Shown: positions 1 through 43,289, numbered from the stretch's first letter. The stretch: 43,289 nt of DNA from Candidatus Cloacimonadota bacterium (GCA_017995405.1 JAGOIY010000003.1:1-43289), one strand, 5' to 3'. A program made the numbers and translations. Notes: a model not told the origin generated them from the sequence alone.

Positions 1-36
1 CCTCTTTCTCCAATCCCTCCCATAACTTGCCGTTGA

Positions 37-83
37 GATGCCGTGCGACCGGAGGCGATTTTCGGCGGAGAGCCCACGGCATC
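37..83. other. Long imperfect hairpin in the left-edge non-coding region
   Basis: GATGCCGTG (37-45) is the exact reverse complement of CACGGCATC (75-83), enclosing a 29-nt GC-rich interior. Stops occur in all plus frames across 1-110. Confidence 0.4.
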
Positions 84-144
84 GCGAGGACGGCTAAGCG
101 GCAAGGATAAACGGGCGGCAAATCATTCAGCAAGATAGGTATCC

Positions 145-290
145 GATTTCGCCCTTACCGGTGGAACGGATGCCTGCCCTGATATAGCCCAAGGCATCCC
201 CAATGTTATAGGGGATGGGTAGGGGGAGCTCCGATTGGCCAAACGGGAGATGAATAAGGGCGCGCTTACCGTGTCTTCACTCCAAACAGA
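145..290. repeat. Copy A of a ~150-nt palindrome-centred intergenic element (candidate structured RNA or REP/MITE-like repeat)
   Basis: It aligns by eye with the reverse complement of 17519-17675. Shared blocks are CGCCCTTAC (150-158), CCAAGGCATCCCCA (189-202), GGGGATG (211-217), GGGGGAGC (222-229), a GCGCGC block and CTTCAC..AAAC (275-287). The central hairpin is CATCCCC/GGGGATG (195-201/211-217). Confidence 0.6.
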
Positions 291-317
291 AAGCGCCGGC
301 AGTCAAACCACCAGCGC
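282..317 (-). terminator. Rho-independent terminator downstream of the 341-3385 gene
   Basis: The minus strand reads GCGCUGG-UGGUUUGACUG-CCGGCGC followed by UUUCUGUUU, starting 24 nt after the TAA at 341-343. Confidence 0.7.
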
Positions 318-340
318 TATTCTTATGTGAGGTGTGATAT

Positions 341-3300
341 TTATTTCATCATCAGCATCTTACGGCTCTGGAAATGGCTGCCGTCTGAAAGACGGTAAAG
401 ATAAACACCAGAGGCCACATCCTGGCCGTTGGCGTCCTTTCCGTTCCAGATCAGGCTATGGTTCCCGGCTGGAAGTTTCCCCTCATGGAGGGTCTTGATC
501 CGCTGGCCTTTAAGGTTGTAGATTTCGAGGCTATAATGCCGATCGGGATCTGCGGTGCTGAATTGGATGGCCGTGCTTGGATTGAAGGGGTTGGGATGAT
601 TCTGTCCCAGTCTGAATCCCGCGGGTGGAGGCGCGGTGGGATCATCGTTGGCCACCGTATCGTTGGAGATTTTCTGCGCGTACAAGCCCAGAATCTCGGT
701 TTTTCCGCTGGAACGTCCGTCCGCCCAAATCGCGTAGGCGTGGTTGTTCATGCTGGTCAGTTTGGGCTCATACTGAGCTTTACCAGCGGCGCAGACGATA
801 TCTCCTCCAGGGCTGCCTGCGAAGGTGCCATCGCCATTGATGTATTTGTAATAGATATCGGATTCGAGGGCCAGATATTCTGTCCAGGCCACGGCGATCC
901 CATTGTTGTCAAAGGACGCGAAAGTGGGATTGGTCTGCGAGCTGTCTTTCTGCACCACATAATAGCCAAGGTTGCCCCAGAGGGGATTTCCATCCAGGCT
1001 GTAGCGATGGGCGATGATGTCGTGCATGCCGTTGATGTTTTCGCACCAGGCGAAGGTGATCAGGTCGGTGCGTCCATCGGTGAGGATGACGGGTTTTTCC
1101 TGCTCGCGGCCATAATCAGCCAGGTTTACACCCAGGGGGTCCCAAAGCCTTTGCGCGGTGGCGGAAATGTGCTGTCCGTAATAGTTTGACACCCAGTCTT
1201 CACGTTGATCTCTCCACATCACAAAGAGCCCCTGATCTGTCCTGGCAGAGGTGGGAACCATCTGTACGGTATCGAAACTATTATGAGTGGAAGCTCTTAA
1301 GCCTTCCGCAGGCCAGCCTGGCAGAGGATCTCCATTGGCGTCAACCAGCTTCACGTAGATGCTCTGGGTGCCGTCCATGGGATTGTAGCGCTGCCAGACA
1401 TAGTAGCTGTCGCGCATGTCAAAGATCACGCACTCGTTGTTGAGTTCGGCAGTGGCAAGATCGGAGATGATCTTGCCGTTGGGTCCCCACATCTTCTGGC
1501 CGTTTTGAATTCTCTGGCCATAGACATGATAATAGAAGCCTGTGCCCACCTGATCATAGTTTGACCAGCCGACGTAGAAGCTGTTGGTGGCCTGGTCGTA
1601 GCTGATGAAAGGATCTTTCTGGCGGAGGGGAGAATTCTGCGTGAGTTCCATGCCTGTATCGCCCCAGAGCTTTTCCCCGGTGGGAGACAAGAGCTGCAGA
1701 TAGATTTTGGGGTTGTCGTGGCGTTTATCTTCCCAGGCTACAGCAATATGGCCATCAGGAGTGACAGCGGCGGCCGGAGTAACCTGATGCTCTCCAGTGG
1801 AAGCAGTCACGGGGCGACCGTTGGTCTCGAGGTCAACGCTTCCATCGGGATTGAGGTATTGGAAGAAGATCTGATAGCCGAGGTTGGCGAAACGGGTATC
1901 CTGCCAGATGATAGCGGTATCATCTGCCCTGGGCAGAATCAGGTAGTTTTCCAGAGGAGTGTCGCCACTGAGGCCCCAAAAAACTTCCCGGCCATTCTGT
2001 TCCAGAAGAGGGGTGCCGGATGAATCTAAAACCTGATAATAGATGCCCACGCTGCCGTTGCGGATATCCATCCAATTCACATACACGTGGTTACCAGAGA
2101 ACTTGACCAGGCTGCCGTTTTGAGTGTTTCCAGCGGTGCAAACTGCCCTGCCGTTTACTTCCCACAGGGCCGTCCCGGAGGCATTGAGATGCTGGGCGTA
2201 AATATCGTCGTTGGGGGTGTTGCCGTTGCGCAGATCATCCCAGACCACATAGCAGCCGCCCGCTCCGTCGGAAGACATACGAGGCCCGATCTGAGCAAAC
2301 TCGGCCACGCACAACTGGATGCCCGCGGCTCCCCAAAGGACATTGCCCGCGGAGCTGATTTTCTGGGCAAAAAGATCGGGGTCCTGATTGTCGAGCCGGT
2401 GATCTTCCCAGATAATAATAGCCCCGTTGTCACTGGTGGCAACGATGCGGGGGTTTAGCTGAGGGGTGAAATTGGGGGTCCCGGAATCTCCATAGACGAC
2501 CGCGTGCTGACCCCAAACCATTTGCCCGTTGATGTTCACTTTTTGGGCCAGGATGTCGGGATCGTCATTGGTCTGATCTTGCCAGGTGTAGATGAACTCT
2601 GAGTTGCCAATCGAGGCCATGCGTACTTTGCCCTGGTTGCCAGTCCCGGTAGCCAACGCGAGAGGCTGCGTCCAGGCCATGGTGCCATTGGGCAAAAAGC
2701 GCTTTACATAAATATCTTCATTACTGGAATAGGTGTGAGTGTAGCCAATCATCATGCCACCTTGCCCATCAGGAAGCATGGTGTTTTGGATTTCGTCTCC
2801 AATCCCGTCCGCGATGGGGATGCCATTTACAGACCAGACCGGGGCCCCGGTTGCAGAGAGGCGCTGGCCAAAGAGGTCTTTGCTGGGATTGCGGGAATCC
2901 ATCCACACGATGTAAACGCCGCCCGCGTTATCAGGTTCCATATTGAGCGAAAGCTGAACTCCCGGGACCACGCAGACAGGTACTCCCCCGGTTTGCCACA
3001 TCAGCTGGCCATCGGCATTTACCTTCTGGGCATACACGCTGCCATCCAGGTCATCGCTAAAATCAATCCAGGCGATCACATAGTAGTTGTCGCTGGTACG
3101 CGTGACGACGGGATCTTCCTGCCGGTCAGGCTTACCATCCACCAGGAGGGGTTCACCCCACACCATGTTACCCTGAGCGTCCACTTTCTGAGCCCAGAGA
3201 TCACGCTCGCCAAGTTTGGTATCCGACCATACATAGATCGCTCCTCCATCATGAGTTTCGATCCCGGTACGGAACCATTCTATGTTCACACCCTGACGGA

Positions 3301-3385
3301 TGGGAACCGCGTCTGGCCATACCAAAGCGGCATATGAAACCGCGATCAGGCCAAGTAGGGTCAGTATCAACGCGAGTCTTCTCAC
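341..3385 (-). CDS. Secreted repeat (beta-propeller-like) protein with a T9SS/Por C-terminal sorting domain
   Basis: 1014-aa ORF with a GTG start preceded by AAGGAGGA and a signal peptide (MRRLALILTLLGLIAVSYA). About 15-16 degenerate repeats of the type [YF]AQK[VI]xxxGxxxWxxxG are present. The C-terminus NHPNPFNPSTAIQFS...IYNLKGQRIKTL...GVYLYRL...RKMLMMK is a typical Por secretion tail. Confidence 0.8.
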   Translation of the reverse strand: MRRLALILTLLGLIAVSYAALVWPDAVPIRQGVNIEWFRTGIETHDGGAIYVWSDTKLGERDLWAQKVDAQGNMVWGEPLLVDGKPDRQEDPVVTRTSDNYYVIAWIDFSDDLDGSVYAQKVNADGQLMWQTGGVPVCVVPGVQLSLNMEPDNAGGVYIVWMDSRNPSKDLFGQRLSATGAPVWSVNGIPIADGIGDEIQNTMLPDGQGGMMIGYTHTYSSNEDIYVKRFLPNGTMAWTQPLALATGTGNQGKVRMASIGNSEFIYTWQDQTNDDPDILAQKVNINGQMVWGQHAVVYGDSGTPNFTPQLNPRIVATSDNGAIIIWEDHRLDNQDPDLFAQKISSAGNVLWGAAGIQLCVAEFAQIGPRMSSDGAGGCYVVWDDLRNGNTPNDDIYAQHLNASGTALWEVNGRAVCTAGNTQNGSLVKFSGNHVYVNWMDIRNGSVGIYYQVLDSSGTPLLEQNGREVFWGLSGDTPLENYLILPRADDTAIIWQDTRFANLGYQIFFQYLNPDGSVDLETNGRPVTASTGEHQVTPAAAVTPDGHIAVAWEDKRHDNPKIYLQLLSPTGEKLWGDTGMELTQNSPLRQKDPFISYDQATNSFYVGWSNYDQVGTGFYYHVYGQRIQNGQKMWGPNGKIISDLATAELNNECVIFDMRDSYYVWQRYNPMDGTQSIYVKLVDANGDPLPGWPAEGLRASTHNSFDTVQMVPTSARTDQGLFVMWRDQREDWVSNYYGQHISATAQRLWDPLGVNLADYGREQEKPVILTDGRTDLITFAWCENINGMHDIIAHRYSLDGNPLWGNLGYYVVQKDSSQTNPTFASFDNNGIAVAWTEYLALESDIYYKYINGDGTFAGSPGGDIVCAAGKAQYEPKLTSMNNHAYAIWADGRSSGKTEILGLYAQKISNDTVANDDPTAPPPAGFRLGQNHPNPFNPSTAIQFSTADPDRHYSLEIYNLKGQRIKTLHEGKLPAGNHSLIWNGKDANGQDVASGVYLYRLSDGSHFQSRKMLMMK

Positions 3386-3421
3386 GTTTCCTCCTTATTT
3401 TCTATTGATTTATTAGTTTTA

Positions 3422-3445
3422 CCGGAACTGGAGATACCAGTTCCG
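3422..3445 (-). terminator. Stem-loop after guaD (possible terminator or attenuating hairpin, with no clear U-tract)
   Basis: CCGGAACTGG-AGATA-CCAGTTCCG forms a 9-bp perfect stem 43 nt downstream of the guaD stop. It is followed on the minus strand by GUAAAACUAAU. Confidence 0.4.
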
Positions 3446-3487
3446 CCCTTCATGGATGCAATAATCCTTCCAAAGCGGGAGCAGTGT

Positions 3488-4711
3488 TTAATCCTGGGAG
3501 TAAACTGTCCTGCCCCTGACTATGCAGCGGCAGGTCGTAAACTCCGCTCCATAGAAAAACAGACTCGATAAAAGCCCGGCATCTAAGCTGTGTCCGTCAG
3601 GTATCCTGAACACGCACAAATCAGCGTCTTTCCCAAGCTCCAACGACCCGATTCTTTCCTGCCAGCCCAAAATCGCAGCGGAAGCCATGGTCAAATGCCA
3701 CAAGAGGCGTGGAGGCGAGAGGGGACAGGCAGATTGGCGGTAGTTGGCCATCTGGGCATGATGTGGCATGCTGAGCGTGGTTCCAGCCCCGACGTCGCTT
3801 CCCAAGCCGATTCTGAGCCCAGCGTCCCACATTCTCTGGTAGGGAAACTCGCCACTCTTGAGGAAGAAATTGGAATCCGGGCAGTGGGCAATGGCCGTCT
3901 GAGTTTCTGCCAGAATCGCGATTTCCTCTTCCGAGAGGTGGATGGCGTGGCCCATGATGGTGTGGGGGCCAAGGATTCCCAGATCGGCATAGACCTGGGT
4001 GTAGGAAGCTTTGCCAAACAGCTCCTTAACCCAGGCGATTTCATCTTTGTTTTCTGATAAGTGGCTCTGGATAAAGGCACTGTGAGCAGAGGCGTATTCA
4101 CCGATGAGCTTCATAAGTTCAGTGGAACAGGTGGGGGCGAAGCGAGGGGTGAATATATAGTCCAGCAGGGTTGAGCGGTCATGCCATCGCTCGCGGAGGG
4201 CCACGCTGTTCTCATAGGCATAGGAAGTATCATGCAGCAAGGCATCCGGGCTGTTGCGGTCCATGAGGGTCATGCCGATCAAAGCTCTCGCTCCCAGCTC
4301 TTCCGCGACTTCAAAGGCCGCTTGGCAGGCCTGCCGGAATGGGGCAGTGTAGATCACGGTGGTAGTGGTGCCGGCGGCAAAGAGAGCCCGAAAAAAGTCC
4401 TTAGCGATCTCCAGAGCGTAATCCGTGTGGGCTGAAAGGGCCTCAGCAGGAAATATGTGCTTTTCCAGCCAGGGCAGAAGCGCAGGTTCAAAGCGCCCCC
4501 TTGCCCGGTATTGGGAAAGGTGGACGTGAAGATCGATAAACCCAGGCAACGCCATGCAATCGAGCGCGCTCTCAGCGTCCCGGTCTAGAGTGAGGTCATA
4601 AGGTCTGAGGGCTGATATGACACCATCATCGTAAGCGATCACGTGATCAGCCAGAAACTCGGCCCGATCAGGTGATATGGGATTGATGAGGTTAGTTCTG
4701 ATCTTGGGCAT
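3488..4711 (-). CDS. guaD: Guanine deaminase (amidohydrolase superfamily)
   Basis: The 407-aa product carries PGFIDLHVHLSQ, TPRFAPTCS, SENKDEIAWVKELF and GSDVGAGTT. These closely parallel E. coli GuaD motifs (PGFVDTHIHYPQ, TPRFAPTSS, ENKDEIAWVK, GTDIGAGTT). Confidence 0.85.
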   Translation of the reverse strand: MPKIRTNLINPISPDRAEFLADHVIAYDDGVISALRPYDLTLDRDAESALDCMALPGFIDLHVHLSQYRARGRFEPALLPWLEKHIFPAEALSAHTDYALEIAKDFFRALFAAGTTTTVIYTAPFRQACQAAFEVAEELGARALIGMTLMDRNSPDALLHDTSYAYENSVALRERWHDRSTLLDYIFTPRFAPTCSTELMKLIGEYASAHSAFIQSHLSENKDEIAWVKELFGKASYTQVYADLGILGPHTIMGHAIHLSEEEIAILAETQTAIAHCPDSNFFLKSGEFPYQRMWDAGLRIGLGSDVGAGTTLSMPHHAQMANYRQSACPLSPPRLLWHLTMASAAILGWQERIGSLELGKDADLCVFRIPDGHSLDAGLLSSLFFYGAEFTTCRCIVRGRTVYSQD

Positions 4712-7379
4712 ATTGTATCAATTCAATCCCGGTTACTGTCGCTGTCCCGATGCCAAAATGAAGCTCCGGAGCGTTTTGCGAGCATGTTCCCCTGGCGGAG
4801 TTGAGTTCCCGGACCAAAGAACTGGAAGTCCCGTTTTCATGCAGGAGTGAGATCCTGACTCTGCTGCCAAAAGCAGGGCTGTTGGGGTTTTGAGCATAAT
4901 CACGCGGCTCGTTTATGATCTGGATGGTATCTCCTTTCCAAACAGGCTTTACAAAGATCGCTTCATTGACGGTGGGAGTGGCGTTGTAGAGTATCCTGGT
5001 GCCGTTTCCGCTGCCTACCACGAGGTCCAAAAGGCCGTCACGGTTGAGATCTCCACAGGCATTGCCCCAACCGTTGTAAACTCGGGCCCCAGAAAGCCAG
5101 GTGATGTCTGTGAAAGTGCCATCGCCGTTGTTTTTATATAGATAGCTGCGATCATTTTCATACACGGAAGTGATGAAGAGGTCCAGCCAGCCATCGTTGT
5201 CGGCATCGAACCAGAGAGGATCGGAGTGCAATTCGTCCCATGTGATCCCCGCCGTTTTTGTGACATCGGTAAAGCTGTGAAAGCTGAAAGTGCGGTCGCC
5301 GATGCGATAGTCCGCGGGACCATCGTTGCGGAGCAGCATGCTGACATCGGATATATCTATATAGCGGGGATGAGCAAGATTGGCGATGAAGAGATCGAGG
5401 TCTCCGTCGTTATCATAATCTCCCCAGTCGGCCCCAATCGAATGACCATAGTATCCCTGTTTATAGCTTCCGGCAATCCCCGTGCTAAAAGCTTGGTCCA
5501 CAAAGCCGTCCGGGGTGTTCACAAAGAGAAAATTGCGGTTTAGGCGGTAGTTTGTGACCAGAATGTCGGTGCGTCCATCGTCATTGAAATCGGCAGGGGC
5601 CACTCCTCTGCCTGCCAGGCCAGGATTGTCTGTATCCGCGGCTGTTCTAAAACCGAGTTCCTTTCCCCGTTCTGAGAAATAACCTGCCTCATTCAGCCAG
5701 AAATAATCTGGGAATCCCTTTCTCTCCATCCATTTCTCGTAATTGGCCACATATAAAGAGGGGTAGCCGTTCATCTTCACATCAATCCAGGCTGCGGCTT
5801 CGGAAGGGAAGCCGTCATCGATATCTCCGGCCCGTTCATTGACATTGATAAAGCGAAGGCCCTGATGGTTTTTCATGAGCGCGTCGCCGATACCGTCCGG
5901 GCCGTGGGAAATGCTGGCAATATCCAGCCACCCGTCTTTGTTGAAGTCCGCCCAGATGCCTCCGCTGCCTGGACGTGAGGCCAGATTGAGGCTGTCGCTG
6001 AGGTCACAAAACTCCAGACCGAGCTGATTGCGATAGAGACGCGAACCGTTGAAGAGCAGGTCCAACCAGCCATCGTTGTCATAATCCGCGATCGCAATCC
6101 TGGTAAACCGCTGGTCCTCGAGTCCCAGGGCACGGGTAGAGTCTTCAAACACGATCCCATTGTAGTTCATCAAAGCTCTGCTCCACTGCGAGAGGTTTTG
6201 GGTGATTCCGAGCTCCCGATGGATCTTCCCAAGGGCCTCAAGAGCTTCCTGGTCAAAACGTTTGCGGGGAGCCCCTTTAATCAGGCAGTTCAGATAGTGA
6301 CGAGCGGCTTGTTCCTGGTAGGGAGGCACTTTGACGAGCGCGTAGAGGCCAGCTATCAGATACTCGAGCCTGGCCTGTTCGCCCTGATCGTTGTCCTTAA
6401 ACTGGATAGAATCAGCCATCGCAAGCAAGGAAGCCAGTTCCGGAGGGGGAAAATAGAACCGCTCTTCAGGATAGCCAGAAGCCAGCTCTTTCAGCTTCAA
6501 ATAGCGCAGCGTCAGCTGTTCGCAGGCGAGGGTGTTTTTCCAGTGCTCCGGATCATAGAGATTGAACAGCAGTTCGATGGATTCATTATTCGCCCGCAGG
6601 GAATCCGCGAGTGCCAGATACCTTTCCACTCTGGGGAGGATTCGTTCCAAAGATTGCTCTCCTGCCTGGCGATATGTCTTGCTCATGATGATCTGAGCTG
6701 AGATCATAGCGTGGGCGGGACTCAGGTCACCACATCGGGCGATGAGACTGTCCGCAAGGATTGTATTTGATTGCTTGAGAGAATGATAGAGCTTGTAGTA
6801 ATAGGAATAGTGACTGTAGCGCGAGCGGGGAAAGGCAGTCTCAAATTCGTCTATCATGACCAGGGCCAGGGAATCCGATCTCTCCACCGCGAAGGCATCA
6901 ACGCTTTCCTTGGCGAAGGCTTCTATATAGTCGTTATAGCTCTCAAGCTTGGTGACTTGAGCGAAGAAAAGGCTGTCCGCGATTCTGCCAGCCGCGTGGA
7001 CCAGGCTGAGACTATCGGCCTGAGAAGCAAAGCGCAACTCCAACTCTTTGAGCATATAGTATTTGAGGATGGGGTGAGTGGGCGTTTCCATCCTGAGCCA
7101 GTCTACAGCAGCGCTGAGATCATGGTATCCCACGGACAGCCTGTAGAGGCATTTGGCCTCCAGGGACGCGAGATCTCCCCTCCGGGCAAATTCCAACAGC
7201 AATTTCAGAGTGGTCTCGTTGGTTTCCTTCGCGAAGACGAGTGAATCCGCTTGAGAAGCGTATCCTTGCAGGGTGCTCTGATCCGTGCGGTTGATCAGAA
7301 ACCCCAGTTCTTCCAAGCTGAGAGCGGCCCCAGCTGTCGATAGCAGGATGATGCTGATCATCAGCAAAATGGCTTTCAT
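4692..7379 (-). CDS. Secreted FG-GAP/VCBS repeat protein with an ASPIC/UnbV-like C-terminus (CRTAC1 family) and an N-terminal helical domain
   Basis: 895 aa with a signal peptide. Ca-binding-type FG-GAP loops recur (DYDNDGWLDL, FNKDGWLDI, FNDDGRTDI, DYDNDGDLDLF, DADNDGWLDLF, DLNRDGLLDLV). The first ~400 aa are helical and unassigned. Confidence 0.75.
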   Translation of the reverse strand: MKAILLMISIILLSTAGAALSLEELGFLINRTDQSTLQGYASQADSLVFAKETNETTLKLLLEFARRGDLASLEAKCLYRLSVGYHDLSAAVDWLRMETPTHPILKYYMLKELELRFASQADSLSLVHAAGRIADSLFFAQVTKLESYNDYIEAFAKESVDAFAVERSDSLALVMIDEFETAFPRSRYSHYSYYYKLYHSLKQSNTILADSLIARCGDLSPAHAMISAQIIMSKTYRQAGEQSLERILPRVERYLALADSLRANNESIELLFNLYDPEHWKNTLACEQLTLRYLKLKELASGYPEERFYFPPPELASLLAMADSIQFKDNDQGEQARLEYLIAGLYALVKVPPYQEQAARHYLNCLIKGAPRKRFDQEALEALGKIHRELGITQNLSQWSRALMNYNGIVFEDSTRALGLEDQRFTRIAIADYDNDGWLDLLFNGSRLYRNQLGLEFCDLSDSLNLASRPGSGGIWADFNKDGWLDIASISHGPDGIGDALMKNHQGLRFINVNERAGDIDDGFPSEAAAWIDVKMNGYPSLYVANYEKWMERKGFPDYFWLNEAGYFSERGKELGFRTAADTDNPGLAGRGVAPADFNDDGRTDILVTNYRLNRNFLFVNTPDGFVDQAFSTGIAGSYKQGYYGHSIGADWGDYDNDGDLDLFIANLAHPRYIDISDVSMLLRNDGPADYRIGDRTFSFHSFTDVTKTAGITWDELHSDPLWFDADNDGWLDLFITSVYENDRSYLYKNNGDGTFTDITWLSGARVYNGWGNACGDLNRDGLLDLVVGSGNGTRILYNATPTVNEAIFVKPVWKGDTIQIINEPRDYAQNPNSPAFGSRVRISLLHENGTSSSLVRELNSARGTCSQNAPELHFGIGTATVTGIELIQYAQDQN

Positions 7380-7381
7380 AG

Positions 7382-8254
7382 CTAATCCTCCAGTTCCTTT
7401 AACAAGGTGGCAATATCCTCCGGGCTAAACAGGTAAGTGCTATTGCAGTAATGACAGACGGGCTCGATGCCGTCTTTCAGATCCCGAAGCTCATCCTTTC
7501 CCAAAGCCAGCAAGGACCTGGCAAAACGTTCCTTGGAACAATTGCAGCGGTAGCTGACAGGGTGAGCGGGCTTGAGGGTGTAATCCATATCCTTAAATAC
7601 AAAACGGTCGAAGATATCCTGCAGGCCCAAACCCATATCCATCAGATCTGAGAGGTTGGGTGTGAGATTCAGATTGTGGATCAGCGCTTCCGTCTTGTCA
7701 GGATCTGCAAAAGGCAGCTGTTGAATCATAAATCCTCCGCAAGCCCTGATCTGGGCTTCCCGGTCCACCAGAATTCCCAGCGATACCGCGCTGGGCACCT
7801 GTTCCGACTGCAGATAGAAATGGGCGAGGTCTTCCGCGATCTCACCGGTGACCAGTTCGGTGGAACCCATCCAAGGAGAGGTGCCCGGCAGTTGTTTGAT
7901 CACAGTCAGGGTGCCGTTGCCCAACTGCTTGCCGGGGAGAAAGTTGGCTTGGATGGCATCAAGCTGGAGAGAGGGGTTGCGGATATACCCTCTCAATTGG
8001 CCATAATGGTCGCAGATTACCAAACCGCCTTCCAGAGGACCGTCTCCGTCCACTCTGACACTCACTTCGCCGTTGTCGCTTTTTAGGTCAAGACTCAGGA
8101 GCGCCGCGGCACAAATCATCTTGCCCATCAGGATGGTGGCGATTGGAGACAGGTCGTGCAGATCACGCGCCCGCTGAGCCGTTTCAGTGGCTTCCACGGC
8201 AAAGATCCTGAAGCTGTCGCTGAGGGCCATTCCGCGCCAGAGAAGATCACTCAC
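7382..8254 (-). CDS. hslO: Hsp33 redox-regulated chaperone
   Basis: The C-terminal zinc centre is CNCSKERF...CHYCNSTY. The N-terminus (V)SDLLWRGMALSDSFRIFAV aligns with B. subtilis HslO MDYLVKALAYDGKVRAYA, so I prefer GTG 8254 (a GTGA overlap with the upstream stop) over the track's 8359 start. Confidence 0.85.
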   Translation of the reverse strand: MSDLLWRGMALSDSFRIFAVEATETAQRARDLHDLSPIATILMGKMICAAALLSLDLKSDNGEVSVRVDGDGPLEGGLVICDHYGQLRGYIRNPSLQLDAIQANFLPGKQLGNGTLTVIKQLPGTSPWMGSTELVTGEIAEDLAHFYLQSEQVPSAVSLGILVDREAQIRACGGFMIQQLPFADPDKTEALIHNLNLTPNLSDLMDMGLGLQDIFDRFVFKDMDYTLKPAHPVSYRCNCSKERFARSLLALGKDELRDLKDGIEPVCHYCNSTYLFSPEDIATLLKELED

Positions 8255-9723
8255 CGTGGCATCCAGTCTTTGCTGATAAGAGTGCCGGGATAGTACATGG
8301 AGAGAATGTCTGGATAGCTCCATCCCGATCTTGCCAGGCGTAAAACTCCAATTTGGCACATACCTACTCCGTGACCAGCACCTTTGCCTTTAACCACGAT
8401 TGTGGAGCCGGAACTGGCTATATAAAAAAAGGAAGACGGCAAGCCGCCAAAGGCCTGACGGATTTTGTACTCAGAGTCCAGAGTGACAGTTTTGCTGCCT
8501 GTGAAGCGCATTTGTAGAATCCTGCCGGAATGGCCTCTTTTGATTATCTCGATTTTGCTGAGCTTTGTGAGCCCGAGATTGGATGCGAGGCGGGTCCTGG
8601 AGATATCCCTTTTCCACTGCAGGGAGGATTTTTCCCAGTTGCTGGCTTCCGGATCATTAAGTTTGGAGTCCAGCCACAGCCGCGCTCCGCTTTCAGTGCT
8701 TAGATCAAGGCTGTCCGCAGCTTCTATGCAGGTGACTCCCATCAAATGTGAGATCGGCGCGCCTTTCCAGATATTGGCAGAGGAGTCGGTTTTACCACCG
8801 CAAGCGCTGTGATAGGTGGCATCAGCGATTCTGCCGTTGCTGATCAAGACTTCATGTTCCGTGGCCTGGACGGCGGTGATAATGTTGGCGTTGGAAAGAT
8901 GCTGACCCTTATATACCTGGCAGTGGGTGCTGTTGCAGAGGTCATAGCCATCGCCCTGGTGACGGTTGTAGAGCAGCAGGCTGACAGCGTGGGTGCGGGC
9001 AGCGATTGCCTGAGTTTTTAGCGCTTCAAGGGGAGCGCTGCTGCCAATCTCGTTTTGGATGACGCCGCCGACGTAGTTTTCCAAGGTGAGAAAATGAGTG
9101 ATGACCAGCTTTTCACCGATCGCTTTGATGATAAACTCTCCTCCAAAGGCCAGATTAAGTCCGCCGATCTGAATATCCCTATCGCTCTTGATCCTGAGGG
9201 GAGTCTCGAAATAGTGCTCGTTATTGCCAGCCAGGACTTTAACTGTGGCGTTGAGCATAGGGATCGCCTGCACCTGAGATCTGGGAATTCCAAGCTCTTC
9301 GGCATAGCGTTGCGCAGTGGCCTGGGTATTAAAGGAATCTGGCTCAAAGATAAGCTTTTCCTTCTTCAAAGCGAGCTTACCGTCTATCCAGGTAAAGCTC
9401 TGCCGCGTGGCAAAATCTCCGTCATCGCTGGCGGCTGTCAGAGGTTCGACTCTGTTCAACAGACCCCAAAAGGGTAGTTTGTCCCAATTCATGAAACTGA
9501 GTTTGAGATTGCCCTCCACCTGTTTGGAGATGGGAGAACCGATCTCCGTGATCGTGAAGGAGGGTGTTCTGGCGTCCCGGCTTTTCATCGTTATCTGAGT
9601 GCCGCTGTCCAGAAAAATCTCCAACCACAACTGGCCATCGATGAGCTCCGCGGCATATGCCTGGGTGGCAATCCCCAGCATCGTCACAAACAGGACCAGG
9701 CGGAGCACAAAGACGGGTTTCAT
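8251..9723 (-). CDS. SpoIID/LytB domain protein (peptidoglycan remodelling)
   Basis: 490 aa with a signal peptide. The motifs CNSTHCQVYKG and ATYHSACGGKTDS are characteristic of the SpoIID amidase-enhancer family. Confidence 0.8.
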   Translation of the reverse strand: MKPVFVLRLVLFVTMLGIATQAYAAELIDGQLWLEIFLDSGTQITMKSRDARTPSFTITEIGSPISKQVEGNLKLSFMNWDKLPFWGLLNRVEPLTAASDDGDFATRQSFTWIDGKLALKKEKLIFEPDSFNTQATAQRYAEELGIPRSQVQAIPMLNATVKVLAGNNEHYFETPLRIKSDRDIQIGGLNLAFGGEFIIKAIGEKLVITHFLTLENYVGGVIQNEIGSSAPLEALKTQAIAARTHAVSLLLYNRHQGDGYDLCNSTHCQVYKGQHLSNANIITAVQATEHEVLISNGRIADATYHSACGGKTDSSANIWKGAPISHLMGVTCIEAADSLDLSTESGARLWLDSKLNDPEASNWEKSSLQWKRDISRTRLASNLGLTKLSKIEIIKRGHSGRILQMRFTGSKTVTLDSEYKIRQAFGGLPSSFFYIASSGSTIVVKGKGAGHGVGMCQIGVLRLARSGWSYPDILSMYYPGTLISKDWMPR

Positions 9724-9730
9724 CGCTGCC

Positions 9731-11746
9731 TTACTTGATCACCGAGCCAGGCAGACAAGGACCCTGGGGCCCCACAACGGTGAGAGTGCCTTCAGAGTGG
9801 ACTGCCAGGATCATCCCGCGGGATTCGATGCCTCTGATCTTGCGGGGTTCCAGATTGACCACCATGGCCACCGATAGGCCAAGCAACTGCTCCGGCTCGT
9901 AGGATTCCGCGATGCCGGCCACCAGTTCCCTGACCTCGCTTCCGATATCCACTTTCAGACGCAGAAGCTTGTCGGTTTTGGGGACCCTGGAAGCTTCCAG
10001 GACTTTGGCTACTCTGATATCCAAAGCACTGAAATCGTCATAACTGATGGAGGGCTTGAGAGGGTCGCACGCGGGCTTTGAGGCCGTGTGAGCGTTTTGC
10101 AGTTTTGTCAGTTGGGCTTCCACCTGCTCGTCTGTGACCTTGCTGAAGAGGGGATGGGTGTCATGCAGAGTGATTGCCAAATCATTGTGCAAACTGGCAT
10201 CATCCCATGTTGCCGCCTCAGGCAGTCCCATCATCTGTCTCAGTCTGTTCATCGATCCTGGCAGGATGGGATACAACGCGATGCTGACCATAGCAAGCAG
10301 ATCGGCACATACTCGCAGAGTCTCAAGCACGTGTTCTCTGTCTTCTTTGATGGCGGCCCAGGGTTTCCGCTCGTCAAACCAGCGGTTTCCAAGCCTGGCG
10401 ATATCCATGATCAGGCGGGTGTTTTTCTTCACCTGATACTCCCGGAAGCCTTCATCTATTTGCTTCAGCAGGGCTTCAGCCTCCTCCAGAACGGATCGCG
10501 CGGCTGCGGAATAGCTAATGGGGGGTATGATACCATCGAAGTTCTTGACGCTGAAAGCGAAAACGCGGTTGGCCAGATTGCCCAGCACGTTGTTGAGCTC
10601 GCCGTTGATCCTTAGCTGGAAGTCTTTGAAGGAGAAATCACTGTCTCCTTTTTCAGGAGCGTTGACGGCCAGATAGTATCTCAGAAAGTCACCGGGAAAA
10701 TCTTTGGCAAACTCGTCCACCCAGATAGCCCAGTTGCGGCTGGTGGAGATCTTTTGCCCTTCCAGGTTCATAAATTCGTTGGCCGGGATGTCGTGAGGAA
10801 GGCAGTATGTCTGATTTTGTCCCATCAGCATGGCTGGCCAGATCAAGGCATGAAAGATGATATTGTCTTTGCCGATAAAGTGGATCAGTTGAGTCTCGGG
10901 ATCCAGCCAATAGTCTTTCCAGCGATCAGGTTGACCTAGATTGAGGGCCCATTCCACCGTGGATGAGATATAGCCTATAGGGGCGTCAAACCACACGTAG
11001 AGCACTTTTCCCTCTGCTTCAGGCAAGGGGACGGGAATTCCCCAACTGAGGTCGCGGGTGATGCTGCGCTCTATAAGCCCCTGGTCCAATAGGTTAAGCA
11101 TAAAATTGCGGACGTTTTCTTTCCAATAATCTTTGTGAGCTATCCACTCTCTGAGCTGCTCCCGAAAGTCATCCAGCTGGATAAACCAGTGTTTGGTATC
11201 ACGGACAACCGGCATGTTGCCACAGATCTTGCACTTGGGATCGATGAGGGTGACCGTGTCATAGATTTGACCGCAGGCGTCGCACTGGTCTCCTCTGGCA
11301 CCGGTGGCTTTGCAGCGTGGGCAGATGCCCTCCACGTAGCGGTCCGGGAGATAGCGTTTGTCGTGCTCGCAATAGAATTGCCGGGTCTCACGCGCCTGGA
11401 TGTGCCCCTTTTCATAGAGGTCCAGAAAGAAGCGTCGCGAGGTCTCGTGATGAGGAGGACGGGCAGTACCGGAGAAATTGTCAAACTGGATGTCGATAGC
11501 GTCAAATCCTGCTTTGATGCTGTCGTGATAGCGCTTGACCACCACATCTGGAGTCACGCCTTCCGCGTCCGCTGATATGGAAATCGGAGTGCCGTGCTCA
11601 TCGGTCCCACAGATATAGATCACATCCTGGTTGTGAAGACGCAGCCAGCGGACAAAGACATCGGCAGGCAAATAAGCACCTGCCACGTGGCCGACATGGA
11701 GTTTACCGTTGGCGTAGGGCAGAGCGCTGGTCACCAGATATTTCAT
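9731..11746 (-). CDS. metG: Methionine--tRNA ligase with a C-terminal tRNA-binding (Trbp111/EMAP-like) domain
   Basis: MKYLVTSALPYANGKLHVGHVAG contains the HIGH motif. A Zn knuckle CPRC...CDAC is present, and the C-terminal tRNA-binding domain reads LDIRVAKV...VVNLEPRKIRG. ATG 11746 forms an ATGA overlap with the lysC stop, so the track's upstream extension to 11788 is rejected. Confidence 0.9.
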   Translation of the reverse strand: MKYLVTSALPYANGKLHVGHVAGAYLPADVFVRWLRLHNQDVIYICGTDEHGTPISISADAEGVTPDVVVKRYHDSIKAGFDAIDIQFDNFSGTARPPHHETSRRFFLDLYEKGHIQARETRQFYCEHDKRYLPDRYVEGICPRCKATGARGDQCDACGQIYDTVTLIDPKCKICGNMPVVRDTKHWFIQLDDFREQLREWIAHKDYWKENVRNFMLNLLDQGLIERSITRDLSWGIPVPLPEAEGKVLYVWFDAPIGYISSTVEWALNLGQPDRWKDYWLDPETQLIHFIGKDNIIFHALIWPAMLMGQNQTYCLPHDIPANEFMNLEGQKISTSRNWAIWVDEFAKDFPGDFLRYYLAVNAPEKGDSDFSFKDFQLRINGELNNVLGNLANRVFAFSVKNFDGIIPPISYSAAARSVLEEAEALLKQIDEGFREYQVKKNTRLIMDIARLGNRWFDERKPWAAIKEDREHVLETLRVCADLLAMVSIALYPILPGSMNRLRQMMGLPEAATWDDASLHNDLAITLHDTHPLFSKVTDEQVEAQLTKLQNAHTASKPACDPLKPSISYDDFSALDIRVAKVLEASRVPKTDKLLRLKVDIGSEVRELVAGIAESYEPEQLLGLSVAMVVNLEPRKIRGIESRGMILAVHSEGTLTVVGPQGPCLPGSVIK

Positions 11747-12909
11747 GACTCCTCCCCAATAAAGGCATTGTGAAGCAGTCTGACGCATTCTTTCACCTGA
11801 CGGCTTGGCATCATCATTTCGATACTGCGCTCCGTGTGGTTGACTCTGATCAGTTCCATGCCTGCGCAGATTTCCAATATCCGGGCCAGAAATCCCGGAT
11901 CGAGGTTGATGCCTACTCCCACGGGAATCACAAAGCCGATGCCCGTCTCTTTGGACAGAGGACTGATCCCGTGTGATCCCAGGAGATAATCAATCTCGTT
12001 TTCATATTTAGCTTCCACGATCAGCTCGAGGCGCTCAGCTTCCAGATAGTATCTAAATATCTCAAAACTCCAGCTTTTCAGCAGGCTTGTGAGGACCTCG
12101 CTGCCCGGCAGCAGGTAGCGCAATAAATCCTCTTTGTGGGCGATGGCGTTTATAACTCTTAATTCCATATTGGTTTCCGTGTTCTTTTTCAGCATAGTCC
12201 CAGGCTGGAAGCTAAAAGATGACTTCACTTCTACCGGGATGCCGTATTTGAGGGCAAATTCCACCGCTCTGGGATGGATGACTTTAGAGCCTCCGTATGC
12301 CAGAGTGAGCATGATGTCGGGGTCGATCGAGGCCAGCAAGCGCGGCCTTTCGACCACTCTGGGATCGGCGCTGTAAACCCCCTCCACGTCTGTGAATATC
12401 TCGCATTTATCGGCCTTGAGATAGCCGGCCAAGGCAACCGCGGATGTGTCTGAGCCGCCTCTGCCAAGCGTCGTGATCTCCTTTTGGAGGCTGACACCCT
12501 GGAATCCGGCCACGATCACGATCTTGCCTTTCTCGAGCTCGCTGAGGATGCGAAAGGCATTCACATTGAGGATGCGCGCGTTGCCATGATGGTCATCGGT
12601 AATGATGCCACTTTGGGACCCAGTGAAAGAAATCGCTTCCAACCCGCATTCCTGCAAGGCAAAGGAGAGCATGGACATGCTGATCCTTTCACCCGCGGTG
12701 AGCAGCATATCCATTTCCCTGCGATTAGGCCTTGCCGATACAGCGTGTGCCATAGCCCACAGCTCGTCTGTGGTCTTCGCCATGGCGGACACGACCAGCA
12801 CCAACGAGTCTTGCTCGCGCTTCTCAGCGGCAATCTTTTCCGCGATGTTCTTGATCAGACCGATACTCCCCACGGAAGTACCGCCAAATTTCTTTACAAT
12901 CATTGCCAT
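11743..12909 (-). CDS. lysC: Aspartate kinase (monofunctional, with ACT domains)
   Basis: MAMIVKKFGGTSVGS matches the aspartokinase N-terminus. GRGGSDTSAVALA is present, and the C-terminal part is ACT-like. Confidence 0.85.
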   Translation of the reverse strand: MAMIVKKFGGTSVGSIGLIKNIAEKIAAEKREQDSLVLVVSAMAKTTDELWAMAHAVSARPNRREMDMLLTAGERISMSMLSFALQECGLEAISFTGSQSGIITDDHHGNARILNVNAFRILSELEKGKIVIVAGFQGVSLQKEITTLGRGGSDTSAVALAGYLKADKCEIFTDVEGVYSADPRVVERPRLLASIDPDIMLTLAYGGSKVIHPRAVEFALKYGIPVEVKSSFSFQPGTMLKKNTETNMELRVINAIAHKEDLLRYLLPGSEVLTSLLKSWSFEIFRYYLEAERLELIVEAKYENEIDYLLGSHGISPLSKETGIGFVIPVGVGINLDPGFLARILEICAGMELIRVNHTERSIEMMMPSRQVKECVRLLHNAFIGEES

Positions 12910-12997
12910 AGGCTTTCCTAAAATTCTTAAAGGGGCTGAGTGTCAAGAGTTTTGTCTGGAATTAGTCCCAAACGGAGTGAGATTCAATCGAGCCCTG

Positions 12998-13022
12998 AAA
13001 AAAAGGGAGCCGAAGCTCCCTT
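12998..13022 (-). terminator. Rho-independent terminator of the caspase/FGE operon
   Basis: The minus strand reads AAGGGAGC-UUCG-GCUCCCUUUUUUUC, 25 nt downstream of the TAG at 13047-13049. Confidence 0.8.
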
Positions 13023-13046
13023 AACAGACAGTGTTTAATCGGTAAG

Positions 13047-15116
13047 CTAATACTTACGCGCCACCCTGAAACCCATGAAGGCATTGGTTGTTGGGGTGAT
13101 GCTGGATCGATAGATCACAGTGCACAGAGAAGGCGTATCAGAGTATCCTCCCCCTCTGTAGCAACGGCTGGAGCCACTCGTTGCTCCGGTGTAATTAGTA
13201 TAGCTGCCGGTTGGGTATGCAGCGTAGATATCCCAGCACCATTCACGAACGTTGCCACTCATCAGGTGGGTATCCACTTCATTGACCGGTTTACTGGCTA
13301 CATCCCAGGTTGAGTTTAAAGAGTTATTGTTGTAATATGCGACATAAGCTACGTCGTTGGAACCACTGTAGGTATAATTGTGAGAGGAATTACCTCCCCG
13401 CGCCGCAAAGTGCCACTCCGCTTCAGTAGGTAATCTGAAGCCGCTGGCGTTCCAGTTGCAACTCAAATAAATATGGTTTCCCGAGTTGGTATCCCAGCCT
13501 GAGGGCCAAAGGTCCGGATCTTCCACATTGTTGTATTTGTAACAGGGGCTCAGGCCAAAATGAGAGCTCAACCGGTTACAAAATTCGATGGCTTTAAACC
13601 AGCTAACATTGTAAACGGGATGAAAAACCCCAATTCCTGCTCCTGAAGAAGGATTTGAGCCCATAATGTTCTGATAGAGTGCCTGAGTGATCTCAGTCTT
13701 GCCAATATAGAATGAGCTGAGAGTCATATTGCCGGTACCGTTGTTAAAAGTTCCACCAGCCACATACTCGTCAAACATATAGGTAGCCCTGATCACCGCG
13801 CTGGGTTCCCAGGAGCCGTAATGCGCCTGGGCTTTGATGATGGTGGGCTTGGAGATATTGATCTGGCCGGTGTACAGCGTAGATGACGGTGTGGGATTGC
13901 TGCCGTCGGTGGTGTAACGTATTGCGGCATTGGTGGTGGCAGAACCGATTGCCAGATTTACGGAGACCTGGTAGGTTCCCTGGGCGATGTTGAAGTTGGG
14001 ATTAGCTGCCCGCATTGTATAACTCGCGGTAGCAATCTCGCTTGGTGTGAGACCTGTCTTCCAGGCTTTGGCTTTGAGGGTGCAGATGTTGCTGATCGTG
14101 AGAGCTCCGGTATAGAGCGTGGAGGAAGTGCTGGGCTCAGTGCCGTCGAGGGTGAAGCGGATCGTGGAGTTGGCTGTAGAGCAGCTGATCGTGGTAGTGA
14201 ATGTATTGTTGTATACACCCGTCAATTTCTGAATCACAGGGGTGGCAACCGTGGTGCTGATCGTGTATGTCTTGCTGATGACATCACTGTTGCTAAAACC
14301 AGATTTTACCGCTATCGCTTTGATTGTGGTGCTTTGGCTGAAGTTGATGGGACTGCCGTAAACCGGCGACGATGATGACGGAATGCTGCCGTTGGTGGTG
14401 TAATGAATTGTGGCCCCAGCAGTCGCGCAGGTAAGCGTGCAGGTTTGGGCAGTTTCATAAGTACCCTCGGCGAGTGAGAAGCTGGGATTGAGCGGTTTCA
14501 AGATATAACTGTGAGTCACCACAGTGCTGGGTGTGCGGCCCGCGCAGACGGCGATCGCCTTGATCGTAGCATTGGTCTGGGTGACATTGTAGGGAGGGGT
14601 GTACAGCGGCGAGCTGGCATTGGGAGTGGGGCCATTGACGGTATAGCGGATCTGAGCGCCCGGAGTGGTGGAATGTATCCATAGACCGAAGGTATTGTTG
14701 TAGGTGCCGCTCAGATGCGAGAATGAAGGAGCGGCTGTATTCAGCACCATGTTTAAACTGATCTGCGCGTGAGATCCGTTGTAGTTCTCCCGGAAGGGAT
14801 AGACCCGATACTCATAGCTCCCCTGTTGTGTAATGGAGTGGTCCCAGCAGAAGGTGCTGTTTTTGCCCACGCTTTTGTATCCCGTTTGCCAGGAGCCGCC
14901 ATTGACGCGGCGATCGATCTTGTAGCCGGCTTCGATGTTGCAACGGTCCGTCCAGTTGAGGCGAATACTCTCTCCCGACAACTGATATTGAAGGCCATAA
15001 GGGGCAAGCAGATTGGATTGAATATGCTCAGGATCTACGGGATTGGTGAATTCCTTGTTCATGCATCCCGCCAGGAGCAGCAGGACACTGATCGCGTACA
15101 GGAGTATTCTCTTCAT
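13047..15116 (-). CDS. Lipoprotein with an FN3-like domain, four CHB_HEX_C-type repeats and a C-terminal FGE-sulfatase (SUMF1/C-type-lectin-fold) domain
   Basis: The lipobox is MKRILLYAISVLLLLAGC. Four ~80-aa repeats span aa 131-449 and share the pattern GTY...A.IRYT.DGS.P..SS.LY.G.I......IKA.A. The FGE-type C-terminus reads FRLPTEAEWHFAARGG...SGNVREWCWD...RGGGY...GFRVA. I prefer ATG 15116 with a GGGAG Shine-Dalgarno (SD) site, though GTG 15122 is also possible. Confidence 0.8.
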   Translation of the reverse strand: MKRILLYAISVLLLLAGCMNKEFTNPVDPEHIQSNLLAPYGLQYQLSGESIRLNWTDRCNIEAGYKIDRRVNGGSWQTGYKSVGKNSTFCWDHSITQQGSYEYRVYPFRENYNGSHAQISLNMVLNTAAPSFSHLSGTYNNTFGLWIHSTTPGAQIRYTVNGPTPNASSPLYTPPYNVTQTNATIKAIAVCAGRTPSTVVTHSYILKPLNPSFSLAEGTYETAQTCTLTCATAGATIHYTTNGSIPSSSSPVYGSPINFSQSTTIKAIAVKSGFSNSDVISKTYTISTTVATPVIQKLTGVYNNTFTTTISCSTANSTIRFTLDGTEPSTSSTLYTGALTISNICTLKAKAWKTGLTPSEIATASYTMRAANPNFNIAQGTYQVSVNLAIGSATTNAAIRYTTDGSNPTPSSTLYTGQINISKPTIIKAQAHYGSWEPSAVIRATYMFDEYVAGGTFNNGTGNMTLSSFYIGKTEITQALYQNIMGSNPSSGAGIGVFHPVYNVSWFKAIEFCNRLSSHFGLSPCYKYNNVEDPDLWPSGWDTNSGNHIYLSCNWNASGFRLPTEAEWHFAARGGNSSHNYTYSGSNDVAYVAYYNNNSLNSTWDVASKPVNEVDTHLMSGNVREWCWDIYAAYPTGSYTNYTGATSGSSRCYRGGGYSDTPSLCTVIYRSSITPTTNAFMGFRVARKY

Positions 15117-15118
15117 TC

Positions 15119-17245
15119 TCACTCTCCCAGTTTATACTGCCGGTAAGCTCTGTCGATGCTCTTGTAGGTCGAGCTTGTCTTGGTGGCAGAGAATATGTAG
15201 TTAGCCAGGAAAAACACATCGGCTCCCAACGTGACATAGTAGTATTTTTTCAGTTGATTGTAGCGGTCCCGAAAACTCTGTGCTTCACTGGGACTCATAG
15301 TATTCATGTAGTCGTTGTAATTGTTTTCGGCAAAGTAATATGTGACTGCCGCGGCGGCTGTGGTTCCCAGAATGGCCAACACCGAGCTGTTGCGATACAG
15401 CTTCCAGGCACCCAGTTTTCTCAGCATGGCTTTGTCGATTGGGTCCAGTTTGAGCTCAGGCATTTCAGACAGGCGATTGGGCTTGACTTCCACTTTAAAA
15501 CTGCGGGGAATGTAGCCCCATCGGTCAGCTTGCAGCACATATCCACCCGAGTAGAGAGTCATGGAATTCTTGTATTTGATCTCTGATTTGCTGCGGTCGT
15601 CCACCAGGGTGACGCTGATTTCAGGATCGACCTTCTTGATTTTAAACTGACCGGAAGATATCTTGTCGAGCTTGACGAAGACGTTGTTGTCTATACTGTT
15701 AGAGAGCTTGACACTTTTCGAGACCGGGAAGTAGTCCTTGAGCTCAACACTGATCAAGTATTCACCAGGAGGATACCTGCCAATCAGTGGATCCACCGTC
15801 AGTGGTGTAACCCCCAATTTCATGCCGTTGAGCGAGACGACAGCCCCGCTGGGTTCGGAAGTCACCGTAATCCCGCAGTAGTTTGAAAACAGCTTGGTTT
15901 TGATTTTTTTTCCGGAGACATCTGGCCTGATATCCATTTTTTGGGTGACGTGGTCCGGTTTGCTGATCGTGATTGAATAAGTCTTATCTGTGTCGCTGGC
16001 AAAGATATAGTTACCGAAAGTGATGTTATCCGGAAATCCTGATATGTTGATGGAAGCTGAACTGTCGCAGGAAAGCTCGGTCCACAGCTTGTAGAGCGAG
16101 GAACCTACATCCCGGAAGCTGAAGTGGATATCTATCGTTTCGCCGATGGAAACACCCACCTGGCGGCTCAAAATTCCCTTTGAACCCACAAAATCCACCT
16201 GATGGATTCCAGGCGCCAGATCGCGCTTTGAAATCTGCAGGATGGCCGTGATCGTCTCCACAAACACGCCATCCACATACACCGATCCAGAGTCGTCTGC
16301 GGTCATGCGGAAGGCTCCCGCCCGCGTTTCAAGTTCCAGAGAGGGGGGCGGCACATAAGCTGGAGGTCTGGTTTGTTGTGGAGTAATCGGTACCGCATCC
16401 TGTTTGAGTGCGAACACAAAATCGCCTTTGTCCAAAGCAATGTTGGCAATCTTGCCATATTTGGGATGCTGGCCACCCCCGGAATAGTTGACCACCTCGT
16501 TTTCCAGATAGAATCCTAATTCCTCGCCGGTGATATAGTTGTCTTTGTTGGTATCGGCGTAGCCTTTGCTGAGCCCGTCCACCAAAGTGGCGCGAAAAAT
16601 ACTCTGGTCCGGAACGGTTTCTTCCGCGGCGCCGGCAGTGATGAACTGGCGCACATCTTCCTTGGTTTTCTGAGAGATAATCTGAGGAGCGGCCCTGCGA
16701 GTGGTGAACACCGTGCCGGAAAAACAGCTGTCAAAAAACATCAGCACATGCTTGGACTGGATCAATTCTGCGAATTCGTTTACCCGGGTCATGGATATGG
16801 CTTTAGACCTGAAGCCGCTGGGATTCCCTTGCAGCATGGGAGTGTCGACAGGCAGGATATATCCCAGTTCTCTGCCTCCCGCCATCCTTTCCGTTTCTCC
16901 GTGACCGGCAAAATAAAAGAGCAGAGCGCGCTCGCGGTCTTTGCCATATTCATCGACCATCTCGTTGAAGAGGGTGATCATATCCGAGCTCTTGAGGTTG
17001 AATTTCTTGATTACCCTGATCCCTAAGCCCTCAAATGTCTCGGCGATGGCTTCCACGTCCTTGATCGCTCCCGGGAGCTTGCGATAGTATTGGTAATCGC
17101 TGTTACCTATAACAATAGCCACATATTCAGAGTACAATTGAACGCTCTCTCCAGTGGGCATCTTGATCGAAATGCCGCCAAACAGAGAGCCGCACAAGCA
17201 AATAATTAGTAATGCCAGCGCTGATGTCTTCACCTTTCCTCCCAT
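15119..17245 (-). CDS. Exported caspase-family (peptidase C14) protein with an EF-hand-like loop, PEGA/Ig-like modules and a C-terminal TM hairpin
   Basis: The N-terminus is signal-like (KTSALALLIICLCGSLFGG). Dyad motifs are LLFYFAGHGE (His115) and VLMFFDSCFSG (Cys174). Other elements are DTNKDNYITGEE (231-242) and the PEGA signature VTSEPSGAVVSLNGMKLGVTPL. Two hydrophobic helices lie at aa 621-640 and 668-687. Confidence 0.8.
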   Translation of the reverse strand: MGGKVKTSALALLIICLCGSLFGGISIKMPTGESVQLYSEYVAIVIGNSDYQYYRKLPGAIKDVEAIAETFEGLGIRVIKKFNLKSSDMITLFNEMVDEYGKDRERALLFYFAGHGETERMAGGRELGYILPVDTPMLQGNPSGFRSKAISMTRVNEFAELIQSKHVLMFFDSCFSGTVFTTRRAAPQIISQKTKEDVRQFITAGAAEETVPDQSIFRATLVDGLSKGYADTNKDNYITGEELGFYLENEVVNYSGGGQHPKYGKIANIALDKGDFVFALKQDAVPITPQQTRPPAYVPPPSLELETRAGAFRMTADDSGSVYVDGVFVETITAILQISKRDLAPGIHQVDFVGSKGILSRQVGVSIGETIDIHFSFRDVGSSLYKLWTELSCDSSASINISGFPDNITFGNYIFASDTDKTYSITISKPDHVTQKMDIRPDVSGKKIKTKLFSNYCGITVTSEPSGAVVSLNGMKLGVTPLTVDPLIGRYPPGEYLISVELKDYFPVSKSVKLSNSIDNNVFVKLDKISSGQFKIKKVDPEISVTLVDDRSKSEIKYKNSMTLYSGGYVLQADRWGYIPRSFKVEVKPNRLSEMPELKLDPIDKAMLRKLGAWKLYRNSSVLAILGTTAAAAVTYYFAENNYNDYMNTMSPSEAQSFRDRYNQLKKYYYVTLGADVFFLANYIFSATKTSSTYKSIDRAYRQYKLGE

Positions 17246-17518
17246 CAGTATGTGCTCTTAAGCTTTTTTAAAACAGCCGTTTAACCTGATCGACGGCGCC
17301 AATTACCAGTCAAGCGACTGCCTTCCAATCACGCTATAAATCTAATGCGCGCACTGTGAACTGCCTGCGCGATTCTGTCAACATATTTCTTTGCGGAATT
17401 GAGGCGATAAACTTGGAGCAGAAAAGATTATATATTTATCACTGGCTGAATGGCATGCTTATCTTGCAAAAACTGAAGCGGATGTGATGAATGATCTTCC
17501 ACAGGAATAAAATGAATG

Positions 17519-17675
17519 GTTTGTGGAAGCAGCGCGCGCAATTGGATATAGCTTCCCAAGCAGTATCACTCCTGTTCGCTCCAGGCTCCCCCAGGGCATC
17601 CCCAAGGTCCTTGGGGATGCCTTGGACCAGACTGGGCGGGGCAAGAGCGCCATGAGTAAGGGCGCTTCCAGAGTG
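17519..17675. repeat. Copy B of the palindrome-centred intergenic element (inverted relative to copy A)
   Basis: Its reverse complement shares ordered blocks with 145-290: GTAAGGGCG (17656-17664), TGGGGATGCCTTGG (17612-17625), CATCCCC (17597-17603), GCTCCCCC (17585-17592) and GTTTGTGGAAG (17519-17529). It contains a perfect 13+13 palindrome at 17595-17621 and side hairpins at 17496-17503/17522-17529 and GAGCGCC/GGCGCTT (17645-17651/17661-17667). Confidence 0.6.
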
Positions 17676-17680
17676 GAAAC

Positions 17681-17706
17681 AAAAAAAGCCCCTCGGTTGA
17701 GGGGCT
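17681..17706 (-). terminator. Rho-independent terminator of cobB
   Basis: The minus strand reads AGCCCCUC-AACC-GAGGGGCUUUUUUU, 12 nt after the TAA at 17718-17720. Confidence 0.8.
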
Positions 17707-17717
17707 TCTACAGATGC

Positions 17718-18437
17718 TTATGTCAATATACGCAGCCATTTATCCACGAGGCCAGGCAGGATGTCACCTGCCTTGCCCTGATGGAATTCATCGATAAAGG
17801 AGCTGTTATGAGGCGGATCGAGATTGACCGCCACGGTTTTGGCACCGAAATATCTGGCAGTCATCACGAATCCGGCGGCGGGATAGACCGTTCCACTGGT
17901 TCCCACGATCAGAAAGAGATCGCTCTTTTTGAGAAGCTGCTCTATCCTCCCAAGCTGGTAGGGAATTTCACCAAACCACACAATATCAGGCCTCAGCAGC
18001 ATTTCACAAGCGCTGCAGTAGGGGAGAGGGTTATCGAGATCTATTTCGGCGGTTTGATGGATCTTGCCGCAGCCGGTGCAGAAACAGCGGTGCAGGCTGC
18101 CGTGCATCTCGATAAGGTTCTTGTTGCCAGCGTCTTCATGCAGGCCGTCCACGTTCTGCGTGACCAGCCAGAAGCGGTCTCCAAGGGCCTCCTCCATCCT
18201 TTTCAAAGCCAGGTGGCCTGGATTGGGCTGAGTTTCAAGCGCTTGACGAAAGCGTTGCCGGTAAAAACTCCACACCAGTTGAGGGTCGTTTTGAAACCCT
18301 TCCGGTGAGGCGACATCCTCAACCCGATGGTCTTCCCAAAGGCCTCCAGCATCGCGAAAGGTGCGGATTCCGCTTTCCGCGCTGATTCCGGCTCCGGTGA
18401 GCACCAGGACGCGAGATTGAGTATCAAGATGCTTCAT
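17718..18437 (-). CDS. cobB: NAD-dependent protein deacylase (sirtuin, CobB type)
   Basis: Motifs present are GAGISAESGIRTFRD, QNVDGLHE and HGS. The Zn ribbon is CTGCG...CSAC. The 239-aa size is typical of bacterial CobB. Confidence 0.85.
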   Translation of the reverse strand: MKHLDTQSRVLVLTGAGISAESGIRTFRDAGGLWEDHRVEDVASPEGFQNDPQLVWSFYRQRFRQALETQPNPGHLALKRMEEALGDRFWLVTQNVDGLHEDAGNKNLIEMHGSLHRCFCTGCGKIHQTAEIDLDNPLPYCSACEMLLRPDIVWFGEIPYQLGRIEQLLKKSDLFLIVGTSGTVYPAAGFVMTARYFGAKTVAVNLDPPHNSSFIDEFHQGKAGDILPGLVDKWLRILT

Positions 18438-18476
18438 GGTTTAAAGACTGCGGCCCAAGAGCTTTGGATTCCCAGC

Positions 18477-18517
18477 AGAAAGAATCCGGAGGGTCAGATC
18501 AATATCCGAGCCTCCGG
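18477..18517 (-). terminator. Terminator-like extended hairpin after the C25 peptidase gene
   Basis: The minus strand reads CCGGAGGC-UCGGAU-AUUG-AUCUGA-CCCUCCGG followed by AUUCUUUCU, 46 nt downstream of the TGA at 18563-18565. Confidence 0.6.
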
Positions 18518-18562
18518 TTTCATTACAAGCAAACGTATACTCTTGCTGCTCCAGCAATGGGA

Positions 18563-21500
18563 TCACTTCATCAACATCATCTTACGGGTTTTGAGCTCGG
18601 TTCCGCTTCTCAGCTTGTAGAGATACACCCCGCTGGCGACACTGCGTCCCGCGTTGTCCAAACCGTTCCATACAACACTATGCTGCCCTTTGGCAAGCTC
18701 GCCGCTGACCAGGGTCTTCACTCTCTGGCCTTTGAGGTTGAAGATCGCGAGTTCCACCTCGCCAGAGGCGGGAACGCTGAAACTGATGGTGGTGCTGGGG
18801 TTGAAGGGGTTGGGATAGTTGGCGTTCAAATCGAAACGGAGAGGTGAGACTGCGGGGTCTGAGTTGTCCACATATTCAGATTCCACTCTGATGTCGTCCA
18901 CATACCAGCCTTCGCCTGTAACGGCTCCATCTGTTCCAAACAGGAAGCGGAATCGAGCGTTGCCGGAATAGCTGGAGAGATCGAAAGTGGCTTCTGTCCA
19001 GGCGAAAGAACCAGACCAGCAATTGGTGTTGGCGGCAAAAGGCGAGGCATTGTTTTGATAAATGCGATGAGTGTATCCGCCCACGGGAGAGATTTGAATC
19101 CATTCTCCGCCATCGATACTCATCTGCACCAGTCCACCGTCCCAAGCATAAGTTGGAGTGCTGTGAGCCTCGGCATCCATCCAGTGGGAGAATTTCAGCA
19201 TGCTGTTCATTCCCAGCATAAATTCCGGAGAATCAAGAGCTCCCAAAGCGCTGTTGCCATACTGACCGGAACCGGAACCACCGAATTTCATGGAGTAACT
19301 GCCACCGGGGGTGTTGTTGCGATAAGTGGAACGATGCCACTGGTTTACGAAGCCAGGGTTGGGGGCGGATGAATTCCAGCCGAGCATGTCGGCTTCAAAG
19401 CTGTAACTCAGCATACCGAGATGGATGATAATGTTTCCCTCCACGGAAGGCCCGTTTTCAGCGCTGAGGATATAACCAATCGTGATGTTGGAACCCAATT
19501 CCATTGTTTCCGGGATTTGAGCGCTAAACGCTGCAGTGGCAGTGGATTGTCCTTCAGCAGGTACGGGTGGGAGCGTGACTTCGAAGTTGGAGAGATTGAC
19601 GCTGGGCGTGTCGCAAAAGAGGATCATGAAAGGCGTGTAGGCGTTTCCGCTGCCCTGATTGGCGAGGCTGATGCTGATGGCTGGCGTCTGGCCAGGATAG
19701 ATGATCGGGGTGGGATTCACAAACTGATAGGAGGTGATCGCCAGATTGGGGGCGTTCAGAGTGAGCAATTGTGTATTGGTGGAGCTGTAGCCGTCAAAAT
19801 CGGTTACGAAGCTGAGCGTGACGGTGCTGCCATCCTCATAATTACCTCTGATGCCGATCTGGAAGGCGTCTGTGATCACGATTGAATCTCCAGCTGCGAT
19901 GGCGTTGAAAGAGATGGGGTCTGACAGGACCTGGATGTTGGGAGACGCGCAAGTCAAAGTAACGGTGCCGCTGGCGGTTTGATCGAGGCTTCCCAGGTTT
20001 TTGAGCACGAAGCTCAGATTCAGGTTTTCACCGGTATGTAAGAGGCCATCGGCATCGTTGTGGGTGGCGTTGATGGCTACCACATACGGCATCTGACTGG
20101 CCTGAACGTTGATCAGGTTTTGATAGGGATAGAAATTGGGGGCAGTGATGTAGATCTCATATTGTCCAGGTGTAAGTCCTTGCAAGAAGCTTACATACAC
20201 TTGGCCAGAAGCGTCCGCGGAGCCTTCAAAGATAATAGTGCTTCCAGATTTGATCCTGAGATTGGCATAAGGAGCGTTGGTGGGTATCTGGTATCCGAGG
20301 ATGGACATACTCCACATCGGTGGCATCTGGGCGACGATCTGCTGAGGAGTGTCTGACCAAACGCTGAGGGCAGGATCGCCAATCAGATTGGTTTCATATG
20401 TCACCCAGTACATCACAGGCTGGTTTGTGATGAAGGGAATGTTGTCTATCTTGCTGTCCACCAGCGTGAAGCCCAGATCGTGAATGTTTTCGCCAAAAAT
20501 GGCGTCGATATATTGGCGGTGCAGATACTGGGAAGCCCCATCCGTGGAACCCTGCATGCCCCATCCGTAGCGTGAGTGGGCTATCATAGAGGCCGCGGAG
20601 GTGGCGATGCCGGTGAATTTTTCTGCTATACAATCGGTGGTGTAGCTGCCGGGGTTTGTGTTGCGGTTGTCAAAAGCGCCGGCGTAGCAACCTTGGGTGA
20701 AATAGAGGGAGAAATTGTGGTTGGCACCGTTGTTGGAGATCGAAGTGGCGGTCACTTGATTGTTTGAAAGCCTCATGGCGTAAGTAGTATTGGAGTGGCC
20801 GAGGTGGTTCACGAGATTGGCGCCCTGAGACAACATGGGCCGAATCTCAGAGGGACCCCAGGCTTCAGAATAGCCGTAGGTGCGATCGTATAATGTGCTG
20901 ATGTTCCAGGAGGTTGGCACTCCCACGGTGGTATAACCATGGGTGGAAGCTCCCCCTATCATCTCGTCCATATAGTCTCCACCCCAGGTGGGACCGTCCC
21001 AAAGCCATTCACCTGTGAAGAAAGCAGTTTTGGTTTCAGCTTCAACGGGGGCAACGTGATACATCATGATCTTGTTGATCTGGTTGGCGATCTCGGTATC
21101 GTTGTTATAGCAGATTCTCCCAAGCGCCAGCTCTGGAGCGAGGTCAGCTTCATACTGCTCTCCCCAGTTGGCGTCGCCGTCATTGTTCCAATTTCCGTCC
21201 AGGCAGGCGTAATACATATCAGCGGGGATATCGGCATCCGTTTGCTGGCCGCCGGTAAAGTTCACATAGAAGCCACGATGGGGGATCATATCTGTGTCCG
21301 CAGCCAGTAAAACATAGCGCAGGGAATTGGTCTGATACATCTGGATGATGTAGTTGCGGATCTTGTCCTGGCTGTCCTGTCCCGCTGTTTGAGAGAGAAT
21401 TTCCTGCACCGGCTTCATCATCACGTTCAAGCCGCGTTGGGAGTAAAAATCTGCCAGGGGAAGCCATTGATCGTACTTGGCGCTGTCTATGATAATAAGG

Positions 21501-22141
21501 TACTCCACTCCGCTGGTGCGGGTCTGATAGCGTGGCAGGGCGTCCTGGTTGTTGATCGCATTTTTAAGGCTCTGAGTGGTAAATTCGTTTTGTTTCAGAA
21601 GTTCCAGAGCGGCAGTTGATTTGGCGCTGGGAGCGCTCTCCACCGTCACTGTTACCGAGGCGTAGAAAATCAGCTCGTGGCGTGCGGGGTAGTACTCAAA
21701 GGGGCATACGGCACTGAAGTTGATTGGATGTCCGGCGAGGAAATGCGTGTTGACACCGTTGTGCGGCTGGGTGGGCCAGACAGTATCGGACCCGTAAATG
21801 GCAGGATTCGGTCCCACCGGTGCCGGCAAATCCGTCTGCGAAAAGGGGTATTGAGCGGGGATGGGCTTCAGGGGCTTGTCAAGCGTATAAATCTGAGGTT
21901 GAGCCAGCTTGACGCTGATTGAGACGGCTTCTTCGCCCACGGGAAGCAGAATTTTGGTGCCAAGCCATGGCAACGCGGGATCGCCAGGCTCGCCATATAG
22001 CTGACCGCCAGCAAGTTCTATAACGCTGACATTGGCTTCCGTCTTTATTGCTGGGAACGCGGGACGGAGTTCCAGACTGGTCGCTGCGGTCAGGAGGGCA
22101 ACGACACACACCAGAATAATCACACTAAGAGTTCGCTTCAT
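18563..22141 (-). CDS. Gingipain-type cysteine peptidase (family C25) with Ig-like modules, a jelly-roll (MAM/choice-of-anchor-J-like) domain and a T9SS C-terminal sorting domain
   Basis: 1192 aa with a signal peptide. The C25 core includes YLIIIDSAKYDQWLPLADFYSQRGLNV, with candidate His in NHLGHSN and candidate Cys in YFTQGCYAGAFD. The jelly-roll domain ends in GEGWYVDDIRVE. The Por tail is NYPNPFNPSTTISFS...IFNLKGQRVKTL...GVYLYKL...RKMMLMK. Confidence 0.8.
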   Translation of the reverse strand: MKRTLSVIILVCVVALLTAATSLELRPAFPAIKTEANVSVIELAGGQLYGEPGDPALPWLGTKILLPVGEEAVSISVKLAQPQIYTLDKPLKPIPAQYPFSQTDLPAPVGPNPAIYGSDTVWPTQPHNGVNTHFLAGHPINFSAVCPFEYYPARHELIFYASVTVTVESAPSAKSTAALELLKQNEFTTQSLKNAINNQDALPRYQTRTSGVEYLIIIDSAKYDQWLPLADFYSQRGLNVMMKPVQEILSQTAGQDSQDKIRNYIIQMYQTNSLRYVLLAADTDMIPHRGFYVNFTGGQQTDADIPADMYYACLDGNWNNDGDANWGEQYEADLAPELALGRICYNNDTEIANQINKIMMYHVAPVEAETKTAFFTGEWLWDGPTWGGDYMDEMIGGASTHGYTTVGVPTSWNISTLYDRTYGYSEAWGPSEIRPMLSQGANLVNHLGHSNTTYAMRLSNNQVTATSISNNGANHNFSLYFTQGCYAGAFDNRNTNPGSYTTDCIAEKFTGIATSAASMIAHSRYGWGMQGSTDGASQYLHRQYIDAIFGENIHDLGFTLVDSKIDNIPFITNQPVMYWVTYETNLIGDPALSVWSDTPQQIVAQMPPMWSMSILGYQIPTNAPYANLRIKSGSTIIFEGSADASGQVYVSFLQGLTPGQYEIYITAPNFYPYQNLINVQASQMPYVVAINATHNDADGLLHTGENLNLSFVLKNLGSLDQTASGTVTLTCASPNIQVLSDPISFNAIAAGDSIVITDAFQIGIRGNYEDGSTVTLSFVTDFDGYSSTNTQLLTLNAPNLAITSYQFVNPTPIIYPGQTPAISISLANQGSGNAYTPFMILFCDTPSVNLSNFEVTLPPVPAEGQSTATAAFSAQIPETMELGSNITIGYILSAENGPSVEGNIIIHLGMLSYSFEADMLGWNSSAPNPGFVNQWHRSTYRNNTPGGSYSMKFGGSGSGQYGNSALGALDSPEFMLGMNSMLKFSHWMDAEAHSTPTYAWDGGLVQMSIDGGEWIQISPVGGYTHRIYQNNASPFAANTNCWSGSFAWTEATFDLSSYSGNARFRFLFGTDGAVTGEGWYVDDIRVESEYVDNSDPAVSPLRFDLNANYPNPFNPSTTISFSVPASGEVELAIFNLKGQRVKTLVSGELAKGQHSVVWNGLDNAGRSVASGVYLYKLRSGTELKTRKMMLMK

Positions 22142-22258
22142 TGAGCACCTACTTTACAAGTATTAAATGTTTTAAAGAATCGATGCAAGGTCTGTTCCAC
22201 ATTTGGATGATTCTGTGGCAGGTATATCCGGGAGTGCTGGAGTGGAGTATGTTTCCCT

Positions 22259-22296
22259 CAGATTACGCAGATTTATACGCAGATTACGCAGATTTT
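22259..22296. repeat. Tandem 9-nt repeat (ACGCAGATT-type) in the C25 upstream region
   Basis: The sequence is CAGATT ACGCAGATT TAT ACGCAGATT ACGCAGATT TT. Exact ACGCAGATT copies lie at 22265-22273, 22277-22285 and 22286-22294. Confidence 0.8.
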
Positions 22297-22371
22297 GATA
22301 TGGTTGAAAGCTTGAGAAGGCAGGTGATCTAAACCTTTTAAAAAAAATACCTTTTACATAATACCTAAAAA

Positions 22372-22414
22372 CCTTTCTCTGTGCCTTTCTCTGTGCCCTT
22401 TGTGTCCTCTGTGG
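22372..22414. repeat. Tandem 12-nt repeat (CCTTTCTCTGTG x2 plus degenerate copies)
   Basis: Exact copies lie at 22372-22383 and 22384-22395. Degenerate copies CCCTTTGTGT and CCTCTGTGG follow. The repeats generate the spurious low-complexity ORFs at 22172-22462(-) and 22141-22332(+). Confidence 0.8.
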
Positions 22415-22475
22415 TGAGAAAGAAAACCTCTGTATCTCTGCAGTTAATCCCTGAAACCCCAATACATTAAAACCC

Positions 22476-23384
22476 TCAATCTCTCTCCATCGCTCCGGTG
22501 CCCTTCCAGCGTTTATGCACCCAAAACCACTGCGAGGGATAACGATGGATGTAATCTTCTATCACCTGGTTTACTTCTTTGAGGAGTGAGGGGTAGAGAG
22601 ATTCGTCGTCTTCCCAGTCGGGGTGATAGATCATGGGCTCAAAGGTGAAACGGGTGCCCCCCTCAGGTGTGAGAAGCGCGAAGCCTGGCAGGATGGGCAC
22701 TTTGTAACGCAAAGAGAGTTTTGCCACCCCCACCCAATGGGAAGCTGGAAAACCCAGGAAGTCCATTACGTGACCGCTTTTACCAGCATTTTGGTCCATC
22801 AGGATTGCGACCATGTGGTTTTTTTGAAACTCTGCGATGATGTCTCTGAGGCCACGACGCATGTCAATGATTCCCACTCCGTGGCGACTCCTGACCCGGT
22901 TGTTGAAATCATCAAAGAGACGGTTTCGCTGGCGGCGGACAATTACTGAAACGGGCATGTTTTTGGTGGGAAAGACTCTGGCTGCCTCCCAGTTTCCCAG
23001 ATGGGCAGTGGCGAGGATCACTCCCCGGCCAAGAGAATAGGCGGCGTCCACGTACTCACGGTTTATCACTTGGCAGGAAGAGAGCATGGATTCCTCTTTC
23101 ATCAGGTAGATCGAGGCGATGCTGAGGCCCATGTTGCGGTAAAGCTCTTTTAATACCTGTCGGCGGCGCCTGGGTTCCCACTCTGGATAGACTTTAGATA
23201 TTTGTGTTTCAGCAACTGCGCGCCGTATCCCAAGGTGATAACCTATGGTCACGAAGAGCCCCTGGCAGATGCTTTTAGCCACGCTCCAGGGTAGGATGCG
23301 CAGCAAAAGCAGCAAACCACGCATCAAGACATATTCTACTGTGTTTTGAACGCGTGTGAGAGCTTTGGAGCGTTTGGCTGACAA
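22476..23384 (-). CDS. Lipid A biosynthesis (Kdo)2-lipid IVA acyltransferase family protein (LpxL/HtrB/MsbB-like)
   Basis: 302 aa with an N-terminal membrane anchor. The acyltransferase motif is ATAHLGNWE, and the overall layout is LpxL-like. The start is uncertain (TTG 23384 or ATG 23324). Confidence 0.65.
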   Translation of the reverse strand: MSAKRSKALTRVQNTVEYVLMRGLLLLLRILPWSVAKSICQGLFVTIGYHLGIRRAVAETQISKVYPEWEPRRRRQVLKELYRNMGLSIASIYLMKEESMLSSCQVINREYVDAAYSLGRGVILATAHLGNWEAARVFPTKNMPVSVIVRRQRNRLFDDFNNRVRSRHGVGIIDMRRGLRDIIAEFQKNHMVAILMDQNAGKSGHVMDFLGFPASHWVGVAKLSLRYKVPILPGFALLTPEGGTRFTFEPMIYHPDWEDDESLYPSLLKEVNQVIEDYIHRYPSQWFWVHKRWKGTGAMERD

Positions 23385-23394
23385 GGCGGTATTC

Positions 23395-23703
23395 TTACTT
23401 CAGGGCGTCTATCTTTCTCTGCAGCACGTTTTTGCTTACTACACCCACGGAGTTGTCTTTGAGCTGGCCGTCTTTGAAGAACAGCAGAGTTGGTATGCTC
23501 ATAACATTATATTTCCCAGCTAATTCGGGATGATCATCCACATTCAGTTTGCCCACCGTTATATCCATATTTTCCTTCGCGATCTCGTCTATAGTGGGAG
23601 CAAGCATGCGGCAAGGACCACACCAGTCTGCCCAAAAATCCACCAGGCAGATGCCTGAAGCGATCGCGGCGGCAAAGTTTTCGGTATTGAGTTCCAAAAC
23701 CAT
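23395..23703 (-). CDS. trxA: Thioredoxin
   Basis: 102 aa with the WADWCGPCRMLAP active site and the thioredoxin fold motifs VDDHPELAGKYNVMSIPTLLFFKDG. Confidence 0.9.
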   Translation of the reverse strand: MVLELNTENFAAAIASGICLVDFWADWCGPCRMLAPTIDEIAKENMDITVGKLNVDDHPELAGKYNVMSIPTLLFFKDGQLKDNSVGVVSKNVLQRKIDALK

Positions 23704-23744
23704 TGATCTCTCCTAAGTATTTATAAAGACATAATACGCGATAA

Positions 23745-23777
23745 GGGAAGCAGAGACAAGCTCAATCTCTGCTTCCC
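23745..23777 (-). terminator. Strong stem-loop after the GcvT-like gene (probable terminator with a weak U-tract)
   Basis: GGGAAGCAGAG (23745-23755) pairs with CTCTGCTTCCC (23767-23777) in an 11-bp perfect stem. The minus-strand tail is UUAUCGCGUAUUAUGUCUUUAU. Confidence 0.5.
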
Positions 23778-23806
23778 CAGATATAGCAGCCTGGCAGTTA
23801 CTTAGA

Positions 23807-25186
23807 TCAAAGCTGTTCGATATTCTTTAGGGCTTTGGGAGCCGTAGCAGGGGAAATCCCTTCCGTGGTAAGATATCCCTTCAGTGCCTGGCCAATGGGA
23901 TTTCCGGCGGCGTCTTCCTTGAATAGATCAACTGGCAGATGAGGGCCTACGGGGTCACCTTCATCCCGGCCAGCGGTCATGGGAGGTATTTTGTAAAGCC
24001 AGGCAAGTCCGATGGCTGCGGAACCTTCCGGATCGATGACGTTCTTGCGACTGGAACCGATAGCTAAACGCTTGGCATGAGTCAGATTGGGTGAATTGAT
24101 GCTGGAGGTCACGCTTCCGAGTCTTACCGAGTTGAGATACACCGCCCGATGAGATGCAATCCCTTCAGAGATCAAGAGCATCAATCCCTTGGTTGCGCTG
24201 GAGGCGATTTCCCTTTCCAAAGCTTCCTTGCCCACGAACCAGGTTTTGTTCATGTCTACCGCGGCTTCAAAGAGCGGAGCATTTACGGGACTGTGATCCG
24301 GATCGTATTCGCTGCCCATCAGAGGCAGTCCCACTGGACCCGCTGAAATGCGGTTTTCATCTCTGCCCCCCAAGCCCACCAGCATACCGCCAAGTTCAAG
24401 AGCTTTTTCCACAATCAATTTAAAATCCGCTTCCGCTTTTTCCACAGGCAGATAGCACTCCCAACCCCAACGATTGGTGTAGCCGGTGCGGCTGAGGTAA
24501 TACAGGTGACCATCACGCTCAAACTCGTTAAAACTAAAGAAGTTCATGTTCTTCTCCGGTTGATTACGGTTTTTTAGCACTTCTTCGCCATAGATCTCTT
24601 TGATGAGCTTAAATGAGTAGGGTCCCTGGATATCCACCTTAACCAATTGCTCTGAAATATCTTCTGCCCAACACTCATCATCAGGGTGTTTCTGCGACAT
24701 AACGCGATCAATATCAGCAATCAGCTCCGTCTTAACACCATCTGCTTCTATACTAGCGGTGATATCGTGTCCAGCGTTGATCACCATAATAAACTCGCTG
24801 TCTGAACAGCGCATCAGGATCATATCATCCTGCACTCCGCCTTTGTCGTTCAGCAGAAGAGTGTACTTGCAGGAGCCCACCTTCATCTGGCTCATATTCC
24901 CTGCCAAGGCGCGATCTAATACGGCGGGACAGTCTTTGCCCCAAAAGCGGATTTGGGCCATATGATCGATGTTGTAGATGGCTACTTTGTTGACAGCCAT
25001 GGCTTCATCGAGCACGGAAGTCAAGTAGTTGACGGCCATGTCATATTGGCCGAAGTTGCTGCGTTTAATGGCAGTGAGTGGAATGCCTTTGCGCTTTGCC
25101 AACAGAGGCAGATACCAGCTTTCTTCGAGCTCGTGCAGGAATGTCTTGCGTGGCTGAGAGGGAAGGTCGAAGCCATACTTTTGCAT
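23807..25186 (-). CDS. Aminomethyltransferase (GcvT) family folate-binding protein, atypically long
   Basis: The GCV_T-type core is NIDHMAQIRFWGKDCPAVLDRALAGNMSQMKVGSCKYTLLLNDKGGVQDDMILMR. The product is 459 aa with N- and C-terminal extensions. An AAGGAG SD site precedes ATG 25186. Confidence 0.6.
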   Translation of the reverse strand: MQKYGFDLPSQPRKTFLHELEESWYLPLLAKRKGIPLTAIKRSNFGQYDMAVNYLTSVLDEAMAVNKVAIYNIDHMAQIRFWGKDCPAVLDRALAGNMSQMKVGSCKYTLLLNDKGGVQDDMILMRCSDSEFIMVINAGHDITASIEADGVKTELIADIDRVMSQKHPDDECWAEDISEQLVKVDIQGPYSFKLIKEIYGEEVLKNRNQPEKNMNFFSFNEFERDGHLYYLSRTGYTNRWGWECYLPVEKAEADFKLIVEKALELGGMLVGLGGRDENRISAGPVGLPLMGSEYDPDHSPVNAPLFEAAVDMNKTWFVGKEALEREIASSATKGLMLLISEGIASHRAVYLNSVRLGSVTSSINSPNLTHAKRLAIGSSRKNVIDPEGSAAIGLAWLYKIPPMTAGRDEGDPVGPHLPVDLFKEDAAGNPIGQALKGYLTTEGISPATAPKALKNIEQL

Positions 25187-25203
25187 TTGTAACTCCTTGT
25201 ATA

Positions 25204-26796
25204 TTATAATTCAATGTAATTTATGTGTCCGTCTACCATACAAAAAGAGCATCTCTGCTCCAGCCAAAACTCGTCGGGTTTGCCGCTCCAGTCCTCAATA
25301 GCGATAATATCCGCCACCTTGCCAGGCTCCAAAGAGCCCCTCCAGTCGTGTGATAACGAACCAGCAGCCGCGGCCAGGGTGTAACCGCGTAGCGCGTCCA
25401 ACACGCCAATCCGCTGCTTTGGGAACCAGGATGGCTGGCTGGGATCGTTGCAGGGTTTTCTTGCGATAGCGCTATAGATGCCCTTGAAGGGATCAATTGT
25501 TTCGATGGGAGCGTCAGAGCCAAAACCGTAGGGAATACCGAGCCGCAATATGTCATGAAAACGGTAGGCGCGGTCTTTGACTTTGCGCCAGGATTGTTCG
25601 ATCATGGGGACGTCGTTGGCCAAGTGAACCGGTTGCATGGCGCAATAGGCACCGCTTTTCTGGAGGCGAACAAGATCTTCTGTAGCAATTGCTTGTAGAT
25701 GCTCAATGCGTTGTAACAGCAGATTACCCTGGCTGGAAATCCTATGCTTGTAAAAGCATTGGATAACATTGCGGACTGCCAAATCACCAATGGCATGTAT
25801 AGTGCAGGCGATATTATGCTTTGCCGCCTTGACGATTATGGCATCGAGTTCATCTTGGTTATAACGCAGGACGCCGAAATTGCATGGCTCTTCGGGATAC
25901 GCTTGCAGCATGGCGGCTGTTTTGGAGCCCAAGGCACCGTCCGCAAATATCTTAACCCCACCTATTACAAAAGACTTTTGCTCCCGGTAGGAAGTCACTC
26001 CCTGAGTTATCATATGATCCAGGTCTGCAAGGGGGAAATGCCATACACAGCGAAAATTTGCGCCGGCATTCATTGCATTTGTCAGAGCAGCTGCACTGGC
26101 TCCACTTTCCATAGAGTGAAAACCTCCCAATCCGAGGCTGAAAATGTGAGCAAGTTCTTGTTTAATGGCTTTTTGCAGTTCTTTATCGGAGGGCGGACTC
26201 ACAAATCGTTCCAGATACTCGGTGGCAGCTTCGTAGATCAAACCGGTGGCGAGACCATCTTCATCCCGCTTGACCAAATCATCGCCAAAGGGAGAGTTCA
26301 GCGCGTCCAGCAAACCGCTGTGTTTGAGCGCGAGGCTGTTGCACCATTTGGAGTGATAATCCTTACTGAAGAGCGCGACGGGGACGTCAGGAAACAGCTC
26401 GTCGAGGAGCTTCCTGTTCAAATACTGCGGTGCATCGATGATATTTATATCCCATCCGTCTCCCAATACCCAATCTGGCAGTTTCGCATTAGTATCTCTA
26501 TAGCTCTGAGCTGCTTCCTTAATCGCGGCAATGCTATTTAAGCCTTTCAGTTTGAGCTGAAACCGGCCTTTGGCGAGCTCCACAAAATGGGTGTGGGTAT
26601 CACAAAAAGCCGGTAACAAGACTTTATGCTGCAGAGAGATAGTCTCGTAGCGACGGCTGGCGGAGGAGAGGCACTCAGCCTTGCTGCCGATGGATTTGAT
26701 CCTACCGTTTTCCACCAGCAGGCTGTCAGCTTGCGCGAAGCCTCCGGTTCCAGGAGCCATTGTCATAATTCTGGCGTCAGTGAGGATATAATTCAT
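25204..26796 (-). CDS. Amidohydrolase-superfamily metal hydrolase (Amidohydro_3 / YtcJ-like)
   Basis: 530 aa with the N-terminal metal motif AFCDTHTHF, an internal HAIGD and the C-terminal GSDAPIE. These are typical of Amidohydro_3 proteins. Confidence 0.65.
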   Translation of the reverse strand: MNYILTDARIMTMAPGTGGFAQADSLLVENGRIKSIGSKAECLSSASRRYETISLQHKVLLPAFCDTHTHFVELAKGRFQLKLKGLNSIAAIKEAAQSYRDTNAKLPDWVLGDGWDINIIDAPQYLNRKLLDELFPDVPVALFSKDYHSKWCNSLALKHSGLLDALNSPFGDDLVKRDEDGLATGLIYEAATEYLERFVSPPSDKELQKAIKQELAHIFSLGLGGFHSMESGASAAALTNAMNAGANFRCVWHFPLADLDHMITQGVTSYREQKSFVIGGVKIFADGALGSKTAAMLQAYPEEPCNFGVLRYNQDELDAIIVKAAKHNIACTIHAIGDLAVRNVIQCFYKHRISSQGNLLLQRIEHLQAIATEDLVRLQKSGAYCAMQPVHLANDVPMIEQSWRKVKDRAYRFHDILRLGIPYGFGSDAPIETIDPFKGIYSAIARKPCNDPSQPSWFPKQRIGVLDALRGYTLAAAAGSLSHDWRGSLEPGKVADIIAIEDWSGKPDEFWLEQRCSFCMVDGHINYIEL

Positions 26797-27850
26797 CTAC
26801 TATTACTTTCAATCCTTTTTCCAGCATTCCCACTTCCACTCCATAGTTAATCCTGATCATCCCAGCGCTTAGCTTTCCAAATGCAGAACCTGGTGCCACA
26901 ATCACTCCCTTGGCCGCGAGTTTCTCAGCGACATGCAAGTCATTATCATCGCAGCGCAACATCAGATACGGTGTGGCGTCTGGCACGTGTAAACAGCTGG
27001 ATGGGCAGGCGCTGCTGAGGATCGTTAAGGCCGCCCCGCGGCTGTTTAAAAGCTGTAAAAATACTTTATCAGCGGCATTTCTTCCGAATTTGCCAAGTGC
27101 AAAGACGGCAAGCTGTTGAGACAGCCAACCACTACAGGTGGACACGTACTGCTTGGCCTTGGTGAGCGTGGCTACCAGAGGCTCAGGTGCCACAACCCAA
27201 CCCAGCCTCCAGCCCGTCATGCAGTGCGATTTGGAGAGCCCGTTTATGATAAAGAGCTTCTCCACCTTACCTGTCAAGGATGCGGGTGTGCCCGCAAAAC
27301 AAAGACCCTTATAGATTTCATCTATCGCGACAGTGATGCCGAAATCCGCGCAGATAGAGGCTAAAGCGTTAGTATCCGTCTCTTTAAGATAATATCCGCA
27401 GGGATTGTTGGGCGAACTGAGCAGGATGACTTTGACTCCATCTTTTAGCAGGTTTCTCCACCTGTCCCAATCTATGGATTTCAACTGCCGCTTTAAAGGC
27501 AAGCGAATAATGTTTGCCCCCAAGATGCTGAGAATGCTGCAGTAAGCGCTGTAGTCCGGATCCGGGACCGCTACTTTATCGCCTGTTTCGATAATGCTGA
27601 AAAGGCTGAGGAACAAGGCTTCCTGCGCGCCATTGCAAACGCAGACGCAGCCGGGATTGGTTGCTCCGCCATAAGTGGATGCTATGGATTCTCTTAGCTC
27701 CGGAATGCCGGCGTTGGGAGTATAAACAGGCGTACCGCTGGCCAGCAGTTCCATGGCGTGTTCACGCAGGCTCTGTGGTAATGGGTATCCAAGCTCTCCA
27801 AGAGCTAGATTGACAGCATTGACAGGTGCTTTCGCCATCACGCTTCGCAT
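26777..27850 (-). CDS. Class I/II PLP-dependent aminotransferase (candidate N-succinyl-DAP aminotransferase)
   Basis: The PLP lysine context is NGLSKSHCMTGWRLGW, and the N-terminal region NAGIPELRESIA is aspartate-aminotransferase-like. I chose the start at ATG 27850 because the track start 27958 would overlap dapD by 74 nt. Confidence 0.65.
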   Translation of the reverse strand: MRSVMAKAPVNAVNLALGELGYPLPQSLREHAMELLASGTPVYTPNAGIPELRESIASTYGGATNPGCVCVCNGAQEALFLSLFSIIETGDKVAVPDPDYSAYCSILSILGANIIRLPLKRQLKSIDWDRWRNLLKDGVKVILLSSPNNPCGYYLKETDTNALASICADFGITVAIDEIYKGLCFAGTPASLTGKVEKLFIINGLSKSHCMTGWRLGWVVAPEPLVATLTKAKQYVSTCSGWLSQQLAVFALGKFGRNAADKVFLQLLNSRGAALTILSSACPSSCLHVPDATPYLMLRCDDNDLHVAEKLAAKGVIVAPGSAFGKLSAGMIRINYGVEVGMLEKGLKVIVDELYPH

Positions 27851-27884
27851 CAGCGAGATTTCCACCCCTTGCCAGCGGGATGCT

Positions 27885-28709
27885 TCAGTCAAAGAGGTGC
27901 CGGAGATCATCTTCCAGCATGACGGCGGCGTCAGTGCTGGCGTCGCGGTATTTGACAATAATGGGGCAGTAAATTTGAAAGTCTGGATTGGAGCGCGCTC
28001 TTCGGCTGCCGGGAACCACTACTGCTCCTTCCGGAATCGTGTAAGAACCCTCAGGATCGGGATCAAGAAAGATATTCCGCGTCAGATCGAAGACAGGTGT
28101 GGACGCGGTTATCACAGTTCCTGAAGCCAACACCGCCCGGCTGGAGACGATCACTCCTTCATAGACGCCAGTATTTCCACCCACAAAGGCGTCATCTTCT
28201 ATGATGACAGGGCGTGATCCGATCGGTTCCAAAACACCGCCAATCATAGCGCCCGCGGAGAGATGTACCCGTTTGCCAATCTGCGCGCAGCTACCTACCA
28301 ACGCGTGGGAATCCACCAGGGTTCCACTGTCCACCCAAGCTCCGATGTTGACAAAAGCGGGAGGCATGATCGTGACTCCCGGAGCGATGTAACAGCCGTT
28401 GCGAGCAGAAGTTCCGCCAGGGACAATCCGCACTTGGTCGGCGAGCCTGAAGCTTCGTTCAGCCAGGGTGTCTTTGTCGAAGAAATCCTTGTTCGAGGTG
28501 TGGGGAAGGGCAGTGAGCTTTCCCATCCGGAAGCCGATCAGGATGCCTTTTTTGACCCAGGTGTTGATTGTCCAGCCCTGGGAAGTAGGCTCGCAGGATC
28601 GCACCACGCCTTGATTAAGAGCCCCGATAAAGTTTTCGAAGAGCTCTCTGTCCGCCGCGGAGTAGATATCTGGACGGGATTCATACAGTTCCAGGATTCG
28701 CTCGCGCAT
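27885..28709 (-). CDS. dapD: 2,3,4,5-tetrahydropyridine-2,6-dicarboxylate N-succinyltransferase
   Basis: The product is 274 aa, the same length as E. coli DapD. The hexapeptide region is nearly colinear: [43 protein letters not shown] versus E. coli [43 protein letters not shown]. Confidence 0.9.
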   Translation of the reverse strand: [274 protein letters not shown]

Positions 28710-29878
28710 CAGAAGCCTTCCTTAACAGCGTCACTTAGCCGCTGCATAGCTTCTACCAGGAGTGCTTTGGAACAACCGAAATTAAGGCGACTAAAGCCTG
28801 AACCGTCAACACCGTATTTGCGTCCTGGATCCAGAGCCAGCCTGGCTTTGTTGGTAAGAAAGTCAAACAGGGCATTGTCATCGAGTCCCAGCTCACCAAA
28901 ATCTAACCAGGCCAGATAGGTGCTTTCCGGTTTAATCATCTTCAGCATGGGAAGATTAGTACTTATATAGTCCATCAGATAGTTACGGTTGTTCTCCAAA
29001 TAAGCGAGCAATTCCTCCAGCCAGTCCTCGCCCTCACTGTAAGCCGCTTTCAAGGCCTCGATGCCAAAGCTGTTGCCCATATAGAGATGCAGATGTTCAT
29101 TGAGGTCGTTGACGCTTTTTCGCATTCTGTGATTGGGGATGATCGCGACCGCGGAGCTCAAACCAGCTATATTAAAAGACTTGGCGGGTGAAATACAGGT
29201 GATGGTGAGATCGAGATAGCGTTCCAGGCTTCCCAAACCGCGGAATTCCTTGCCCTCATAAATGATATCGGCATGAATCTCATCGGATACGATCGGAACG
29301 TCGTAGCGTTTGCACAGGTCGCCCATAAACTGCAGTTCATATTCATCCCAGACCCGCCCGACGGGATTGTGAGGATTACAGAGAATAAAGAGGCTGGCCT
29401 GGCGTATCTTACGCTCAAAATCTTCCTGATCGATCTGATACTTGCCATTCACCAGCTTGAGAGGATTGGTCAGCAAACAGCGATCGTGGTCTGTAACGGC
29501 GTTGAAGAAAGGGCGGTAAACGGGCGTCTGGATGAGTATCTTGTCGTCGGGGCGAGTAAGTGAAAGCACCGCGAGGTTGATGGCGGGAACGACGCCAGGA
29601 GTGTTGACGATCCAGTCACGCTTCACATGCCATCCGTAACGCTTTTTTACCCAATATGATACGGCGGCGTAATAGTCAGGCATTCTGAGGTTGTAACCAA
29701 AAACGCCGTGCTCCAGTCTCAGCTTCATTGCTCTCTGGATGCAGGGGGCAGCCTCAAAATCCATGTCCGCCACCCACAGCGAAAGGAGATCATCTCTGCT
29801 GTAAAGCGCTTTAAGGGCGTCGTACTTGAAGCATCCGCTGCCTCTTCTATCCACTATCTTATCAAAATCATATGCCAT
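28709..29878 (-). CDS. PatB/MalY-type PLP-dependent C-S lyase (cystathionine beta-lyase-like aminotransferase)
   Basis: The N-terminus MAYDFDKIVDRRGSGCFKYDALK is the hallmark of the PatB/MalY family. The PLP-lysine region is SPAKSFNIAGL. The stop overlaps the dapD ATG as TGATG at 28707-28711. Confidence 0.8.
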   Translation of the reverse strand: MAYDFDKIVDRRGSGCFKYDALKALYSRDDLLSLWVADMDFEAAPCIQRAMKLRLEHGVFGYNLRMPDYYAAVSYWVKKRYGWHVKRDWIVNTPGVVPAINLAVLSLTRPDDKILIQTPVYRPFFNAVTDHDRCLLTNPLKLVNGKYQIDQEDFERKIRQASLFILCNPHNPVGRVWDEYELQFMGDLCKRYDVPIVSDEIHADIIYEGKEFRGLGSLERYLDLTITCISPAKSFNIAGLSSAVAIIPNHRMRKSVNDLNEHLHLYMGNSFGIEALKAAYSEGEDWLEELLAYLENNRNYLMDYISTNLPMLKMIKPESTYLAWLDFGELGLDDNALFDFLTNKARLALDPGRKYGVDGSGFSRLNFGCSKALLVEAMQRLSDAVKEGF

Positions 29879-29881
29879 AGA

Positions 29882-30415
29882 TCAACTCGTTTCCGCTTTG
29901 TCGGAAATCTCCCGCAGATATGCTACCATCTTCGCAAGTTCTTGATTCATTTCCACTTGCGGGGCCAAATCGGCGATGTTAAAGATGATTTCCGTCATTT
30001 TTGGAAAGGACGCGGGGGTTTTGTAGAGTTTCTGCCGACCTTGAAGATCGGTATAAACGATATAAAGATAATAGGTTATGCGTTTCTGAAGTTGCATGGA
30101 ACGGAGATTTTCCCAGGGGATGGGGATGGCAGGTTTGACTATAAAACGCAGCCAGAGACATTCCGGTGTGAAGATCACCTCGTTCAGGGCCGTCAAGTGT
30201 CTGAACAGTGCATCCAGCCCGATATACAGGATCACCAATGGCACGATTTTAAAGAACATAGGCGTATCAGCGTTTACCCATCTGACCAGGAAATAGATGG
30301 TATAGCCAGCTATCAGCGCGGTAAAAGTGATCATGATCCAGCGGATGAGCGGATGGAAGCGATACCGCACCGGCATTCTGGCTTTGATGGACGAGATGCT
30401 CAGAGCTTGCGGCAA
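29882..30415 (-). CDS. Small membrane protein of unknown function (two TM helices plus a PH-like soluble domain)
   Basis: 177 aa with hydrophobic helices IRWIMITFTALIAGYTIYFLV and FFKIVPLVILYIGLDALF, followed by a ~100-aa beta-rich tail. I recognise no motif. The start is TTG 30415 or ATG 30376. Confidence 0.5.
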   Translation of the reverse strand: MPQALSISSIKARMPVRYRFHPLIRWIMITFTALIAGYTIYFLVRWVNADTPMFFKIVPLVILYIGLDALFRHLTALNEVIFTPECLWLRFIVKPAIPIPWENLRSMQLQKRITYYLYIVYTDLQGRQKLYKTPASFPKMTEIIFNIADLAPQVEMNQELAKMVAYLREISDKAETS

Positions 30416-31257
30416 GAGTATTCACTCCACATAAAGTTAACACTGTCTATCACTTCCGCGGAAGCGGGCACAATATCCATCAGGTTATGGCGGTCCTGCT
30501 CGCCGTGAAAATCACTTCCGGCAGTCATCAAAAGACTGTTTTTCATAGCTTTGGCATTGAAATCCCGGACCTGAGAGCTGCTGTGGTCGGGATGCCATAC
30601 TTCAATACCATCGATGCCCATTTCAATGAACAAGTCAAGATAGGAGGGGTCGGTAAGCTTGCCGGGGTGTGCGATCACAGCCCAGGCGCCAGCGTCGTGA
30701 ATGACCTTGAGAGAGTCTTCCACACTGACTTCCGGCTTGGGATAATAGGCGGGTTTGAAATTGCCGATAAACTTTTCAAAAGCCTCATTTTTGGTGGCGC
30801 AATAGCCCTTGGCAACCATTACTTGCGCTATGTGAGGCCTCACGATCAGTTCGCGGCTGCCAGCTACGGCCACTACTTCGTCCAAAGCGATGTCCATGCC
30901 AAGCTTAGATAACTTATCCAGCATCTTTACGGCCCGGTCCCGGCGTCCGATCAAATACATCTCTGTCAGCTCGTTCAAGCCGGGAGCGTCGATATCGTAA
31001 CCATAAGCCAGTATGTGAACGTCGTTGCCTTCGTGCTGAGAGCTGATCTCTATCCCAGGCAGCAGACGCAAGCCCAAATCAGCCTCTCCGATAAGACGAT
31101 ACGCGTCTGTCGTGTCGTGGTCTGTGATCGAAATCAAGTCCAGACCGATGGCGCGCGAACGTTCAATCAGAGCCCGGGGCGCCAGAGCGCCATCCGAAAC
31201 GCTGGTGTGAAGATGCAGATTGATCTTTTTAATGGGGTTTATATACTTCGTATTCAT
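30400..31257 (-). CDS. PHP-domain metal-dependent phosphoesterase (TrpH/YciV-like)
   Basis: Motifs INLHLHTSVSDGALAP and ISITDHDT are present, followed by later His/Asp metal ligands (IAHPG, VWHPDH, GSDFHG). I prefer ATG 31257 over the track's 31365 because the family begins right before the HLHT motif. Confidence 0.75.
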   Translation of the reverse strand: MNTKYINPIKKINLHLHTSVSDGALAPRALIERSRAIGLDLISITDHDTTDAYRLIGEADLGLRLLPGIEISSQHEGNDVHILAYGYDIDAPGLNELTEMYLIGRRDRAVKMLDKLSKLGMDIALDEVVAVAGSRELIVRPHIAQVMVAKGYCATKNEAFEKFIGNFKPAYYPKPEVSVEDSLKVIHDAGAWAVIAHPGKLTDPSYLDLFIEMGIDGIEVWHPDHSSSQVRDFNAKAMKNSLLMTAGSDFHGEQDRHNLMDIVPASAEVIDSVNFMWSEYSCRKL

Positions 31258-31270
31258 AACATTATTTTCA

Positions 31271-31304
31271 TTGACGTAAAACTGGTATAAGCAAAATTCG
31301 TCAA
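31271..31304. promoter_or_regulatory. Inverted repeat TTGACG-N22-CGTCAA in a divergent promoter region
   Basis: TTGACG lies at 31271-31276 and CGTCAA at 31299-31304, within the 92-nt gap between the PHP gene (-) and the methyltransferase gene (+). Each arm resembles a -35 hexamer for one direction. No clean -10 element was found. Confidence 0.25.
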
Positions 31305-31349
31305 TGTTTTTTTTCACGACTGATCCCACCAGTTCCATAGGAGATTCAA

Positions 31350-32138
31350 ATGCGCTACGAACCACTCAAAGATATCCTTGCTTCCCTGTTGAAGTGCTTT
31401 CCTCAGGCACGCTGCCTGCTCTTTGCTGCTCTGGACCTGCTGCTGCTGCGCCAAAGCTATGTTAAAGCCGCCATCAGGAATTACACTCCTCCTGAAACTG
31501 CTCCCCGCATGTACGATGCCGGTGCTGGTTATTGCCAATATAGCTGGTTTATGCTGCGTAACTGGCAACATTCCAAAGTCTTTGCCCTTGATCTCAAGGT
31601 GGATTACATCCGTGCTTTCTCTGCATGGCTAGATCCCCTAACCCGTGCGCGATTCTCATTTACTGAGGGCGACCTCCAATTCTATCAACCCAAAAACAGC
31701 TACGATATAATAACCGCCATCGACATCCTGGAACATATTCCCGACGATTTGGCCGTGTTGAGGAACTTCTACACATGCCTCAAACCCGGAGGGAAACTGA
31801 TTATCTCCACACCCTCGGACACCGACGAAGCAGCCAGATTCACTGCCGAGCATGTACGTCCAGGCTATGCCATGGAGGATTTGCGTGCCAAACTGGAAAG
31901 TGTGGGCTTTGAGATCATCGAGAACAGATACAGCTACGGATTCTGGGGAAGTCTCGCCTGGAAGCTCAGTATCCGCATACCACTCAATATGATAGGTAGG
32001 TCCAAGGTTTTCATGCTGGCGCTGCCTTTTTACTACCTCCCCATTCTCCCCCTTTCCCTATTGTTCAATAAGCTTGATACTCAAACGTTTAACCCCGTGG
32101 GAACGGGAATACTGATGGTGGCAGGGAAGGACCAGTAG
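31350..32138 (+). CDS. Class I SAM-dependent methyltransferase with a C-terminal membrane segment
   Basis: Motif I is MYDAGAGYCQYS, followed by ITAIDILEHIPDD and LKPGGKLIISTP. C-terminal hydrophobic stretches are FWGSLAWKLSIRIPL and VFMLALPFYYLPILPLSLLF. An AGGAGA SD site precedes the ATG. Confidence 0.7.
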   Translation: MRYEPLKDILASLLKCFPQARCLLFAALDLLLLRQSYVKAAIRNYTPPETAPRMYDAGAGYCQYSWFMLRNWQHSKVFALDLKVDYIRAFSAWLDPLTRARFSFTEGDLQFYQPKNSYDIITAIDILEHIPDDLAVLRNFYTCLKPGGKLIISTPSDTDEAARFTAEHVRPGYAMEDLRAKLESVGFEIIENRYSYGFWGSLAWKLSIRIPLNMIGRSKVFMLALPFYYLPILPLSLLFNKLDTQTFNPVGTGILMVAGKDQ

Positions 32139-32335
32139 AGATTCTGGGTTCTTGAGGATTGAAGGTTCTGCGTTGAAAAGTCACTTCCCATTATTCTTGT
32201 GGCGCATCAATCATAGATTTGAGCATGCATCTTGTGGGTATTGAGAACTATGAAAGGAAAACGAAAAAGCTATGGCTGATAAGTCTGCAACTCCACAATC
32301 TCTCCACTCCAGCTCAGGGTGTAACGGAAAGGAAC

Positions 32336-33355
32336 TCAGACCAGTTTAGTACCTTTAAGGCTGAAGGCGTTTACGTCTAGCCCGGAATACTGGCCAGCCA
32401 GCAACTTTGGAATGGCAGCGGCGGCCACCATGGCAGCATTGTCCATGCAGAGTTTGAGACCGGGATAATGGACCCGGATGCCGTATTTGGCAGCTTTGGC
32501 GCTTAACTGATCCCTGAGGGCGGAATTAGCTGCCACTCCACCCGCCAACAGGATGTCGGCGATCGCGTTTTCTCTGGCCCAGGCAAGGGATTTTTTGATG
32601 AGAGGTTCTATGATGGCTTGCTGGATGGATGCGGCCAGATCAGCTTTGTGGGTTTCCAACTCCTCAGGATCAAGTTGGCGGACGTGGTTCATAACAGCAG
32701 TCTTGGTGCCGCTGTAGCTGAAGTTATAGTTTCCTTTGCGGTCCAGGCCTCTGGGGAAGGTCACGAAGGCAGGATTCCCGTCTTTGGCCAGTTTATCTAT
32801 GATCGGTCCGCCGGGGAAGCCTAGTCCCATAATCTTTGCGCTCTTGTCGAAGGTCTCGCCAGCGGCATCGTCCACGGTTTTACCCACAATCTTGAAACTG
32901 AGCTGATCCTCAAAATGGACCAGTTCTGTATGGCCACCAGAAACCACCAAGGCCAGAAAGGGAGCTTTGATGAAGGGGTCCTGAATGAAATTTGAAAAAA
33001 CATGGGCTAGCATGTGGTTGACCGTGAGCAGTGGGATTTTTAGAGCCCAGGCGAAGCTCTTGGCGAAAGCGAGACCTACGATTAATGAGCCAATAAGACC
33101 CGGATTGATGGACACCGCCACGGCATCAATATCTGAATAGCTCAGTCCACTTTTTCTGAAGGCAGCCTCGGTGAGCCGCATAATATTGCGCATATGCAGC
33201 CTGGAAGCCAGCTCAGGTAATACACCTCCGAAGGCTTCATGCTCAGGCTGGGAGGATATCAGATTACACAGCACCTGGTAGCGGGTATCCACAATCGCCA
33301 CGGAAGTGTCGTCGCAGGAAGATTCAAAGGCCAGAATAAGCTTGGGATCTGTCAA
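32336..33355 (-). CDS. tsaD: tRNA N6-adenosine threonylcarbamoyltransferase
   Basis: Kae1/TsaD motifs present are ILAFESSCDDTSVAIV, NHMLAHV, LVVSGGHTEL and FPGGPIIDKLA. The TTG start overlaps the ybbR stop (TTGA). Confidence 0.85.
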   Translation of the reverse strand: MTDPKLILAFESSCDDTSVAIVDTRYQVLCNLISSQPEHEAFGGVLPELASRLHMRNIMRLTEAAFRKSGLSYSDIDAVAVSINPGLIGSLIVGLAFAKSFAWALKIPLLTVNHMLAHVFSNFIQDPFIKAPFLALVVSGGHTELVHFEDQLSFKIVGKTVDDAAGETFDKSAKIMGLGFPGGPIIDKLAKDGNPAFVTFPRGLDRKGNYNFSYSGTKTAVMNHVRQLDPEELETHKADLAASIQQAIIEPLIKKSLAWARENAIADILLAGGVAANSALRDQLSAKAAKYGIRVHYPGLKLCMDNAAMVAAAAIPKLLAGQYSGLDVNAFSLKGTKLV

Positions 33356-34224
33356 CGCAGGCGAACCCTGGAAGGAGTGAGGGTGTATTTGTCTATACCC
33401 TCAGGCAGCACTACGTCCAGTTCAATCCATCCATCAGCATCGGGGGTCTGGGTGGCTTTGATCACAAAGCTGTTGGGCCTCAGTGCATTAACCTGTTCTT
33501 GAGTTCCTTCCACCTTGAGCGTTACGATGGGAGGGAAGACAGTATTATCGCCCGCCTCCACTCTCAAGGCCTCAAACACGCGTGCCTCTATGCGTCTGGG
33601 GATCCTGGAAACATTAACCTTGGGAGTAGTGGAGCTGATCTGGCTGCTGCTGAATGACAGTGGAAGGTCAAATCTGTCCGCTCCCAGCATGGAGAGCGTG
33701 ATCGGGACGGTACTGATGGACTGAAGGTCCCGGATTACGCGACGGGGACCGTTGATCCTGATCTGATCGGGAGAAAGCAGATAATCCTGTTCCGCGTAGC
33801 GGGTTCGGGCGGCTTCGTTTTCGAAGGCGGGAACTACTTTGACGGATTTGTGGTGCAGTACGTCTGTCGTAACGCTGACATCGGATTCCAGGGCGGGTCC
33901 CAGGATTTCGATGGAGTTGTTTGCACTGAAGTCTCGGAGGCTGTAATTCTCCAGGGGTAGTTTATCCGAGCCGGGCTTCAATTCTGAGGCGTTCAGCACC
34001 ACTTTCACTCCCGAAAAACGCAGTTTCAGCAAGTCTGCCCCTGTTCCTTTCACTGAAAAAGGGACGTCTTTGGGCAAATCGGAGAGAGTGATCTCTGGGG
34101 AGACGTTGTCCAACACGACAGGGAGCCTCACGATGGTGTGATGTTCCGAGCTCAGAGCGATCTGGAGCCACACCAGCAGAGACAACACCAGGGATAATGC
34201 TTTGAGGCCCAGGTTTTTTCTCAC
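33352..34224 (-). CDS. YbbR-like domain protein (membrane-anchored)
   Basis: There is an N-terminal TM (LKALSLVLSLLVWLQIA), followed by repeated YbbR-type segments such as P..I.I.GPRRVIRDLQSISTVPITL. The start codon is GTG. Confidence 0.6.
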   Translation of the reverse strand: MRKNLGLKALSLVLSLLVWLQIALSSEHHTIVRLPVVLDNVSPEITLSDLPKDVPFSVKGTGADLLKLRFSGVKVVLNASELKPGSDKLPLENYSLRDFSANNSIEILGPALESDVSVTTDVLHHKSVKVVPAFENEAARTRYAEQDYLLSPDQIRINGPRRVIRDLQSISTVPITLSMLGADRFDLPLSFSSSQISSTTPKVNVSRIPRRIEARVFEALRVEAGDNTVFPPIVTLKVEGTQEQVNALRPNSFVIKATQTPDADGWIELDVVLPEGIDKYTLTPSRVRLR

Positions 34225-34228
34225 CTGA

Positions 34229-35641
34229 TCAGGATTCCTCGATGGGGACGATGCCCAGCTGTTTCATCTTTTTGTAGAGAGTGGTGCGTTCGATCCCGAT
34301 GGCGGCAGCGGTTTTGCTGACCTGCCAGGCGTTTTCATCCAGATAGTGGATGAGATATTCTCTTTCGAAGGCGGCGGTGCTTTCCCTAATGCTTGGAATC
34401 GTCAAAAACTTTTCCATCCCGGTGTTGCCACCGTTGCGCTGCTGGGATATCTTATTGCGGAGCTGCTGGAGGATTACTTTATTGGTGATCTCAGGCTCTT
34501 TGATTGTGATGGACTTGCAGAAGTTTTGCAGTTCCCTCACGTTTCCAGGCCAGTCGTATGAAAGCAGAATACCGCGGAGCTCGTTGAGGTCCAGCTTGTC
34601 GCTGATATTGAACCGGGAGGCGTAGTTTGTGAAGAAGTAACTGATCAGCAGCAAGATATCGTCTCCCCGTTTACGCAGAGGTGGAATCTCCACCACCGAG
34701 CCTTCGATACGGTAAAACAGGTCTGGACGGAACCGTTGGGGATCAGCCAGGACGTCAATTGATGCGTTTGATGCGAAGATCAGACGCGTGTTGACCTTTT
34801 TGAGGGGACCGCCCACCACTTGGATTTCCTTGTTCTCAATCGCCCTCAAAATCTTAGCCTGAGCTGGTAGAGAGAGATTGGTGACTTCGTCAAGGAACAA
34901 GACGCCCTCGGAGCATTCTTCAAAGAAGCCGGTGTTGTTACGGTCGGCGCTGGTGAAAGCGCCTTTAACGTGTCCAAAGAGCTCACTTTCGATGAGTGAT
35001 TCGGTGAGAGCGCTGCAGTTGACGGTGTGAAAGGCCTTTCCAAAGCGCTGGGAATTTATATAGAAGTAGTTTGCCGCCACTTCTTTACCTGTACCGGTCT
35101 CTCCAATCAGGAATACATCCTCGTCCACATCGGCCAGCTTGGAAAGCTGCTCTCTCACTTTGCGGATGGCCTCGCTTTCTCCGATAAAGGGGAAGCGGCG
35201 GGTGTATTGTTTTTTGAGGCTGATATACTCGATCTGGAGGCCGATATGCTCTTCTTCCTGTCGTTTGAGCGTGATGGCGTTGTCGATGTGGAGCAACAGC
35301 TGATTGGCACTGAAGTTAGAACCTTTTTCTATGAAATGGTAGGCTCCCAAATCTCGGATCTGGGTGATCTGAGAGGAGGTTACTTCTCCCGAGATCACAA
35401 TGATCTTGTAGTTGAGGTCCAGATTCTCTTTGAGATACTTCAACACCTGGATACCGTTCAGGCGGCTCCCCACGAGGAATACGTCCAGGAGAATGACGTC
35501 CGGAGCGAAGCTGCGGAGTTCTTCAAAGAAGGTGTCGCTGTTGGTGGCGTGCATTACGGAATAATCAAAACGCTTTAATACTTTGGAAATCTGTTCCGCG
35601 AGGACGACATCGTCTTCGAGAATGATCACTTTACCTTTCAT
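34229..35641 (-). CDS. Sigma54-dependent response regulator (NtrC-type enhancer-binding protein)
   Basis: The receiver domain has an acceptor Asp in PDVILLDVFL. The AAA+ domain has Walker A GETGTGKE and ESELFGHVKGAFTSA (a GAFTSA variant of GAFTGA). A C-terminal Fis-type HTH reads AAAIGIERTTLYKKMKQLGI. I prefer ATG 35641 with a GAGGA SD site. Confidence 0.85.
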   Translation of the reverse strand: MKGKVIILEDDVVLAEQISKVLKRFDYSVMHATNSDTFFEELRSFAPDVILLDVFLVGSRLNGIQVLKYLKENLDLNYKIIVISGEVTSSQITQIRDLGAYHFIEKGSNFSANQLLLHIDNAITLKRQEEEHIGLQIEYISLKKQYTRRFPFIGESEAIRKVREQLSKLADVDEDVFLIGETGTGKEVAANYFYINSQRFGKAFHTVNCSALTESLIESELFGHVKGAFTSADRNNTGFFEECSEGVLFLDEVTNLSLPAQAKILRAIENKEIQVVGGPLKKVNTRLIFASNASIDVLADPQRFRPDLFYRIEGSVVEIPPLRKRGDDILLLISYFFTNYASRFNISDKLDLNELRGILLSYDWPGNVRELQNFCKSITIKEPEITNKVILQQLRNKISQQRNGGNTGMEKFLTIPSIRESTAAFEREYLIHYLDENAWQVSKTAAAIGIERTTLYKKMKQLGIVPIEES

Positions 35642-35772
35642 CGGAATCCTCAAAAAAAGTGGGGCTAAACTCGCTCCTAAGCTGTGGTATCAGGGTGATA
35701 TAGCTGCGCGCAAAGTGGATACGAACCGGTAATACTTCACCGGCTATCAAAATTGCTAAGTCTCTCATGATC

Positions 35773-36966
35773 TCAGATGCGCTCTTCAAGGTCGGCTAAA
35801 GCATTGACATAGTAAATGTAAGCCTGGTCTGGAGAATCATAGGGTGAGAAGTATTTGTGCACGTCTCCATCCTGGAAGTATTTGGTGCACATATAATAGA
35901 AATGATCAGAGGTGCTCAGCATGCGAGCTGTCTTCAGCAGTTGGGGGTCGCCCTTGGTCTTTACTCTTTCCAGCAGCTCGTAGAAGGTCTCGATGGCGTT
36001 TTTCTGCATGTCGTTTTCCACCCAGGCGGAGAGATCTCGCTGTTCATCAGCCCAGGAAACGGCATCCGGGAAGCTGAGAGATTCCTGCTGGTAGTTTGCC
36101 AGGGCTTGAGTCTCGGCGGGAGTCACAAACCCGAGGTGAGGTCTCTTCAGTACTTCGCTGGGGAAGTGACGCATGAAGTCAAAGATGCCGGATTCGGCCC
36201 ATTGGTGTTCACCAAAGGTCTCATAGTCCATAAAGAGATTGAGAAAGAGGTTGCGGTCGCCTTTCTCCCCCAAAGTGAGATGATCGATCCAATTGACGAA
36301 TTTATCCACTGTGAGCGGATATTCTGGCCAGTCGCGGTTAGAAAAGCGGAAGGCGATATCATCCGACAGTTTGTAATACTTGAGCAGCAGGTTGATATCT
36401 TTGGAATAGTTTTTATACGCAAAGAGTGGGCTGCGCCACTGCAAAATGCGGTCCACGCCCTCAGTAATGATGGTGGTGAATCCTTCGATCTCATAGACGA
36501 GGTCTGAAATCCTGTCCTGATAGATGAGCTCGGTGTTTCTGAAAGTGCGGGGCTGCTGGCCAAACTCATCGATTATGAGCTGACGGTGCATCATTACCTG
36601 GTCCAAAAACTCGTTGGTATCATACAGCGCCGCGAGGCTGTGATAGTAGGTCTCACCCAAAAATTCCACGCAGCCTGTTTCGGCAAGGGCTTTGAAGGAA
36701 TCGAGCGTTTCGGGACTGTAGAGCTTGAACTGCTCAATGGCGGTGCCCGTGATGGAATAAGCGATTCGAAAGCGGCCCTCATTTTCTTTGATCAGGTCAA
36801 GGAGCAGCTGGTTGGTAGGCAGATAGCACTTATTCGACACTTTCCGCATAACCTCGGCGTTGAGGCGATCGTCAAACAGGTTGGTCCCGGTGCCGATATC
36901 GAGGACGTTCAGGTGTCTGAGGCGGTAAGGCTGATGGACCTGGAAATAGAAAACTACGTTTAACAT
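35773..36966 (-). CDS. Glycoside hydrolase family 57 protein (short alpha-amylase-like form)
   Basis: The N-terminus FYFQVHQPYRL contains the GH57 HQP motif. Other elements are GCVEFLGETYYH, the candidate nucleophile region FRNTELIY and the candidate acid/base region FMDYETFGEH. Confidence 0.8.
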   Translation of the reverse strand: MLNVVFYFQVHQPYRLRHLNVLDIGTGTNLFDDRLNAEVMRKVSNKCYLPTNQLLLDLIKENEGRFRIAYSITGTAIEQFKLYSPETLDSFKALAETGCVEFLGETYYHSLAALYDTNEFLDQVMMHRQLIIDEFGQQPRTFRNTELIYQDRISDLVYEIEGFTTIITEGVDRILQWRSPLFAYKNYSKDINLLLKYYKLSDDIAFRFSNRDWPEYPLTVDKFVNWIDHLTLGEKGDRNLFLNLFMDYETFGEHQWAESGIFDFMRHFPSEVLKRPHLGFVTPAETQALANYQQESLSFPDAVSWADEQRDLSAWVENDMQKNAIETFYELLERVKTKGDPQLLKTARMLSTSDHFYYMCTKYFQDGDVHKYFSPYDSPDQAYIYYVNALADLEERI

Positions 36967-36979
36967 CTATGCTCCTTGC

Positions 36980-38320
36980 TCAGGGATTGGATTTGAGGAA
37001 TTCGGAAAGTACCTGGGAGTAGATCATGCGGATCTTTTCAGCAGCTTCATTCCAGTGGATGCGGTTCACTTCCTTCATCCCGTCGATGCCCATTTTTTTG
37101 CAAATCTGGGGATTTTCGATCAGGTGGTTGATGGTGTCCGCCATCAGGTCCACATCCCAGTAATCAATTTTAAAGGCGTGGTTCACTACTTCGGCCACAC
37201 CGCTTTGCTTGGAAATGATGGATGTGATGCCAAAGGCCATGGCCTCCAGCGGGGAGATTCCAAAGGGCTCCGAAACGCTGGGCAGCACATAGATATCAAC
37301 CGCCCGCAGAATGGATTCCACCTGCTTGCGGTTCAGAAATCCGGTAAACAGGAAGCGGTTTTTCAGCTTCAGCTGAGCCGAGCGCCGCAGCAGTTTTCTG
37401 GCCATGTCTCCCGTGCCGGCCATGATAAAGCGCGCTTCGGGATGCACCTTCAGGACCCGTTCCGCCACGTCCAGATAATAATCCGGCCCTTTTTGAAGCG
37501 TGATTCGTCCCAGGAAAAGAACGGTCGGCCCCTTGAAAATTCGCTTCTTGGTATGCACCTGATTCTCTTCGATACTGAAGGCGTTGTGGACTATTCTTAT
37601 CTTGCCGGTGTCGATGCGGTAGCGAGACATGATCATCTGGGCGGTATATTGCGAAACGGCGATCACGCGGTCGGAATAGGTCATGCCGGCATGCTCGATT
37701 TTGTGGATGCGTTCGTCTCCGGGACCGCCTGCCCGGTCAAATTCTGTAGCATGGATATGGGAGATCAATGGTTTGCCGGAAATCTTTCGCGCTAGCATGC
37801 CAGAGGGGTAAGTAAGCCAGTCGTGAACGTGGATGAGGTTATAATCCAGCTCTCTTGCAAAGCGTTCAGCTCTCTGAGTATATTCCTGCACCTTCTTGAT
37901 CAGGTCTTCCTCACCGATCAGGTGAGTGGTCATATCGTCCCAGATATCGTGCTCTTCCTGAGAGACATGCTCGTTGATCAGATACTCGCTCTTGACTTTG
38001 GAGATAAAGTGGCGCATATCGCTAAGCTGAAAATAGGTTTCAGGCGTGGGAGTGATGCCGATATACTCCAAGCGCTCGGTGATGTCCTGGAAGCTCTTAG
38101 TGAGAAACTCGCTGTGGTGGACAGGGTCCATGAATACCGCCGGCATTTTGTCCACGTCTTCTTCTTCGCGCAGTGGAAAATAGACCATCTCCCGCGTGGG
38201 TAACACCAGGTCGATCTTGATTCCCAATGCCAACAAGGCTTTGACCATTCCATAGCAGGCCATGCCAAGCCCTCCTGAGATCAGGGGGGGGAATTCCCAG
38301 GTAAACATCAAAATCTTCAT
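36980..38320 (-). CDS. Retaining glycosyltransferase (GT4/GT5 glycogen-synthase-like)
   Basis: MKILMFTWEFPPLISGGLGMACYGMVKAL is a glycogen/starch-synthase-type N-terminus. The C-terminal GT-B motif is PSVSEPFGISPLEAMAFG. The ATG overlaps the upstream stop (ATGA). Confidence 0.75.
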   Translation of the reverse strand: MKILMFTWEFPPLISGGLGMACYGMVKALLALGIKIDLVLPTREMVYFPLREEEDVDKMPAVFMDPVHHSEFLTKSFQDITERLEYIGITPTPETYFQLSDMRHFISKVKSEYLINEHVSQEEHDIWDDMTTHLIGEEDLIKKVQEYTQRAERFARELDYNLIHVHDWLTYPSGMLARKISGKPLISHIHATEFDRAGGPGDERIHKIEHAGMTYSDRVIAVSQYTAQMIMSRYRIDTGKIRIVHNAFSIEENQVHTKKRIFKGPTVLFLGRITLQKGPDYYLDVAERVLKVHPEARFIMAGTGDMARKLLRRSAQLKLKNRFLFTGFLNRKQVESILRAVDIYVLPSVSEPFGISPLEAMAFGITSIISKQSGVAEVVNHAFKIDYWDVDLMADTINHLIENPQICKKMGIDGMKEVNRIHWNEAAEKIRMIYSQVLSEFLKSNP

Positions 38321-40353
38321 TTGGGTCCCTCCAGTTTGGCGATAAAGGACTCGATATTATAGAGGGCAGCCACGCTAATTGCCTGAGCAGGAGCGCCTTT
38401 GGGGAAATGAGGGTTGTCTCCGTCCCAAATCTCCGCCAGTGAGGCGATATGGCCTTTGCAAAAGCTGGTTCTGAAGGTGGCGATGTAGCCTCTGAGCTTG
38501 TCAGCGAGGGCTTGGTCATCGAGTTCGTCCCTCCAGACTTTCACGCCCAGACCGCAAAACGCGCCAAGCAGCCAGGCCCATACACTTCCGTTGTGGTAAG
38601 CAAGGTCTCGCTCTCGCTGAGAGCCATAGTATTTCTTGCGAAAACGGGTGTCTTTAGAGCTCAGGGTCCTGATTCCATAAGGCGTGAGCAGTTCCGCTTC
38701 GGCTTTGAGGAAAACGGCCTTCATGCGCTCTTTCGAAAGTGGGGTCCAGGGCAAAGACAGTGCCAGAATGGCATTGGGGCGGATTTCAAGGACGGGAGTA
38801 TCGCCTGTCAGCCTGTCTGCCAGATATTCTCCTGTCCAGAATTTTTCAAAAGACTTTAGCACCAGATCTTTGACCTCAGTAAGCAGTTCCAACGGATGAT
38901 ATGGAATTCCGGAAGCCTGCTGATAGGATTCACACATGGCCTCATAGCAGCACAAAGCATTATACCACAGTGCGTTGATCTCCACAGGAGCTCCGTCACG
39001 CGGGGTAACCGCTTTGCCATCCAGACGAACGTCCATCCAGGTGGCATGGGCAAATTCGCTCTTCAGACTGATCAGGCCGTCTTTTCTGATCTCAAAGGGA
39101 TACTGATAGTTGTTCAGGATGGATTTGAGGATTTCCTCACAGAGATGAATCACCTCTTTCCAGTAGCCCACGTTTTGTTTGCGTTTACCCAGTTTCCATA
39201 GCAGAATTATGTACCAAAGGGTGGCGTCAATGGAGTCGTAATTGAGTTCGCGTCCCGATTCGGGAAGCATATTGGGGATCAGACCACCGCTGAGGTGACG
39301 GCTGTATTTGCGCAGCACCTTTTCCACCTGGTCCACACAGTTGGGAGCGTGCAGGAGAGCGTTGAGCACGATCATCGTGTCTCTGCCCCAGGCACCGTAC
39401 CAGGGGTAGCCGGCCACGATATCGTCGTTAGCCTGAAAATCTCTGAGCGCGAATTCCAGCAGCTTGAGATATCCGTCTCTTTTAAACAGGATGTTGTCGT
39501 TGTAGTCCAGTGAGGAGATCAGGGTGTGGTCCGTGTCCGGCTTCGAGGGCCAGTCCGCGGGTTGAGGAAGCTGAGCATAGCGTTTTTCTATTCTGGAGCA
39601 CATGGCGCGGGGGTCGTCCACCAGAGCGTCTGAAAAGAGAATGTGGTTGCTCTGGCCCGGCTTGAGAGTGAAACGCAGCTCATACAGGCTGATCTGGTCT
39701 CCGATGCCTGGATATCCAACCATCACTTCCCAAGGGTAGTATACATTGTAATAGACATAGCGGTTGGGCTCCACCTGTCCCAGCAGGCTGTGACAGAATA
39801 CTTCGGCACCGTTATTGACTCTGCGGGCCTGGAAAGCGCAGCCATCCTCGCCGTTGCTCTCAGAAGTGGCAAACTCCTCAAAATCAAGGCTTCCGGGCTG
39901 GTTTAACTCGTGATGCAAGGCCATAGTGAGCTTGGGGTGCAGATGAAAGTGGAGGGTATGGTGCCCCAGATTGCTGTATTTGACAAGGGTGGTATTGCTG
40001 GTCTCGTCCATCATCAGCTCTTTGAGGATGAGGATGTCATCCTGATGGGGGAGGGCTGAATACAGAAAAGCGGGATAAGGACGCAGCCAGGGTTTTACCA
40101 GATACAAAAAGCCCTCGGGATAGATGCAGTTGCTGTAGTTGTTGCTATCCAGGTGGATGATTTCCCCGCGCCATTCCACTTTTTCCTCAATCCCGGCTAC
40201 CAGATGCCTGCGTTGAAATTTGGCATCACTGGCTACCAGGAGACCGTGGTACTTGCGCTGGTTGATCAGATTGCCCGTCCCGAGCGCGTAAGCGCCTCTG
40301 CGGTTGGTAAGGATCCATTCGTGATGATGGGTCTCCATGAAGTAATTATTCAT
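38317..40353 (-). CDS. Amylo-alpha-1,6-glucosidase / glycogen debranching enzyme family protein
   Basis: The N-terminal domain is GDE-type (EWILTNRRGAYALGTGNLINQRKYHGLLV). The C-terminal (alpha/alpha)6 region contains GYPWYGAWGRDTMI and YHNGSVWAWLLG. I prefer ATG 40353 with an AGGGGG SD site over GTG 40437. Confidence 0.8.
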   Translation of the reverse strand: MNNYFMETHHHEWILTNRRGAYALGTGNLINQRKYHGLLVASDAKFQRRHLVAGIEEKVEWRGEIIHLDSNNYSNCIYPEGFLYLVKPWLRPYPAFLYSALPHQDDILILKELMMDETSNTTLVKYSNLGHHTLHFHLHPKLTMALHHELNQPGSLDFEEFATSESNGEDGCAFQARRVNNGAEVFCHSLLGQVEPNRYVYYNVYYPWEVMVGYPGIGDQISLYELRFTLKPGQSNHILFSDALVDDPRAMCSRIEKRYAQLPQPADWPSKPDTDHTLISSLDYNDNILFKRDGYLKLLEFALRDFQANDDIVAGYPWYGAWGRDTMIVLNALLHAPNCVDQVEKVLRKYSRHLSGGLIPNMLPESGRELNYDSIDATLWYIILLWKLGKRKQNVGYWKEVIHLCEEILKSILNNYQYPFEIRKDGLISLKSEFAHATWMDVRLDGKAVTPRDGAPVEINALWYNALCCYEAMCESYQQASGIPYHPLELLTEVKDLVLKSFEKFWTGEYLADRLTGDTPVLEIRPNAILALSLPWTPLSKERMKAVFLKAEAELLTPYGIRTLSSKDTRFRKKYYGSQRERDLAYHNGSVWAWLLGAFCGLGVKVWRDELDDQALADKLRGYIATFRTSFCKGHIASLAEIWDGDNPHFPKGAPAQAISVAALYNIESFIAKLEGPK

Positions 40354-40511
40354 TGAACCCCCTAGTTCAATAGCTGCTTTTCTAATGTGTTGATTTTTTT
40401 CTATTCCCGCAATCTCGTCAAGTCTTTTTTCCCTCACATAAGGCTTCCAGGCCTACTCGCTTGTGATGCTGTCACATAGAACTCCGAGACAAGTGCTTGA
40501 GAAAAAGCAAC

Positions 40512-41468
40512 TCAGTTGTTATGACTGGACGAATAATTGATCAGTCCGGGGCTGGGAAGCGGGATAGCCTCATTCAAAGACGGCACCGAGGAAAAGTATT
40601 TGCTATAGATAATTCTGAGGTCGCCGGCTGATTCTTCCAGGGGAGTGATATCCGCCATTTCATAGAGCAGATCGACACTGCCTTTGGCCCCGCAGCTGCT
40701 GTACTGGTAGTCCACCACTCTCACAAAACTGTCCTGTGCGTCAAAAAGACCCAGGATAAAGAACCCGCTGATGGGGACGTCCAGAGCGTTGCTGAGCGTC
40801 ACGTAAACGTTTGCCGGGATGGGCTGCTCCACCAGTTGATAGAGGAATTCCTCATCTCCCGCCACTGGCTCCACAAATATCTCGCTGTTGAGCTGGAAAG
40901 CCTGTTCGTCCAGCCAGTTGCCTGAATATGAACGGGCTGCCTTAAAGCCTCCCCAGTGTGCCAAAGTGCGCTGGACATACTGACTGGTGCCAGGATCGTT
41001 GACTATATAGGAAGAGGCCACGTTGGCTGGACCGTCCCGCTTGACCACGAGGACCCAGTGACTGCGCCGCTTGCTGACTTTTACGATTACTTTGTTGCCT
41101 TTGTCCAGTTCCGAGCTGAGGTAGTTCCAGTCGTTGGCATGATCGATCTGGCTCACAAGTTCCAGGCCCAGTCCGTTACCGTCCATTTCACCGGGAATTT
41201 GCCAGCGCATCAGGTCTCCGACGTAGCCTCCATTGCGCTGGAGCCAGGAATTTAGCTGATCTGGGGTCACACGGGGATTGGATGCTTCCGCGTTCAACAG
41301 CATGGAGAGGCAGCTCAACACGCAGCCACTCTTGCCAATGGAGCTGAGGCTCTGGCCCAGGTTGTCCTGTTTCCATCTGGAATCCGCCTGAGAATACCAG
41401 GTAAAACCGTTCGCCGTAAGGCCCATAACGAGCACGGCAAGGTAGATGACACTGACGATTTTTTTCAT
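40512..41468 (-). CDS. Secreted papain-fold protein, Peptidase_C39-like (YvpB/BtrH-type), with an unassigned C-terminal domain
   Basis: A signal peptide is present. The candidate triad comprises Cys49 in IGKSGCVLSCLSMLLNA, His in RRSHWVLVVKRDG and Asp in YIVNDPG. The ~130-aa C-terminal beta-rich region has no motif I recognise. Confidence 0.55.
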   Translation of the reverse strand: MKKIVSVIYLAVLVMGLTANGFTWYSQADSRWKQDNLGQSLSSIGKSGCVLSCLSMLLNAEASNPRVTPDQLNSWLQRNGGYVGDLMRWQIPGEMDGNGLGLELVSQIDHANDWNYLSSELDKGNKVIVKVSKRRSHWVLVVKRDGPANVASSYIVNDPGTSQYVQRTLAHWGGFKAARSYSGNWLDEQAFQLNSEIFVEPVAGDEEFLYQLVEQPIPANVYVTLSNALDVPISGFFILGLFDAQDSFVRVVDYQYSSCGAKGSVDLLYEMADITPLEESAGDLRIIYSKYFSSVPSLNEAIPLPSPGLINYSSSHNN

Positions 41469-41544
41469 AAGCTTAAACCAAAAGGATGTGATTGCAAATA
41501 AACAAATTAAGCTGTGAGGACAAGCTGCCCCACGGATGTATTTG

Positions 41545-41594
41545 TGTCAAGCCGAAAAAATCACTTGTCAAGTTTCGCGCCTCAGAAATACAGT
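41545..41594 (+). promoter_or_regulatory. Candidate promoter and direct repeat upstream of the hydrogenase-maturation genes
   Basis: TGTCAAG occurs at 41545-41551 and 41566-41572, 21 nt apart. TTGTCA (41565-41570), 18 nt, then TACAGT (41589-41594) resembles a sigma70 -35/-10 pair. Confidence 0.3.
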
Positions 41595-41703
41595 TCCCAA
41601 AACTATAGAACCTGAGATGAGGGACCCGCTCCGGCATCGAGGGTGGAAGATACCGTAATATCCACCTTGCCAGAGCCTCCCGGTCTCAACCAAGGATTTG
41701 GAA

Positions 41704-41952
41704 ATGGAACTCAAACGCCACGTGGTCACCATCGTTATCGATGATATCGAAACCGCCTTTCATCCCGTCACGGAACTGCTCCACACCTACGCTCCCAATA
41801 TTCTCCTGCGGGTGGGTTATCCCATGCGTGACAAGAATGTATCCGTGATCTTTCTGGTGATGGAACTTAGCGTGGAGGCCATGGGCGCGTTTTCCGGAAA
41901 GCTGGGCCAAATTCGCTGTGTAAAAGTAAAAAGCCTCACTCTGAAAATCTGA
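41704..41952 (+). CDS. Putative iron-only hydrogenase system regulator (TM1266 family, ACT/NikR-C-like)
   Basis: The 82-aa product reads MELKRHVVTIVIDDIETAFHPVTELLHTYAPNILLRVGYPMRDKNVSVIFLVMEL...GAFSGKLGQIRCVKVKS. Its size, pattern and position immediately upstream of hydG match the TM1266 family. An AAGGA SD site lies 7 nt before ATG 41704. Confidence 0.7.
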   Translation: MELKRHVVTIVIDDIETAFHPVTELLHTYAPNILLRVGYPMRDKNVSVIFLVMELSVEAMGAFSGKLGQIRCVKVKSLTLKI

Positions 41953-41967
41953 ACATTGGAGATATAA

Positions 41968-43289
41968 ATGAAGATCAGCACCGAAGGCGTCAAGTCTTTC
42001 ATCCCTACCGCAAAAATCAACGAATTGATCAAATCCCAGGGTCACGCTCCGGAATCCCGGATCCGCGAGATAATCGCCAAGTCCCTGGACAAAAACCGCC
42101 TCGAACCTGAAGAGACGGCCGCCTTGCTATCTGTCCAGGATCCTGAGCTCAAGCAGCTTATTCTGCACGGTGCCAAAGAGCTCAAGGAGCGCATCTACGG
42201 CAACCGCATTGTGCTCTTCGCTCCCCTCTATGTTGGCAATGAATGCGTAAACGACTGTGTATATTGCGGTTTTCGCATCTCAAACAAAGAGTGTCACCGG
42301 GCCACCCTGTCTAAAGAACAACTCGTAAGTGAGACCAAATCCCTGGTGGAAACAGGCCACAAACGTCTGATCATGGTCTATGGCGAGCATCCAAAATACA
42401 ATCCGGAATTTATTGCCGACACCGTCCAGACCGTTTACGACACCAAGTATAAGAAAGGAGAAATTCGCAGGGTCAACATCAATGCCGCGCCCCTGGATAT
42501 CGAAGGCTTTCGCACCGTCAAATCCGTAGGCATCGGCACCTATCAGATCTTCCAGGAAACCTATCATGAAGAGACGTACAAAAAGCTGCATCCCAGTGGG
42601 CCCAAGAGCAGCTTCCTCTGGAGACTGGATGGTCTGGACCGCGCTATGAAAGCGGGCATCGACGATCTCGGTATAGGAGCTCTGATGGGCCTCTACGACT
42701 GGAAATTTGAAGTGATGGGCCTGCTCTATCACACCATTCATCTGGAACAGACTTTTGGCGTGGGACCCCACACAATCTCTTTCCCTCGCATCGAACCGGC
42801 CATCGGAACCGAGTTTACCGAGCACCCACCCTATCAGGTCTCAGATGAGGATTTCAAACACCTGGTGGCCACCATCAGACTCAGCGTTCCCTACACCGGC
42901 ATGATCCTCACTGCCCGGGAACCCATTGCCATCCGCAACGAGGTCCTCAGTTATGGCGTATCTCAGATCGACGCCGGATCCAGCATTGGAGTGGGAGATT
43001 ATTCCTCCAAGGACGAGGAATCACGCAGCAAAAGCCAATTCGTGCTGGGTGACACCCGCAGCCTGGATGAAGTGATCTTTGAACTCGCCAAAGGGGGCTA
43101 TATTCCATCCTTCTGCACCAGTTGTTATCGTGCCGGCAGGACAGGCGAGCATTTCATGGAATTTGCCATACCCGGTTTTGTGAAACGCTTCTGTACTCCC
43201 AACGCGCTGCTCACCTTCGCGGAATACCTCTACGATTTTTCATCCCAAAAGACCCTCAATGCCGGATTGGATCTGATCCAAAAGGAACT
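41968..43289 (+). CDS. hydG: [FeFe]-hydrogenase H-cluster radical SAM maturase HydG (3' end truncated by the window edge)
   Basis: This ORF is absent from the supplied track because it has no stop within the window. A GGAG SD site precedes ATG 41968. The radical-SAM motif is CVNDCVYC (Cys93/97/100, nt 42244-42267). The HydG-specific C-terminal cluster motif FCTSCYRAGRTGEHFMEFAIPGFVKRFCTPNA distinguishes it from ThiH. Confidence 0.85.
   Translation, partial: MKISTEGVKSFIPTAKINELIKSQGHAPESRIREIIAKSLDKNRLEPEETAALLSVQDPELKQLILHGAKELKERIYGNRIVLFAPLYVGNECVNDCVYCGFRISNKECHRATLSKEQLVSETKSLVETGHKRLIMVYGEHPKYNPEFIADTVQTVYDTKYKKGEIRRVNINAAPLDIEGFRTVKSVGIGTYQIFQETYHEETYKKLHPSGPKSSFLWRLDGLDRAMKAGIDDLGIGALMGLYDWKFEVMGLLYHTIHLEQTFGVGPHTISFPRIEPAIGTEFTEHPPYQVSDEDFKHLVATIRLSVPYTGMILTAREPIAIRNEVLSYGVSQIDAGSSIGVGDYSSKDEESRSKSQFVLGDTRSLDEVIFELAKGGYIPSFCTSCYRAGRTGEHFMEFAIPGFVKRFCTPNALLTFAEYLYDFSSQKTLNAGLDLIQKE

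Follow-up and report, generated by a model that had tools for sequence, protein, structure and literature searches.

A split caspase-lectin gene pair of Cloacimonadota encoding a putative envelope-tethered protease and its lipoprotein partner

A 43,289-nucleotide stretch of DNA from a Candidatus Cloacimonadota bacterium (GCA_017995405.1, JAGOIY010000003.1:1-43289; the window) harbors two adjacent minus-strand genes, encoding an exported caspase homolog and a lipoprotein with an FGE-sulfatase-fold head. The pair is a real, conserved and moderately new split variant of a widespread, uncharacterized single-protein family. We consider it slightly more likely than not that the pair acts as an Arg/Lys-specific protease tethered to the envelope and guided by a lectin, corresponding to secreted signal-peptide-caspase-(PEGA)-FGE proteins in split form.

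ORF analysis of the window confirmed the two reading frames given in a preliminary description of the locus, at 15,119-17,245 (gene 1, 708 aa) and 13,047-15,116 (gene 2, 689 aa), both on the minus strand, as are all features below. The terminators said to bracket the module were found as intrinsic-terminator-like hairpins: one at 17,684-17,709 (11-pair stem, then a T-run), which ends the SIR2/cobB gene, forms the upstream module boundary and is kept in the 87% orthologous locus L098, and one at 13,003-13,022 (8-pair stem, then a T-run) at the module end. A putative promoter can be read from the sequence at 17,353-17,381, with TTGACA (17,381-17,376), a 17-nt spacer and CACAGT (17,358-17,353); it marks the beginning of a conserved ~170-nt leader. 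Judged by eye, this gene-proximal stretch matches L098 well in the alignment, and invariant columns are much more frequent in it than in the distal part of the intergenic region; the RNA fold of the gene 1 leader is not significant (z = 0). NCBI records place the caspase start at GTG 17,233 (704 aa), with GGAGG just upstream. At the coupling junction (15,116-15,133), which reads CTGGGAGAG-TGA-GA-ATG, the ATG of gene 2 (15,116) follows two bases past the gene 1 stop (TGA, 15,121-15,119), and an SD-like GGGAG lies 7 nt upstream within the 3' end of gene 1, in line with the coupled start proposed earlier. A GTG at 15,122, overlapping the gene 1 stop, is an alternative gene 2 start.

From its N-terminus, the gene 1 product consists of a signal peptide and a C14 domain, then a Pro-rich linker leading into four beta-sandwich modules, and lastly a helical hairpin. 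Its signal peptide (residues 1-24, MGGKVKTSALALLIICLCGSLFGG; 17,174-17,245) reaches a Kyte-Doolittle peak of 2.4. At least 97 of 120 caspase-clade homologs begin with a comparable leader, and in an exhaustive search the caspase domain begins ~20-50 residues in for nearly all top matches. These export signals favor the extracytoplasmic caspase predicted in the preliminary description, which had overlooked that this location is a trait of the whole clade and not special to the window locus. The Peptidase C14 domain (residues 25-285; 16,391-17,173) matches Pfam Peptidase_C14 with 75.7 bits (cut-off 21.4; residues 42-195). His115 (FAGHGE; codon 16,901-16,903) and Cys174 (DSCFSG; codon 16,724-16,726) are invariant in 10 orthologs and 48 family members, and the catalytic His region of MALT1 aligns with His115; the dyad was thus not misassigned in the preliminary description, and gene 1 seems to encode an active-looking C14 enzyme. 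Together with the Asp172-x-Cys motif, as in meta-, ortho- and paracaspases, the dyad suggests Arg/Lys specificity at P1, an assignment for which this one motif is the direct basis. Cleavage follows Arg or Lys in all characterized C14 members except caspases proper (PMC5756287).

Three further features of gene 1 had been proposed and stood in part. A loop at residues 231-242 (DTNKDNYITGEE; 16,520-16,555), located between helices 216-226 and 240-254 in the model, fits the EF-hand loop pattern (DxNxDxxxTGEE), and across 48 sequences its D231, D235, T239 and E242 never vary, but Pfam EF-hand models do not match it; the caspase may be Ca-dependent. Of the PEGA/Ig-like modules, AlphaFold2 yields four beta-sandwiches (residues 308-603, roughly 310-600; 15,437-16,324; pLDDT 80-95), while Pfam calls a single PEGA in gene 1 (residues 459-528; 15,662-15,871; 45 bits). 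The C-terminal hairpin (residues 605-707; 15,125-15,433), modeled as helices 605-648 and 652-707 and matched by no Pfam family, is a probable membrane anchor. W614, A639, Y643, Y646 and L673 are invariant among orthologs, but the hydrophobic cores are marginal (Kyte-Doolittle mean 1.48 for the first helix, <1.2 for the second), so that membrane insertion of these conserved long helices is only likely. A positively charged tail is at odds with a simple out-in-out topology. The suggestion that the hairpin could signal inward is not supported, as it encloses only a ~30-residue loop and a cytoplasmic domain is absent.

In the gene 2 product, a lipobox is followed by an N-terminal beta domain, then by four CHB_HEX_C_1 repeats and finally by an FGE-fold head. 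The predicted lipoprotein nature is borne out by the lipobox LAGC (15,063-15,074), whose Cys18 is kept by at least 90% of 45 homologs. The N-terminal domain, described as FN3-like, was undetected by Pfam and modeled at low confidence (pLDDT ~40-60). The four chitobiase/hexosaminidase-C-type repeats, in contrast, are modeled at pLDDT >90 (residues ~126-447; 13,776-14,741) and detected by Pfam as both CHB_HEX_C_1 (E 4e-68) and Fn3_assoc (E 5e-58), four stretches each. Their copy number ranges from 1 to 5 across orthologous partner lipoproteins, which points to a spacer stalk instead of the carbohydrate-binding-type repeats initially assumed. Gene 2 belongs to a large CHB_HEX-FGE lipoprotein family in the phylum, often found beside type IX secretion system (T9SS) cargo genes. 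The T9SS components PorK/GldK and GldJ are likewise FGE-fold lipoproteins of FCB hosts with T9SS cargo; gene 2 was rejected as GldK (48.5 bits vs a cut-off of 350) and as PorK, since only a ~30-residue stretch aligns with PorK structures and architecture and neighbors differ.

The FGE-sulfatase-fold (C-type-lectin-like) head, foreseen in the preliminary description and matched by Pfam FGE-sulfatase with 111 bits, spans residues ~462-689 (13,050-13,733). Its nearest solved relative is TvpA of Treponema denticola (PDB 2Y3C), a C-type-lectin variable protein of a diversity-generating retroelement (DGR), both as best match among PDB sequences (E 1.8e-39) and in Foldseek (TM 0.76, 34% identity), and both share the C-terminal scaffold 'GGxW...YC...R...P...GFR'. 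Residues 656-680 (GGYSDTPSLCTVIYRSSITPTTNAF; 13,077-13,151), matching the catalytic Cys-pair region of FGE, show the highest column entropy of the domain among 45 paralogs, with scaffold residues conserved and the positions in between varying. That the head is a genuine formylglycine-generating oxidase, or a related one, that modifies the caspase or a sulfatase, as the Pfam match and weak EgtB and SenA matches might indicate, is highly improbable: true FGEs match at just E ~1e-6 compared with 1e-39 for TvpA, the EgtB-type DinB domain is absent, and a sulfatase gene was not found nearby. Moreover, in the alignment to FGE (2Q17/6MUJ), 'GGSYLCHDSYC' faces 'GGGYSDTPSLC' of the lipoprotein, so that the first catalytic Cys is replaced by Asp. 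By its sequence, the head is best described as a non-enzymatic, TvpA-like C-type lectin, a property missed in the preliminary description.

The similarity to TvpA raises the question of an active DGR target, with the caspase coupled to a hypervariable receptor. Besides the solved relative and the face that varies between retained scaffold residues, tandem paralogs at locus L001 differ mainly at codon positions 1-2 within the last ~150 nt, and DGRs are present in Cloacimonadota (PMC11661182). However, unlike for TvpA, neither a template repeat within the 43-kb window nor population hypervariation was found: residues 640-689, including the face 656-680, are identical in 15 population variants from different samples. 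No reverse transcriptase occurs among the 25 window ORFs scanned (every non-nested ORF of at least 150 aa except 42,280-42,825) or within 5-8 kb of four sampled paralog loci, and variable-face codons are not confined to NNC/NNT. The DGR-target reading of gene 2 is largely refuted, and we rate it very improbable. The window lipoprotein further differs from TvpA in its four CHB_HEX repeats and its pairing with a protease.

Conserved adjacency carries the case for a functional pair. A CHB_HEX(1-5)-FGE gene directly follows the caspase-hairpin gene in seven of seven distinct Cloacimonadota loci (window, L098, L001/L009, L003-5, L007/8, L010 and L089), which comprise all such loci with downstream DNA available; the synteny on which the earlier proposal depended is therefore present. 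They represent six distant lineages (33-59% identity) with differing flanking genes, plus L098, an 87% relative sharing the cobB context of the window. In six of these loci, the caspase stop codon either overlaps the partner's start codon or is 2-11 nt away from it, with an ATGA overlap in L001, L010 and L098 and gaps of 4-11 nt in L003 and L007. Outside the phylum, the caspase clade (~1,900 cluster representatives) consists mostly of single-chain signal-peptide-caspase-(PEGA)-FGE proteins, and of 75 other genome loci examined, 41 encode a clade member with FGE fused to it. One protein, P0012, harbors caspase, CHB_HEX and FGE on one chain, and its FGE domain shares 61-63% identity with the stand-alone partner lipoproteins at L001 and L010. 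Both this repeated covalent fusion and the invariable position of the partner, with coupled stop and start codons, speak against the unlikely alternative that a general envelope lectin merely shares an operon with a functionally independent membrane caspase. What favors independence comes from the lipoprotein family, whose size and mostly caspase-unlinked sampled members had also escaped the preliminary description. None of four members sampled irrespective of caspases has a caspase neighbor, so the family works without a caspase too, and for its FGE domain the L007 partner has its nearest match (74%) in one of these caspase-unlinked paralogs, excluding strict co-evolution.

The fused counterparts were described as metacaspase-FGE-sulfatase proteins (Asplund-Samuelsson et al. 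2012, PMC3501461) and fall within the clade of the window caspase, with which they are 45-52% identical across residues ~25-285. They share the N-terminal leader, the beta-hairpin, the invariant His and Cys and the Ca-type loop; in both forms the protease is followed by PEGA modules, and an FGE-fold domain makes up the second functional part. In the window pair, however, FGE belongs to a second polypeptide, a lipoprotein that has a CHB_HEX stalk of its own, and the caspase carries a helical hairpin anchor in place of the C-terminal FGE. We found no experimental characterization of either form in the searched literature. In the literature, FGE-sulfatase domains are regarded as ligand-sensing units coupled with caspases, kinases and STAND NTPases (PMC3501461, PMC8195603, PMC10907252, PMC13581612).

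According to the favored reading of a lectin-guided protease, the two genes would encode two halves of an envelope recognition-plus-protease machine. The gene 1 product would leave the cytoplasm via its Sec-type signal peptide, with the protease carried on a four-module beta-sandwich stalk, equipped with a Ca-binding-type loop and probably tethered by the hairpin to the outer face of the inner membrane. The translationally coupled gene 2 product would be lipid-anchored, with CHB_HEX Ig-like repeats forming a second stalk, and the variable C-terminal face of its lectin head may bind a protein or glycan ligand. Through presumed physical contact between the two proteins, the head might then present a captured target to the protease or activate it, resulting in limited proteolysis of an extracytoplasmic target, which could be of self or foreign origin. 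The proposal of a ligand-sensor plus caspase-effector pair, usually one protein and here split into two exported, presumably co-transcribed polypeptides, is thus upheld by adjacency and fusions, but not with respect to inward signaling, carbohydrate binding or a role in cell death.

Two alternatives, each with a small chance of being correct, assign the pair a different purpose. As an envelope-level defense or suicide device, the lectin lipoprotein would sense a foreign structure (a phage tail or ejection protein, bacteriocin or contact-dependent toxin in the periplasm or at the surface) and switch on the caspase, which would destroy the invader or else abort infection by cleaving envelope proteins of the cell itself. 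FGE-type lectins are indeed sensors in STAND/DGR-linked conflict systems, some predicted periplasmic (PMC10907252, PMC13581612), the lectin face is hypervariable among paralogs, and in Syntrophosphaera the pair clusters with fused caspase-FGE, caspase-WD40 and AAA_14/DUF4143 genes. The window pair, in contrast, resides among the housekeeping genes MetRS, aspartokinase and cobB without GC anomaly, a PADLOC search returned only a 25-bit generic caspase match and nothing convincing, and no relatives were found on phage contigs; unlike an arms-race receptor, the lectin face does not vary among the 15 population variants. By gene context and PADLOC result, the cell-death or conflict role put forward previously is likewise unsupported. 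Alternatively, lectin and repeats may hold proteinaceous or glycoprotein debris that the caspase degrades for an amino-acid-fermenting cell. Such a doubtful nutritional role draws on a C25 gingipain-like protease 1.3 kb upstream that bears a T9SS sorting domain (Pfam), on further T9SS cargo genes elsewhere in the window and on the frequent location of the CHB_HEX-FGE family near such genes. However, the C25 neighbor is not conserved in distant lineages, the caspase itself has no T9SS sorting domain and looks hairpin-tethered, not released, C14 enzymes are limited-proteolysis enzymes, and the fused form is found in many phyla that do not share this lifestyle.

STAND/Avs-type and ternary conflict systems (PMC8195603, PMC10907252, PMC13581612) likewise combine an FGE-fold ligand module with a caspase-family protease. 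Compared with these, the window pair lacks an NTPase switch as well as any Death-like or adaptor domain, both of its parts are predicted to be extracytoplasmic, and its housekeeping context includes no defense-island neighbors. The caspase domain itself is closest to MALT1 paracaspase (caspase-Ig3), its top PDB match by sequence and fold (Foldseek, E 3e-13). With MALT1 and the meta- and orthocaspases MaOC1 and TbMCA2 it shares the caspase-hemoglobinase fold, the His-Cys dyad, the Asp two residues before the catalytic Cys and an Ig-like module after the protease, at just 12-18% identity. MALT1 and the characterized meta- and orthocaspases are intracellular, whereas the window caspase is exported and additionally possesses the EF-hand-like loop, the membrane hairpin and a lectin partner.

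The module lies on the minus strand of the window, where both open reading frames were confirmed at the positions claimed in the preliminary description: gene 1, encoding a caspase homologue of 708 aa (15119-17245), and gene 2, encoding a lipoprotein of 689 aa (13047-15116). The terminators thought to bracket the module were recovered as terminator-like hairpins at 17709-17684, directly after the SIR2/cobB gene (17718-18437), and at 13022-13003. The close stop-start spacing reported for the two genes is also present: the gene 1 stop TGA (15121-15119) lies two bases ahead of the gene 2 ATG at 15116, with GGGAG positioned 7 nt upstream, and the junction reads CTGGGAGAG-TGA-GA-ATG. An alternative GTG start of gene 2 overlaps the gene 1 stop. 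Gene 1 may start at ATG 17245 (708 aa) or at GTG 17233 (704 aa), the latter being the choice of the NCBI records and preceded by a GGAGG just upstream; the signal peptide is retained with either start. No anomaly in GC content was detected across 13047-17245.

Upstream of gene 1, the proximal ~170 nt (17246-17415) align well with L098, the Cloacimonadota locus harboring an 87% identical relative, whereas the distal spacer largely does not. A TTGACA element (17381-17376), followed after 17 nt by CACAGT, looks from its sequence like the module's own promoter, which would leave a leader of about 100 nt. A regulatory RNA within the 470-nt spacer was rejected, as Rfam yielded no match in the window and folding of the conserved leader upstream of gene 1 was not better than that of shuffles (z = -0.02).

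The gene 1 product belongs to the caspase-hemoglobinase fold, with a Peptidase_C14 match (Pfam PF00656) of 75.7 bits against a cut-off of 21.4. Its AlphaFold2 model (mean pLDDT 86, caspase domain >90) comprises a leader helix (residues 8-22), a small β-hairpin and caspase fold (25-280), a disordered Pro-rich linker (287-307), four β-sandwich modules (310-600), and two long antiparallel helices (605-648 and 652-707). Foldseek retrieved MALT1 caspase-Ig3, caspases, and metacaspases with this model (E down to 3e-13), and the best PDB match by sequence is the MALT1 paracaspase, whose “YYAGHGY” motif aligns with His115. The catalytic dyad had been described as intact, and His115 (FAGHGE) and Cys174 (DSCFSG) are indeed invariant in alignments of 10 orthologues and of 48 family members, as is Asp172 (FDSCFSG). 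We take Asp172-x-Cys174 to correspond to the D-x-C motif of meta- and paracaspases. Given this match, and since all characterised non-caspase C14 enzymes cleave after basic residues (PMC5756287), the protease is probably Arg/Lys-specific. An RR(A/S)AP motif, conserved 9-10 residues after Cys174 in a loop modelled at lower confidence, is a candidate autocleavage site. The loop D231-x-N-x-D235-x-x-x-T239-G-x-E242 is kept in the alignments of both the 10 orthologues and the 48 family members; D231, N233, D235, and E242 fit positions 1, 3, 5, and 12 of the 12-residue EF-hand pattern, and helices flank the loop in the AlphaFold2 model. Pfam EF-hand models did not match the gene 1 product. The protease is possibly Ca-dependent.

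The description of the C-terminal part as PEGA/Ig-like modules followed by a transmembrane hairpin stands in part. Four β-sandwich modules are modelled, but Pfam calls just one PEGA domain. The helical pair is conserved in orthologues (W614, A639, Y643, Y646, L673), but its hydrophobic cores are marginal; it is treated here as a probable membrane anchor of uncertain topology. The hairpin encloses only about 30 residues and is thus not a signalling domain, contrary to the idea that it could signal inward. Pfam assigns no family to the hairpin or to residues 290-460, and a word-indexed search with the PEGA-hairpin tail yielded nothing beyond a fragment of this protein and a single weak PEGA match.

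A lipoprotein signal, as proposed for gene 2, is evident from an N-terminus (MKRILLYAISVLLLLAGC) fitting the lipobox [LVI][ASTVI][GAS]C and from Cys18, which at least 90% of 45 homologues share; the Pfam model LPAM_1 remained below its cut-off (14.5-17.3 vs 20 bits). Pfam also confirmed the four CHB_HEX_C_1/Fn3_assoc repeats and the FGE-sulfatase domain (PF03781, 111 bits), and repeats and FGE-fold head are modelled at pLDDT >90. The suggested FN3-like N-terminal domain could not be substantiated, with no Pfam match and a model pLDDT of about 40-60. The head most closely resembles TvpA (PDB 2Y3C), the variable protein of a diversity-generating retroelement (DGR) in Treponema denticola, both by sequence (phmmer E 1.8e-39) and by fold (Foldseek TM 0.76, 34% identity), whereas real FGEs match at about 1e-6 by sequence and at a TM of about 0.6 by Foldseek (1Y1E, 2Q17). 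Alignment to the Streptomyces FGE (2Q17/6MUJ) places “GGSYLCHDSYC” opposite “GGGYSDTPSLC”, with the first catalytic (copper-binding) Cys replaced by Asp. A true FGE enzyme was rejected because one of the two catalytic cysteines is absent. With Asp at this position and TvpA far closer than any FGE, the head is, judged by sequence, a C-type-lectin-like binding module without an enzymatic role. Membership of gene 2 in the T9SS PorK/GldK family was likewise rejected (TIGR03525, 48.5 bits vs a cut-off of 350).

Because TvpA is a retroelement target, gene 2 was tested as a DGR target. Its product has the FGE-subtype C-type-lectin fold with a variable C-terminal face found in DGR variable proteins, and column entropy among 45 paralogues is highest at residues 656-680, between conserved scaffold residues. 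No repeat in the window involves the 3′ end of gene 2 (13047-13260), and no reverse transcriptase (RVT) was found among 25 window ORFs scanned against Pfam, a set that covers every non-nested ORF of 150 aa or more apart from 42280-42825. Residues 640-689 do not differ among fifteen variants from different samples, which vary in the repeats instead, and inspection of the variable-face codons showed that they are not of the NNC/NNT type. As the repeat and reverse transcriptase searches of the window and the population and codon tests were all negative, gene 2 is not an active DGR target. Two tandem partner lipoprotein genes in another Cloacimonadota locus, L001 (9200-9740 and 11498-12038), share 85-89% identity up to their final ~150 nt, where divergence falls mostly on codon positions 1-2, between conserved scaffold codons. 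Divergence of this kind is reminiscent of DGR variable regions or of strong diversifying selection; a template repeat was looked for in the L001 locus and not found. The pattern argues that diversification of the lectin face, by whatever means, is a family feature.

The nearest full-length relatives of the gene 1 product all derive from Cloacimonadota (33-43% identity, plus one at 87%), and P0010, a homologue lacking PEGA modules, is 59% identical over the caspase domain. The synteny expected for the pair was found throughout: a CHB_HEX(n)-FGE lipoprotein gene is the next gene after the caspase in every locus of these relatives with downstream DNA (seven loci, counting the window, L098, L001/L009, L003-5, L007/8, L010, and L089), with repeat number n ranging from 1 to 5. 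Between stop and start codons there is either an ATGA overlap or a distance of 2-11 nt, with L089 (65-nt gap) as the exception. Flanking genes differ among distant lineages, and the cobB context of the window is kept in L098. Preservation of the caspase/FGE split in seven loci excludes a frameshift artefact. CHB_HEX-FGE lipoproteins sampled regardless of caspases, on the other hand, had a caspase neighbor in none of four cases. Among them, P0129, the closest full-length gene 2 homologue (41% identity; locus L090, 2902-7462), is not placed beside a caspase and lies 443 nt upstream of a 663-aa protein composed of signal peptide, PEGA(n), and hairpin. This protein shares the C-terminal hairpin of the window caspase but lacks a protease domain, an indication that the PEGA-hairpin stalk forms an independent module. 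In locus L100 (7084-9575), a small outer-membrane β-barrel protein (OMP_b-brl_2) is encoded 60 nt upstream of P0209, an unlinked CHB_HEX-FGE lipoprotein, and is possibly a different partner for this lipoprotein family.

In three Candidatus Syntrophosphaera loci (L003, 1-11030; L004; L005), the orthologous pair is found within a caspase-rich cluster. This cluster contains a fused caspase-FGE gene (about 500 aa), a 1040-aa caspase-WD40 gene on the opposite strand, an AAA_14/DUF4143 gene and, in L004, an additional caspase and a DUF4384 gene. A 32-aa ORF is located directly upstream of its caspase-PEGA gene; the window spacer showed no recognisable counterpart.

The caspase clade extends well beyond the phylum, with 1,901 representatives of 50%-identity clusters at E ≤ 1e-30. 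Clade members P0012-P0035 have caspase domains 45-52% identical to that of gene 1, the identity range also seen for the clade outside Cloacimonadota. In this clade, caspase and FGE domains mostly share one protein, in line with the recurrent fusions mentioned in the preliminary description, as shown by 41 of 75 genome loci outside Cloacimonadota, in which caspase-(PEGA)-FGE is encoded in one ORF; in the window, they occupy two. P0012 combines caspase, CHB_HEX, and FGE in a single 635-aa protein, with an FGE domain sharing 61-63% identity with the stand-alone partners in L001 and L010. At least 97 of 120 clade homologues carry an N-terminal export leader, so that a location outside the cytoplasm is characteristic of the clade. 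Two loci were considered as split arrangements outside Cloacimonadota and discarded: L077 is not a clean parallel and looks like a frameshifted fusion, and in L070 (1013-8841, a Cytophagia MAG) the same-clade caspase is flanked instead by three Ser/Thr-kinase-FGE-sulfatase genes, another combination of FGE sensor and caspase. Genome surveys have recorded the caspase-FGE-sulfatase architecture since 2012, with an N-terminal “TM helix” already suspected of being a signal peptide (PMC3501461). The literature searched contains no experimental work on these proteins and, in agreement with the preliminary description, no account of a split, hairpin-anchored form with a lipoprotein partner. The split form thus adds to a known, experimentally uncharacterised architecture.

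Collectively, the fusions, an adjacency that holds strictly but in one direction only, translational coupling, and the export of both proteins point to the gene 1 and gene 2 products being two subunits of one machine, presumably in physical contact; in light of the caspase-FGE fusions, independent functions of the two proteins are unlikely. Gene 1 would supply a lectin-guided protease tethered to the envelope in a topology that we can only predict, and gene 2 a recognition subunit whose variable lectin face may bind a ligand or a substrate as its putative target. The β-sandwich modules and CHB_HEX repeats, whose copy numbers differ freely among orthologues, would act as stalks.

Several roles can be considered for such a machine, those resting on an FGE enzyme or an active DGR having failed direct tests. 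Nutritional proteolysis is suggested by the C25/T9SS protease in the neighborhood of the pair, but this neighbor is not kept in distant lineages, and a functional link of the pair to this protease or to cobB was rejected, as both are shared only with the 87% relative L098. An envelope defence or suicide device would be consistent with published work on FGE sensors (PMC8195603, PMC10907252, PMC13581612) and would suit the caspase-rich cluster of Syntrophosphaera. It is not supported here, however: the pair resides in a housekeeping context in the window, its lectin face is invariant in the population, and PADLOC reported only a generic caspase match of 25.4 bits and a repeat-region match to DUF499 of 22.6 bits. 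Such weak and generic matches led us to reject a known anti-phage defence system, and a phage origin was dismissed because viral contigs gave only 26%-identical metacaspase-like matches, on giant-virus MAG (GVMAG) contigs. We consider it rather improbable that the pair forms a trans-envelope surveillance protease, in which a lipid-anchored TvpA-like lectin, borne on a lengthy stalk of Ig repeats, would bind a ligand of foreign origin or associated with damage, either at the cell surface or within the periplasm, and thereby activate a Ca-dependent inner-membrane caspase. If this reading were true, the pair would be an extracytoplasmic counterpart of cytoplasmic sensor-caspase immune systems, and the ~1,900-cluster clade would consist of proteases for envelope immunity or quality control instead of intracellular death executioners. 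Were the system found to sense foreign molecules beyond the cytoplasm, sensor-caspase immunity would reach into the periplasm.

Caspase homologues of bacteria are usually regarded as effectors of cell death or immunity that act in the cytoplasm. Judged by its leaders, the clade described here, about 1,900 clusters in size, is exported, and its caspases are linked, within one protein or one operon, to a lectin without enzymatic function that belongs to a type diversified by retroelements. As the split form separates recognition from the protease subunit, binding, activation, and substrate choice would become testable part by part. Cloacimonadota are key syntrophs in anaerobic digesters, and a phylum-wide envelope protease system bears on their surface biology.

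Further observations concern sequences surrounding the pair and its relatives. Two 41-nt stretches of the window (within 489-597 and 18711-18816) are 80-83% identical and are common to ORF 341-3385 and to the C25 gingipain-like peptidase gene 18563-22141, both on the minus strand. Both stretches belong to T9SS C-terminal sorting domains (Por_Secre_tail/FlgD_ig), and the window therefore holds at least two T9SS cargo genes. In the Cloacimonadaceae contig of L007, the heptamer AATTGAG is repeated in tandem over a long stretch of an intergenic region (2297-2526). Downstream of the pair, the MetRS ORF (9731-11788) and the aspartokinase ORF (11743-12909) would overlap by 46 nt (11743-11788) if the first ATG of MetRS were used; a MetRS start at the internal MKYLVTSALPY is more likely.
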